Assembly: GCA_963785725.1 (NCBI GenBank) | Contig: CAWAWS010000019.1 | Span: 64,001 to 128,000 of the forward strand | Length of the DNA: 64,000 nucleotides | Direction: 5' to 3' | Origin: an uncultured delta proteobacterium | GTDB lineage: Bacteria; Myxococcota_A; Polyangia; Palsa-1104 | Part shown: piece by piece, positions 1 to 64,000 of the stretch | Position numbering within the stretch: the first letter of the stretch is position 1 | Layout: the number at the start of each line of letters is the position of its first letter | Notes under the pieces: generated by a model | Told to the model about the DNA's origin: nothing | Databases searched by the model: none | What the model saw: the letters and a program-made list of their open reading frames with translations, nothing else | Position numbers and translations under genes: made by a program

Positions 1-431
1 GCCGCCGTCAGGAAGCGATCGCCTTGCCATAAGCCGATCTGCAGCCGTCGCATCGCAAAGATGAGGAATGCGCTCGTCAGCAAGTCGCCGGCCGCAGCCA
101 TCGCCAATAGCGTATGCATCAGCGTCCAAGGCGCGCCCCAAGCGACGAGGGCGGCGACATAACCGACCGGGAACGACAGCCGTATGAACAGCGTAATCGT
201 TACGCACGTGCCATAGGCGACCGGGTCGCGATAGGCCATGTACTGCACATAGACGTAGAGCAATAAGAATAATGCTACGCAGATCATGAAGAAACGAGGT
301 GCGGCAAATTGTCCCAGGCCGAGTGTGTCGAGGATCTTGTCGCCGGCGATCAAGAGCGCGCCGCCGAGCGCCAAATCGAAGAGCGCGAGAACGGCGAAGA
401 CGGCGCGCGTGACGGTCGTGAGCGCGCTCAT
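1..431 (-). CDS. Hypothetical membrane protein (about 4 TM segments), runs off the window edge
   Basis: Translated by hand from ATG 431: MSALTTVTRAVFAVLALFDLALGGALLIAG...FFMICVALFLLLYVYVQYMAY...; open to position 1. Absent from the ORF track because it has no stop in the window. Confidence 0.75.
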   Translation of the reverse strand, partial: MSALTTVTRAVFAVLALFDLALGGALLIAGDKILDTLGLGQFAAPRFFMICVALFLLLYVYVQYMAYRDPVAYGTCVTITLFIRLSFPVGYVAALVAWGAPWTLMHTLLAMAAAGDLLTSAFLIFAMRRLQIGLWQGDRFLTA

Positions 432-453
432 GAGCGACCGCCCGAGCCGCGCA

Positions 454-1614
454 TTAGGACACCTGGAACGCGGCCATCTTCGGCGCGTTGGCGAGCGGCC
501 CGGGCTGCGCGATGAGCGCGCGCAGGTCGTGAACGACGACCGAGCTGCCATCGACGCGCAAGAGCGGCAGCGAATAGTCGGGCGCCGCCAACGAGGCCGC
601 GCTCAAGTCGGGCACGTGGTCGATCCAGGTCCCTAAATTGACGTAGCGGCCGAGCTCGTAATCGAATTCGTGGGTATGGCCGAGCACGACCAGCTTCGTT
701 TTCTTCGCGGCATAACGCTGATCCTTGCCGGCGAGCAGGCTGGCCACCGACTGCCGAAAGACGTCCTTCATATCGGTGTCATTGGCGAGGCTGTCGCGCA
801 CGCGCTTGGCCGAGAGCACGCCGGGCAGGAGGTGGAGCGCCGTCCACACCTCTGCGCGCGCGAGGCCGTGAAAGTAACCGTTGTCGTAGAGCAGCTGCAC
901 GAGCGCGCGCAGACACGCGTCCGACTCCTGCTGCCGCAGCACCGCCTCGATGCCGTCGACGATGTTCTCTTCCGGCCGCACCGCCGGAATCGCCGCCACC
1001 ATCGCCTGCGGCATGCCGAGAATGCGCAGCGCCGGCATCAGCACGTGGTAAAGCGCCGCCGTGATGATCTGCCCGCGATTGACCACCCCGCCGCTCGTCA
1101 TATTCGACGGATCGAAGTCGTGCCCGTGCGCGCCGATCCAAATGCCGTCGACGTAATAGTCGTCTTTGACGGCGAGCTGCGCCTCGGTCACGCCCAGCGC
1201 CGCGGCGAACGCCGCTTTGCCGCCCGCGTCGTAGCCGGCTTCCCAGTCGTGATTTCCCGGCATGAACACCAGCCGTCCGGCCTGCGCCAGCCGTCCGAGC
1301 GCCGCAAACGCCGCCGCAAAGCGCGCGGCGACCGCTCGGACGCGGGTCGCCGCGTCGCGTACGACGCTGGCGGTCGTCGCCGCCTCGTCCACGCGGTCGG
1401 GCGGCAGCGTCTTGGCGAAGAAGTCGCGCACCCCTTTGTCGGGTGGATTCATGCCCGTCAGGTCCAAGAAGTCGCCGGCGAGCACCAGCTGGCTATCGCC
1501 GTCGGCCAGGATCTCCGCGCACATCGCCGCCAAGACGGTCTCTTTGGCGGTAGTGAACAGATAAGGCTGATCGTCGTCGTGCAGGTGCAAATCGCTGACG
1601 CAATAGATGGCCAT
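454..1614 (-). CDS. Calcineurin-like metallophosphoesterase
   Basis: Motifs SDLH, GDFLD, GNHD, HGH and GHTH; start placed at MAIYCVSD (1614). Confidence 0.85.
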   Translation of the reverse strand: MAIYCVSDLHLHDDDQPYLFTTAKETVLAAMCAEILADGDSQLVLAGDFLDLTGMNPPDKGVRDFFAKTLPPDRVDEAATTASVVRDAATRVRAVAARFAAAFAALGRLAQAGRLVFMPGNHDWEAGYDAGGKAAFAAALGVTEAQLAVKDDYYVDGIWIGAHGHDFDPSNMTSGGVVNRGQIITAALYHVLMPALRILGMPQAMVAAIPAVRPEENIVDGIEAVLRQQESDACLRALVQLLYDNGYFHGLARAEVWTALHLLPGVLSAKRVRDSLANDTDMKDVFRQSVASLLAGKDQRYAAKKTKLVVLGHTHEFDYELGRYVNLGTWIDHVPDLSAASLAAPDYSLPLLRVDGSSVVVHDLRALIAQPGPLANAPKMAAFQVS

Positions 1615-1712
1615 TCGCCCTCTCGCCGGCTCGGATCTCACCGATCATACGTGAAAGTGGGTGGCGTGGCGACGGAGATGCGGCATTTCGCCGCAGTGGT
1701 AAGCGGACGGTC

Positions 1713-2252
1713 TTACTGGTTGGCGCTGGACGGCGGAACGAGCTTCTTCAGACGCAAATAGGTGACGATGTTTCCATAGTGCTCGTTGTCGTGCGCGACA
1801 TTGATATCGAGCGCCGCGAAGCGCGTCAGCTTCTGTCCGAACATCTCCACCGGCTGCGTCAAGGTCGCGTCCGTGGTCGACGCATAGACCGCGTCACAGT
1901 AAGCGAAGCCATCCGCGAGCGCCTTCTGCAGCGCCGCCTTCGTCGTCGCCGTCTTCTCGAAGTCCGGCTTCTTCGCGGTCGTGTCGTGCTTCGCCAGGCT
2001 ACAGAACATCATCTGCGCGTCGGCCACGTGGCCGATGAGCTGCCCGAAGCTGCGCACGTCCGGCGTCGGCTTGAAGCCATACTGGTCGGCCGGCATCTCG
2101 GCCGCCGCGCCGATGAGGAACTTCTTCACGCGCTCGTAGCTGTGCGTGACGGTCTGCGACAGCGGATTGGCGGCGTCGGCCGGCTTCGGCGGATCCGCCA
2201 GCGCCGTCGTGCCCGCGAGAAGCAAACCAGCAGTGACCAGGCTCTTGTGCAT
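1713..2252 (-). CDS. Exported DinB-family protein
   Basis: Signal peptide, FKPTPDVRSFGQLIGHVA and HDNEHYGNIVTYLRL motifs; AGGAG SD upstream of ATG 2252. Confidence 0.8.
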   Translation of the reverse strand: MHKSLVTAGLLLAGTTALADPPKPADAANPLSQTVTHSYERVKKFLIGAAAEMPADQYGFKPTPDVRSFGQLIGHVADAQMMFCSLAKHDTTAKKPDFEKTATTKAALQKALADGFAYCDAVYASTTDATLTQPVEMFGQKLTRFAALDINVAHDNEHYGNIVTYLRLKKLVPPSSANQ

Positions 2253-2358
2253 GTCGATTCTCCTAGAAGATGCGCGCGAAATTAACATGAACCGCTCGGC
2301 CCAACGCGACGTCGGGCGAGCGAGACTGAGTATCGGAGTGGAGTGAAAGTGTTACGCG

Positions 2359-2658
2359 CTAACGGGGCGTAAGCGGTTGTAGCTGGATTTCTTTGGCGAG
2401 GCGCTCGGTGGCTTGGTCGATCTTGCGAAAGGCCGCGTGAAGAGCTCTGGCGTAGCGCTTTCCGGCATCGGTGAGAGTTAGCCGGGCCTTGCCGCGCTCG
2501 ACAAGAGCCACCCCGAGGCGCCGTTCCAGCGTCGATATCAGCTGGCTGACGGCGCTCGGAGTGACGTTGAGCTCCTGGGCCGCTGCGGTTAGGCTCTTCT
2601 GGTGGGCGAGCACATCCAACGCTCGCATCGCCGTGAAGGACAGTCGCAGCTGGCCCAT
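2359..2658 (-). CDS. Stand-alone LysR-type HTH domain protein (no effector-binding domain)
   Basis: SLTAAAQELNVTPSAVSQLISTLERRLGVALVER...LTDAG is the LysR HTH signature; stops after 99 aa. Confidence 0.8.
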   Translation of the reverse strand: MGQLRLSFTAMRALDVLAHQKSLTAAAQELNVTPSAVSQLISTLERRLGVALVERGKARLTLTDAGKRYARALHAAFRKIDQATERLAKEIQLQPLTPR

Positions 2659-2671
2659 TGCGCCCCTTTGA

Positions 2672-5600
2672 TTAGAACGACAGACGGACGCCGAATCGCA
2701 TCGACAGCGGCGCCTGGTACGACGTCGCGCGACCGTAGTTCGGGTTGAGCGTCACCGCGTTGCCGCTGACCGTCTTCAGGTTCACGAGGTCGGCAATCGT
2801 GCCGCCGATGATCGGGCGAACCGCCGAGGTCGTGTACTGCTCGTCGACCGTGGCAACCGCCTGCTCGTTGAACAAGTTGAAGACGTCCGCGTAGGCCTCG
2901 AAGGTGAAGATCTTCGAGATCTGGCGGCGATACTGCGCATGCAGGTCGAACTGCGTGGTGAAGGGCGTACGACCGCCCGAGCCACGCGGCAGGACGTAGG
3001 TCTCGTCCGGGCCGTAGAAGGCGTGGCTGCCGAGGACCTCGATCGGGCTACCCGACAAGCCGTTGAACGCGAGACCGAGGACGACCGTGTTGTCGCCGAA
3101 CGGAATGAAGTACGAGCCCTGGACCTTGATGTTGTGCGGATGGTCGTTCGGCAGCGGACCATTGCGGTTGATGAGCAGCTCGCGCAAGTCGTACTGCGTC
3201 GAGATGTTCGGGTCGAGCTGGCCGTTCGAGGCCTGGAACAAGCCCGGGTAGTTACCGACCGTGCGCGAGTACGTGTACGACGCCAACAGCAGGAAGTTGT
3301 GCGAGAGGCGCTTCTGGGCCGTGAGGACCATGGCGTCGTAGTTACGAACCGGCTTCGGGAAGCCCGAGCCGACGTTCTTGTACTCGGCGAGCTGCTGCTG
3401 AAGGTTGGCGCGCGGGCAGCCCGGGCCACCGATGCTGCTGCAGGTCGACGGATCCGGCGCCGTGGCGCTGATCTTGTTCTCGAGCTTCTTGACTTCGCCT
3501 TCGTCGACGCCGCTGCCGGGGTTGGCAACGAGGTACGTGTTACCGCCGTCCGGCGAGACGTCCTCGATGATGCGGCCGAGGTCGCGATGGATGTACGTCG
3601 CGCCGAGGACCATGTCGAGACCCACGTCGTACTGCACGCCGGCGACGACTTCTTCCGAGAACTGGCCCTTCAGGTCGGGAGCCACGATGCCGTTGGTGCC
3701 GCCCGAGATGCGGTTGTTGGTGACCATCGGCTGCGGGCAGCTCGCCGGGTTGAGGCGCGCGCCCTGGACGAAGCCGGCGCAGGTGTTGCCGAGCGAGTAG
3801 TTGGCGATGAGGCCTTCCTGGCCGAACTCGCGGTCGTTGATGTCGAGCGGGATCGACTCGTAGAAGCGGCCGTAGCTGGCGAAGATCTTCGACCGGCCCT
3901 TACGCGTCCAGTCGTAGACGACGCCGACGCGCGGCGCCCAGTTGTCGTAGATGCCGATGAACGTCTTGCCCGTCGAGTCCTGCGCCTGCTGACCTTCCCA
4001 GCGGACGCCGGCGTTGACCGTCAAGCCGGGGACGAAGCCGACGTTGTACGAATCGCGGAGGTAGGCGCCGTAGTTGAGCGTGCTCGTCGTCGGGGCGAGG
4101 CCGCCCGGCAACAGCATACCGGGGCCGTTGTCGCCGTTCGCGTTAATCTTGTGCGCGTACTCGCGGTAGATCTCCGGGTCCGGATCGTCGGGCGTGATGG
4201 TGTAAAGCGGACCGCCCGAGTAACCACGCTGGTCCTTGTAGATGTTGTCTTCGAAGTCGGCGCCGATCTTCAACGCGTGCGTACCACCGAGGCGCGCGAA
4301 GTAGGTGGCCGAGGCCGCCGCCGAGACGCGCTGGTTGGTCGTGTGATTGATGTAGCCGTAGCCGTTGTCCTGGTAGTTGAGGACCGGGCAGGGGTTGAAG
4401 TTCGGCGTCGCCGGGTTGATCGCGCAAGGCGTGACGCTCGGCTCGAAGTAGGCGAGCGGCTCGGTGACCTGGTAGATGACGGCCGAGTTCTGACCCGCCG
4501 GCGGCGTCGTCGTGCGCGCGTCTTCATAGTGGTAACCGACGAGGACGTCGACCTGGAGGCGGCGATCGAGGAGCTTCGACACGAAGTGGATCTGCGCGTC
4601 GTGCGTGTTGTCGAACACGTGCGCGAGCGCGGCCGCCGCCGAGCCGTTCAACGTGCCGAGGAGGCCGTCGGTCGTCGCCGGGCTGCCGATGTACTGGATG
4701 CTCAAGCTGTTGTTGGCGTTGAGCTGGAAGTTGAACTTCGCGATCCAGTTGTAGAGGCGCTTGTCGTACGAGTAGTGCGTGTCGTACGCGCTGCCGAGGT
4801 TCTGCATGTTGTAGCCCGGCGACGTGCAGAGGCGCTTGTCGAGGTACTCCGGGCACGTGATCGGCGCGAGGTCACCGCCGTACGGGGTGGTCGAGCCGGC
4901 CGGCATGTCGGCGTCGGTGCGCTCGCGGAGCGAACGAACCGTGTCGTAGCTGGTGAAGGTCGGCGCGAAACCAACGTAGAACCAGACCTTGTCCTTGACG
5001 ATCGGGCCACCCAAGTCGAAGCCGAAGTCGAGGCCGTACTTCTCTTTCGTGCGGCTGTAGATGGCTTCGCCCGAGCGACCGACGATCTTCGGCTCGAGCT
5101 GGAACGGCGTGGCGTACAGCCACAAACCGCCGTGGAACTGGTTCGAGCCCGACTTCGTGATGACGTTGACGACGCCGCCCGTGGCGCGGCCGTACTCGGC
5201 GTTGTAACCGCCGGTGATGAGCTCCGTCTCGCCGACGAACTCGAGGGTCAGCTGCGTACCGACGAGGCCGAAGGCCGGGTTGGTCGAGTTGACGCCGTCG
5301 ATGAGGTAGTTGTTCTCGGGACCGGTCGCGCCCGAGAAGCTGATGCTGGCGCCCTTGCCGATGCCGGCTTCGCCGGTACCCTGGGCGGCGCCCGGCGCCA
5401 TCGCCATGATCGCGTCGTACGTACGACCCTGAACCGGCGTGTTGCGGATCAGCTCGCTCGTGACCGTCGTCTGCTGCTGCGTGTTGCCGACGTCGACGGT
5501 CGGCGCCTTCTCGACGATGCGGTAGGTCTTGACCTCCGCCTTCTGCGTCGGGAACGTGATGTTGACCGGCAGCGTCTTATCGGACTGCAGGAAGATGCCG

Positions 5601-5896
5601 GGGCGCTCGACGTTGATGTCCGAGAAGTAGAAGCGAACGAGGTACTCGCCGGGGGGCAGCTCGGTGATGATGTAGTGGCCGCCCGCGTCGGTGAACTCCG
5701 TCTGCTCGCCCTGCAGTGCCGGCGAGGTGACGGTGACGGTGACGCCGGCGAGCTTCTTGCCGGTCGCTTGATCGGTGACGACGCCCTCGATGTTACCGGT
5801 TACGTCGGCGTGCGCGGTCGCGGGGATGAGCAGAACCCCCAAGAGCGCGGGCAACGCCCAGGCGAGCAGGCGGGTCTTCAGAATGGAGGCTTTCAT
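2672..5896 (-). CDS. Oar-like TonB-dependent outer membrane receptor with N-terminal carboxypeptidase-regulatory-like domain
   Basis: Signal peptide, plug motif GGYNAEYGRATGGVVNVITKSGSN, C-terminal RFGVRLSF; ATGA overlap with the upstream gene. Confidence 0.9.
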   Translation of the reverse strand: MKASILKTRLLAWALPALLGVLLIPATAHADVTGNIEGVVTDQATGKKLAGVTVTVTSPALQGEQTEFTDAGGHYIITELPPGEYLVRFYFSDINVERPGIFLQSDKTLPVNITFPTQKAEVKTYRIVEKAPTVDVGNTQQQTTVTSELIRNTPVQGRTYDAIMAMAPGAAQGTGEAGIGKGASISFSGATGPENNYLIDGVNSTNPAFGLVGTQLTLEFVGETELITGGYNAEYGRATGGVVNVITKSGSNQFHGGLWLYATPFQLEPKIVGRSGEAIYSRTKEKYGLDFGFDLGGPIVKDKVWFYVGFAPTFTSYDTVRSLRERTDADMPAGSTTPYGGDLAPITCPEYLDKRLCTSPGYNMQNLGSAYDTHYSYDKRLYNWIAKFNFQLNANNSLSIQYIGSPATTDGLLGTLNGSAAAALAHVFDNTHDAQIHFVSKLLDRRLQVDVLVGYHYEDARTTTPPAGQNSAVIYQVTEPLAYFEPSVTPCAINPATPNFNPCPVLNYQDNGYGYINHTTNQRVSAAASATYFARLGGTHALKIGADFEDNIYKDQRGYSGGPLYTITPDDPDPEIYREYAHKINANGDNGPGMLLPGGLAPTTSTLNYGAYLRDSYNVGFVPGLTVNAGVRWEGQQAQDSTGKTFIGIYDNWAPRVGVVYDWTRKGRSKIFASYGRFYESIPLDINDREFGQEGLIANYSLGNTCAGFVQGARLNPASCPQPMVTNNRISGGTNGIVAPDLKGQFSEEVVAGVQYDVGLDMVLGATYIHRDLGRIIEDVSPDGGNTYLVANPGSGVDEGEVKKLENKISATAPDPSTCSSIGGPGCPRANLQQQLAEYKNVGSGFPKPVRNYDAMVLTAQKRLSHNFLLLASYTYSRTVGNYPGLFQASNGQLDPNISTQYDLRELLINRNGPLPNDHPHNIKVQGSYFIPFGDNTVVLGLAFNGLSGSPIEVLGSHAFYGPDETYVLPRGSGGRTPFTTQFDLHAQYRRQISKIFTFEAYADVFNLFNEQAVATVDEQYTTSAVRPIIGGTIADLVNLKTVSGNAVTLNPNYGRATSYQAPLSMRFGVRLSF

Positions 5897-7080
5897 TTGC
5901 ACTGCTCCGGGGTGACGTGGTTCGCGACCGCGATCGGATCCATCGTCGGGTCGGTCGTGTCAGAACCAGCGACCGTGAAGACGATCGGGTCCGAGGTGAA
6001 GACCGGACCAGCGCCGCCCAAACCCTTGGCGTTGATCACGATCGAGTAATCGCCGGCCGGCCAATCGGCCGGCACGCGCGTAGCGCCAGTGCCCGAGGTG
6101 TAAACGAGGTTGAGCGTGAGCGTATCCTGCGCCGCGGCGCACATCGTCGGATCCGCGCCACGATCGTCGTAGGCTTCGATGGCGGCCGGATTGAAGCCGG
6201 CAGCGGTGCTCGTCGACGACGGATCGATCGTCACCGTCGTCTCGTCCACGGACTCCCAGAAGGGATACTGAACGACGTCGTTCGGCGCGATCGTCGCCAT
6301 GCCCGCGGCCGAGTAGTCGCCGTCGCCGCCGAGGTTCGGCGTCAGATCCTCCGTCGTGAACTTGAAATCGGTCGGGTCGCCGAGGGGCGCGCCGCTGGCG
6401 TCCGTGACCGCCTCACCCTGTTCGCTCTTCAACTGCGAGGTATGCAGGCGAATCGTATAGGTCGTGCTGGGATTCAGCGGACCGAGGGGATTGGTCACGA
6501 TCGCCGGGCCGAACGGGATCCAGATGACGTCCGACGTAAACGTCGACGCGCCCTCGTTGTCCCAAAATCCGGTGATCGGGAAGTTGGTGCCATCCGGATT
6601 GAGGAGCTCGAGGATGCCCGGGTTGAGCGACATCTGCTGGCCCGGGAGCTGGGCGCCGTTCGCGTCGACCTTGATCGTCTCGATGTTGGGATTGAGCTGC
6701 TTATTGAAGACGACGCGAATCGCGGTGTTGTCGCCGTTGAGCTGCACGCCAGTGCTCGGTACCTTGAGCGGGTCGACGCAGAAGCCGTCCGAATGGCAGG
6801 TGAGATCCGGAAAGGTCTGCGCGATCAGGAACTGGGTCACGCACGGATTGTTGACGGCGCAAGCCACCTGAGGGGTGTTGTCGAGCAAGTCGGTGATGGC
6901 GGCGCGCTGCGCCGGCGGACCGCCAACGAAGGCGTAGTCCTGGATGGTCAAGCGCGTAAGCTTAGGACCGCCTTTGGGAGGGGGTGTTTGCCCCAACGTC
7001 AGGTCGGAGCAGCCCGACCCCGCTGTCAGCGACGCCGCCAACAGCGCCATTAGTGGGATGTTTCCGAACTGCGTTCGCAT
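5893..7080 (-). CDS. Lipoprotein with probable Ig-like domains, co-transcribed with the TonB receptor
   Basis: Lipobox AGSGC; IRVVFNKQLNP...LNPSTTYTIRL...FKFTT resembles a bacterial Ig-like fold; AAGGAG SD. Confidence 0.8.
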   Translation of the reverse strand: MRTQFGNIPLMALLAASLTAGSGCSDLTLGQTPPPKGGPKLTRLTIQDYAFVGGPPAQRAAITDLLDNTPQVACAVNNPCVTQFLIAQTFPDLTCHSDGFCVDPLKVPSTGVQLNGDNTAIRVVFNKQLNPNIETIKVDANGAQLPGQQMSLNPGILELLNPDGTNFPITGFWDNEGASTFTSDVIWIPFGPAIVTNPLGPLNPSTTYTIRLHTSQLKSEQGEAVTDASGAPLGDPTDFKFTTEDLTPNLGGDGDYSAAGMATIAPNDVVQYPFWESVDETTVTIDPSSTSTAAGFNPAAIEAYDDRGADPTMCAAAQDTLTLNLVYTSGTGATRVPADWPAGDYSIVINAKGLGGAGPVFTSDPIVFTVAGSDTTDPTMDPIAVANHVTPEQCK

Positions 7081-7174
7081 GCTCGCTCCTTAGGCAATCT
7101 AATCCCGTCGCCGTGGCTGCCCCGCCACGGACGCGCGTCGCGCCCCGCTCTCCGATCGACGTCTCGATCGGCCG

Positions 7175-7190
7175 CGCACTCGCCATTCCA
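7175..7190 (-). promoter_or_regulatory. Candidate sigma-54 promoter for the lipoprotein-TonB receptor operon
   Basis: Minus strand TGGAATGGCGAGTGCG has GG-N10-GC spacing; inverted repeat at 7241-7267 and an A-tract lie upstream. Confidence 0.4.
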
Positions 7191-7295
7191 ACACCGCGTC
7201 TACTTGCCCCCTGGCTTGCGTTCGCGGCGTTCTTTTTTTCGATCGGCTCCTTTACAAGAGACCGATCATATGCTCGTCATCGGCATAACCCTGAG

Positions 7296-8315
7296 TCAGG
7301 CGCACGGCCATCCTACTGGCGATGCGCCGGTCGTCAACAACTTCTCGCCATGACCGTAATGACAAAAGCGTGTGCCGCACCGCATCGGATCCGGCGTGCA
7401 TAGCTCGTAGACATACGCCGTCCCGTCGCTGTTGCAGGTGAAAGGCACCCCCGGCGGCGGCACGTCGAGCGGGCAATCGTAGCCGCGACAAAACTGGCAG
7501 CCGCCGCCGTCGCAGGTGTTGTCGACCGTGGCGAGCACAGTGTCGGGATAGTCGTAGAGGCCCCAAAAGCTCGCACAGGCATAGTTCTGCAGCTCTTGTT
7601 GCGTCACTGCATCGCTGCTCAACGTCATCGTTACAGCGGTGCTCAAAGGCAGCTCCGCTGCCGGAGTTACCGTCGCTGTGGGAAAGCACAAGTCGGTGAA
7701 GTGACCGACCGAGTCGAAGTGGCCGCAGTCGAAGAAGCTGGGCGCCTTCAGCGTCGGGCGCTGCACGAGACTGAAGCCGGTCGTCGACGGGAAAAGGTCG
7801 AGATAGAGGCTGGGATCGGCCGGATGGCCCGCGGCGAGGAAGAAGAGATCTACATTTGTAATCGCGCCCAACACGCGATCGGGGGAGTTTTCATTGGTGC
7901 TCGGGACGAGGTCGAGCTGACCATTCCCGTTATTGTCGGCGAACGCGAGAATCGTCCCTAATGCGTAACGGGTCGACGGATCGAGCCCGCTCGCCGGAAC
8001 CGCGCCGTTCAATGGCGCCACCGAATGAATGGCCGGCGCCGGCGGCAGCGCATTGAGACCGAGCGTAAATGTCGTCAGATCCTTATCGAGGACGCCGAGC
8101 TGGCCGGCATAGCTGCTGGCGCCGTCGCGATCGTTTTGCCACAAGACCACGATGCTGACCGGCGTCGTCGTGGGATTGGGTGTCGAATAGGCGACGTTGC
8201 CGTCGAGCGTGACGTACGGCGGCGCATAATCTCCCGTCGCCAGCGGATCGCCGCAGCCGGCCACGAACAGGCCGGCGACAGTGACCGCTAAGGGCTGCGG
8301 AAAGAGCTGCTTCAT
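7296..8315 (-). CDS. Hypothetical Cys-rich lipoprotein
   Basis: Lipobox FVAGC, DNNGNGQLD Ca-binding-like loop, Cys-rich C terminus; start at MKQLF (8315) just below an ECF-type promoter. Confidence 0.75.
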   Translation of the reverse strand: MKQLFPQPLAVTVAGLFVAGCGDPLATGDYAPPYVTLDGNVAYSTPNPTTTPVSIVVLWQNDRDGASSYAGQLGVLDKDLTTFTLGLNALPPAPAIHSVAPLNGAVPASGLDPSTRYALGTILAFADNNGNGQLDLVPSTNENSPDRVLGAITNVDLFFLAAGHPADPSLYLDLFPSTTGFSLVQRPTLKAPSFFDCGHFDSVGHFTDLCFPTATVTPAAELPLSTAVTMTLSSDAVTQQELQNYACASFWGLYDYPDTVLATVDNTCDGGGCQFCRGYDCPLDVPPPGVPFTCNSDGTAYVYELCTPDPMRCGTRFCHYGHGEKLLTTGASPVGWPCA

Positions 8316-8329
8316 CTTTGTCGGCACAC

Positions 8330-8358
8330 TAGACACCATGTCGCGAAAAAGGCGGCAA
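8330..8358 (-). promoter_or_regulatory. Candidate ECF sigma promoter (copy 2)
   Basis: TTGCCG-N16-GTGTCTA; same layout as the motif upstream of the ECF sigma gene. Confidence 0.65.
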
Positions 8359-8367
8359 TCGTTTTTT

Positions 8368-10015
8368 TCAGAAATAGACCCCTAATCCCAGCCCCGTTTG
8401 ATAGGTGGCCGCGGTCGTGGTGGACTGTTTGTTTCCGTCAGTGGTTCGCATGAAATAAGTCAGCCCAGCCACTTCCAGTCGCACATACAAACGGTGTGGG
8501 AGCGGCACTTCGAGCTGCCCGACGACACCCGCGAACGGCGCTGGCGCGCTGCGGCTCGGCGTCGCGGCCATGATCGTCGACGGTGGGTCGTGAAAGGCTT
8601 GCAGGAACGCGGCGACGCCGACCTCGAGCCCGGCGTCGAGCGTGACCGGTCCGAGGTCGAACGCGCGAATGGCATCGACGGCGGCGGAGAGCTCGCGCGT
8701 GTCGATGGTCCAGCGCGTGTTTTGCCGCGTGGAGCTCGAGAAACCGAGGCGAAACTCGAGCGAAATCTGCCGTAAATCGACGCGCGCGCCGAGCTCGGTG
8801 CGCCACGCGGTGCCGAGGCCGGCGATGTCGCCGCGCGCGCCGCCGTCGGCGAACAGCGAGCCCGAGAGGCGGCGCTCGGTGCCGCCTTTGCGGACGACGC
8901 GCGCATAGTCGATTCGCGCCATTACTTTCGGCTCTACTAAGGTGACCTTCTGCGCGCTGACGTCGAAGCGGCCCTGCTCGAGATAGTCGATGTCGCGGCG
9001 CGTAACGAAGTAGCGGCCGGCGTCGAGCGCGATGCGCGCGCCGCCATCGCTGGCGGCGATCTCGGCGACGACCGGGCCGTCGGTGCTGCTCTTGTGGACG
9101 CTATAGACGCCCGCTCGCGCGAACGCCAGCGTGCCGACGTCGCGATGCTCGGCGCCGGGGCGCGTCAGAATCGAATCTTCGCGACCGCCGAGGTCGAGGC
9201 GAAACGTCGGGTGCTGCGGGCCGGCCAGCGTGCGCGACGTCGTGGCCAGCGTGCGCTCTTTGGCGTAGGCGAAGGCTTCGCCGAGCGTCACGGCGCCGTC
9301 ACGATTGGTGTCGCCGGCGCCGAGCAGCGCCGAGACCAACGCGTGCGTGAAGAACGAAGCGCCGAGCGCGTCCGATTCCTGCGAGCTCTCACCGGCGGCG
9401 CTCGACGACAGCATGGCCACGCCGGTGGCGCCGATGGGAAACGACAGATCGATGTCGAAGGCGGCGGCGGGCGTGCCGCCTTTGACGCGCGTCATCGCGC
9501 CCGAGCGGCAGGCGTCGAGCGCGAGCACGCGCGCCGTCGCCGACGAGCCGGTGACGAGGTCGCGCAGCTCGTCGATGCCGAGGTGGGAGCCGTCGAGGTG
9601 CAGCGCGCCGGCGTCGGCGTGGCCCGAATAATAGACGAACATGAGCGAATCGCCGCCCAGCTGACGCACGCGCGCGTTGATGGCGATGAGCGCGCGCCGC
9701 ACCTCCGAGGCGCGCAGAATCGACGAGCGAGATGACGTTTTCGGGCTGGAATCCGCCGAGCGTGCGCAGCACGCCGCCGACGCGGGCCGCGTCCGATTCG
9801 GCGTAGTGCAAGACGACCTCATCGGCGTCGCCGTGGTTGTTGCCGATGACGACGGCGAAGCGGTTGGGCTCGGCGCCGGCGTTCGAAGCGACGGCGACGA
9901 CGCCGGCGAGCACGACGAGCAGCGCGAGCCGGCCCGGCCCGCGCCCTCGCCTGGCGGCGCGACGGAGGGCGAGCCACTGCCGAATGCGCGCCCGCGTCGT
10001 CCGCAAACGCGTCAT
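8368..10015 (-). CDS. Exported caspase-family (peptidase C14) protease with C-terminal beta-barrel-like domain; one frameshift near 9715
   Basis: N part (signal peptide, RFAVVIGNN, LHYAESDA) is in ORF 9389..10162; catalytic YSGH and DACRSG are in ORF 8368..9822; ends GLGLGVYF; ATGA overlap with the upstream gene. Confidence 0.85.
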
Positions 10016-10791
10016 GGTCCGCTCGTCTTCTCCATCATCCAATCGCTCTCGGCGCAGCCGGGCAAGTGTAGCTCGCCGGTGCGATGGGGATCGCGCGCCG
10101 CTTCGGTGAGCCGGGCGCGCGCGGCGTCGACGGCGTCGGCCACCGACTGCTCGCGCGGGCACAACAGCGCGACGACGCGCTCGGCGCCGGGCGTGGCGTC
10201 GAGCACGATGCTGCCCGGCATCGGCTGGCGCACGCCGCTCGGCACGTGTAGCCCGCGACCGCCGTCGGCGACATAGACCGAGACTTTGCCGGCGGCATCG
10301 AGGCCGAGCACGACGACGTCGCCCTCTTGGCCCGTCGAGAGCACGAAGCGCACGGCGTCGCCCGGATGCACGACGCCGCCCGGCGCGAGCTCGACGACGC
10401 GCCCATCCGCCTGCCGCGCCACGACCGACAATTCCAGCGGCAGCGCCTGGCCTTTGGTGCGCTCGTGACCGCCGGGCTTACGCCACATCGGCAGCAGCAC
10501 GACGAGCGCCAACATCGCCGCCGCGGCCGCGAACGTCTGCGTCGTGCGCACAATCGTTCGGCGCCACAAGCGCCGGCGCAGCTTACGCGGTCCGTCGGCC
10601 AGCACCAGCGCGGCGCGCACGTTGAGCCGGCGCAGCTCGGCCAGCCGCTGCGTGCACAGCGCGCACGTCGCCAGGTGCGTCTCGACGGTGGCGCGGGTGG
10701 TCGGCGCGCCGGCGACGATCCGGTCGAGCGTCAGATCGGACAGACAGCTGGGCGGACGACGCCGCCTTCCAAAGCTCATCGGCTCGATCAT
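10012..10791 (-). CDS. Putative Zn-binding anti-sigma factor: HxxxCxxC, one TM, periplasmic DUF4384-like domain
   Basis: HLATCALC; TM AAAAAMLALVVLL; VHPGDAVRFV...GSIVLDATPGAERVVALLC; directly downstream of the ECF sigma. Confidence 0.75.
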   Translation of the reverse strand: MIEPMSFGRRRRPPSCLSDLTLDRIVAGAPTTRATVETHLATCALCTQRLAELRRLNVRAALVLADGPRKLRRRLWRRTIVRTTQTFAAAAAMLALVVLLPMWRKPGGHERTKGQALPLELSVVARQADGRVVELAPGGVVHPGDAVRFVLSTGQEGDVVVLGLDAAGKVSVYVADGGRGLHVPSGVRQPMPGSIVLDATPGAERVVALLCPREQSVADAVDAARARLTEAARDPHRTGELHLPGCAESDWMMEKTSGP

Positions 10792-10793
10792 CG

Positions 10794-10924
10794 CGAGCAA
10801 TCTCCTCGGCACAGCCTCGGCGCTGCGGCTCGCTTCACTCCGTTCCGCTCGTCGATTTTCACGAGCAATCTCCTCGGCACAGCCTCGGCGCTGCGGCTCG
10901 CTTCACTCCGTTCCGCTCGTCGAT
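10794..10924. repeat. Two identical 63-bp direct repeats (period 68) encoding coupled mini-ORFs, MIRU-like
   Basis: CGAGCAATCTCCTCGGCACAGCCTCGGCGCTGCGGCTCGCTTCACTCCGTTCCGCTCGTCGAT at 10794-10856 and 10862-10924. Confidence 0.95.
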
Positions 10925-11421
10925 CACCCAAGGACCTCCTCGGGCACGATGTCGAGCTGATCGCGCGCCGTATCGCGAAACTGCTTCAGTCGGTTGCGCA
11001 CCGTGCGCTCGGAGATGCCGAGCAGCTCGGCGATCTCCTCCTGACCCATTTGATCCACGTAGTAATAGATAGCGACCTCGGCCAGCTCGCGCGGAATGAG
11101 GCTCAAGAGCTGCTCGATGCCGATGCGATCTTCCTGCGAGCTCACGCGTTCCGCTTCGGCGAGGGGCATTTTGCGGGCGAGCGCGCGCCGTCGCCGGGCT
11201 CCGTCGCGAATGCTATTGAGGCAATGGTTGGTCGTCACTTGATAGAGCCAGGTCGTGAGCGCCGATTCGCCACGGAAACCCGGGAAGGCCTGGATCGCCT
11301 TCATGAACACCTCCTGCACCATGTCCTGGGCAGCGTGCTCGTCCCCCAAAAGGGTACACGCTCGCCGCAGCACCATGCCGCCGTAGGTTCGATAGAGAAA
11401 GTCTATCGAGGCCTGATCCAT
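10924..11421 (-). CDS. ECF-type RNA polymerase sigma factor
   Basis: Region 2 AQDMVQEVFMKA...TWLYQVTTNHCLN; region 4 QEEIAELLGISERTVRNRL; 165 aa. Confidence 0.92.
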   Translation of the reverse strand: MDQASIDFLYRTYGGMVLRRACTLLGDEHAAQDMVQEVFMKAIQAFPGFRGESALTTWLYQVTTNHCLNSIRDGARRRRALARKMPLAEAERVSSQEDRIGIEQLLSLIPRELAEVAIYYYVDQMGQEEIAELLGISERTVRNRLKQFRDTARDQLDIVPEEVLG

Positions 11422-11434
11422 CCCTCAGACCCTT

Positions 11435-11463
11435 TCGACACCAAGCGCGCAATGGAGCGGCAA
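11435..11463 (-). promoter_or_regulatory. Candidate autoregulatory ECF promoter (copy 1)
   Basis: TTGCCG-N16-GTGTCGA ending 13 nt before the sigma ATG. Confidence 0.65.
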
Positions 11464-11596
11464 CACGATCCGCCCGTAACGATCGGCGTGAACATTCGGC
11501 GAACTTTTCGCCAGCAAACGGCTAATAATGTGACAAAACTGCTGTACTGACCAGTACGACCGCGTTAAGGTTCGCACTGGCCAGAGAGGTTGTCTA

Positions 11597-13285
11597 ATGG
11601 TGCAGTCCGCCCTCAGACGACTCGGCGCGCTCGTCGTAGCCGTCTCGTTTGGGCAATGCAGCAAGAGCGACACGCTGCCACTGATCACCGATGGTGATTC
11701 AGTGCGACTTCTCTCCGCCAGCGTTTGTCCCGACGGCGCCGACGCCAGCACCTTCGACGACACCAGCTGGTCGACGGCAAAGCTGCCGCTCGTCGGCGTC
11801 CCGCAGAGCGGCGCCTGTCTGCGCAAAGAGTTCAACATCGGCTCGTCGCTTCCCGACTATCGCTGGCTCGACATTCGGCTGACGAGCGGCTCGCAGGCGC
11901 GGCTCAACGTCGGTCCCGGCAAGGAGCAGATGACGGCCGGCGAGCAGGGCCTGTACTGGACCAGCTCCGACGATCCCGACGATCCGACGGCCAAGACGAC
12001 GACCCCCACCACGGGCACGGTCGTCGAATACACGCTCGATCTGCGACTTTTCCCGACGTTGTTGCAGCCGACGCAGAACGTGCTGGCGCTGGCGGTGCCG
12101 CAGATGCAGCAGTCGCTCGAGCTGGGCGCGATCTTGCGGCGCGATGACGGCTACGACAGCGCCTACGTCAAAGTCGTCAACGGGCCCTACTCGGTGCATC
12201 CGTCGACGACGGGCGTGCAGCTGCAGTGGGAGACCGATCGTTCGGCGCCGTCGTGGGCCGTGGTGGCCGGCGGCGAAAGCTACGACGGCGGCTGGAGCGT
12301 CCACCACGGCGTCGACGTGGAGTCGCTCGTTCCCGGCCGTTTCTACTCGTTTTATGTGTCGACGGCCGAATCGAGCGCGCTGCCGGCCGAGTGCCAGGCG
12401 GTCGGCGTGGACTCGGTGTCCGACACCGGCGACGACGATCAGCTCGGTCGCTACGTGCAGCGGCGCAACGATTGCCAGCAGCTGGCGGCCGCGGTCAAGC
12501 CGGCCGTCGCCGACATGCACACGGCGGCCGCCGGCGGCGTCACGCTCAAGGTCGCCATCGTCGGCGACACGCGCAGCTCGGCCACGTCGACCAACGCCAT
12601 CTTGGGCGCGCTCGCGGCCGAATCGCCCGACCTCATCGTGCACACCGGCGATCTCGTGGCGTCGGGCAGCGAGGCCAACTGGGACGGCTTCTTCACCGTC
12701 GGTGCGCCGGCGCTCTTGCACGCGCCCATCGTGCCCGTCATCGGCGAGCGCGACGTGACGCCGCTGGCCGACCGCTTCTCGCAGCTGTTCGCGCTCGACG
12801 GCACCACGCCGGCGGCGCACGCCTACTCGGTCGATCTCGGCGTCGTCCACCTGGCGCTGCTCGATTCCACCGCCGCGGTCGCCGGTCAGGCCGCGTGGCT
12901 CGACGCCGATCTGACGGCAGCCGAAGCCGCGGGCGCGCAACACATCTACGTCGTGACGCACGTCGGGCCCTGGTCGAGCGGCGCCTCGGGCGGCAACGCG
13001 TCGGTGCTGGCGACGATCGTGCCCATCATTCGCGCCCACAAAGTCGAGGCCATCGTGAGCGGCCACGACAACATCTACGAGCACGGCGTCAGCAACGGGC
13101 TCAACTACTTCGTCTCGGGCGGCGCCGGCGACACCGTCGACACGCTCGGCAGCCCGCAGCCGACGACGGTGCTGGCGCGCGCTGTCCCGCACTACGTCAT
13201 CCTCTCGATCAACGGCACGAGCGCGACGGTCATCGCCAAAGACGCCAGCGGCACAGCCTTCGACGCCGTCGCGCTCACACCGTAA
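11597..13285 (+). CDS. Exported purple-acid-phosphatase-like metallophosphoesterase with altered motifs
   Basis: FN3-like GPY...WET segment, then GDTR, HTGDLV, GERD, TH and GHDN motifs; lipoprotein-like N terminus. Confidence 0.8.
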   Translation: MVQSALRRLGALVVAVSFGQCSKSDTLPLITDGDSVRLLSASVCPDGADASTFDDTSWSTAKLPLVGVPQSGACLRKEFNIGSSLPDYRWLDIRLTSGSQARLNVGPGKEQMTAGEQGLYWTSSDDPDDPTAKTTTPTTGTVVEYTLDLRLFPTLLQPTQNVLALAVPQMQQSLELGAILRRDDGYDSAYVKVVNGPYSVHPSTTGVQLQWETDRSAPSWAVVAGGESYDGGWSVHHGVDVESLVPGRFYSFYVSTAESSALPAECQAVGVDSVSDTGDDDQLGRYVQRRNDCQQLAAAVKPAVADMHTAAAGGVTLKVAIVGDTRSSATSTNAILGALAAESPDLIVHTGDLVASGSEANWDGFFTVGAPALLHAPIVPVIGERDVTPLADRFSQLFALDGTTPAAHAYSVDLGVVHLALLDSTAAVAGQAAWLDADLTAAEAAGAQHIYVVTHVGPWSSGASGGNASVLATIVPIIRAHKVEAIVSGHDNIYEHGVSNGLNYFVSGGAGDTVDTLGSPQPTTVLARAVPHYVILSINGTSATVIAKDASGTAFDAVALTP

Positions 13286-13305
13286 GAACCGCGGCGCGAC
13301 GCCGT

Positions 13306-14643
13306 TTATTTCTTCGCCGCCTTCATGACCTTCTCGATCTCGTCGGCCGTGCGCGGCAAGGCGCCCGAGAGCAATTTCGCGCCCGCTTTCGTGACCAAGA
13401 TCGTGTCCTCGATGCGAATGCCGAGCTTCTTCTCGGGAATGTAGATGCCCGGCTCGACGGTGATGACGCTGCCCTCGGCGATCGGCTCGAGCTGCGCCCA
13501 GCTGCCGAGATCGTGCACGTAGAGCCCGACGTGATGGCCGACGCCGTGGATGAAGTAGTCGTAATAACCGGCATCGATCATGACTTTTTCGGCCGCGCGC
13601 TGCAGCTCGACCCAGGTGACGCCGGGCCGCACCTTGGCCAGCGCCGCGTTCTGCGCCGCCAACACCGTGTCGTAGATCCTGCGCTGCTCGGCCGTGAAGT
13701 GGCCGTTGGCCGGGAACGTGCGCGTCACGTCGGTGGCGTAGTGATCGTACTCGGCGCCGGCGTCGATGAGCACCAGCTCGCCGTCCTCGATCACGCGATC
13801 GTCGTCGGGATAATGGAGCACGCAGCCGTCGGGGCCACCGCCGACGATCGACGGATACGACAGCGTCCGCGCGCCGCCCTTGCGAAACGTGTCCTCGACG
13901 ATCTGCTTGAGCTCCCACTCGTGCATGCCGGGATGCACGCGCTTCCACGACTCGAGGTGGCCGGCGACGGTGATGTCGGTGGCGCGCTGAATCTTCTCGA
14001 GCTCGCGCGGCTCTTTGACCATGCGCATTTTGCCGAGAAGCAGGTGCATGTCCTCGATCTTCAGGCCGAGCTGACGCGCCGAGGTTTTGCCGTAAATATC
14101 GAGCATCTTCGGCACTTCGCCTTCGTAGCCGACGACGTTGCCGCCCAAATAGTCGAGCTGCTTTCGCTGCTGCGCTTCCATCGCCAAGAAGTAGCCGAAC
14201 GCGCCGAACGGCCGAACGTGACGAAAGCCGATGCGCTGCTCGACGGCGAGGTTGGGCAAGATCGCGCGATAACCGCTCCAGCGGTCGCTTTCCGGCCGCG
14301 CCGGGGGCAGCAGCAGCTGCTCACGCTCGTCCGGCGGGTTCTCCGGAATCAGCATGAGCGCCGCGTCCGGCTCGTCCCACAGGCCGGTCAAATAGAAGAA
14401 ATCGAGGCTCTCCTCTTTTTCTTCCGTGCCTTTTTCGGGCGCCGACAGCACCGCCGCGACGCCCTTCTTCAGGAGCGACATGAGATGGGCACGGCGCGCG
14501 CGATAGACGTCGACCGCAAACGGCGTGGTTCCCGTCGGACGCTCACGCGCAGTCGCGGCGGCGGATGACGCCGGCCCGTTGGGATCGGCGTGACCGATTC
14601 CCGCGAGAGCGACGACGAGCAAAATGCCAAAGATCGTTCTCAT
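13306..14643 (-). CDS. pepP: Exported Xaa-Pro aminopeptidase (M24B)
   Basis: DFFYLTG, IDAG, DVTRTFP, HGVGHHVGLYVHD, TVEPGIY and GIRIED motifs; signal peptide from ATG 14643. Confidence 0.88.
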   Translation of the reverse strand: MRTIFGILLVVALAGIGHADPNGPASSAAATARERPTGTTPFAVDVYRARRAHLMSLLKKGVAAVLSAPEKGTEEKEESLDFFYLTGLWDEPDAALMLIPENPPDEREQLLLPPARPESDRWSGYRAILPNLAVEQRIGFRHVRPFGAFGYFLAMEAQQRKQLDYLGGNVVGYEGEVPKMLDIYGKTSARQLGLKIEDMHLLLGKMRMVKEPRELEKIQRATDITVAGHLESWKRVHPGMHEWELKQIVEDTFRKGGARTLSYPSIVGGGPDGCVLHYPDDDRVIEDGELVLIDAGAEYDHYATDVTRTFPANGHFTAEQRRIYDTVLAAQNAALAKVRPGVTWVELQRAAEKVMIDAGYYDYFIHGVGHHVGLYVHDLGSWAQLEPIAEGSVITVEPGIYIPEKKLGIRIEDTILVTKAGAKLLSGALPRTADEIEKVMKAAKK

Positions 14644-14689
14644 GGCCGACAGCCTCGGCCAGTTTCCGACGTTGCACAAGAACCGCGAT

Positions 14690-14841
14690 CCCGCTCGGCC
14701 AATGAGGGGGGCATCGGCCGAGCGGGCGTGGTCCATCTACTTCCGCGACGCGTTCAGTCGTTGAGGGGCATCAGCGACCGGGCGAGGAGGAGTGTTACGA
14801 CCGCGGCCTTGGTTTCACGGGTGAGGAGCATCACCGCGTGA
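14690..14841. repeat. Three stem-loops about 60 nt apart with a shared apical motif TGAGG(G/A)GCATC
   Basis: Inverted repeats at 14690-14726, 14757-14778 and 14815-14841, read directly. Confidence 0.7.
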
Positions 14842-14858
14842 GACGTGCCGTGGTTTGG

Positions 14859-16796
14859 TTACTTCCAAGTAAACGTCGCAACGGCACCGGCAGGTAACGA
14901 GCTCGTGAAAGTTCTGCCACTGTCGACGACCGTGAACGATTGCGGGCTGCTGGCGCCGTTGAGCACGAGCAGAACGCGCGTTCCATCCGGATTGACGAAC
15001 GCGACGTCTTCTACGTTGCCTGAGCCGAAGCTGTTGGAATCGACGCGATAGGCGCCCGACGCGATGAAGCGACTGGCGTGACCCATGGCGTAGTAGTCGA
15101 CCTCCTTGGTGAAGCTGCCATCGGAATGAATGGTGATGAGACCGGTGCAGGTCGTGCAGCCGCCGCTTCCCGTCGGAAACGGCCCGTGCGCGTCGTTCAA
15201 GGCGAGATTCCAGCGCACGACCGACTTGGCCCAGTTGCGCGCCGAGCCGATGTAGAGCTGATCGAACTGGTTGGCCAAGCTCTGGCCGAACGAGCCGCTC
15301 CACGTGCCGCCCGAGCATTCGGTGACGTAGATATCCTTGTCGGGGTAGGCGTTATGCATCGTGGTCATGGCTGACGGGTCACCGGAATAGCAATGAAACG
15401 CAATTCCCCCCGTATATGTTCCAACCTGCGCGTTATCGGCGAGGATCGACTGCGGGAACGATTCGTTGTCCCAGTTGTGGTCGAACAAAAAGATCTTCGT
15501 GGTGATCCCGGCCGCAGCAAACGCCGGCCCGAGGTGATAGCGGATCAGGTTCGACTGCTCCCACCACTGCATGCTCATCGACGGATAGCCGACCGGCTGA
15601 ATGAGCGGCTCGTTGATCGTCGTGATCGCCCAAATGGGAATGCCGACGGCCGCATATTGTTGGATGAATTTCACGAAATATTGCGCATACGGATCGTAAG
15701 AGCCGGGATCGACGAGGCTGCCGGTATTCTCGAGCGAGCCGTTCGTCTTCATCCACGCCGGCGCCGACCACGGCGTCGCCATCACCTTGAGCGCCGGATT
15801 CGTCGCCAACGCTTGTTGCACCATCGGGATGATGTACGGCTGGTCGCGCGCGATCGAAAACTGCGCCAGCGTCGGATCGGTCGTGCCGGCGGCGATGTCG
15901 TCGTAAGAGTAGAAGCTCCACGCCAGATCGCTCGTGCCCATCGGCTGGCGCAAGATGCTGACGCCGATGCCTTGCGTCGGATCGAAGAGCGCCGTCATCG
16001 CCGCTGAACGCTGCGCCGCCGTCATTTGATCGGCGAACAGCCACGCCGACGAATCGGTCATCGACGCGCCGAAGCCGGTCATTTGTTGATATTGCGTGCC
16101 GGCGTTGACGGTGATGACGTTGCTGCCGCCGCCATTGCCGCTGACGAGCGGAATCGCCGGCTGCGCCGTCAGCGCGAGCGCGCCGTCGGCCGTCGTCTCC
16201 CACTCGGCGACGCTGCCGCCCGTCGGTGCGCCGCCGCCGCCGTTGATGCCGATCGCGAACGCTTCCCAGCCGCTCGCCACCGTCGCCGTCGCCGCCAGCG
16301 TGCTGCCGCCGCCGTTCAACGCCGAGACATAGTCGCCGAGCGTCTTCGTTTGCAGCGAAATTTGCTGGCCGTTGGTGATGGTGCCCGAGCCGCTGATGAG
16401 GCTGATGCGGAAGGTCTCCCAATCGAGCGGCGTCGTGCGGTTGGCGTCGAGCACGCCGCCGCCGCCGTTCTCCGCGGAGACGAACTGCCCGTTCGACGCC
16501 GCGAGATTGACGTAGTCGCCGCTGACGAGCGCGCCGCCGTTGATGTCGTAGAGCGTGAACGTCTCCCACGTGCTGGCGACGGCGCGGTTGGCGTCGACGA
16601 CGCCGCCGCCGCCGTTCTCCGCCGACACGTATTGCCCGGCGAGCGCCGTCTTGAACGTGACCGAATACGTCGCCGTCGACAGCGGCGCGGCTTCGCCGGG
16701 CTCGCCTTGCGAAGCCGCGCCCGCCTGACAGCCGGCGCCGACGAGCGTCGCCAAAAGCAGCGCACAACGAGTGGATACTTGAGCTTCTGCGCGCAT
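14859..16796 (-). CDS. GH30 glycoside hydrolase lipoprotein with N-terminal fascin-like (beta-trefoil) repeats
   Basis: Repeated YVSAENGGG...ANR...WETF units; GFGASMTDS, PWSAPAWMK, NEP and VTEC motifs; lipobox VGAGC; GAGGAGG SD. Confidence 0.88.
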   Translation of the reverse strand: MRAEAQVSTRCALLLATLVGAGCQAGAASQGEPGEAAPLSTATYSVTFKTALAGQYVSAENGGGGVVDANRAVASTWETFTLYDINGGALVSGDYVNLAASNGQFVSAENGGGGVLDANRTTPLDWETFRISLISGSGTITNGQQISLQTKTLGDYVSALNGGGSTLAATATVASGWEAFAIGINGGGGAPTGGSVAEWETTADGALALTAQPAIPLVSGNGGGSNVITVNAGTQYQQMTGFGASMTDSSAWLFADQMTAAQRSAAMTALFDPTQGIGVSILRQPMGTSDLAWSFYSYDDIAAGTTDPTLAQFSIARDQPYIIPMVQQALATNPALKVMATPWSAPAWMKTNGSLENTGSLVDPGSYDPYAQYFVKFIQQYAAVGIPIWAITTINEPLIQPVGYPSMSMQWWEQSNLIRYHLGPAFAAAGITTKIFLFDHNWDNESFPQSILADNAQVGTYTGGIAFHCYSGDPSAMTTMHNAYPDKDIYVTECSGGTWSGSFGQSLANQFDQLYIGSARNWAKSVVRWNLALNDAHGPFPTGSGGCTTCTGLITIHSDGSFTKEVDYYAMGHASRFIASGAYRVDSNSFGSGNVEDVAFVNPDGTRVLLVLNGASSPQSFTVVDSGRTFTSSLPAGAVATFTWK

Positions 16797-17164
16797 GAAG
16801 ACCTCCTCGGCGGCGAACCGCTGCGAGGCGACTTCAGCAAGCGTCATACCGTCATATGAAGCGCTGCGAATCTCGTTAGTTCGCAGATCGAACAAAGTCG
16901 AAGGCGCCTCGAACTGTCTCCTGCAGGTGGACACTCGGGTGATCGACTCCTCAGCCGAAAGCTAGGTTCGACTCCGTTCGAAGTCAATATTCGCTAGTAG
17001 TGGCGCGGCTTTTTCGATCATTAGCCGCGCTGTTTAATTGGTGCTTCAGGCGACACATTCGCGCGCGCTCGAATGACAGCGTGGCGAAATTGCGACGAAT
17101 GCGACGCGCCGTGTCGACGCGAAATCGAACAATCGACGACGGCGAGTCGGCTACATTGCTCGCC

Positions 17165-19303
17165 ATGTTCAGACGGACCTTCCTGCATCTGACGGCGAGC
17201 GCCGCGGCGCTCTACACCTTGCGCGGGCGGCGCGTGTTTGCCGCCGGGAGCCACGCCATGACCGACGATCCGCTGCTCGCACCTTGGACGGGCCCGCACG
17301 GTGGGATCCCGCGCTTCGACCTGATCACGACGGCGAGCTTCAAGCCGGCGATCGAAAAAGGAATGGAGCTCAAGCGGAAAGAGGTCGCGGCGATTGTCGC
17401 CAACACGGAAGCGCCGACGTTCGCCAACACGACGTTGGCGTTCGAGGACGCGGGGCGGCCTTACGGGCGCGTCTTGAGCATCTTCGGCATCTATCGCTCG
17501 ACGATGAACGACAAGCCGATGCAGGCGCTGGAAGCGGAGATGGTGCCGATTTTGGCGGCGTTCGACGACGAGATCACGCAGAACGAGGCGCTCTTCAAGC
17601 GCGTCAAAGCGGTTTACGACGGGCGCGCGAAGGCGAAGCTGAAGCCCGACGAGCTACGGCTCGTCGAAGTGCAGTATCGCGGGTTCCAGCGTTATGGCGC
17701 CGATCTCAACGCGACCGATAAAGCGAAGCTCAAGCAGATCAACGAGCGACTGGCTTCGCTCTATACGAAGTTCTCGCAGAACGAATTGGCCGACGAAGAG
17801 GGCTATTCATTGCCACTTCATAATGAAGCCGATTTGGCGGGATTACCCGACACCTTACGCGCGTCGGCGAAGACGGCGGCCGAGAGCAAAGGGCTGCATG
17901 GTCAATGGTTGATTACCAATACGCGCTCCTCGATGGAGCCATTTCTGACCTATTCGACACGACGCGATTTGCGCGAAAAGGGTTGGCGACTGTGGATCAA
18001 TCGCGGCGACAACGCGGGCGCGCACGACAATAAGCCGGTCATTGCCGAAATTCTGACGTTGCGCGCGCAGCGGGCGAAGCTGCTCGGCTTTGCCAGTCAC
18101 GCGCATTGGGCGCTCGACGATAATATGGCGAAGACGCCGGACGCGGCGATGGCGCTGATGATGAAAGTGTGGCCGGCGGCGACGGCGCGCGTGAAGCAAG
18201 AAGTGGCCGACATGCAGCAGATCGCCGACGCCGAGCACGCGGGCCACAAGATCGAGCCCTGGGACTATCGCTTCTATTCGGAGAAGGTGCGCAAAGCGAA
18301 GTACGATCTCGATCAGAACGAAGTGAAGCCTTATTTGCAGCTCGACAAGATGCGCGAGGCCATGTTTTGGGCCGCCGGTCAGCTTTACGGGTTCGATTTC
18401 AAGTTGCTCAGCGGCGTACCGACTTATCAAGCGGACATGAGCGTCTATGAAGTGACGCGTCACGGTAAGCGGGTCGGTCTTTGGTACTTCGATCCTTATG
18501 CGCGTGACGGTAAGCAGTCGGGCGCGTGGATGAACGAATATCGGACGCAAGAGAAGTTCAAGGCGGGCATTACGCCGGTGGTGTCGAATAACGCCAACTT
18601 CGTCAAAGGCAAACCGGGCGAACCGGTGTTGATCTCGTGGGAGGACGCGGTGACGATGTTCCACGAGTTCGGCCACGCACTGCACGGGCTCAACTCCGAC
18701 GTGCGCTTCCCGACCTTGGCGGGCACGAACACGAAGCGCGACTTCGTCGAGTTCCCCAGTCAATTGAACGAGCATTGGCTGCCGACCAAAGAGGTGTTGA
18801 CGAAGTTCGCGCACCATTTCCAGACCAATGCGCCGATCCCCGATGCATTGGTGGCGAAGATCGAGCATTCGAAACATTTCGCGCAGGGCTTCGGCACCGT
18901 CGAGTATTTGGTGTCCGCGATCTACGACATGAAGATTCATACGGCCAACGCCGATAAGCCGATCGACGCCACGGCGTTCGAGAAGCAGACGATGAAGGAG
19001 ATCGGCTGCCCGTCGGAGATCGTCATGCGCCACCGGCCGACGCAGTTCGGGCACATCTTCTCCGGCGACGGGTATTCGGCCGGTTATTACGCGTATATTT
19101 GGGCCGACACGTTGACGGCGGACGCGGCCGAGGCGTTCGAGGCGGCGGGCAGCTTTTACGACAAGGCGACGGCGAAGCGGCTGCACGACGAGATCATGAG
19201 CGTCGGCAATTCGGTGCCGCCGGAGGATGCATTCCGCCGCTTCCGCGGCCGCGACGTCGACACCAATGCGCTGATGAGAAAGCGCGGATTTCCGGTGGCA
19301 TGA
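17165..19303 (+). CDS. dcp: M3 metallopeptidase (peptidyl-dipeptidase Dcp-like) with Tat signal
   Basis: FHEFGHALH, DFVEFPSQLNE and GYSAGYYAYIWA; N-terminal RRTFL twin-arginine motif. Confidence 0.9.
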   Translation: MFRRTFLHLTASAAALYTLRGRRVFAAGSHAMTDDPLLAPWTGPHGGIPRFDLITTASFKPAIEKGMELKRKEVAAIVANTEAPTFANTTLAFEDAGRPYGRVLSIFGIYRSTMNDKPMQALEAEMVPILAAFDDEITQNEALFKRVKAVYDGRAKAKLKPDELRLVEVQYRGFQRYGADLNATDKAKLKQINERLASLYTKFSQNELADEEGYSLPLHNEADLAGLPDTLRASAKTAAESKGLHGQWLITNTRSSMEPFLTYSTRRDLREKGWRLWINRGDNAGAHDNKPVIAEILTLRAQRAKLLGFASHAHWALDDNMAKTPDAAMALMMKVWPAATARVKQEVADMQQIADAEHAGHKIEPWDYRFYSEKVRKAKYDLDQNEVKPYLQLDKMREAMFWAAGQLYGFDFKLLSGVPTYQADMSVYEVTRHGKRVGLWYFDPYARDGKQSGAWMNEYRTQEKFKAGITPVVSNNANFVKGKPGEPVLISWEDAVTMFHEFGHALHGLNSDVRFPTLAGTNTKRDFVEFPSQLNEHWLPTKEVLTKFAHHFQTNAPIPDALVAKIEHSKHFAQGFGTVEYLVSAIYDMKIHTANADKPIDATAFEKQTMKEIGCPSEIVMRHRPTQFGHIFSGDGYSAGYYAYIWADTLTADAAEAFEAAGSFYDKATAKRLHDEIMSVGNSVPPEDAFRRFRGRDVDTNALMRKRGFPVA

Positions 19304-19447
19304 CGAATGATCTAATGCGCGTTAGACGTCCCGCCTAAGCACCGACCCACTCCCCGATTTTACACGGATGATGCGGCAACTTGCCGCAGTCAACGTTGTT
19401 TTCGTTCGCACGCGGTCGCACTGAAGCCGTTTTGAATGACTAAAGAA

Positions 19448-19883
<436 letters not shown>

Positions 19884-19949
19884 GACTCGCCGGAATGCTT
19901 AACAAACAGCCCGCCCCACCGCAAGCGAAAAAAGGCTATACCCTGGCGC

Positions 19950-20711
19950 GTGCCAGCCGACGGCAAACCGCGCCGCGAGCGCGCCGACAAGCGCGTCGTC
20001 GACGCCGGCCTCGCCGACAGCCGCAACCGCGCGCAAGCGCTCATCTTGGCCGGCCAGGTCGTCATCGGCGACCATGCCGTCGCCAAGCCCGGCGATCTCG
20101 TCGACGCCGCCGCACCCGTGCGCCTCAAGGGCGACCCCTTGCCCTACGTCTCGCGCGGCGGCCTGAAGCTCGTCCACGCGCTCGACCACTTCGCCCTCGA
20201 CGTGCACGGCCTGCGCGGCCTCGACGTCGGCGCCTCGACCGGCGGCTTCACCGACGTCCTCTTGCAGCGCGGCGCCGTCGCCGTCGTCGCCCTCGACGTC
20301 GGCACCAACCAGCTGGCGCACAAGCTGCGCCAAGATCCGCGCGTCACCTCGATCGAGCAGACCAACGCCCGCAGCTTCGACGTCACCACCCTGCCGTTCG
20401 TGCCCGACATCGTCGTCTGTGACGTCAGCTTCATCTCGCTCACGATCATCCTGCCCAAGCTCGTCGAGGCGGCGGGCCGCGGCGGCAAGCCGATCATCGC
20501 GCTGGTCAAGCCGCAGTTCGAGGTCGGCAAAGGCGAAGTCGGCAAGGGCGGCGTCGTGCGCGAGCCCGAAAAGCGCCAGGCCGCCGTCGACAAATGCGCC
20601 GCCTGCGCCCGCGCGCTCGGCTGCGACGTCATCGGCGTCATCGAATCCCCCATCACCGGTCCCGCCGGCAACGTCGAGTTCCTACTCTTTCTACGCACCG
20701 CGCCCGATTGA
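19950..20711 (+). CDS. tlyA: TlyA-family rRNA methyltransferase
   Basis: S4 domain, YVSRGGLKL, LDVGASTGGFTD, DVSFISL and LVKPQFE. Confidence 0.93.
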   Translation: MPADGKPRRERADKRVVDAGLADSRNRAQALILAGQVVIGDHAVAKPGDLVDAAAPVRLKGDPLPYVSRGGLKLVHALDHFALDVHGLRGLDVGASTGGFTDVLLQRGAVAVVALDVGTNQLAHKLRQDPRVTSIEQTNARSFDVTTLPFVPDIVVCDVSFISLTIILPKLVEAAGRGGKPIIALVKPQFEVGKGEVGKGGVVREPEKRQAAVDKCAACARALGCDVIGVIESPITGPAGNVEFLLFLRTAPD

Positions 20712-20744
20712 CGATCCGCCTTCTCCGGCAGACACTTGCCAACG

Positions 20745-21557
20745 ATGGGCACCCTCCGCTTCGGCCTCAGCCGCAGCCATGCCGGCGGCGACCTCGACGA
20801 GAGCGCGGCGCTGTTCGCCACCGCGCTCGGCGAGCGCATCGGCCGTCGCGTCGCCGTCGCCATCACGCCCGACTACGAACGACTGCTCGACGGCGTCCTC
20901 GTCGGCGCCATCAGCGTCGCCTGGATGCCGCCGCTCGTGCACGCGCGCGCCGCCGCCAAAGGCGCGCCGTTGGCCTGTGTCAGCCGTCGCGCCGGCGCCT
21001 TGACCTACCGCGCCGCGCTCCTCGTCCGCGCCGAGAGCGACTACGACAGCGTCGCCGATCTGCGCGGCATTCGCGTCGCCTGGGCCGATCCCTACAGCGC
21101 GTCGGGCTCGCTGTTCCCGCAGCTGCACCTGCACCGCGCCGGCATCGATCCGCGCTATGACTTCGCGACCGAGCAGTATTACGGCTCGGTCGCGCGCGCC
21201 TGCCGGGCCGTCGCCGCCGGCGACGCCGACCTGTGCGCGCACTACATCAGCGACGCCGCCGGCGCCGATCACTTGATGGCCCACCTCGAGCTGCGGCGGA
21301 CGCTCGGCGAGACCACCGCTCGCGCGCTGCGCGTGCTCGACGTCACCGACGCCATTCCGCCCGACGGCATGGTCCTGGCGCCACCGCTCGCCGGCCTCTT
21401 GCAAGCCTCGCTGCGCGACGCGCTCTTGGCCATGCATCAACAGCACGACGGCGCGATGGCGCTGGAAGCCTTGACGCACGCCGAGCGGCTGATGCCCGTG
21501 ACCGGCGACGTCGTGCGCATCATCAACCGCTTGCAAGCGCAAGACATGCAGCGCTAG
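20745..21557 (+). CDS. PhnD-like substrate-binding-fold protein without signal peptide
   Basis: YRAALLVR...DLRGIRVAWADPYSASGSLFP and IPPDG motifs; no ABC transporter genes nearby. Confidence 0.75.
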   Translation: MGTLRFGLSRSHAGGDLDESAALFATALGERIGRRVAVAITPDYERLLDGVLVGAISVAWMPPLVHARAAAKGAPLACVSRRAGALTYRAALLVRAESDYDSVADLRGIRVAWADPYSASGSLFPQLHLHRAGIDPRYDFATEQYYGSVARACRAVAAGDADLCAHYISDAAGADHLMAHLELRRTLGETTARALRVLDVTDAIPPDGMVLAPPLAGLLQASLRDALLAMHQQHDGAMALEALTHAERLMPVTGDVVRIINRLQAQDMQR

Positions 21558-21566
21558 CGTCGACGC

Positions 21567-22520
21567 ATGCTCGTGCTCATCACCGGCGTCGCTGGCTTCA
21601 TCGGCTCGCACCTCGCGGCGCGGCTGGCGGCGCGCGGTGATCGCGTCATCGGCCTCGATAACTTCGACGAGACGCTCTATCCGGCGTCGCTGCACATGGC
21701 GAATCTGGCGCAAGTGGCCGACGTCGTCGAGTTCACCAAGGGCGACATCCTCGACGTCGAGCTGCTCGAGCGGCTGTTTTCAAGCCATCGCTTCGACGCC
21801 ATCGTGCATTTGGGCGCGCTCGCCGGCGTCCGCCCGTCGCTGCAGCAGCCGAAGCGCTACCAACGCGTCAACATCGAAGGCACGCTCAACCTGCTCGAGG
21901 CTTGCCGCGCGTACGGTGTACGCCGCTTCGCGTTCGCGTCGTCGTCGTCGGTGTACGGCGCGCACAACGAAGTGCCGTTCCGCGAGCGCGATCCGGCGGT
22001 GCGTCCGGCGTCGCCGTACGCAGCGTCCAAGCGCGCCGGCGAGCTCTTCTGCAGCAACTACAGCGATCTTTACGGCATCGCCACGTCGGCCTTGCGCTTC
22101 TTCACCGTCTTCGGCCCGCGCCAACGGCCGGAGATGGCCATCCACAAGTTCGCCCGCCTCATCCAGAGCGGCAGCCCGGTGCCGTTTTACGGCGACGGCT
22201 CCTCGGCGCGCGACTACACGTTCATCGACGACATCATCGACGGCGTCGTCAGCTCCGTCGATCACTGCGGCAACGGCCAGCATCGCGTCTACAACTTGGG
22301 CGGCTCGCGCACGACGACGCTGGCGCGGCTCATCGAGCTCCTGGAAGCGCAGCTCGGCCGCCCCGCGATTCTGGATCGCCAGCCCGATCAGCCGGGCGAC
22401 GTGCCGATCACCTACGCCGACGTCACCGAAGCGGCGCGCGACCTCGGCTACGCGCCGAAAGTGCCGATCGAAGAGGGCATCGCGCGCTTTTGCGCCTGGT
22501 TCAAGGAGCAGCGCCCATGA
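21567..22520 (+). CDS. NAD-dependent epimerase (UDP-glucuronate 4-epimerase-like)
   Basis: TGVAGFIG, AGVRPS, SSSSVYG, YAASK and RFFTVFGPRQRPEMA. Confidence 0.9.
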   Translation: MLVLITGVAGFIGSHLAARLAARGDRVIGLDNFDETLYPASLHMANLAQVADVVEFTKGDILDVELLERLFSSHRFDAIVHLGALAGVRPSLQQPKRYQRVNIEGTLNLLEACRAYGVRRFAFASSSSVYGAHNEVPFRERDPAVRPASPYAASKRAGELFCSNYSDLYGIATSALRFFTVFGPRQRPEMAIHKFARLIQSGSPVPFYGDGSSARDYTFIDDIIDGVVSSVDHCGNGQHRVYNLGGSRTTTLARLIELLEAQLGRPAILDRQPDQPGDVPITYADVTEAARDLGYAPKVPIEEGIARFCAWFKEQRP

Positions 22521-22882
22521 GCGATCGCGATCGCCTCCTCGACGACCTCGAGCTGCTGGAAAAGGCGCGCATCGTCGTCAACGACAAGGCGTTTCAAGTG
22601 CGCGGCGCGACGATTCCGTTCGGCGCCATCTTGCACATCGAGCTGTCGACGCCGGAGACGAGCGGCACGACGGAGGTCGCCGCGTGGCACGAGCGGCGCG
22701 CCGTCGCCCGCATCATCACCGACGATCGCATGCACGACCCGGTGCTGATGGAGATGGGCGTGCGCGTGTCGTCGAGCGACGGCGCGCCGCCCGAGTTCGA
22801 CGCGAGCCGGCTGGCGCTGCGCGTGCGCCACATCGCCGAGGCGGCGGCGCGCGTCGCGGGCAAGAAAGTCGTCGCCGCGTAA
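22517..22882 (+). CDS. Hypothetical protein
   Basis: MSDRDRLLDDLELLEK...; ATGA overlap and AAGGAG SD; 3' part of ORF 21902..22882. Confidence 0.7.
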   Translation: MSDRDRLLDDLELLEKARIVVNDKAFQVRGATIPFGAILHIELSTPETSGTTEVAAWHERRAVARIITDDRMHDPVLMEMGVRVSSSDGAPPEFDASRLALRVRHIAEAAARVAGKKVVAA

Positions 22883-22902
22883 CCGCACGCGACCGTAGGC
22901 GT

Positions 22903-23370
22903 TCAGCGCGCCATGTCGGGCGGCGACGCGGCCGGCGCGCCGTCGCCGGCCGCAGCGGCGGCCCCTTCGGGCGCGGCCCACGCAGCCTTGATCTCGTCGG
23001 CGCTGGCGGCGATGACGCGGCCGTGCAGCCCGCGCAGATGCAGCTCGAGCGCCTTCAGCGGATGGCGCTCGTAGCCGGACGGAATCTCCAGCTCGCACGC
23101 CCGCGTCCCCGTCGCTGCCGGCGCATCGCAGTGGATCGACTGCGCGACATAGTGACGATCGCGCTCATCGGTCATCGTGAAATAGTTCGACGGCGGCGCC
23201 TTCGCCAAGCCCGTCACTTCCACCAACAAGAGGCGTCGCGACCGATCGAACGCGCGTAAATGCAGCGTCGTCGGCGCTTTCGCCGTCGCCGACTTCGTCG
23301 TCGGCTTGCCCCACGCCATCGTCGCGGCCCCCACCGCGAGCAGCGCCGCTAAGGTTGTGCGCCCGTCCAT
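22903..23370 (-). CDS. Hypothetical exported protein
   Basis: Signal peptide, Cys pair, typical codon usage. Confidence 0.65.
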   Translation of the reverse strand: MDGRTTLAALLAVGAATMAWGKPTTKSATAKAPTTLHLRAFDRSRRLLLVEVTGLAKAPPSNYFTMTDERDRHYVAQSIHCDAPAATGTRACELEIPSGYERHPLKALELHLRGLHGRVIAASADEIKAAWAAPEGAAAAAGDGAPAASPPDMAR

Positions 23371-23846
23371 GTGAACGACCCCTCGGTCATCGTCGGATCG
23401 TCGACGCGAATCATCGTCGACAGGTCGCCGGCGAGCATACCCTGACCGACGATGGTTCCGCTAAGCGAAATCCGAAGCGGGCCGTCGTCGTCGTTGTCAT
23501 CGTCGGTGACGGGCATGTCGATGGGGACGTTGATGCGCACCTCGCAGCCGAGGACGCCGCCGGTCTTACCGCCGTCGTTGTGCGTCAGCTGCGGGATCGT
23601 CAGGGTGTCGAAGGCGCCTTTGTCGGCCGACGTCAGCGTGCCCCAAAGGAGCGCGCCCAAGCCGCTCGAGCGCTTGACCTGCTGCAGCTGCGCGTCGATG
23701 ACGTCGCCCGTCGTTGCGCCGCCGTCGGCGATGGGCGTGAGCGTGAAGATCCACTGACCGGTGAGGTCCGGATCCAAGCTGCAGGCGGTGAAGGGATTAT
23801 TGCCGCAACCGCCGCCGAGACCGAGCACGGCGGCGACTGCGACCAA
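23349..23846 (-). CDS. Hypothetical lipoprotein (start uncertain)
   Basis: VAVAAVLGLGGGC lipobox; TTG 23846 is preceded by TACGTT at 6 nt. Confidence 0.6.
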   Translation of the reverse strand: MVAVAAVLGLGGGCGNNPFTACSLDPDLTGQWIFTLTPIADGGATTGDVIDAQLQQVKRSSGLGALLWGTLTSADKGAFDTLTIPQLTHNDGGKTGGVLGCEVRINVPIDMPVTDDDNDDDGPLRISLSGTIVGQGMLAGDLSTMIRVDDPTMTEGSFTWTGAQP

Positions 23847-23878
23847 GCGAAAAACGTACGGAAACCGAAGCGCTGCGA

Positions 23879-25202
<1,324 letters not shown>

Positions 25203-25210
25203 GGGCGCGA

Positions 25211-25239
25211 ACCTTATGCAAGCAGGCGGCCGCGGTCAA
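25211..25239 (-). promoter_or_regulatory. Sigma-70 promoter of ino1 (near-leaderless)
   Basis: TTGACC-N17-TAAGGT, 8 nt before the ATG. Confidence 0.6.
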
Positions 25240-25665
25240 GTAACCGATTTGTCGTGATCGAGGTGTTGAACCTTCACCGAGCTGTCGCGCTTTCCAACGC
25301 CGCCTTACGACGATCTCTGTCGTCGTCATCCAATAATAGGTGGCGAGCGTCGTAGCGTTTGCCCGAGAATGCCGTAGATCTGGTTCTGCAGGCAGGCGAC
25401 GACGACGACCAGCACCTCCGACCGCTCGACCGCTTCCGACTGACTGGAGGCCGAGCCCTCGCCTTTCGGCCAGCGTCACATCCTTGATCTTGGCCTATTT
25501 GCGTGTTAGATCGTCCCGCCGCTAAACAAGCGGCAAAGGCGTCGAAGTTTGGGCGCCGCGGTCTCCGACGCCAAAAGCGAACGCGACCGTTACCAAACGA
25601 CACAGGCAGCCGGAGGCGATTGCGTCCGCCGTTGAAGGTTGCCGAGGAAGACGCGGGAGAAAACC

Positions 25666-26569
25666 ATGGAAGGCACGCAGCAGCAGTCGGCTCTGAACGA
25701 GCCCCCGATCACGATGCGCCAGCTCCTCGAGGCCGGCGTCCACTTCGGTCACCAGACCAAGCGCTGGAACCCGAAGATGAAGCCGTTCATCTTCGGCGCG
25801 CGCAACGGCATCTACATCATCGACCTGCAGCACACCGTCAAGCTGTTCCGCAAGGCGCTACAACTTCATCGTCGACACGGTCGTCGCAGGGCGAGCTCGG
25901 TGCTGTTCGTCGGCACCAAGAAGCAGGCGCAGGACGTCATCCAGGAAGAGGCGCGCCGCTCGGGTCAGTTCTACGTCACCAACCGCTGGCTGGGCGGCAC
26001 GCTCACCAACTTCAAGACCGTCAAGGGCTCGATCGAGCGCCTGCGCGGCATCGAGAAGATGGCCGAGGACGGCACCTTCGAGCGCCTGACGAAGAAGGAA
26101 GTGCTCGGCCTCGAGCGCGAGCGCGTCAAGCTCGAGAAGACGCTCGGCGGCATCAAGGACATGGGCGGCCTGCCGCGGCGCGATGTTCGTCATCGACCCG
26201 AAGAAGGAGCACATCGCCGTCGACGAGGCGCGCAAGCTCGAGATTCCGATCGTCGCCATCGTCGACACCAACTGCGATCCCGGACCTCATCGACTACGTC
26301 ATCCCCGGCAACGACGACGCCATCCGCGCCATCAAGCTGTTCACGGGCAAGATCGCCGACGCCGCGCATCGACCGGCGGTCGCATCGGCAAGGAGCGCGC
26401 GGCCTCGCGCAACGAGCGCCGCGACCAGGACGAAGAGCAGAAGCCGGAGACGATCCGCGTGTCGTCGGGCGGCGATGGCCCGAAGGTCGAGATCGCGTCG
26501 CGCCGCTCGGGCTCGACGCGTCCGGCGCCCGAAGCGTCGGTTTCGCCGGACGAAGCGGGTAAGGAGTAA
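25666..26569 (+). CDS. rpsB: 30S ribosomal protein S2; several single-base frameshifts (probable sequence errors)
   Basis: [36 protein letters not shown] and [12 protein letters not shown] are spread over three frames. Confidence 0.95.
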
Positions 26570-26574
26570 GCACC

Positions 26575-27267
26575 ATGGCCGAGATCACCGCTACGATGAT
26601 CAAAGAGCTGCGCGAGCGCACCGGCGCCGGCATGTCCGACTGCAAGAAGGCGCTCGACGGAGACCGACGGCGACCTCGAGAAGGCCGCGCGAATACCTGC
26701 GCAAGAAGGGCCTCGCCGCCGCCGCCAAGAAGGCCGGCCGCATCGCGACCGAAGGCGCCGGTCACGTCGTACATCCACAACGGACGCGTCGGCGTGCTGA
26801 TCGAGGTCAACTGCGAGACCGACTTCGTCGCCAAGACCGACGACTTCCAGCGCTTCGTCAAGGACGTCGCGATGCACATCGCGGGCGCGTCGCCGGCGCC
26901 GATGGTCGTCTCCGAAGCGGACATCGATCCGGTCGCCGTCGAGAAGGAGCGCGAGATCCGCTTGGAAGCGGCGCGCAACCCGAAGCAGGTCCCGGGCGAG
27001 AAGCTCAAGGTCATCCCGGAAGCGATGATCCCGAAGATCGTCGACGGCCAGATCGCCAAGTGGAAGAAGGACGTCTGCCTGCTCGATCAGATCTGGGTGC
27101 GCGATCCCGAAGGCAAGAAGACGATCGGCGCGCTCTTGAACGAGCTCGTGGCCAAGATCGGCGAGAACATCAAGATCCGCCGCTTCGTGCGCTGGGAGCT
27201 CGGCGAGGGCCTCGAGAAGAAGAAGGACGACTTCGCCGCCGAAGTCGCCAAGCAGGCCGGCCTGTAA
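26575..27267 (+). CDS. tsf: Elongation factor Ts (short form); compensating frameshifts at about 26655-26760
   Basis: [29 protein letters not shown] and [32 protein letters not shown] is in another frame. Confidence 0.95.
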
Positions 27268-27343
27268 TTTCGCCTCGTTCTGCTCGCCTCGCACTAATTC
27301 CCGTCTGGAAATTCCCTCGTTGATCCCATACTCTCCCATCCTC

Positions 27344-28084
27344 ATGGGAGAGCCCGCACCGCGCTTCAAGCGAATCCTGCTCAAGCTGTCCGGCGAAGCG
27401 CTCATGGGCGACACCGGCTTCGGCATCGAGCCGGCCGTGCTCGAGCAGATCGCGTCCGAAATCGGCGAGGTGCGCGCGCGCGGCACCGAGATCGCCATCG
27501 TCATCGGCGGCGGCAACATCTTCCGCGGCTTGGCGGCGTCGGCGCATGGCATGGATCGCGCGTCGGCCGACTACATGGGCATGCTGGCGACGGTCATGAA
27601 CTCGCTGGCGCTGCAGGATGCGCTCGAGCGGCGCGAGATCGTCACGCGCGTCATGTCGGCGATCGCGATGCAGGAGCTGTGTGAGCCCTATATTCGCCGG
27701 CGCGCGATGCGGCACCTCGAGAAGGGGCGCGTCGTCATCTTCGCGGCCGGCACCGGCAATCCCTACTTCACGACCGATACGGCGGCGTCGCTGCGCGCGA
27801 TGGAGATTCACGCCGAGGTGCTGCTCAAGGCCACCAAGGTCGACGGCATTTACGACAAAGATCCGGTGAAGCACACCGACGCGAAGCGCTTTCATCGGCT
27901 CACCTACCTCGAAGTCTTGCAGCGCAACCTCAAGGTCATGGACTCGACGGCGATGGCGCTCTGCCGCGACAACAAGCTCGCCATCGTCGTCTTCGACCTG
28001 CATACGCGCGGCAACATCAGCCGCGTCGTCGCCGGCGAGTCCATCGGCACGCTGGTCACAGACGAGGAGAATCGGCCATGGTGA
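27344..28084 (+). CDS. pyrH: Uridylate kinase
   Basis: [19 protein letters not shown] and [10 protein letters not shown]. Confidence 0.97.
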
Positions 28085-28635
28085 ACGACATTTTGAAGGA
28101 CCTCGAAGCGGGCTTGGCCAAAGCGCAGGATTCGCTCAAGCGCGAGCTCGCCAAAGTGCGCACCGGTCGCGCGAACTTGGCGCTGCTCGACGGCGTGCGC
28201 GTCGACTATTACGGCACGCCGACGCCGCTGAACCAGGTGGCCTCGGTGTCGACGCCGGACGCGCGGCTGATCCAGATCAAGCCGTGGGAGAAGAAGCTCA
28301 TCCCGGCGATCGAGGACGCGATTCGCAAGTCGGAGCTGGGCGTCAATCCGAACAGCGACGGCGAAGTGGTGCGCATTCCGATTCCGTCGCTGACCGAGGA
28401 GCGGCGCCGCGATCTGACCAAGGTCGTCAAGCGCATGGGCGAGGACGCGCGCGTCGCCATTCGCAATCAGCGCCGCGACGCCAACGAGATGCTCAAGGAA
28501 TACCAGTCGGGCGGCGACATCACCGAGGACGAGCAGACGCAAGGCACGAAGAAGGTGCAAGCTGCGATCGACAAAGGAATCGCCGTTGTCGACGAGCTGG
28601 TGAGCAAAAAAGAAGCCGAGATTATGGAAGTCTGA
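28078..28635 (+). CDS. frr: Ribosome recycling factor
   Basis: [21 protein letters not shown] and RNQRRDAN. Confidence 0.97.
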
Positions 28636-28644
28636 CCGGCAGCA

Positions 28645-29979
28645 ATGGCAGCGCCCGCGCGATTCGGCAAGTACGATCTGCTGGCGCTGCTGGCCACGGG
28701 TGGTATGGCCGAGATTTGGCTGGCGCGAATCTCGGGTGAGGCCGGCTTCGAGAAGCTGGTCGTCATCAAACGGCTGCTCGATCAGCTGGCACTCGACGCG
28801 GAGTTCGTCGAGATGTTCCTCGACGAAGCGCGCATCAACGCGCGGCTGCAGCACTCCAACATCGTGCAGGTCATGGAGCTGGGCCAGGTCGAAGGCCGCT
28901 ACTTCATGGCCATGGAGTACGTGCCCGGCCTGTCGGTGGCGCAGCTCGGCAAGCGCGCGACCAAGCTGCTCGGCGACGTGCCGCTGGAGGTGGCGGGCGG
29001 CATCGTCATGCAGGCGTGCGTCGGGCTGCACTACGCGCACGAGAAGACGCTGCCCGACGGCAAGCCGCTCGACATCATCCATCGCGACGTCTCGCCGCAG
29101 AACCTGATCTGCACGTTCGAAGGCTTGGTCAAGGTGCTCGATTTCGGCATCGCCAAGGCGTCGGAGCGCGTGAGCCAGACGCGCACGGGCATGGTCAAGG
29201 GCAAGTTCTCGTATATGTCGCCCGAGCAGTGTCTGGGCGCGCCGCTCGATCGCCGCTCGGACGTGTTCACGCTCGGCATCGTGCTCTTCGAGCTGGCGAC
29301 GTCGCGACGGCTGTTCAAGCGCGCCAGCACCTACGACACCTATTTGGCGATTACGCAGGCGGATGTGCCGTCGCCGAGCGCGGTGAACTACAAGATCGCG
29401 CCGGCGCTGGAGGCGGTCATCGTCAAAGCGCTGCAGCGGAAGCCGCAAGATCGCTTTGCCAGCTGCGACGAGATGCACGAGGCGCTCGACCACGCGCTGC
29501 GCACGCTCGGGCTGCACGCGTCGCCGACCGATCTCGGCAAGTTCATGGAGGCGACGTTCGCCGACGAGCAGGAGGAGCAGCAGCGGCTCGTCGGACAGGC
29601 GCAGCGCGGCGAGCTCGACGTCAGCGACGCCCATGCGCGCGCGGTGTCGCCGGTGGCGGTGGCGGCGGCGCTGGAGTCGCAGGCGAATTACACGGTCGAC
29701 GACTCGCGGACGTCGATCGATCTCTTGCCGGCGCTGGCGGACGAGTCGCACCGCACGATATTGGCGGAGGAGAGCGAGCTCGAGCAGAGCTGGGACTCGG
29801 AGCACGACATCAAGACGCGGGCGATGGTGCCGCAGTCGCACACCGCCGTCACCGAGCCGCGCGGCATACCCGTCGTCGAAGATCCGCCGAACCAAGGGCC
29901 GAAGCCGACGATTTACTACGCCTTCGGTACGGCCGGTCTGCTGCTGCTCGTCCTCATCATCTGGCTCATCGCGCGCTAG
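28645..29979 (+). CDS. Hanks-type Ser/Thr protein kinase with C-terminal membrane anchor
   Basis: GGMAEI, VVIK, HRDVSPQN, DFG and YMSPEQ; terminal hydrophobic helix. Confidence 0.92.
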   Translation: MAAPARFGKYDLLALLATGGMAEIWLARISGEAGFEKLVVIKRLLDQLALDAEFVEMFLDEARINARLQHSNIVQVMELGQVEGRYFMAMEYVPGLSVAQLGKRATKLLGDVPLEVAGGIVMQACVGLHYAHEKTLPDGKPLDIIHRDVSPQNLICTFEGLVKVLDFGIAKASERVSQTRTGMVKGKFSYMSPEQCLGAPLDRRSDVFTLGIVLFELATSRRLFKRASTYDTYLAITQADVPSPSAVNYKIAPALEAVIVKALQRKPQDRFASCDEMHEALDHALRTLGLHASPTDLGKFMEATFADEQEEQQRLVGQAQRGELDVSDAHARAVSPVAVAAALESQANYTVDDSRTSIDLLPALADESHRTILAEESELEQSWDSEHDIKTRAMVPQSHTAVTEPRGIPVVEDPPNQGPKPTIYYAFGTAGLLLLVLIIWLIAR

Positions 29980-29995
29980 CGACGAACGGCGTTCG

Positions 29996-32795
<2,800 letters not shown>

Positions 32796-33200
32796 TTATT
32801 CGGCGGCGAGGCCGTCCTTCTGCGTCGGCACGAACGTCGCCTTGGCCAGCTCCTGCTGCTTGATGCTGAGGCGCACGACGATGCCCGCCTTCGTCAACAC
32901 CGGCTCGCGCAGGAACAGGTGGTAATTGCGGATCTCTTTGTCGTCGGGCGGCGCGCCTTGCGCCTTCTTCGACGGCGTGCCGGTGACGAGGCGGATCTTC
33001 TCGTTCGGCTGCAAGATGAACCCGGGCTCGAGCGTGCCGATCGGATGCGGCCGCTCGGTCGCCTTCTTGGCGACGGTGACGGTGCAGCCGTGCGCGTTGA
33101 CGACGTTGGGCCCGGTGTTTTCGAGGAGCAACCACTCCTCGTTGAGCGCTTCGGGAGACTTCGGCTTGTGGAGCTCGCGGAAGACGAGAGCCATCTTCAT
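32796..33200 (-). CDS. Hypothetical protein, lamin-tail-domain-like
   Basis: NEEWLLLENTG...FILQPNEKIRLVTG resembles an LTD; ATGA overlap with selD. Confidence 0.65.
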   Translation of the reverse strand: MKMALVFRELHKPKSPEALNEEWLLLENTGPNVVNAHGCTVTVAKKATERPHPIGTLEPGFILQPNEKIRLVTGTPSKKAQGAPPDDKEIRNYHLFLREPVLTKAGIVVRLSIKQQELAKATFVPTQKDGLAAE

Positions 33201-34234
33201 TCACCTCGCAAAAATTGAACGTAAGATTCATTGGCGGCGCGCGCTTCACCGATGCGCGCCGCGTGGGTTACGCCGGCGTCATGCAGACGCGCCAGCAGTT
33301 CGTCGGCTTTCGCCGGGTCGACGGCCATGAGCAGCCCGCCGGAAGTTTGCGGATCGTGAACCAGCTCGTCCCAAAAGCCGGGGACGATGCCGCGAATGCG
33401 ACCGGCGCCGTTGGCGCGATTGGGCTTCGTCGAGCCGGTCGTCACGCCCGCGGCCACCATGTCGCGCAAGCGCGGATAAAGTGGCAGCGACGGTAAATCG
33501 ATGTGCAGCGCGAGATTGCCCGCGGCGGTCATTTCCAAGCCGTGACCGACGAGGCCGAAGCCGGTCACGTCGGTCATCGCGTGCACCGCCGGCCACAGCG
33601 CGGCCGCTGCTTCGCCGGCCGCGCGATTGAGCGTCGCCAGCTGCAACAGCGACGGGCGCGCTTCGTCTTCGGTCAACGCGCCTTTGCGCATGCCGTTGAT
33701 GACGAGGCCCGAGCCGAGCGGTTTCGTCAGGATCAAGATGTCGCCGGGACGCGCGCCGATGTTGCGGATGACGCGATCGGGAGCGACCACGCCCGTCACC
33801 GACAAGCCGTAAAACAGCTCCTCGCAGCGAACGGTGTGGCCGCCGACGATGAAGACGCCGGCCTCGGTCGCTTTGGCGAGCCCGCCGGCCAAGACGGCGT
33901 GCGCCTGCTCGGGCTCGAGCGCCTTCGGGAACATGCATAACGCGAGCGCCGTCAAAGGCTTGCCGCCCATCGCGTAGACGTCGGAGATGGCGTTGGCGGC
34001 CGCGATTTGGCCGTACAAGAAGCCGTCGTCCGTCGGTGGCGTGATGAAATCGGCGGTGACGACGATCGCCTGCTGGTCGTCGAGCGCGAACACGCCGGCG
34101 TCGTCCGACGTCTCGGTGCCGACGAGCAGCGACGGGTGGCCCGGCGCCGCGAGACCGCCCATGATCGCGCGCAGATCGAGCGGCGCGACCTTGGCCGCAC
34201 AGCCGCCGCAAGTGGCGAACTTCGTGAGGTTCAT
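33197..34234 (-). CDS. selD: Selenide, water dikinase (Cys form)
   Basis: GGCAAK, DDAGVF, AANAISDVYAMGG, GGHT, TDVTGFGL and DPQTSGGLL. Confidence 0.93.
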   Translation of the reverse strand: MNLTKFATCGGCAAKVAPLDLRAIMGGLAAPGHPSLLVGTETSDDAGVFALDDQQAIVVTADFITPPTDDGFLYGQIAAANAISDVYAMGGKPLTALALCMFPKALEPEQAHAVLAGGLAKATEAGVFIVGGHTVRCEELFYGLSVTGVVAPDRVIRNIGARPGDILILTKPLGSGLVINGMRKGALTEDEARPSLLQLATLNRAAGEAAAALWPAVHAMTDVTGFGLVGHGLEMTAAGNLALHIDLPSLPLYPRLRDMVAAGVTTGSTKPNRANGAGRIRGIVPGFWDELVHDPQTSGGLLMAVDPAKADELLARLHDAGVTHAARIGEARAANESYVQFLRGE

Positions 34235-34282
34235 CTCGACCGCGTAAGCTAGCACATGCTATGGAGCGACGACGGAGGATCC

Positions 34283-34561
34283 ATGGCCAAGCTGACGATC
34301 GAACAGGCGCACTCGCTCCCGCTGGACGAGGTCAAGAAGCGGCTCGAGGAGATCGCCACGCGACTGTCGGAGAAGTACGGCATCGACGCCAATTGGACGT
34401 CGGATCGCGAGGCTTCGCTGAAGCGCACGGGCGTGACCGGCAAGATCACGCTGACCGAGAAGAGCGTCTCGGTGCTGCTCGACTTGTCGTTCGCGCTCTT
34501 GCCGGTCAAGGGCAAGATCGAGGAGCGCATCAAGCGCGAATTGGCGACCGCGCTCGTCTAG
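34283..34561 (+). CDS. Putative polyhydroxyalkanoic-acid-system family protein
   Basis: IEQAHSL...KYGIDANW...KRTGVTG...VKGKIEERI pattern; GGAGG SD. Confidence 0.7.
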   Translation: MAKLTIEQAHSLPLDEVKKRLEEIATRLSEKYGIDANWTSDREASLKRTGVTGKITLTEKSVSVLLDLSFALLPVKGKIEERIKRELATALV

Positions 34562-34567
34562 CGTCCG

Positions 34568-34855
34568 CTACGGGACGACGAGGACGATGTCGTCGCCGTC
34601 GATGCTGATCTGACAGCGCGATTCGTCGTCGAGGCTCGCCGGCGAGTCTTCGGCCCAGACATCGAACGACAAGCCGCGCGAGCCGCAATAGCTGCTGTCG
34701 GCGTGCAAGGGCGACGTGCGTCGCGACGGGCGCGTGCAGGTCGCGTAGAAGCGACCGTCGCAGTTGTAGACGGTGACCTGGCGGCCGTCGACTTCGACGA
34801 CGCGGCCTTTGCCCGGCGGTAGCTGCGCGATGGTGAAGACGCGAATGCTCGACAT
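34568..34855 (-). CDS. Rieske-ferredoxin-like protein lacking both His ligands
   Basis: LPPGKGRVVEVDGRQVTVYNCDGRFYA N terminus; CTR and CGSR where CxH and CxxH are expected. Confidence 0.6.
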   Translation of the reverse strand: MSSIRVFTIAQLPPGKGRVVEVDGRQVTVYNCDGRFYATCTRPSRRTSPLHADSSYCGSRGLSFDVWAEDSPASLDDESRCQISIDGDDIVLVVP

Positions 34856-35000
34856 GCCGCCCGTCAATGCCAACGTCGTGCCAGCTGCCGCCGCCGCGGC
34901 GACGACGGAACCGGACTTCCACGCACGGGACACGTCGGCTCCATCGCGGTTCGTAAGCGCGCGTGTGACGTAGGGAACGACGTTTGCACAACCGCGCGGC

Positions 35001-36005
35001 GTGCAAAATCCACGTCGGGACGAGGTCGAATTCAGCGGTTTCATGCGCGCGGTCGCCGGCTCGGGCGTGCACGTCGTCGTGGCCGGTGGCGCGGCCGAGC
35101 TGGCCGCGGGCGCGCTCGTTCTGAAGGCCATGCAGCGCGCCGCCATCCGGCTCGACGGCGTCAGCGTCATCGGCTGGGGCGAAGCGCTGTCGGGCCCGGC
35201 CCTGCGGACGTGGCTGCAGGGCGCGCCGGCGCTCGTCGTCGTCGGCGGTCGCAGCGCGCAGCCGTTGCTCGCCGAGGTCCCGCAGCTGACGCTCTGCGAC
35301 GATCCCGCGTCCAATGAGGGTGAGCCGCTGAGCGCCCGCGCGTTTCGGCTGGGCGAGACGTTGGCGTCGCTGGCCGATGCCGCCTGGTGCGCCGCCGTCG
35401 GGCTGGCCGCGGCCGTCGCGGAAGTGGCGCCGCCGCACGCGCTCGTCGAGCGCGCCTTGGCCCGTCATTCACGCGCCGAGCTGACGCACGTGGCCGAGCT
35501 GCTCGACGGCGCGACGCGCGGCCCCGAGCCGGCGCGCGAGATGTTGGCGGCGCTCGAGATGCTCGCCGCCGCGCCCGACCCGCGCCGCTTCCTCGACAGC
35601 GAGCCGGGGCAGCTGCTGACGCGCAACAGCGCGCTCGTGCGGCAGCAGGCGGCGCTGGCCTGCAAGCTGTCGCCGCGCGCCGGCTTCGGCGTCATCGTCG
35701 TCGAATACGACAGCCCCTGCCGCATCGAAGATCTGGTGGCGCGGCGCTGGCGCGGCTTGCGTCCGGGCACGGCCGTGCTCGTCGCCAACCACGGCGGCGT
35801 CGCCGGGCAGGTCGCGGTCACGGCGCGCGCGGCGCTGCCCGAGGCGCTCGAGCGGCTGCACAGCGTCGTCGGCGACGCGGGCCACGCGCTCTTGGCGCCG
35901 TCGGCGTGGAATCAGCTGCTGTCGCGCCTCGGCGTCGCCGCGGCGCCGGTCGCGCCGCTGTATGAGACGGCGCCGGGAAGCGAACGTCATGCCGCGTTAA
36001 ACTGA
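35001..36005 (+). CDS. Degenerate DHH/RecJ-like protein
   Basis: C-terminal DSPCRIEDLVARRWRG...VLVANHG resembles a DHH subfamily as recalled, not searched; catalytic DxD and DHH motifs absent. Confidence 0.5.
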   Translation: MQNPRRDEVEFSGFMRAVAGSGVHVVVAGGAAELAAGALVLKAMQRAAIRLDGVSVIGWGEALSGPALRTWLQGAPALVVVGGRSAQPLLAEVPQLTLCDDPASNEGEPLSARAFRLGETLASLADAAWCAAVGLAAAVAEVAPPHALVERALARHSRAELTHVAELLDGATRGPEPAREMLAALEMLAAAPDPRRFLDSEPGQLLTRNSALVRQQAALACKLSPRAGFGVIVVEYDSPCRIEDLVARRWRGLRPGTAVLVANHGGVAGQVAVTARAALPEALERLHSVVGDAGHALLAPSAWNQLLSRLGVAAAPVAPLYETAPGSERHAALN

Positions 36006-36030
36006 TGTTATAATCGTCGCTCACTCGGCG

Positions 36031-36678
36031 ATGCGCGACGTCCTCACATTCGGCCTGGTCGCGTTCTCGGCCATCTTCTTCGTCGTCGATCCGCTGGCGG
36101 TGCTGCCGATCTTCCTGGCGATGACGCGCAACGAGACGCCGCAGCACAAGCGCGGCACGGCGGCGCGCGCGGCCATCACCGCCGGCATCACGCTGACGGT
36201 GTTCGCCGCCGCCGGCACGCTCATCTTCCGCTTCTTCGGCATCACACTCGGCGCCTTCAAGATCGCCGGCGGCGTGCTGCTCTTCATGGTCGCGCTCGAC
36301 ATGATGCAGGCGCGCCAATCACGCACGCGCTCGACGCCGGAAGAGGAACAAGAGGGCATCGAAAAGGCCGACGTCGCCATCATCCCGCTGGCGATTCCGC
36401 TCTTGTCGGGGCCAGGCTCGATCGCGACGGTGATGGTGCTGATGTCGCGGCACAAGCAGTGGGTCTATACGATCCCCGTGTTCGGCTCGATCTTCCTGAC
36501 GGCGGTGTTGACGTGGCTGATGCTGCGCGGCGCCGGCTGGATCGAGACGCACCTGTCGAAGACGTTCATGAACGTCGTCATGCGCATCATGGGTCTCATC
36601 TTGGCGGCGATCGCCGTCGAGTTCGTCATCGCCGGCATCAAAGACGTGCTGCCGACGCTGCAGCAGCACGTCGGCTGA
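36031..36678 (+). CDS. MarC-family membrane protein
   Basis: VVDPL, FKIAGG, PLAIPLLSGPGSI and RIMGLILAAIAV. Confidence 0.92.
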   Translation: MRDVLTFGLVAFSAIFFVVDPLAVLPIFLAMTRNETPQHKRGTAARAAITAGITLTVFAAAGTLIFRFFGITLGAFKIAGGVLLFMVALDMMQARQSRTRSTPEEEQEGIEKADVAIIPLAIPLLSGPGSIATVMVLMSRHKQWVYTIPVFGSIFLTAVLTWLMLRGAGWIETHLSKTFMNVVMRIMGLILAAIAVEFVIAGIKDVLPTLQQHVG

Positions 36679-36693
36679 CCGCGGTCGCGGCGC

Positions 36694-38052
36694 TCAGTTC
36701 GACGGCGGCGAGGCGGCGGTGCAGCCGGCCAGCGCCGTCTGATCGACCGTCGGCGTCGGCAGCGTCGGCACCGTGAAGTCGGGATGGTCGAAGTCGAACA
36801 TGTCGTAGGCCGGCGCCGCGTTGGCGTCGCGATGGGTAATCGCCGGCAGGTCGAAGCGCGACTGCACGAAGCGCAAGATGCTCGTCCCGTCGGTCACTTC
36901 GTGCGAAATGTAGCCGTGCTTGGCGTACGGCGAGATGACGAGCAGCGGCACGCGGAAGCCATACTGCGTGAAACCGACGCTGCTCGTGATGTTGAGCGGG
37001 AAGTTGTCGGGCGCGCACGCCGCCGGCGGCACGACGTGATCGTACATGCCGCCGTTCTCGTCGTAGGTCAGGAAGACCGCCGAGTCCTTCCACAGCGGGC
37101 CGTTCATGACGGCGCCGATGATGCCGGACATGAACTGCTGCCCGACCTCGAAGTCGGCCGGCGGATCTTCGTCCGGTGAGGCGCCGCCGAGCTCGTCGCT
37201 GCCCTCGACGATGCTGACGCTGGCCAAGTTGCCCGCCGCCGCGTCGGCCGCGAACGTGCTGGTGTCGACGAAGTTCTCCGAGTCCTGCACGAACGAGCTG
37301 ACGGCGACGATGAGCGTCGTCGCGCGATCTTGCGCATAGACCCGCCACGTGACGCCCGCCGCCTGCAGCTGATTCAGAATATTGGGCAGCGTATTGCCGT
37401 TGGCGTCGACGTTATTGGGGAACGTGTTGTCCGTGACGCCGTAGGAAGTTCCCGCGAAGTAGAACATGCGGTTCGGCCACGTCGGCCCCAGCACCGACGA
37501 GAAATGCCGATCGGAGATCGCGAACGCCGACGCCAGCGCGTAGTAATAGGGCAAGTCGCTGCCGTCGTAGAAGCCCATGACGGTGTGATCGTCGCTGTTG
37601 TCGATGACCCACTTGTCGAGCGCGCCGTTGTCGAGGTTGCCGTGCTCGGTGGTCCAGCTGTGCGAGCCGCCCGGCACGCACTTGTTCGTCAGGTGATACC
37701 GCTGCACCGGCACGCCCTTCGAGTCGCTGTTGGTGATGTACGGCGACGCGCCGTCGACGCCGGGAAACGACGAGTAATAATGATCGAACGACCGATTCTC
37801 CTGCATCAAGAGCACGATGTGATTGATGGGGATGTCTTTGCCGACCGGCTGATCGATCGGCAGCGTCTGCGCCGCCATCTGCCCCGCGCCGTAAAAGCAG
37901 TTGCTGCGCGCGATGTCGACCTCGGCGGCGCTCGGTCGCGGCAGCGCCATGTCACCGACGGGAACGTTCGTCTTCGTACGATTGTCGCCGCCACATCCCG
38001 ACGTCGCCGCCGCCCAAACCATCAACACGCTCAGCCTCGTCGCGCGCTTCAT
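36694..38052 (-). CDS. Phosphoesterase / phospholipase C family lipoprotein
   Basis: HIVLLMQENRSFDHY, PTWPNR, TYDENGG and YGFRVP; lipobox TSGC; GAGGTG SD. Confidence 0.9.
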   Translation of the reverse strand: MKRATRLSVLMVWAAATSGCGGDNRTKTNVPVGDMALPRPSAAEVDIARSNCFYGAGQMAAQTLPIDQPVGKDIPINHIVLLMQENRSFDHYYSSFPGVDGASPYITNSDSKGVPVQRYHLTNKCVPGGSHSWTTEHGNLDNGALDKWVIDNSDDHTVMGFYDGSDLPYYYALASAFAISDRHFSSVLGPTWPNRMFYFAGTSYGVTDNTFPNNVDANGNTLPNILNQLQAAGVTWRVYAQDRATTLIVAVSSFVQDSENFVDTSTFAADAAAGNLASVSIVEGSDELGGASPDEDPPADFEVGQQFMSGIIGAVMNGPLWKDSAVFLTYDENGGMYDHVVPPAACAPDNFPLNITSSVGFTQYGFRVPLLVISPYAKHGYISHEVTDGTSILRFVQSRFDLPAITHRDANAAPAYDMFDFDHPDFTVPTLPTPTVDQTALAGCTAASPPSN

Positions 38053-38257
38053 GCGGTGCACCTCGGTCGCAGAACGGTGCCGCAGCGGACGCGACGAAGC
38101 AAGCCTCCCGACCTCGTCATTTGCTGATTTCGTATTTATTGCGCGCAGTTCCGATGACGCATAGCGCCATAAGCGAAGAATTCCGCGGCGCCCACGTGGC
38201 CGAGCGCGATCGGATGGCGCGCGTCGCCGCATTGGCGCCGCACGCGAGGCCGCGACG

Positions 38258-39016
38258 TCAGCGCGCCGTCATCGCCGGATCGACGGCCACCTCGAGCGTC
38301 TGCACGCGGCGGATCGCCGCGCGCCACGCTCGCATCAGCTCGGCCGCGCGCGCCGTCCCCAGCTGCGTCGCCAGCACCTGCTCGATCGGCGGCGCGGTGG
38401 CGACGACGGCGCGGCTCGGCGCCAGCCAAAAGCTGCAGACGCGCCCGCTGCCGTAAGCCGCGAAGTAGGTGCGCCGCTCGATCGGATACTGCGCCGCGGT
38501 CAACGCCGCCGCGATCGGACGCCAGGCGGCCTCGTAATCGGCGCTGGGCTCGACGTCCTCGATCACCAGCTGCAGCACATCGGTCAGCGGTCGTCGTTGC
38601 GTCGGCGGCGCATAGTCGAGCTCGGGCCACGCGCGCCAGATCTCGGTGGTGTGCGGAAACGTCAACGCCTCGTCGCTGAGGCGATCGTACTCGGCGCTGA
38701 GCGCGCCCATCTTGCGCGCGACCGCTTGCCGCTCGTCGCCGAGCCGATCGAGGTCGCGCCACGGCCCCAGCGGCTCGATGGAGTAGAACGTGTGCTCGCC
38801 GATCTGCAGGTAATCGCCGCGTCGATCGCTCAGCCCGCGCCGGCGCAGCGCGGCCACCCAGCTGCGGCGGGCGTCGGCGAACTGCTGCAGCTTGTCGGGG
38901 AGGATCGTGTCGACGTGAACGATGAGCCGCGCCGGCGGATGCGCCGACGGCGGCTGCGCGGTCACGCAGCCCACCGCCGACACGAGCAGCAGTGCTAGGC
39001 CGTCTTGGCGCCGCAC
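38258..39016 (-). CDS. Hypothetical lipoprotein (start uncertain)
   Basis: GTG start gives MRRQDGLALLLVSAVGC. Confidence 0.6.
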   Translation of the reverse strand: MRRQDGLALLLVSAVGCVTAQPPSAHPPARLIVHVDTILPDKLQQFADARRSWVAALRRRGLSDRRGDYLQIGEHTFYSIEPLGPWRDLDRLGDERQAVARKMGALSAEYDRLSDEALTFPHTTEIWRAWPELDYAPPTQRRPLTDVLQLVIEDVEPSADYEAAWRPIAAALTAAQYPIERRTYFAAYGSGRVCSFWLAPSRAVVATAPPIEQVLATQLGTARAAELMRAWRAAIRRVQTLEVAVDPAMTAR

Positions 39017-40119
39017 TCGCCGCAGAACTTGGCGCCGGGATTCATCGGCTTGCCGCACTCGGCACAGAACGCCTTCTTCTCGGCCAACGCCTGCCCGCAC
39101 TCGGCACAGAATTTACCCGGCGCCGTCTTCGCGCCGCATTTGCCGCAGGTGACCTGGCCGACGCCGCCCGCCGGCGCCGTCGGTGCTTGCGGCTGCTGCT
39201 GCGGCTGTTGTTGCGGCTGCTGATTGGCCTGATTGAACATCGACGCCATGCCCATGCCGATGCCGAGACCGGCGCCGCCGAGCATCGGGTTGCCGCCGCC
39301 GCCGTCGCCGCCGCCTTTGGCCATGCCTTCGCCGGCGCCCATCATCGCCTTGCCGGCCGCGAGCTGCTGAAAGCCCTGCATGCCGCCCGCCATGCGAATC
39401 TGCGCCGCGTCTTTGTACAGCTGCTTGAGCTGCACCTCATCCTCGTCCTTGATGGCGATGACGAAGTTGCCGAGCCGCACGACCTTCATGCCGTACGGCG
39501 ACAGATGCGGCTTACATCCCTCGATGACGACCTGCTCGATCTCCTCGGTGAACGCGCCCGAGGTGACGTTGAGCAGCGGGATGTTCTGCTTGACCATCAT
39601 CTCGGCGATGCGATCGCGGATGACCTTGAGCAGCTGATTCTTGAACCAACCGGTGAACTCCTCGTCGCTGGACCAGCTGCGCTGACCGAAGAAGCCGATC
39701 ACCTTCATCGGATCTTCGACCTGCACCGAGAAGTCGCCGTGGACCATCGTGCCGATGGCCATGCCCGACTTGGGATCCTCGACGTCGCCGATGCGGCCGC
39801 CGAACTGCATCCCGCCGACTTCGCGCAGCATGATGAACCAGACTTCGGCCATCAGCACGTTGCCGCCGGTGAACTTGTCCATGAGGATCGAGAGGAACGG
39901 GATGTTCTGCGTCTCGAGCGTGTGCCGGCCGGCGTCGAGGCGACCGACGAACTGCCCGTCTTTGTAGAAGAGCGCGCACTCGTCCTGGCCGACGGTGATC
40001 TGCGCCTTCATCGGGATCGTCCGATCTGGCCACTTGTAGACGAGGAGATCCTTGGCCTCGTCCGGTCGCGCGATGAACATCTCTTGCGCGCCCTTCTTCA
40101 CGAAATCGAACAGACCCAT
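38995..40119 (-). CDS. SPFH/band-7 domain protein with C-terminal double zinc ribbon
   Basis: GRHTLETQNIPFL; Gly/Gln-rich linker; four CxxCG motifs; GGAGGAG SD. Confidence 0.88.
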   Translation of the reverse strand: MGLFDFVKKGAQEMFIARPDEAKDLLVYKWPDRTIPMKAQITVGQDECALFYKDGQFVGRLDAGRHTLETQNIPFLSILMDKFTGGNVLMAEVWFIMLREVGGMQFGGRIGDVEDPKSGMAIGTMVHGDFSVQVEDPMKVIGFFGQRSWSSDEEFTGWFKNQLLKVIRDRIAEMMVKQNIPLLNVTSGAFTEEIEQVVIEGCKPHLSPYGMKVVRLGNFVIAIKDEDEVQLKQLYKDAAQIRMAGGMQGFQQLAAGKAMMGAGEGMAKGGGDGGGGNPMLGGAGLGIGMGMASMFNQANQQPQQQPQQQPQAPTAPAGGVGQVTCGKCGAKTAPGKFCAECGQALAEKKAFCAECGKPMNPGAKFCGECGAKTA

Positions 40120-40189
40120 GGGCTCCTCCCCTACCGTGCTTGCGTTGTGGTCAGGCTAGGCATGATACTACGGCGACCGAGGCGAAACC

Positions 40190-41305
40190 ATGGCCACCGG
40201 CGACGCGGAAAAAGCGGTCAAATCGCAGCGTTTCACGTGCAGCGAGTGCGCCGCGGAGATGAAGTTCGACGCGGGCAGCGGCAAGCTCAAGTGCGATCAT
40301 TGCGGCGCCACGCGTGAAGTCCCCACCGGGACTGGAACGATCGTCGAATACGATTTCTTCCAAGGCCTGCAAGCGGCGCCCAAAGGCCTCGCCACCGGCG
40401 GCGCGACGCGCGCGTGCAAGTGCCAAGAGTGCGGCGCCAACGTCGTCTTTCCCGACGGCGTGACCGCGACGCACTGCACGTTCTGCGGCTCCAACAAAGT
40501 GCTCGAGCAGGGCGAGAATCAGAACTCGATTCGCCCCGAGTCGCTGTTGCCGTTCGCCGTCGACAAGAAGCGCGCGGGTCAAGCCTTCGGCGATTGGCTG
40601 GGCAAGCTGTGGTTCCGCCCCAACGACTTGAAGACGATGTCGAAGGTGCAAGAGGTCAACGGCGTCTACGTGCCGTTCTGGACCTACGACGCGCACGTCG
40701 AGTCCTCGTGGCAGGCAGAAGCGGGCTACTACTATTACGAGACCGAGGAATACACGGTCAAAGAGAACGGCGAAGAAGTTCTAAAGACGCGCGAAGTGCA
40801 GCGCACGCGTTGGGAGCGCGCCTGGGGTCATCGCGCCGACGACTACGACGACGTGCTCGTGTGCGCGTCGATGGGCTTGCCGCGCGAGCTGGCCGATCGC
40901 TTCGCGTCGTTCGACACCGCGCAGCTCGTGCCCTATTCGCCGGGATTCTTGGCCGGTTGGCGCGCCGAAGAATACGCGGTCGACCTCGCCAACGGCTTCG
41001 GCTTCGCGCAAGGCAAGATGGAGCGCGAGCAGGAGAACCGCTGCGGCAAGGACGTGCCCGGCGACACCCGGCGCAACTTGCGCGTCGACAACAGCTTCAG
41101 CGCCATTACGTTCAAGCACGTGCTCTTGCCGGTGTGGATCGCGGCCTATCGTTACAACAACCAAGTTTATCGCTTCCTCGTCAACGGGCAGACGGGCGAA
41201 GTCGTGGGCAAGGCGCCGTTCAGCTGGGTCAAGATCGCGCTCTTCACGGTCTCGCTGGTAGTGCTGGCGTTCGTTCTCTATTATCTTTTCGGCAGGAAGC
41301 CGTGA
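40190..41305 (+). CDS. Zinc-ribbon membrane-anchored protein of the type often encoded beside SPFH genes
   Basis: Four CxxC, YVPFWTYD, KHVLLPVW, VNGQTG and a C-terminal TM. Confidence 0.85.
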   Translation: MATGDAEKAVKSQRFTCSECAAEMKFDAGSGKLKCDHCGATREVPTGTGTIVEYDFFQGLQAAPKGLATGGATRACKCQECGANVVFPDGVTATHCTFCGSNKVLEQGENQNSIRPESLLPFAVDKKRAGQAFGDWLGKLWFRPNDLKTMSKVQEVNGVYVPFWTYDAHVESSWQAEAGYYYYETEEYTVKENGEEVLKTREVQRTRWERAWGHRADDYDDVLVCASMGLPRELADRFASFDTAQLVPYSPGFLAGWRAEEYAVDLANGFGFAQGKMEREQENRCGKDVPGDTRRNLRVDNSFSAITFKHVLLPVWIAAYRYNNQVYRFLVNGQTGEVVGKAPFSWVKIALFTVSLVVLAFVLYYLFGRKP

Positions 41306-41371
41306 TGATCAGACGACAGCGAGCGGGAGCGGCGTCGCTCGGGCCGTTTGCAGGGAGACAGTGAGCGAGCG

Positions 41372-41785
41372 ATGAAGGATGTCGTCGGCAAGAAGGTCAT
41401 TCGCGTGGTGGCGGCGGTCGTCGAAAACGATGGGCTGTACCTGATTACGCAGCGGCGCGAGTCGGCGCTGCTGCCGCTCAAGTGGGAGTTTCCCGGCGGC
41501 AAAGTCGAGGACGACGAGCAGGACGAGGACGCGCTCAAGCGCGAATTGCGCGAGCGCCTCGACGCCGACGCCAAGATCGGCCGCAAATTGGGCGAAAAGG
41601 TGCACGAATACGACGGCTATCGCGTGGCGCTGGCGCTCTATCAGGCGACGTTGGCCGAGGGCAAGCCGCTGCATGCGCGGCGCGTGCGCGATTTCCGCTG
41701 GGTCTCGTCGGCGGACTTCGACAAGTATCCCTTCCCCGACGCCGATCAGCAGACGATGGATCAGTTACTCGGCTTCTCGCGCTAA
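41372..41785 (+). CDS. Nudix hydrolase (MutT/NudG-like)
   Basis: WEFPGGKVE-x7-LKRELRE, FPDAD. Confidence 0.88.
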   Translation: MKDVVGKKVIRVVAAVVENDGLYLITQRRESALLPLKWEFPGGKVEDDEQDEDALKRELRERLDADAKIGRKLGEKVHEYDGYRVALALYQATLAEGKPLHARRVRDFRWVSSADFDKYPFPDADQQTMDQLLGFSR

Positions 41786-41806
41786 TCGGGCTATAGAAGA
41801 GCAACG

Positions 41807-42700
41807 ATGGGTAAAAAGAAGCTCGAGTCGTCGTCGCTGGGGTCGTCGCTGGGCGAGGTTACCGCCGGACATTTCAAGAGCTCGATCGAGGGGCTCACGC
41901 GCTTGGCGTCGCAACATCCGTCGGTGCGCTACATTCTCGACGTGCTGACGCGGCTGCGCGAGCGGCCGTATGCCACGAACGTCGTCGTGCGCGGCGAGCC
42001 GGGCACGGGCAAGGAAGGGCTCGCGCACACGCTGCACGAGCTGATGCACACCGAAGGCGCGCCGCTCGTCAGCGTGTCGACGGCGGGCCGGCCCGAAGAG
42101 GTCGTCGCGGCCGAGCTGTTCGGCGCCGGTCCGCAATTGAAGGGCGAGCGGCCCGTCGACGGCGCGGTCGCGCACGCCGACGGCGGCACGCTCGTGCTCG
42201 ACGAAGTCATCGGTCTGTCACCGGCGCTGCAACGGCGGCTGCTCGAGCTGGTCAAGCACGGCCGTTATCATCGCGAGTTCGAAGATCGCGAGCGCCGGTC
42301 GGAAGTCGACGTCATCGTCATCACCGACGGCGATCTGAAGGGCGAAGTGGCCGCGGGCCGCTTCCGTCACGACCTCTATCACAAGCTGGCGCGGCTCGAC
42401 TTGGTGCTGCCGCCGTTGCGCGAGCGGCCCGAAGACGTCCCGGGCGCGGCGCGCTGGATGGCCAATCGCGTGCGGCTCGATCGCGGTCTGGCGGCCAACG
42501 TCGAGCTCGAAGGCGAGGCGCACGGCGAAGCGGACGCGATCTTGATCGAGAAGGACGCGATCGAGGCGCTGCGTCAGCATCGCTGGCCGGGCAACTTCCG
42601 CGAGCTCGAGATCGTCGTCGAGCGGGCGCTGCTCCTGTTTGGCAACGGCAAGCGCGTCACCGCCGACGACGTTCAGCACGCCCTCGCCGAACCGACGTAA
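41807..42700 (+). CDS. Stand-alone sigma-54-activator-like AAA+ domain lacking GAFTGA and HTH
   Basis: GEPGTGKE, ELFG, LVLDEV, GRFRHDLYHKL and WPGNFREL. Confidence 0.85.
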   Translation: MGKKKLESSSLGSSLGEVTAGHFKSSIEGLTRLASQHPSVRYILDVLTRLRERPYATNVVVRGEPGTGKEGLAHTLHELMHTEGAPLVSVSTAGRPEEVVAAELFGAGPQLKGERPVDGAVAHADGGTLVLDEVIGLSPALQRRLLELVKHGRYHREFEDRERRSEVDVIVITDGDLKGEVAAGRFRHDLYHKLARLDLVLPPLRERPEDVPGAARWMANRVRLDRGLAANVELEGEAHGEADAILIEKDAIEALRQHRWPGNFRELEIVVERALLLFGNGKRVTADDVQHALAEPT

Positions 42701-42703
42701 TCC

Positions 42704-43285
42704 TTAGTCCGCCGCGAAATTCGGCGGAACGCGCACATCGATGAAGCGCGCGAGATGACGCTCGGCGAGCTGTAGCAGCGCCACGTCTTGGTTGCGCGCG
42801 CCGTGAATTTGCACGGCGATCGGCGGGCCCGAGTCGCCGACGCCGATCGGCAAGGTCAGCGCCGGCGTGCCCAGCACCGCCGACGGACACAGGTCGTTGC
42901 CGAGATACGTCGAATACGGGACCTTCGCGCCATCGACGACGAGGTCGCGGCCGTTGGGTTGCCGGACGATCGCTTCGCCGGGTGAGACGGGCGAAATCCA
43001 GGCGTCGTTGCGCGGCAAAGAAGGCGTCGGTCTGCGCTTGCAGCTGGCGGCGCGCGTCCATGGCCGCGGCATAGTCGCCGTCGCTGGCGCGGAGCCCCTC
43101 GCGAAACCAGCGCGTCAGCGGGCCGGGACCGAGCCGACGATCGAGGAAATACCAGGCGAACAGCGCGCGACCCGGCTCGTCGTCACCACGCCGGCGATGC
43201 GATAGACGTCCTTGATTGTCATCGGCACGCCCGTGCAGCGGTCCGAGCGGCCGGCCGGCGCGCACGTCGTCGACGGCAAAGTCGA
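42704..43285 (-). pseudogene. Amidase remnant with a large internal deletion and frameshifts
   Basis: GPLHG/VPMTIKDVYRIAGVVTT is joined almost directly to C-terminal GTPALTLPIG...AVQIHG...DVALL; no GGSSGG or GGSIR signature; no start. Confidence 0.75.
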
Positions 43286-43287
43286 CC

Positions 43288-43808
43288 TCAGCGAACGGCG
43301 GGCAGCGTGCCGGGCAGGAAGCCGCAGTAGCGGCCGTCGAGGAAGATGAGCGTCATCAGCTTTTGCCCGGCCTCTTCCTCGCGCGCCGAGATCGTCACCG
43401 CCGACGCCATGCGCATCAGCGTCGCCAGCTCGTCGAGATACCGGCGCATCGCCGGCGGCGTCGACGCGATCGGCCCCGCGCGCAGGCCGACCAGCAGCGG
43501 ATTCTCGTAATTCTCGACGAAGCGCCAGGCTCGCCCGAGCAAGACCTCGATGAGCGAACGCAACGAACGCAGCGCCCGCTCTTCGACTTCGGGCACCGGC
43601 GAATCGGCGACGGCCGCCAGCGTCGTCAGCCCGCGCTCGACGAGCGGCTCGCGATTCTCCGGCGGCACGGACGTCGTCGCCTGCATGAGCTGCATCAGGC
43701 GAAAGTTGCGCCAATCGATGCTCGGCCTGAGCGCGTCGGCGCTCGCATCACCGAGGAGCGCGTCGAGAAACTGCCGAGCCGCCGTGCGCGCTGCCCAGCC
43801 GTCTTGCA

Positions 43809-43809
<1 letters not shown>
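43288..43809 (-). CDS. Hypothetical protein (173 aa), paralog of the upstream lipoprotein
   Basis: MQDGWAART...; TGATG overlap with the upstream stop. Confidence 0.75.
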
Positions 43810-46897
<3,088 letters not shown>

Positions 46898-46936
46898 CTA
46901 TGGTTTAGCATCGAGGTGGGCGCGAGTAAAGGTGAA

Positions 46937-48007
46937 TCAGCTCTTAACAGCACCTGCAACTATTTGAAAGTCAAGGCGTTCTCGGGCGAGCAAGACATGG
47001 CTCGGAGAGGTCGTCGTGATGAACGCCTGACACGGCACCGATTGCAGAAAATCGAACAGCTGCGCATTTCTCGTGGGGTCCAATTCCGACGAAACATCGT
47101 CGAGCAATAAAACCGGAGCGTCCCCCAAAGTCGCGCGCAAGAATTCGATTTCGGCGATTTTCAATGCCAGCACGATCGCGCGCAGCTGGCCTTGCGACGC
47201 GTAGGATTTGGCCTCTTTTCCGTCGAGAAGCAGCGCCAAGTCGTCGACGTGCGGACCGGACGAGGTCGCGCCGCGCGCCATATCGCGGCGGCGCTCGGCC
47301 GATAATCGCGCCAATAACGTCGCCTCGATATCGCCGTCCATTTGCGTCGCGTAGCCAATCGCCAGCGAAAGGCCGGTTTGCGTCACGCGCTCGAACGCCG
47401 CTTGCACGCGCGGCCGCAGCTCGTCGACGAGCGCGCGCCGCCGATTGACGATCGCCACCGCCGCGCGCGCCAGCTGCGCGTCGTAGACTTCGAGCAGATC
47501 GGGCGCGCCGCCGTCACGCAAGACCGCATTGCGCGACTTCAGGACGCGATCATAAATCTGCGCCTCGCCGAGATAGGCCGGATGCGCGTTCCACACGGCG
47601 CGATCGATGAATCGCCGTCGCCCCGAGGGTGAGCCTTTGGGCAGCCGCAGATCCTCGGGCGCAAACAGGACGACGTTGAAGCCGCCGAAGTAATCGGTCG
47701 CGCGCGCGCCTTTGCCGTCGACCCGCGCGCTCTTGTGGCCGGGGCTGAGCGCGACCTCGAGCAGCCGTAGCGTCTCCAGCTTCTCGACCCGCGCGCGCAC
47801 CGTCGCTTTGGGCGCGCCGAAGCGCACCATCTCCTCGGTCTTGGCAGCGCGAAAGCTGCGCAGCGTGCCGAGCAGATAAATCGCCTCCAAGATGTTCGTC
47901 TTGCCCTGCCCGTTATCGCCCCACAGCACGTTGAAGCGCGCGTGCGGCTCGATGAGGACCTGTTCGAGATTGCGGAACTGACGGGCTTCGAGCGCGTGGA
48001 TGCGCAT
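46937..48007 (-). CDS. recF: DNA replication/repair protein RecF
   Basis: GDNGQGKTN, ASQGQ and LLLDDVSSELD; position after dnaN. Confidence 0.97.
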   Translation of the reverse strand: MRIHALEARQFRNLEQVLIEPHARFNVLWGDNGQGKTNILEAIYLLGTLRSFRAAKTEEMVRFGAPKATVRARVEKLETLRLLEVALSPGHKSARVDGKGARATDYFGGFNVVLFAPEDLRLPKGSPSGRRRFIDRAVWNAHPAYLGEAQIYDRVLKSRNAVLRDGGAPDLLEVYDAQLARAAVAIVNRRRALVDELRPRVQAAFERVTQTGLSLAIGYATQMDGDIEATLLARLSAERRRDMARGATSSGPHVDDLALLLDGKEAKSYASQGQLRAIVLALKIAEIEFLRATLGDAPVLLLDDVSSELDPTRNAQLFDFLQSVPCQAFITTTSPSHVLLARERLDFQIVAGAVKS

Positions 48008-48033
48008 CGATTACGCGGGCGAAGGCGACGACT

Positions 48034-49146
48034 TCAGATGCGCATGGGCATGACGACGCCGACGTAGCTGGCGCCTTTGCCCTGCTCGGCCGGCCGCACG
48101 AGCCCGGGATCGAGCTCGCCGTTCAGCTCCAGCTTCACTTCGTCGCCCTCCATCTCGCCCAAGAGCTCGATGAAATACTTGGCGTTGAAGCCGATGGTCA
48201 GGGCCGTGCCGTCGTAGCCGACGTCGAGCGCTTCGTGCGCCTCGCCCAAGTCGGGGTTGTCGCTGGCGACCTTGAGCTCGTTCTTGTCGAGCGAGAACTT
48301 GATGCCCCAGGTCTTGTCCGACGACATGATGCTGATGCGCTTCAAGGCTTCCAAGAGCGCCAGCCGCGGCGCCACGGCGATCTTGTCGTTCTCTTTCGGG
48401 ATGACCTGATCGTACGGCGGAAACTGCGCGTCGATGAGCTTGACCGACAGCGCCGTGTTGCCGGCGCGGACGAACAAGTGGCCGTTGTGGATGCCGAGCT
48501 CGACTTTGCCGTCGGCCGACTCCAGCTGGCGCCGCACTTCCATCAAGCCTTTGCGCGGAATGATGATGCCCGCCGCCAGCTTGGGCCCGTCGGCCAGCGG
48601 CCGCTCCACCTTCGACAGGCGGTGACCATCCGTCGACACCATGCGCGCCACCGCGCCGTCGCTCTCGAAGAGCACGCCGTTCAAGTGGTAGCGCGTCTCG
48701 TCGGTCGAGATGCTGAAGAACGTCTTGGCGATCATGTCGCGCAACGTCGCCGCGTCGACCGTCGAGAACGTGACCTCGCGATGGTTCGGCAGCTTCGGGA
48801 AGTCGCGATCGGCCATGCCGACGACCTTGTAGTCGACCTTGCCGGCGCGAATCTCCGCGTACTGATTCTCCGTCCGCTTGAGCGTCAGCTCGTCCTTGGG
48901 CAGCGACTTGACGATGTCATGCAGATGCTTGGCACCGACGGTGAGCCCGCCTTCCGACGTCACGTGACAGGGCAGCTCGGCGGTGACCGTCACGTTCAGG
49001 TCGGTGGCCGCGACGAGCAGCTTGTCCTTGCCATCGGTGCGCAACAGGACGTTGGCGAGGATGGGCATCGTGCTCTTGCGATCCGAGATTCCCTGCGCCA
49101 GGTAGAGACCCTGAAGCAGCGACGCCTTCTCGATTTTGAACTCCAT
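48034..49146 (-). CDS. dnaN: DNA polymerase III beta clamp
   Basis: STMPILAN, ATDL, STDGHRL, FPPY, IGFN and VVMPMRI. Confidence 0.98.
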   Translation of the reverse strand: MEFKIEKASLLQGLYLAQGISDRKSTMPILANVLLRTDGKDKLLVAATDLNVTVTAELPCHVTSEGGLTVGAKHLHDIVKSLPKDELTLKRTENQYAEIRAGKVDYKVVGMADRDFPKLPNHREVTFSTVDAATLRDMIAKTFFSISTDETRYHLNGVLFESDGAVARMVSTDGHRLSKVERPLADGPKLAAGIIIPRKGLMEVRRQLESADGKVELGIHNGHLFVRAGNTALSVKLIDAQFPPYDQVIPKENDKIAVAPRLALLEALKRISIMSSDKTWGIKFSLDKNELKVASDNPDLGEAHEALDVGYDGTALTIGFNAKYFIELLGEMEGDEVKLELNGELDPGLVRPAEQGKGASYVGVVMPMRI

Positions 49147-49164
49147 CGTTCTGGCTCTCCGTCT

Positions 49165-49370
49165 GAGTAGTTCTTCAGAAGATCAATGAAGATCCGTATC
49201 TCTATTATGTCCTGTGGGAACTTGGATAACCGATCGATCCCCACGACATCTCTCGTGAAACAGCTGTGTGCGAAAAGTGTGTTCTTTTTTGCGAAGTGCC
49301 CGGTTGCACACAGGCGCCACTTACGCACACTCACTCCACAGCGCAATCCCCGGACTTGTACACAACCGGG
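49165..49370. other. oriC candidate, unwinding half (dnaA-dnaN intergenic)
   Basis: Degenerate DnaA boxes at 49213-49221, 49221-49229, 49304-49312, 49321-49329, 49332-49340 and 49356-49364; AT-rich GATC-containing stretch at 49165-49210. Confidence 0.7.
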
Positions 49371-49693
49371 GGCAATCTATCACCACCCCCGGCGCGCGCG
49401 CACACAAAATCAACGACGCGCGCAAGCGTTCTGCCGCGCGCCTGGACGACGTTCGCCGCCCGTTTCGGACGCGAGCACGCGCGGGGGCGATCGTGGCTGA
49501 GAAGGCGGCGCAGGCGCGTCCGGCGAGGTCGGGCGAGAACGTGGGTGAGGTCGGCGCGAGAAGCAACTTTTGTGACTGATTGGCGATAATTGGGGCGGGA
49601 AGGTCGGGGGCATGACGACGAGCCCACCGTCCTCCGGAATCGTTCGACCGAATCCTCTGGAATCGATCGTTCTTACGAACCGATCGTCGTCGC

Positions 49694-51103
49694 CTACTGC
49701 GACAGATGCCGCTCGAGCTCTTCGACCGTATGCCGCGTCTTCGGGTCACTCTGCACGAGCGCGTCGATCTTCCGGCACGCCGACAGCACCGTCGTGTGAT
49801 CCTTGCCGCCAAAGCGCTGCCCCAAGTCGGGATACGACGACTTGCACAGCTTGCGCGCCAGATACATCGCGATCTGCCGCGGTCGCGCGATGGCCTGATG
49901 CCGCTTGGGCGACTTCAAGTCCGCCAGCTTGACGTTGAAGTAGTTCGCCACTTCCTTCTGCACCGCCTCGACGGTCAGCGAATGCGCCGCCTGGGTCAGG
50001 AAGTTCTTCAGCGTCTCCTTGGCGAACTCGATCGTGATCGGCTGCGACTGCAAGCCCGCGAACGCCGCCACACGAATCAGCAGACCTTCGAGCTCGCGCA
50101 CGTTCGACTTGATGTTCGTCGCCAGGTAAATCGCGACGTCGTCGGGCAGATCGATGCCGTCGTTGTCCGCCTTCTTCTTCAGAATGGCGATGCGCGTCTC
50201 CAGCTCCGGCGGCTGAATGTCGGCGATCAATCCCGACTGAAAGCGCGAACGCAGCCGCTCTTCGAGATCGGGAATCTCGTGCGGATACTTGTCCGCGGTC
50301 AGCACGATCTGCCGATGCGACTCGAACAGCGAGTTGAACGTGTGGAAGAACTCGTCCTGCGTGCGGTCCTTGCCGGCCAGGAACTGAATGTCGTCCATCA
50401 ACAGCACGTCGCATTTCTCGCGGTATTTACGACGGAATTCGTCGATCTTACCGTTGCGGATGCAGTTGATGTACTCGTTCATGAACGTCTCGGTCTTGAG
50501 GTACAAGATCCGCCACGTCGGGTTCTTCTCGCGGATGCGATGGCCGATCGCGTGCACCAAGTGCGTTTTGCCGAGACCGACGCCGCCATATAAGAAGAGC
50601 GGGTTGTACTTGTGCGCAGGAATCTCGGCCACGGCGCGCGACGCCGCGTGCGCCAGCTGATTCGACGGGCCGACGACGTAGGCATCGAACGTGTACTTCG
50701 ACAGCAGGTCCGGCGACGGCGAATCCCCACGCGATTCGCGGGCTTCACCCGTGCGAATGTCGATCGGCCCCGAGCGCGGCGCGTCGGTCATCGGCACCGG
50801 CGTCGGGTCGACGCGCGGATGCGGCTCGGCCTCGCGGACCTCGAACAGAATCTCGTAGTCCTGATTGTTCTGCGCCTTGAGCGCGTCCAGGACGATCGAC
50901 TGGTAGTTGTCCTGAAACCACTCTTTGATCCACTTAGAAGGTGCGCTCAACGTGATGGTCGCGCCTTCGACGGCTTTGCACTGAATCGGTTTCAGCCACA
51001 TCTCGAAGTTGTGCGGCTTGATGCGCCCTTCGAGCGTGCTGAGCGCGCTTTCCCACAGGCCTGTCATCGCAGTCGACTCTCTCGCCTGTTCGTCTTCGGA
51101 CAT
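49694..51103 (-). CDS. dnaA: Chromosomal replication initiator DnaA (alternative start 51067)
   Basis: YNPLFLYGGVGLGKTHL, DDIQF, FFHTFN, SNVRELEG and GGKDHTTV. Confidence 0.98.
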   Translation of the reverse strand: MSEDEQARESTAMTGLWESALSTLEGRIKPHNFEMWLKPIQCKAVEGATITLSAPSKWIKEWFQDNYQSIVLDALKAQNNQDYEILFEVREAEPHPRVDPTPVPMTDAPRSGPIDIRTGEARESRGDSPSPDLLSKYTFDAYVVGPSNQLAHAASRAVAEIPAHKYNPLFLYGGVGLGKTHLVHAIGHRIREKNPTWRILYLKTETFMNEYINCIRNGKIDEFRRKYREKCDVLLMDDIQFLAGKDRTQDEFFHTFNSLFESHRQIVLTADKYPHEIPDLEERLRSRFQSGLIADIQPPELETRIAILKKKADNDGIDLPDDVAIYLATNIKSNVRELEGLLIRVAAFAGLQSQPITIEFAKETLKNFLTQAAHSLTVEAVQKEVANYFNVKLADLKSPKRHQAIARPRQIAMYLARKLCKSSYPDLGQRFGGKDHTTVLSACRKIDALVQSDPKTRHTVEELERHLSQ

Positions 51104-51107
51104 GAAA

Positions 51108-51138
51108 TTACCCACAGCCCTATCCACAATGTGGATAA
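51108..51138. promoter_or_regulatory. Cluster of three DnaA boxes upstream of dnaA
   Basis: TTACCCACA 51108-51116, CTATCCACA 51120-51128 and perfect TGTGGATAA 51130-51138. Confidence 0.88.
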
Positions 51139-51694
51139 GTCGGAATTTCGTTCTGGTTTCGGTGTGAGGCTGAAACGGTTTACTTAACGAATACGCTGAT
51201 GTGTGATCAGCTAGCGGCCAACTGCGGGATCCTGTCGTCGATGCGTTTTTGCGCTCTGCAGGTACCCACGGTTTGCCTCCCCGGCGTGAAGCGACTCGAA
51301 CGTTTATCAAGCAGGTTTTTGGTTGGCAATCCCCAAAAACCGAGGCGTTTCGATCTGCTGCTGATCCTTGAGAAAAATTTGAGGACAGCGGCCGGCCAAA
51401 ACGGGAAAAACGGCGTCGCGGCGGCCGCCATACATGCAAACGGTAGGTAACCTCAGCGGAATTCGGTCGCTCTCCACAGCCGTGCGCGCTGAGTCCCGTC
51501 CGGCGCGGGTTTGCCGGATCGCGTTCGAGCAAAACCGCCTGATCGCCTCGATTGCGACCGATCTGCGTGCTTCGTGTAACGGATTAGCGGCGGAACAGAG
51601 GGTTCGCGAAGCTGGAATCCAGCGTTGCGTCGCGTTAAAGTCTCGGCAGCTTTGGCGGGTGTGACGACGGAAGTGATCGCCCTTCCAAGCGATC

Positions 51695-51723
51695 TTGACA
51701 CGCGCGGAGGTGGTTGCTATAGC
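51695..51723 (+). promoter_or_regulatory. Sigma-70 promoter of the rpmH operon
   Basis: TTGACA-N17-TATAGC with a TG extension. Confidence 0.65.
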
Positions 51724-51755
51724 TCCGCGGCCATTCTTTTACTAGGAGACGGACC

Positions 51756-51905
51756 GTGAAGCGCACTTACCAACCCCATAACAAGCGCCGCAAGCGCTCC
51801 CACGGCTTCCGCAAGCGGATGAGCTCCAAAGGCGGCCGCTTGACCCTCCAGCGTCGTCGTCGCAAGGGTCGCCGCAAGTTGACGGTCACCGTCGCCAAGA
51901 AGTAA
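51756..51905 (+). CDS. rpmH: 50S ribosomal protein L34
   Basis: Translated by hand: [56 protein letters not shown]; below the ORF-track size cutoff. Confidence 0.97.
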
Positions 51906-51908
51906 CGA

Positions 51909-52259
51909 CTGACGCTCGAAAGCTTCCCGAAAAGCGAGCGGCTTCGCCGGCGCAGCGAGTATCTGCGAGTTCAGCAGACGGGACGCAAGCTCCACACCGA
52001 TAGCTTTCTCGTGTTCGTGTTGACGCAGGGTGAAGCCGGTCCACCGCGACTGGGCATCACAGCTTCGCGCAAGCTCGGTGGCGCGGTCGTGCGTAACCGA
52101 GTAAAACGTCGTGTGCGGGAAGCATTCAGGCGACATAAGTTGTTGTTCCCGAGCGGGATCGATCTCGTGTTCGTGGCCAAAAAGAGCGCGAGCGACACCG
52201 AATACGATCAGGTGGTGCGGGAAATGGAGAAGCTGTGCCGAAAGCATTTTCCGCGTTAG
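51909..52259 (+). CDS. rnpA: RNase P protein component (probable CTG start)
   Basis: [13 protein letters not shown] upstream of the track start, RLGITASRK and [13 protein letters not shown]. Confidence 0.9.
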
Positions 52260-52498
52260 CTGCGGCATTGCTGCTGGCTCTGCTCGCCGTGTATCGACGG
52301 CTGCTCTCGCCCATATTCGCGCTCTTTGGGGCGCGCTGCCGATTTTACCCCACGTGCTCCGCTTATGCGTCCGAGGCCGTCCGTCATTACGGGCCATGGC
52401 GCGGCGGTTGGATGGCGATCCGTCGTCTCGGTCGCTGCCACCCGTTCCACCCCGGCGGGTACGATCCGCCCGTTCCAACGGATTCGATTCATGGATAA
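52235..52498 (+). CDS. yidD: Membrane protein insertion efficiency factor
   Basis: [10 protein letters not shown] and [12 protein letters not shown]. Confidence 0.95.
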
Positions 52499-54302
52499 AC
52501 GTGTCCTGATTGCCTCGACCATTTCGATGGGAATGGTCGCGGTCTGGTTGGTCGTGTTCAAACCGCACGCGGCCAACGTCGCGCCGCCGGTCGCCGGTGT
52601 GCTCGAGAAGTCGGCAACCGCGACCGAGCCGCCGGCCAAAGCCGCGACGCCGGCGCCGGTCGGCGACGGCAAAGCCGCGGCCGCGAAGGTCGATGCCGCC
52701 AAGCCTGCCGACGCGAAGGCTGCCGACGGCAAGGCCGCCGACGCCGCGCCGCCGACGCCGCCCGCAAAGGCGGAATACAAAGAGACGACGCTGGAAGTGC
52801 CGGGTTACTACCGCGCGACGTTCAACAACTACGGCGCGGCGGCGAATCATTGGGTGCTGCTGAATCCCCAATATAAGGAGGACAACCCGCGCAAGAGCAA
52901 CAAGATGTCGGAGCCGATCGACCTCGTGAAGACGTCGGCGCCGACTCTGCCGCTCGCGTTGAGCTTCGGCAAAGCGGCGACCGCATCCTTCGATGTTCCC
53001 GAGGACGCGGTGTGGACCGAGGAGCCGCGCGGCAACGACGGCGCGGTCGTCTACAGCTGGACCTCGGGCGACGTTCGCATCGAGAAGCGCTACACGCCGG
53101 TTCCCGATTCGTACGAGGTGCGGCTCACCGTCACGGTTGCGAACAAGGGCGACAAGCCGCTCGAATACTATCCGCGTTTGTCGATTTCCGGCTGGCACGA
53201 TCCGTCCGTGAAGTCGGGCGGCTTCCTCTCGCGTCGCGTGAGCCAGACCGAGGGGCTTTGCCTCGTCGACGGCAAGCTGAAGAAAGCCAACCTCGAGGCG
53301 ATGCTCAAGAAGTCCGAGGGCGGCGCGAATTGGGGCAAAGGAATCGACGAGTGGACCAAACCCGGCGAGCCGGGCAAGGTCCGCTGGATTGGCGTCGGTG
53401 AGCAGTACTTCGTGATGGCGGCGGCGCTCAAGCTCGACAATCAAGGTCGTCGCTGCGAAGGCTTCGGCACCTCCGGCGGCAACATCACGTCGTCGATGAC
53501 GATCGACAAGCAGGTCCTCGCCAAGCAGGCACAGGCCACGTACCAGTGGTCGCTGTTCATGGGGCCGAAGATCTTGTCGCGGCTGGACGCGGTCACCGTT
53601 GGTGGCGAAGACGCCGAGATGGGCAAGGCGGTCGACTACGGCTGGACCGAGGCGGTCGCGCGGCCGATGCTGGGCGTGCTCAAAGGCATCCACGCGCTCG
53701 TCCCCAACTGGGGCTTCGCGATCATCATCCTGACGATTCTGCTGAAGGCGCTGACCTGGTATCCGACGCAGCGCTCGATGAAGTCCATGAAGTCGATGGC
53801 GAAGCTCAAGCCGGAGATGGACAAGCTCAAAGAGCGCTACGGCGACGACAAGAACGGCATGAACGTCGCCATGATGGAGCTCTACAAGAAGCACGGCGTG
53901 AATCCGCTCGGCGGCTGCTTGCCGGTGCTCATCCAGATGCCGATCTACATCGCGCTGTACTCGATGTTGGGCAACTCGGTGGAGCTCTATCGCTCGGGAT
54001 TCTTGGGCTGGATCAAGGACTTGACGGCGGCGGATCCCTATTATGTGCTGCCGGTTTTGACGGGCGCGCTCATGTTCCTGCAGCAGAAGACGCAGCCGGC
54101 GTCGCCCGATCCGCAGCAGCGGACGATGATGTACATCATGCCGGTCATGTTCACGGCGTTCAGTATCTTCTTGCCGTCGGGCTTGACGATTTACATTCTC
54201 ACCAATACGGTCCTGACGTTCGTGCAGCAATTCTTGATGAACCGCGGCGATAAGCCGTCGCAGCCGAGCAAGCCGGCGATGACCAAACCGGCGAGGGCCT
54301 GA
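52491..54302 (+). CDS. yidC: Membrane protein insertase YidC
   Basis: [27 protein letters not shown] and DPYYVLP. Confidence 0.96.
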
Positions 54303-54763
54303 TGGAAGAAGCAGCCAACGTCCTAGGCGAGATCCTCAAAAAGATGGGGATCGAGCACGAAATCGTGACCACCGAGAACGAAGAGCGGATCACCCTCGAG
54401 GTCAAAGGTCCGGAGACCGGCCTCGTCATCGGCAAGAAGGGGCAGACGCTCGATTCGCTGCAGTACATGGTCAACAAGATCGTGTCCAAGCGGCATGGTG
54501 AAGGCGAAGGCAAAGGCGTGACCGTCGACGCCGAAGGCTATCGCAGCCGCCGCGCCGACGCGCTCGTCGAGCTCGCGCACAAGCTGGCCGAGAAGGCCAA
54601 GCGCACGGGACGGCCGGTCGCGGCCGATCCGATGAGCGCCGCCGATCGCCGCATCATCCACGTCACTTTGGCCGACATGGCCGGGTTGACGACACGCTCG
54701 GAAGGCGAAGGCATCTACCGCCACCTGATCGTGATCCCGACCGGCAGCGGTGGCGGCGAGTAG
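54302..54763 (+). CDS. jag: KH-R3H RNA-binding protein Jag/KhpB, lacking the Jag N-terminal domain
   Basis: IGKKGQTLDSLQY, RRIIH and SEGEG. Confidence 0.9.
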   Translation: MEEAANVLGEILKKMGIEHEIVTTENEERITLEVKGPETGLVIGKKGQTLDSLQYMVNKIVSKRHGEGEGKGVTVDAEGYRSRRADALVELAHKLAEKAKRTGRPVAADPMSAADRRIIHVTLADMAGLTTRSEGEGIYRHLIVIPTGSGGGE

Positions 54764-56096
54764 CACGCGCGACACGATCGCGGCCATCGCGACGGCGACC
54801 GGCGGCGGAATTGGCGTCGTGCGGCTGTCCGGTCCGCGCGCGGCGCAGATCGTGGAACAGCTCGTGCGGCCTTGGCCGTCGAAGCCGCAGACGCACAAGC
54901 TGCAGCTGGGCGTCGTCTATCATCCGCGCACCGAAGAGCGCATCGATCAAGTGCTCGCCGTGGTGATGCGCGCGCCGAAGTCGTACACCGGCGAGGACGT
55001 GGCCGAGCTGCAAGGTCACGGCGGACAGCTCGTGTTGCAGCGCGTGCTCGAGGCGGCGTTGGCGGCGGGCGCGCGCATGGCCGAGCCGGGCGAGTTCACG
55101 CGCCGCGCGTTCGAGGCGGGCAAGATCGATCTGTCGCGCGCCGAGTCGGTGGCGGTGTTGATCGGCGCGCGGTCGGAGCGGGCGTTGAAGGCGGCGCAGG
55201 CGATGGGCGCAGGCGCGCTGGCGGCGCAGATCGTGAAGCTGCGGCAGCGCTTGATCGCGGCGTTGGCCGAGCTCGAAGGCGCCATCGATTTCCCCGAGGA
55301 CGCCGGCGACGCTGCGCCTGAAGCGGCGAGCGCCGCGCGATTCGACGGCATCTCACGTGAGATGGCAGCGCTGGCGGCGACGCATCGGCCGGCGCTGTTT
55401 CGCGCGGCGGAGGTGGCGCTCGTCGGTCGCGTCAACGCCGGCAAGTCGAGCCTGCTGAACGCGCTCGCCGGTGAAGAGCGCGCGCTCGTCGACGAAATGC
55501 CGGGCACGACACGCGATACAGTCTCTGTCGAAGTGTCGCTGGCGGGCGTGGCCGTGACGCTCGTCGATACGGCCGGTGAGCGCGCGGCGCCGGAGCCGAT
55601 CGAGGCGCGCGGCTTGGCGCTCGGTCGGGCGCGAGCGGCGCGTGCGGATCTGGTGCTGCTCGTCGTCGACGGCACGATCGGTTTCGGCGAGGACGAGCGG
55701 CGGATTTGGGATGCGATCGTCGGGCCGAAGCTGATCGCCTGGAACAAGCGCGACGTCTCACGTGAGCCGCACGACTTGCCGGCGGATGCGATGGTCGTCG
55801 CGACCGCGGCGACCTCGGCGCTGGGCGTGACCGAGCTGGGCGCGGCGATCGCGCACGCCGTCGCTGGCTCGGACGACGAGGGCATCACCGTCGTCAGCGA
55901 GCGCCAGGCCGAAGCGTTGCGCGACGGCGCCGAGATCTTGGCGCGCGCGACGAAGCTGCTGCGCGAGGGCGAGCCGGTCGAAGTCGCGGCCGACGAAGCG
56001 CGCCGCGCGCTCGACGCGATGGGCCGCGTCACCGGCGAGACCGCCGACGCCGAGCTGCTCGACGCCATCTTCGCGCGCTTCTGCATCGGCAAGTGA
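54750..56096 (+). CDS. mnmE: tRNA modification GTPase MnmE
   Basis: DTIAAIAT, SYTGED, GEFTRRAF, NAGKSS, GTTRD, DTAG and FCIGK. Confidence 0.96.
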   Translation: MAASSTRDTIAAIATATGGGIGVVRLSGPRAAQIVEQLVRPWPSKPQTHKLQLGVVYHPRTEERIDQVLAVVMRAPKSYTGEDVAELQGHGGQLVLQRVLEAALAAGARMAEPGEFTRRAFEAGKIDLSRAESVAVLIGARSERALKAAQAMGAGALAAQIVKLRQRLIAALAELEGAIDFPEDAGDAAPEAASAARFDGISREMAALAATHRPALFRAAEVALVGRVNAGKSSLLNALAGEERALVDEMPGTTRDTVSVEVSLAGVAVTLVDTAGERAAPEPIEARGLALGRARAARADLVLLVVDGTIGFGEDERRIWDAIVGPKLIAWNKRDVSREPHDLPADAMVVATAATSALGVTELGAAIAHAVAGSDDEGITVVSERQAEALRDGAEILARATKLLREGEPVEVAADEARRALDAMGRVTGETADAELLDAIFARFCIGK

Positions 56097-56554
56097 ACGC
56101 TGAGTCGCAGCCCGATGTCATCGTCGTGCTCGGCGCGGCGTTGACGCCCGACGGCGACCTCGGCCCGGCGCTGACCGAGCGCGTGCGCGCCGGTGTCGAC
56201 GCTTGGAAGCGCGGCGCCGCGCCGTGGCTGATGATGAGCGGCGTTCACGAAGCGGTGAAGATGAAGGCGCGCGCGATCGAGCTCGGCGTGCCGGCCGAGC
56301 GCGTGATCGTCGAGCGGACGGCGACGACGACGCACGAGAACGCCGTGCGCTGCGCGGCGCTGATGCGCAAGCGGCAGCTGCGGCACGCGCTGATCGTCAC
56401 GCAGCGTTATCACCGGCCGCGGTCGATCGCGGCGTTTCGCCGCGCCGGCGTCGACGCGACCGCGTTCGAGTTTCGCGGGCAACGGGCGAAGCCGAAGCGA
56501 CTGGCGCGCGAGCTGATGGCGCTCGTGATCTACAAGCTGCGCGGCTGGATCTGA
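56093..56554 (+). CDS. YdcF/DUF218 family protein
   Basis: IVVLG, ERTATTTHENA and VTQRYHRPR. Confidence 0.85.
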   Translation: MNAESQPDVIVVLGAALTPDGDLGPALTERVRAGVDAWKRGAAPWLMMSGVHEAVKMKARAIELGVPAERVIVERTATTTHENAVRCAALMRKRQLRHALIVTQRYHRPRSIAAFRRAGVDATAFEFRGQRAKPKRLARELMALVIYKLRGWI

Positions 56555-57231
56555 CACAGCCGGAAGATGTCGTCGACGAGCAGAAAGCGCTCGGCGACTT
56601 CATCGATCGTTGACTGCAGCGTCGTCTCCTGCGCGACATGCGGCAGCGCGCCGAGGATGTGCGTCTTGCCATAGTGCGCGATGGCGTGCGGGTTCGTCGG
56701 CTCGTCGGCGCCGGCGGTTTCGACGGCGCGCGAGAAGATCACGCCGGCCACTTGCAGCCGGCGATGGCGCGCGGCTTCGATCGTCAGCAGCGTGTGATTC
56801 ACCGTGCCCAACGACGGTCGCGCGACGATGACGAGCGGCAACGCGAGACGCGCCGCGAGGTCGGCCATCAGCACGCCGGGCGCGAGCGGAACCAAGAGTC
56901 CGCCGGCACCTTCGACGAGGATGAGGTCGGCGTCGGCGGCCAGGCGGTCGTAGGCGGCGACGATGCGATCGACGTCGACGACGGCGCCTTCGGCGTGCGC
57001 GGCGACTTCGGGCGACGCCGGCAGGTGAAAGCGATAGGGACGAACGAGCGCGGGATCGAGGTCGCGGCCGGTGGCGCGCAAGAGTCGCTCGCCGTCGTCG
57101 CCGTCGCCGGTCTCGCACGGCTTCATGACCGCGACGCGCAGGCCGCGACGAACGGCCGCGCGGACGAGCGCGCAGGAGACGAACGTCTTGCCGACGCCGG
57201 TGTCGGTCGCGCTAATGAAGATGCCGATCAT
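56530..57231 (-). CDS. bioD: Dethiobiotin synthase
   Basis: TDTGVGKT, MKP, VEGAGG and LGTVNHTLLT. Confidence 0.95.
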   Translation of the reverse strand: MIGIFISATDTGVGKTFVSCALVRAAVRRGLRVAVMKPCETGDGDDGERLLRATGRDLDPALVRPYRFHLPASPEVAAHAEGAVVDVDRIVAAYDRLAADADLILVEGAGGLLVPLAPGVLMADLAARLALPLVIVARPSLGTVNHTLLTIEAARHRRLQVAGVIFSRAVETAGADEPTNPHAIAHYGKTHILGALPHVAQETTLQSTIDEVAERFLLVDDIFRLCQIQPRSL

Positions 57232-57233
57232 CG

Positions 57234-58505
57234 TTAGGCCGCGCCGCAAACGGCTGCGATTGACTCGCGCGTGGCGCCGACCAAGCGATCGATCTCGGCT
57301 TCGCTGACCGACAGCGGCGGCATCATGACGATGACGTTGCCGAGCGGCCGCAAGATGACGCCGCGGCGGCGCAGGTCGGCGCAGACGCGCGCGCCGATGG
57401 CATCGGCATATTCGTACGGCCCGAGCTCGACGCCCACCATGAGCCCGCGCTGCCGAATCTCGGTCACGAACGGCAGCGGCTCGAGCTGCGTCGTCAAGCG
57501 CTCTTGCAGACGCGCGATCTTCGGCTGCAGCTGATCGAGCACGCGCTCCTTCTCGAAGATGTCGAGCGACGCGATTCCCGCCGCACACGCCAGCGGATTG
57601 CCGGTGTAGGTATGCCCGTGAAAGAAGGTCATTTTCTGGGCATATTCGCCGAGAAACGCGTCGTAAATCGCGTCGGTCGCGAGGGTCGCCGCGAGCGGCA
57701 AGTAACCGCCCGAGATGCCTTTGGCGAGGCACATGAGATCGGGCGTCACGCCTTCTTGCTCGCAGGCGAACATGGTCCCCGTGCGGCCGAAGCCGGTGGC
57801 GACCTCGTCGCAGATGAGGAGCACGTCGTGTTTGCGGCACAGGTCGCGGGCGGCGCGCAGGAATCCGGGCGGCTGCAGCAGCATACCGGCCGCGCCCTGT
57901 ACGAGCGGCTCGACGATCAACGCCGCCAGCTCGTGCGCATGCCGAGTCAGCGTCGCCTCGAGCTGCTCGATCGATGGAGCGACGCGCAAGACGTTGAACA
58001 GCAGCGGATGAAAGATCTGGTGGAAAAGGTCGATGCCGCCGACCGAGACCGCGCCGACCGTGTCGCCGTGATAGGCCTCGGTCAGCGCGAGGAACTTTTG
58101 CTTCTCCGGCCGACCGCGCTGCGCCTGGAATTGGTAGGCGATCTTGAGCGCGATCTCGACGGCCGTCGAACCGGAGTCGCTGTAGAAGACGCGCGTGAGA
58201 CCGGGCGGCGCGACGCGAATGAGCCGTTCGGCCAGCTCGATCGACGGCACGTTGCCCAGGCCGAGCAAAGTCGAATGCGCGACCAAGTCGAGCTGCGCGC
58301 GGACGGCGTCGTCGAGCTCGCGGCGGCGGTGGCCATGGACGTTGACCCAAAGCGACGATACGCCGTCGAGGTAGCGGCGGCCTTCGAGGTCGATCAGCTC
58401 GTTGCCTTCGGCGGCAGCGATGATGAGCGGCTCGGTGGCGTTCCAGGCGCGCATTTGCGTGAACGGATGCCAGACGTAGCGGCGGTCTTTTTCGGCGAGA
58501 TTCAT
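57234..58505 (-). CDS. bioA: Adenosylmethionine-8-amino-7-oxononanoate aminotransferase
   Basis: VWHPFTQM, SDSGSTAVE, YHGDT, DEVATGFGRTG and HGHTYTGNP. Confidence 0.96.
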   Translation of the reverse strand: MNLAEKDRRYVWHPFTQMRAWNATEPLIIAAAEGNELIDLEGRRYLDGVSSLWVNVHGHRRRELDDAVRAQLDLVAHSTLLGLGNVPSIELAERLIRVAPPGLTRVFYSDSGSTAVEIALKIAYQFQAQRGRPEKQKFLALTEAYHGDTVGAVSVGGIDLFHQIFHPLLFNVLRVAPSIEQLEATLTRHAHELAALIVEPLVQGAAGMLLQPPGFLRAARDLCRKHDVLLICDEVATGFGRTGTMFACEQEGVTPDLMCLAKGISGGYLPLAATLATDAIYDAFLGEYAQKMTFFHGHTYTGNPLACAAGIASLDIFEKERVLDQLQPKIARLQERLTTQLEPLPFVTEIRQRGLMVGVELGPYEYADAIGARVCADLRRRGVILRPLGNVIVMMPPLSVSEAEIDRLVGATRESIAAVCGAA

Positions 58506-58518
58506 CGGCGGCCTCGGC

Positions 58519-59673
58519 TTAGGCGAAGTGATCTTGCAGGTCGGCGAGTGCGTCGAGCGCGCGATCGAGTTGGGCGCGGCTATGCGTAGCCATGATCGAG
58601 AAGCGCAGTCTCGACGTGCCGGCGGGAACGGTCGGCGGGCGGATCGCTTGTGCGTAGATGCCGCGTTCGAGCAGCGCCTCGCAGGCCGCGACAGCTCGGC
58701 GCGGGTCGCCGTCGCGAACGAGGATGGGCACGATGTGCGAAGGCGCGCCGGGTGCGACGCCGTGGCTGATGGCCGCTGGCCGGCGGTCATGAAAATAGCG
58801 ACAGTTTTCGGCCAGCTGGGCGCACCGTGCGCGGCCGTCGGCGGTCGCCAGCCAGTCGATCGCGGCGTGCGAGGCGGCGACGACCGGCGCCGGCAGAGCG
58901 GTCGTGAACACGAAGCTGCGCGCGCGATGGATGAGCAAGTCGATGAGCGGACGCGCGCCGGCGGCGTAGGCGCCGAATGATCCGAGCGCCTTTCCCAGCG
59001 TGCCGATGCGCAGGTCGACGGGCACATCGTCGGCGCGGACGCCGATTTCGTGCGCTTCATCCACGATCAGCAGCGCCTGATGTTTGCGCGCGAGTGCGAC
59101 CAGCGCCGGAACGTCGGCGCGGTCGCCGTCCATGCTGAACACGGTGTCGCTGAGAATGAGGCGCCGGCGGCCCGGCTCGCGGACGAGCGCGGCTTCGAGC
59201 GCGTCCAGGTCGCGGTGGGGGAAGACGATCGTCTTCGCGCGCGACAGTCGGCAGCCGTCGATCAAGCTGGCGTGGTTGAGCGCGTCCGAGAAGATGACGT
59301 CTTCGAGCCCGGCGAGCGCCGAGACGACCCCGACGTTGGCGTGGTAGCCGGAGTTGAAGAGCAGGGCCGACTCGGTCGATTTCCACTGTGCGATGCGGGT
59401 TTCGAGCGCGCGATGCGGGCTCAAGTTGCCGACGATCAGCCGCGACGCGCCGGCGCCGAAGCCGTGCTCGGCCATCGCGCGGTTGGCGGCGTCGCGCAGC
59501 AGCGGCGAGTCCGCGAGCCCGAGGTAGTTGTTGGACGAGAAGTTGAGGACCGTGCGGCCGGCGAGGGTGATTTCGGCCGACTGCGCGCCATCTACCGGTC
59601 GGAGGTGACGGCGCAGACCGCGCGCGTCAATGTCGTGTAGCTCGGCGCGGATGCTATCGAGCGGGGAAGGCAA
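58519..59673 (-). CDS. bioF: 8-amino-7-oxononanoate synthase (TTG start inferred)
   Basis: FSSNNYLG, NHASLIDG, FSMDGD, DEAH, GTLGKA and IRPPTV. Confidence 0.93.
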   Translation of the reverse strand: MPSPLDSIRAELHDIDARGLRRHLRPVDGAQSAEITLAGRTVLNFSSNNYLGLADSPLLRDAANRAMAEHGFGAGASRLIVGNLSPHRALETRIAQWKSTESALLFNSGYHANVGVVSALAGLEDVIFSDALNHASLIDGCRLSRAKTIVFPHRDLDALEAALVREPGRRRLILSDTVFSMDGDRADVPALVALARKHQALLIVDEAHEIGVRADDVPVDLRIGTLGKALGSFGAYAAGARPLIDLLIHRARSFVFTTALPAPVVAASHAAIDWLATADGRARCAQLAENCRYFHDRRPAAISHGVAPGAPSHIVPILVRDGDPRRAVAACEALLERGIYAQAIRPPTVPAGTSRLRFSIMATHSRAQLDRALDALADLQDHFA

Positions 59674-59681
59674 GCGGCGGC

Positions 59682-59710
59682 AGCATAGTTCCACGTGGAA
59701 CATTCGTCAA
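59682..59710 (-). promoter_or_regulatory. Sigma-70 promoter of bioFAD
   Basis: TTGACG (59710-59705)-N17-TATGCT (59687-59682), 8 nt before the TTG. Confidence 0.65.
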
Positions 59711-59792
59711 CCGAGCGGCCTGGTCAGGTTGACAATGGTTCCACGTGGAACATTGAGCCCACAAGCGGGCCGCGATTGTTCCACGTGGAACA
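59687..59792. repeat. Three parS palindromes
   Basis: Core GTTCCACGTGGAAC within 16-mers at 59687-59702, 59737-59752 and 59777-59792; matches the known parS consensus. Confidence 0.93.
59703..59736. promoter_or_regulatory. Candidate BirA operator
   Basis: TTCGTCAACC-N14-GGTTGACAAT directly upstream of bioF; resembles the TGTcAACC-N14/15-GGTTgACA type of BirA site. Confidence 0.65.
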
Positions 59793-59797
59793 TCGAC

Positions 59798-60409
59798 TTA
59801 CGGGCGGCGGAAGGGCTGAAGCCGACGATGGGCGCCGCCGACCCGATACTCGACCGGCAGCTCGCGCTCGAAGCCAGGCGGCGCCTCCAAGACCGGCGCG
59901 TCGGCGGTTTGCATCGCGAGCAAGCGACCGCCGGGCGAGACCAGGCGCTGACCATGATCGAGCCAGACTGGCGGATCCCACGTCGCGCGCGAAACGGCCA
60001 CGTCGAACGTCTCCTTCAAGCAGTCGTCGCGCAGGTGCTTCGGATCCAAATTCGGGACGACGGTGCGCTTCAACGTCTGCAGGAAGGCGATCTTCTTGGC
60101 CACGCCATCGATGCAGGTGACGCGCAGATTCGGCAAGACGAGCGCCAACACCGCACCGGGAAAGCCGGCGCCACAGCCGACATCGACCATCGTCTGGTAG
60201 TCGCGAACGAGCGGCAGCGCGGCTAGGCTGTCGAGGAAGTGCAGCTCGACGACTTCGGCGTCGGCCGTGATCGCCGTCAGGTTGATCTTGCGATTCCAAG
60301 TCTGCAGCAGCTGTAGATATTCGCCGAAGCGCCGCACGTGCGTGTCATCGAGCGTAACCCCAAGCGTTGCCGCGCCATCCACGAGCCGCCGAATCGTTGC
60401 CTTGTCCAC
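59798..60409 (-). CDS. rsmG: 16S rRNA m7G527 methyltransferase
   Basis: WNRKINLTAI, HFLDSL, DVGCGAGFPG, KKIAFL and SRA. Confidence 0.95.
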   Translation of the reverse strand: MDKATIRRLVDGAATLGVTLDDTHVRRFGEYLQLLQTWNRKINLTAITADAEVVELHFLDSLAALPLVRDYQTMVDVGCGAGFPGAVLALVLPNLRVTCIDGVAKKIAFLQTLKRTVVPNLDPKHLRDDCLKETFDVAVSRATWDPPVWLDHGQRLVSPGGRLLAMQTADAPVLEAPPGFERELPVEYRVGGAHRRLQPFRRP

Positions 60410-60432
60410 GGGGCGACATTATAGTCGGCGCG

Positions 60433-61485
60433 ATGCCGCATATGAGCGTCGAAGCGCTGGAGCGCGCCATCTTCCCTGTCGCGCAACAGCTCACGGGCGG
60501 CCACAATCCGCACCTCGAGACGTTGGAGGGCGGTGCCTCGATTCGCCGCTACTATCGCATCACGTTGGCGGGCGGTCGGGTGCCGAGCCTCGTGGTCATG
60601 GAGCTGGGCGACAATCCGCTGAAGTCGGAAGAGGCGGGCAAAGCGGCGGCGCCGACCGAGCTGCCGTTCATCAACGTGCAGCGCTATCTCGCGCAAGCGG
60701 GCGCTTCGGTGCCGGCGATCTTGCGCCACGACATGACGCTTGGGCTCGTCTACCTCGAAGACTTGGGCGACATCACGTTCGAGTCACGCGTGCTGAACGC
60801 GAACGATGACGTGCGCGCGCAATATTATCGGCTCGCGATCGACCAGCTCGTCGCGTTGCAGGACTACGCGCTGGCGCGGCCCGATCCGCACTGCATCGCC
60901 TTCACGCGCGGCTTCGACTATGAGCTGCTGAAGTGGGAGCTCGACCACTTCCGCGAATACGGCCTCGAAGCGCAAGGTCATCAGCTCACAGACGTCGAGC
61001 GTGCGGAAGTGGAGCGCGTCTTCACGCGGATTGCCGAGGAGCTGGCGGCGCAGCCGCGCGGGTTCGTCCATCGCGACTATCAGAGCCGCAACTTGATGGT
61101 GCAGGACGCAGCCGACGGACCGCGCCTGCGCGTCATCGACTTTCAAGACGCGCTGCTCGGACCGCGCGTCTACGATCTGGTGGGACTCTTACGCGACAGC
61201 TACGTGGCGCTTTCGCCGGAGCTGCTGGATTCGATGGTCGCGCACTTCGTCGCCCGCGCAGGAATGGACGCAGCGCCGTTCGGCCGGCTGTTCGATCTGC
61301 AGGTCGTGCAGCGGAAGCTCAAGGATTCCGGCCGCTTCGTCTTCATCGACCGCGTCAAAGGGAATCCCTCGTTCCTGAAGCATATTCCCAATAGTCTCGC
61401 TTACGTAGCGCGTTCGCTCAAGCGCCTGCCGGAGCTCGACAGCTTGCGCGAAATTCTCGCACGGAAGCTTCCAGAATTAGGGTAA
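60433..61485 (+). CDS. APH/choline-kinase-like phosphotransferase, AmgK-like
   Basis: GGASIRRYYR, LEDLGD, VHRDYQSRNLM, IDFQDA and YDLVGLLRD. Confidence 0.85.
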   Translation: MPHMSVEALERAIFPVAQQLTGGHNPHLETLEGGASIRRYYRITLAGGRVPSLVVMELGDNPLKSEEAGKAAAPTELPFINVQRYLAQAGASVPAILRHDMTLGLVYLEDLGDITFESRVLNANDDVRAQYYRLAIDQLVALQDYALARPDPHCIAFTRGFDYELLKWELDHFREYGLEAQGHQLTDVERAEVERVFTRIAEELAAQPRGFVHRDYQSRNLMVQDAADGPRLRVIDFQDALLGPRVYDLVGLLRDSYVALSPELLDSMVAHFVARAGMDAAPFGRLFDLQVVQRKLKDSGRFVFIDRVKGNPSFLKHIPNSLAYVARSLKRLPELDSLREILARKLPELG

Positions 61486-61562
61486 CAACTGTATTTAACA
61501 ATACGGAAATGTTGATATTACGTATGTGATGAAGACTACTAAAGATTCTTGCCGGCGTCGCC

Positions 61563-61592
61563 TTGACGGGAGTGCAACCTCAACGCTACAAT
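61563..61592 (+). promoter_or_regulatory. Sigma-70 promoter of the kinase gene
   Basis: TTGACG-N18-TACAAT, then GAGG SD; AT-rich sequence upstream. Confidence 0.6.
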
Positions 61593-61606
61593 GAGGCGTT
61601 CACACC

Positions 61607-63772
<2,166 letters not shown>

Positions 63773-63829
63773 CAATTCACCCACTTACGATCTAGGCTTT
63801 AGCTCTCTTTTTCCGAGAGCGGTGGGTCC

Positions 63830-64000
63830 GTGGCGAAGCAGAGCCTTCTCCTAGTCGATGGCGATACGAAGAGTCTGCGCGTTCTCGAAGTCAGCCTGAA
63901 GAAGGCCGGTTTCAACGTCACCACCGCGGTCAACGGCTCGGATGCGCTCGCCAAAGTCGAAACGGCGGCGCCCGATCTCATCATCTCCGACACGAAGATG
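63830..64000 (+). CDS. Response regulator receiver domain protein (partial)
   Basis: Translated by hand: [57 protein letters not shown]; runs off the window. Confidence 0.85.

Follow-up and report, generated by a model that had tools for sequence, protein, structure and literature searches.

A Lys-Gly tag shared by a predicted anti-sigma factor and a caspase-fold protease in a sigma factor module widespread in Myxococcota

RseA, DegS and RseP represent regulated intramembrane proteolysis, in which a periplasmic site-1 cut is followed by the action of RseP. The site-1/site-2 scheme is also described in a study of the DdvS/DdvA pair of Myxococcus xanthus (PMC11506125), in which an ECF sigma factor is paired with a zinc-binding transmembrane (TM) anti-sigma factor that has a periplasmic caspase-fold domain. 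A cut in the linker beside the TM segment was proposed for this pair, with RseP as the site-2 protease, and DdvA, which carries its own TPR-CHAT domain, was proposed to cut itself in trans (PMC11506125). Caspase-like proteases are also found close to sigma factors inside the cell. In the type III-E Csx29/Csx30/RpoE system, the protease cuts the sigma-binding protein in a linker, Lys427 is marked as the cut-site residue of Csx30, and the C-terminal domain of one Csx30 group belongs to DUF4384 (bioRxiv 2022.08.17.504292). In the SAVED-CHAT/PCaspase/PCc-sigma/PCi system of Haliangium, a C14 caspase of a myxobacterium lies beside a sigma factor and is activated by cleavage, and it is described as a cOA-triggered broad-spectrum intracellular death effector (bioRxiv 2023.06.23.546230).

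The closest described loci are sigma-70/metacaspase operons tabulated in a 2012 study (PMC3501461). Its Table S2 gives, for M. xanthus DK1622, an operon of an ECF sigma factor, the TM protein MXAN_4950, a metacaspase and a lipoprotein, an operon of like order with MXAN_6682, and ECF sigma factors together with MXAN_7215 or MXAN_7455 and a metacaspase. Such operons are also reported there for Anaeromyxobacter, Haliangium, Sorangium, Ralstonia pickettii and Fibrobacter. The gene order is the same as that of the module described below, and the kinship of the DK1622 operons to it rests on this order and on the named Myxococcus, Pyxidicoccus and Archangium loci. In the passages covered, the study concerns cell death; an anti-sigma role for the middle gene is not named there, and neither a barrel nor a cut site is mentioned. 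The first-pass annotation of the present locus knew of no characterised mechanism. We likewise found none in the literature searched, which consisted mainly of open papers and may have missed a description, although the gene order itself had already been tabulated. A possible tie of the module to the act operon found no support in a single literature search, and the RpoE1 literature, in the parts covered, gives neither a locus tag nor a tie to the module.

The window (the whole stretch of 64,000 nucleotides analysed, from an uncultured delta proteobacterium) contains the following features.

10924..11421, minus strand: ECF sigma factor, 165 aa (Pfam Sigma70_r2 and r4_2; TIGR02937)
10784..10919, no strand: a 68-nt dispersed repeat present twice in tandem, located between the sigma and anti-sigma genes
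10012..10791, minus strand: predicted anti-sigma factor, 259 aa (HxxxCxxC, one TM segment, linker, periplasmic Ig-like DUF4384)
10450..10461, minus strand: R-T-K-G tag of the anti-sigma factor, candidate site-1 cut (Lys codon 10453-10455, just outside the TM segment)
8368..10015, minus strand: putatively exported C14 protease of metacaspase/orthocaspase type (Pfam C14; model of the intact G003 orthologue; Foldseek)
9478..9489, minus strand: protease tag 1, R-V-K-G, candidate activating self-cut (Lys codon 9481-9483, catalytic Cys+9)
8884..8895, minus strand: protease tag 2, V-R-K-G, candidate release cut (Lys codon 8887-8889, between beta-sandwich and barrel)
7296..8339, minus strand: Cys-rich lipoprotein (profile match; lipobox VAGC, 13 Cys)

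The first-pass annotation had read this row as an ECF sigma factor, a zinc-binding TM anti-sigma factor, a C14 protease and a lipoprotein, and the domain searches and the sequence agree with it (for the sigma factor, Pfam E-values of 4e-17 for Sigma70_r2 and 4e-10 for r4_2). The ATGA coupling that it had noticed is present as an overlap of the anti-sigma TGA with the protease ATG. The 68-nt repeat has eight matches across the genome, and in congeners the sigma and anti-sigma genes abut with no such pair between them; the tandem repeat is not a member of the module. Word counting upstream of 122 sigma genes gave no clear -35/-10 pair, and the only Rfam match, to a snoRNA, was discarded as chance (25.6 bits, where the cut-off is 120). 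None of the sequencing runs listed as holding the sequence was an RNA run. The annotation also saw no CRISPR link in the window, and our scans concur: of 32 direct-repeat families in the window, the 20 largest include no CRISPR array, a cas domain is absent from 46 additional ORFs picked from those of at least 250 aa, there was no type III cas gene or cOA sensor domain among the ORFs scanned, and no CBASS gene was found within the window. In the ECF classification, ECF216 is confined to Myxococcales and has zinc-finger/TM anti-sigma factors, and DUF4384 may occur in ECF25 anti-sigma factors (PMC7826278, in part).

The module is widespread in Myxococcota. Among 301 genomes, 113 have both the anti-sigma factor and the protease, two the anti-sigma factor only, three the protease only and 183 neither. 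The anti-sigma gene adjoins the protease gene at 68 of the best 80 protease loci, and the protease is present at 58 of 60 loci chosen by the anti-sigma factor, so the gene set is not due to chance; an ECF sigma gene adjoins the anti-sigma gene at all of these 60 loci. The earlier expectation of similar clusters in other myxobacteria thus proved right, the neighbourhood survey that had been proposed found co-occurrence conserved from both sides, and none of the computational outcomes named as contrary to the annotation (no co-occurrence, no predicted barrel, no export) was observed. In the genus g15, the sigma and anti-sigma genes lie apart from the protease gene, with the tag kept and an intact protease elsewhere in 5/5 genomes. 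Two protease clades can coexist in one genome (e.g. G080, G089 and G155). A third lineage of proteases was found by a phylum-wide search, with none in 150 genomes of one class.

From its sequence, the product of the middle gene is predicted to be an anti-sigma factor. As in ZAS-type proteins, it has an HxxxCxxC domain (HLATCALC, 10654-10677), one TM segment (about 10486-10536) and a gene beside that of an ECF sigma factor, and the HxxxCxxC-TM-periplasmic architecture noted earlier was recovered. The periplasmic part, of about 150 aa, is DUF4384/Ig-like and not the TPR-CHAT domain that marks the DdvA type. Pfam matched DUF4384 in the window protein at E 0.03 only; among orthologues, DUF4384 and zf-HC2 each matched 30 of 54, and two periplasmic Cys are invariant in all 54. 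AlphaFold modelling of an orthologue gave a mean pLDDT of 87 and predicts an Ig-like sandwich for the periplasmic domain, with a best fold match at Z 9.5 and an rmsd of 2.2 across 94 residues; Csx30 was absent among the listed fold matches, which speaks neither for nor against kinship. The Haliangium PCi, considered as an equivalent of this protein, was rejected, as it is described as CI-2-like and is not a TM anti-sigma factor (bioRxiv 2023.06.23.546230). The module differs from DdvA in its predicted layout: the protease is a C14 enzyme of its own, predicted to sit on a barrel in the outer membrane, and the anti-sigma factor has a small DUF4384 domain.

The protease matches Peptidase_C14 above the Pfam cut-off (E 4.5e-7). 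Its export is indicated by an N terminus resembling a signal peptide, which ends in AGA, and an AxA signal-peptidase motif is present in the alignment of orthologues. The catalytic His (YSGH, codon 9619-9621) and Cys (DACRSG, codon 9508-9510) are intact and are kept in 80/80 proteases, as the annotation had described for the window copy. The order of domains is signal peptide, catalytic domain, beta-sandwich, linker and 8-stranded barrel (about 8371-8868). The structural model is of the intact G003 orthologue; eight strands are predicted over its residues 361-516, and its Foldseek matches include NspA (target-normalised TM 0.73, rmsd 4.1), OmpA, caspase-7, Yca1 and MALT1. The model thus predicts an OmpA/NspA-like outer-membrane barrel at the C terminus, as had been guessed from an amphipathic end with a terminal Phe, and a catalytic domain that faces the periplasm. 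The last residue is F or W in 60 of 120 proteases, some of which are truncated or otherwise anchored. Three S1 residues (D, D, E) are invariant in 80/80 proteases. In an alignment with plant Metacaspase-4, the two Asp fall at its N-D and D-S-C positions, which we take to form S1, and the third acidic residue is presumably the equivalent of the MALT1 Glu. The S1 pocket is thus acidic, of metacaspase type and suited to a basic P1 residue; enzymes of this kind cleave after Arg/Lys (PMC8283722).

As assembled, the protease gene is frameshifted by one extra base near 9717-9718, which counts against a functional role of the window copy as a site-1 caspase; the first-pass annotation had only hinted at the frameshift. 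The base is absent in four congeneric genomes and from the covering contigs in 4/4 soil runs, which are from strains 1-5% diverged and not from the source sample. Since the base is absent in relatives and 13 of 109 conserved genes of the assembly are frameshifted relative to a congener, the insertion is likely an assembly error, although it may be real in the source organism, which would make the gene a private pseudogene.

The lipoprotein, whose Cys-rich character was likewise confirmed, has a likely start at 8315 and its lipid-anchor Cys codon at 8253-8255. A single-sequence search found it at only 5 of 80 loci, suggesting that it is not conserved. This was overturned by a profile from 43 downstream lipoproteins, which matches the window protein (E 3e-30) and 83 of 140 loci (52 downstream, 31 upstream). 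Pfam and NCBIfam gave no match, and its Atlas neighbours are unnamed clusters, mostly from Myxococcota. The lipoprotein is a member of an unnamed family tied to the sigma/anti-sigma/protease module.

A basic residue followed by Gly recurs at three places in the module. In the anti-sigma factor, K-G lies within 40 aa of the TM segment in 65/65 proteins of one set and 149/149 of another, counts that are slightly biased as the HMMs used for collection include the tag. Its distance to the TM segment varies from 2 to 30 aa (65/65, versus 7% in shuffles), the residue is basic in 120/120 anti-sigma/protease pairs, and in the orthologue model it falls in a low-pLDDT segment (109-113) outside the folded domain. 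At tag 1, K and G are found in 80/80 proteases; in the 120 pairs the residue is K in 119 and R in one, with G following in all. Tag 2 is basic in 105 of 106 aligned proteases (14 of 120 being unaligned) and lies in a low-pLDDT segment (348-358) of the G003 model, where low pLDDT at the protease tags may stem from the 13-sequence alignment instead of disorder. R-x-[KR]-G occurs in none of 11 other zinc-finger proteins of the genome and at none of 27 weak-hit loci that lack a protease neighbour. The fold can do without the tag, as shown by a five-repeat DUF4384-like protein that lacks it.

The identity of the basic residue mostly follows the protease clade. A sister clade has Arg at Cys+9 in 31/31 proteases, and 22 of its 23 assignable anti-sigma factors likewise have Arg; L176, nested in the Lys clade, has the same R/R pair. 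All 16 lipoprotein-type proteases of the third lineage with the N terminus shown have [KR]-G after the lipobox Cys. Against strict matching, L154, L181 and L313 combine an Arg anti-sigma factor with a Lys protease, L288 pairs them the other way round, and 23 proteases of the Lys clade have Arg at tag 2. The clade switch also comes down to one event and a single further one in a quickly built tree, in which the R/R label takes in L288, L289 and L291, where the anti-sigma residue is Lys or unassigned. The association at P3 is weak (Fisher p 0.012, kin not being independent). Three orphan anti-sigma factors have lost K-G and kept an Arg near the same place, so that this tag-loss test is only partly favourable. 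L160 and L172 have a tagged anti-sigma factor with no protease within the fetched 3-5 kb, which counts against the site-1 role. When protease residues 24-345 were modelled in complex with the periplasmic part of the anti-sigma factor (both from G003, with alignments of 54 rows), the score was 0.00, which counts neither way.

Taken together, these comparative patterns support the reading of the first-pass annotation that an envelope caspase cuts the anti-sigma factor and frees sigma, and we consider it likely that the protease releases itself and makes the site-1 cut in its own anti-sigma factor, with RseP finishing the process. The steps that we infer are as follows. At rest, the anti-sigma factor would hold sigma at the inner membrane, as judged from family knowledge, and the protease would be a zymogen on its predicted outer-membrane barrel. 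A signal in the envelope, which the lipoprotein or Ca2+ bound at the DxDxDG loop might pass on, would trigger self-cleavage at two K|G sites, one following the catalytic Cys and the other preceding the barrel. Once free, the protease would cut the R-x-K|G tag beside the anti-sigma TM segment (site 1), and after loss of the bulky DUF4384 domain RseP would cut the stub and sigma would be released. Two TIGR00054 (RseP-family) genes above cut-off are present in this genome, and in M. xanthus RseP cleaves trimmed DdvA (PMC11506125). The proposed two-step logic is that of RseA-DegS-RseP, but in place of DegS, an inner-membrane serine protease, the site-1 enzyme would be a cysteine protease of caspase fold from the same operon, freed from the outer membrane. 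The likeness to Csx29/Csx30/RpoE similarly lies in a linker cut, whereas that system is cytoplasmic, of the CHAT family and triggered by CRISPR RNA (bioRxiv 2022.08.17.504292).

The tag could have another cutter. A different trypsin-like protease, from a phage, prey, predator or host, might cut the shared tag and thereby activate the caspase, and perhaps also trim the anti-sigma factor directly, with the caspase then amplifying the signal or acting as an effector. Such a cutter would account for the first activation of the zymogen, one tag at all three places suits any single cutter, and the Haliangium PCaspase is indeed activated by a second protease (bioRxiv 2023.06.23.546230). Nevertheless, the choice of K or R usually follows the protease clade, even with two clades able to share a genome, and the S1 pocket of the protease itself is acidic and invariant; we regard an outside cutter as unlikely. 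Quite unlikely, in our view, is a tag serving as a docking or pseudo-substrate motif that plugs the active site, with the anti-sigma factor and loops of the protease itself holding the enzyme inactive and sigma being freed in another way. An invariant basic residue suits S1 binding whether cut or uncut, and caspase-like proteases often carry a fused DUF4384, which hints at regulatory contact (PMC8283722 Table 1; bioRxiv 2022.08.17.504292), but cut sites typically have a small P1' residue and lie, as the tag does at all three places, where domains or anchors join; the third lineage has the tag shifted beside its lipid anchor, and an enzyme tethered to the outer membrane would probably have to be released before it could get within 2-30 aa of the inner membrane. 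That the protease is a mere output of the sigma regulon, such as an exported maturase or killing effector, with structural or coincidental tags, seems very unlikely. Regulators and their targets often share an operon, and bacterial caspases are mostly tied to defence and death; however, this leaves unaccounted for the anti-sigma tag and its absence in control anti-sigma factors, its place outside the fold, and the K/R switch.

A wider proposal is about evenly balanced between true and false: that caspase-gated switches across the envelope occur throughout the phylum, with the R-x-K/R|G tag programming activation, outer-membrane release and the site-1 cut. Discussion of caspase homologues in bacteria has mostly treated them as enzymes of death or defence, with a substrate known for few, and the module points to a candidate substrate and residue. 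Since four of the five M. xanthus metacaspases sit in sigma factor operons (PMC3501461), their role is testable in a tractable host. A caspase that acts as site-1 protease after release from a barrel in the outer membrane would provide a new route for a signal across the envelope, possibly of use as a protease-gated switch in synthetic biology. Periplasmic caspases would then be dedicated signalling proteases, with several paralogous channels per cell, and the module could be the envelope counterpart or the source of the caspase-anti-sigma-sigma modules of type III-E CRISPR.

The first-pass annotation had described an ECF sigma factor, an HxxxCxxC-TM-periplasmic protein, a coupled protease and a Cys-rich lipoprotein in a row, and all four genes were recovered on the minus strand of the window:

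7296-8339, minus, lipoprotein with 13 Cys residues
8368-10015, minus, protease, whose ATG overlaps the anti-sigma stop codon
10012-10791, minus, anti-sigma factor of 259 aa with HxxxCxxC, one TM helix and a periplasmic domain
10924-11421, minus, ECF sigma factor

The nearest relatives of the anti-sigma factor carry the labels Polyangia or Myxococcales. A tandem pair of a 68-nt repeat (10784-10919), with 8 matches in the genome, mostly in tandem arrays, had no match in Rfam. After the module (2672-7080, minus) come a Big_5-like second lipoprotein and a 1076-aa TonB-dependent-type outer-membrane protein, which are possible regulon members. A homologue of this lipoprotein also follows the module in three congeners, and a paralogue of the pair is found on contig C3 of the source genome, downstream of a remnant (46 codons) of the module's lipoprotein gene. 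The replication-origin region (gyrB, recF, dnaN, dnaA, yidC and trmE) is located at 44384-56096.

The protease gene has one base too many near 9717-9718 relative to four congeners, and the covering contigs from all four soil runs likewise do not have the extra base. Since the assembly is error-prone, with 13 of 109 conserved genes frameshifted against the genome G004 (109 of the 171 ORFs tried met the identity and coverage filter), the break is likely an assembly error. Other lone extra bases relative to the run contigs (7186, 11578-11579 and 11596) are consistent with indel errors of the assembly. The start of contig C38 of the source genome (L001:30-1500), where a 5' fragment of the C14 protease gene abuts an ORF resembling, by eye, a retrotransposon protease/reverse transcriptase piece, is probably a chimeric contig end.

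We used the intact orthologue from the genome G003 (73% identical across the C-terminal part) for folding and alignment. In the protease model (mean pLDDT 78), a signal helix is followed by a caspase domain and a beta-sandwich; a linker of poor order then leads to eight strands at the C terminus. With Foldseek, the enzyme part matched caspase-7, Yca1 and MALT1, and the strands matched NspA, OmpA and OmpX, so that the outer-membrane barrel suspected at the C terminus is borne out in the prediction. Outer-membrane barrels of such size have a periplasmic N terminus and no pore, and the catalytic domain should therefore face the periplasm. The His and Cys, previously noted as intact, are invariant in 80/80 sequences together with three acidic residues. 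Two of these align with Asp positions of plant Metacaspase-4, which points to a specificity for Arg/Lys, the residues after which such enzymes cut (PMC8283722). A DxDxDG loop is present in 68/122 proteases of the clade that nearly always has Lys at the ninth residue past the catalytic Cys (Lys clade) and in 19/25 of a sister clade with Arg there (Arg clade). In the anti-sigma orthologue model (pLDDT 87), a helical zinc domain precedes the TM helix, and an unfolded linker connects this helix to an Ig-like sandwich starting at about residue 113; DUF4384 and zf-HC2 each scored in 30/54 orthologues.

A search of GTDB found 376 relatives of the protease, and the best 80 were kept, among them named records from Archangium, Pyxidicoccus, Myxococcus and Anaeromyxobacter. 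The anti-sigma gene adjoins 68 of these 80, together with the sigma gene in 62; both genes are missing in 11, three of which are truncated upstream. From the anti-sigma side, 60 of 336 matches, chosen for long contigs among 150 listed, had the sigma gene in 60/60 and the protease in 58/60, and the neighbourhood is thus conserved from both directions. The expectation of similar clusters in other myxobacteria also held: among 301 genomes of the phylum (anti-sigma E <= 1e-14), 113 have both genes, 2 the anti-sigma only, 3 the protease only and 183 neither, which is a pattern rather than a statistical test because kin are not independent. At 1e-8 the anti-sigma-only class rises to 33, mostly because other anti-sigmas match through their zinc finger. 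At E <= 1e-30, the anti-sigma profile matched 2,470 clusters formed at 50% identity. The lipoprotein family is the fourth member in 83/140 loci (52 downstream, 31 upstream).

A separate second lipoprotein family lies 3' of the protease in 11 loci (L137, L140, L149, L152, L163, L168, L174, L179, L181, L182 and L185), and locus L173 (G245:C4) has a tandem pair of proteases behind a single sigma/anti-sigma pair. The source genome itself carries another sigma/anti-sigma/protease locus on C38 (L001:4744-7490), with the protease divergent from the other two genes, and a third protease standing alone on contig C14 (L002:828-2240). In both proteases a C-terminal hydrophobic helix replaces the barrel; they retain the tags described below, and large repeat-rich lipoproteins come after both. 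An RHS/YD-repeat protein with a small adjoining ORF, typical by eye of an interbacterial toxin-immunity pair, is located at L001:9817-13770.

The anti-sigma and the protease share a short R-x-[KR]-G tag. Excluding three fragments, all 65 full-length anti-sigmas adjoining a protease have K-G 2-30 residues past the TM helix, and 57 of them also have Arg two residues ahead of the Lys; K-G occurs in 7% of shuffled sequences. Cluster representatives have it in 149/149, leaving out the 150th (P0052), an anti-sigma-like protein of 758 aa that has five DUF4384-like domains in tandem and lacks the tag. In 120 distinct pairs, the anti-sigma position is K in 116 and R in 4, followed by G in 115, and the position nine residues past the protease Cys is K in 119 and R in 1, followed by G in 120/120. 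A second protease tag, before the barrel, is basic in 105/106 aligned sequences (14 were unaligned). R-x-[KR]-G was found in 0/11 other zinc-finger proteins of the source genome (plain K-G in 2) and in 0/27 weak-hit loci that have no adjacent protease (4 have a plain K-G).

The Arg clade, found in 60/401 genomes, is separate with full support in a quick tree, in which an R/R pair (L176) falls within the Lys clade. In 31 loci examined, Arg is at Cys+9 in 31/31 proteases and in 22/23 assignable anti-sigmas (6 loci without an anti-sigma match and 2 unassignable ones left out). A third lineage, found in 40/301 genomes, has sigma and anti-sigma matches in all 25 loci examined and includes lipoprotein-type proteases; [KR]-G follows the lipobox Cys in 16/16 with the N terminus shown, suggesting that the tag marks positions at which an anchor has to come off. 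In the genus g15 the sigma/anti-sigma pair is apart from the protease, yet the tag is kept, and 5/5 genomes encode an intact protease elsewhere, accompanied by its lipoprotein. Against the tag tracking the enzyme stand K/R mismatches in four pairs (L154, L181, L288 and L313), Arg in the second tag of 23 Lys-clade enzymes, a weak P3 association (p 0.012), and three orphan anti-sigmas without K-G that retain a nearby Arg, a third-lineage protease being present in two of their genomes.

We consider it probable that the protease would release itself before cutting the anti-sigma. The sigma factor would be held by the anti-sigma, and the protease, waiting at the outer membrane, would be too distant from a site a few residues above the inner membrane. 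Upon a signal, it would make two cuts in its own chain, one past the catalytic Cys and one ahead of the barrel, reach the anti-sigma and cut the same tag there, and RseP, present twice in the source genome, would cut the remaining stub, as it does with the trimmed DdvA of M. xanthus (PMC11506125). Cutting of the tags by an outside protease seems unlikely, an uncleaved docking or inhibitory motif slightly more so, and a protease that is a mere regulon effector is the most improbable reading.

Four of five M. xanthus metacaspases are in sigma-70 operons, and the gene order of the module (ECF sigma, TM protein, metacaspase, lipoprotein) is already in print in Table S2 of the same paper (Asplund-Samuelsson et al. 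2012, PMC3501461), whose operon section and Table S2 offer no mechanism. DdvA (PMC11506125), Csx29/Csx30 (bioRxiv 2022.08.17.504292) and PCaspase (bioRxiv 2023.06.23.546230) have the caspase-plus-sigma theme in common with the module, although enzyme family, location or trigger sets them apart, and EACC2 caspase systems also adjoin ECF sigmas (PMC8195603). Our literature searches located no paper on the barrel, anti-sigma or tag. The module is real, widespread and partly catalogued, and its mechanism, undescribed in the literature located, would be a variant of regulated anti-sigma proteolysis.
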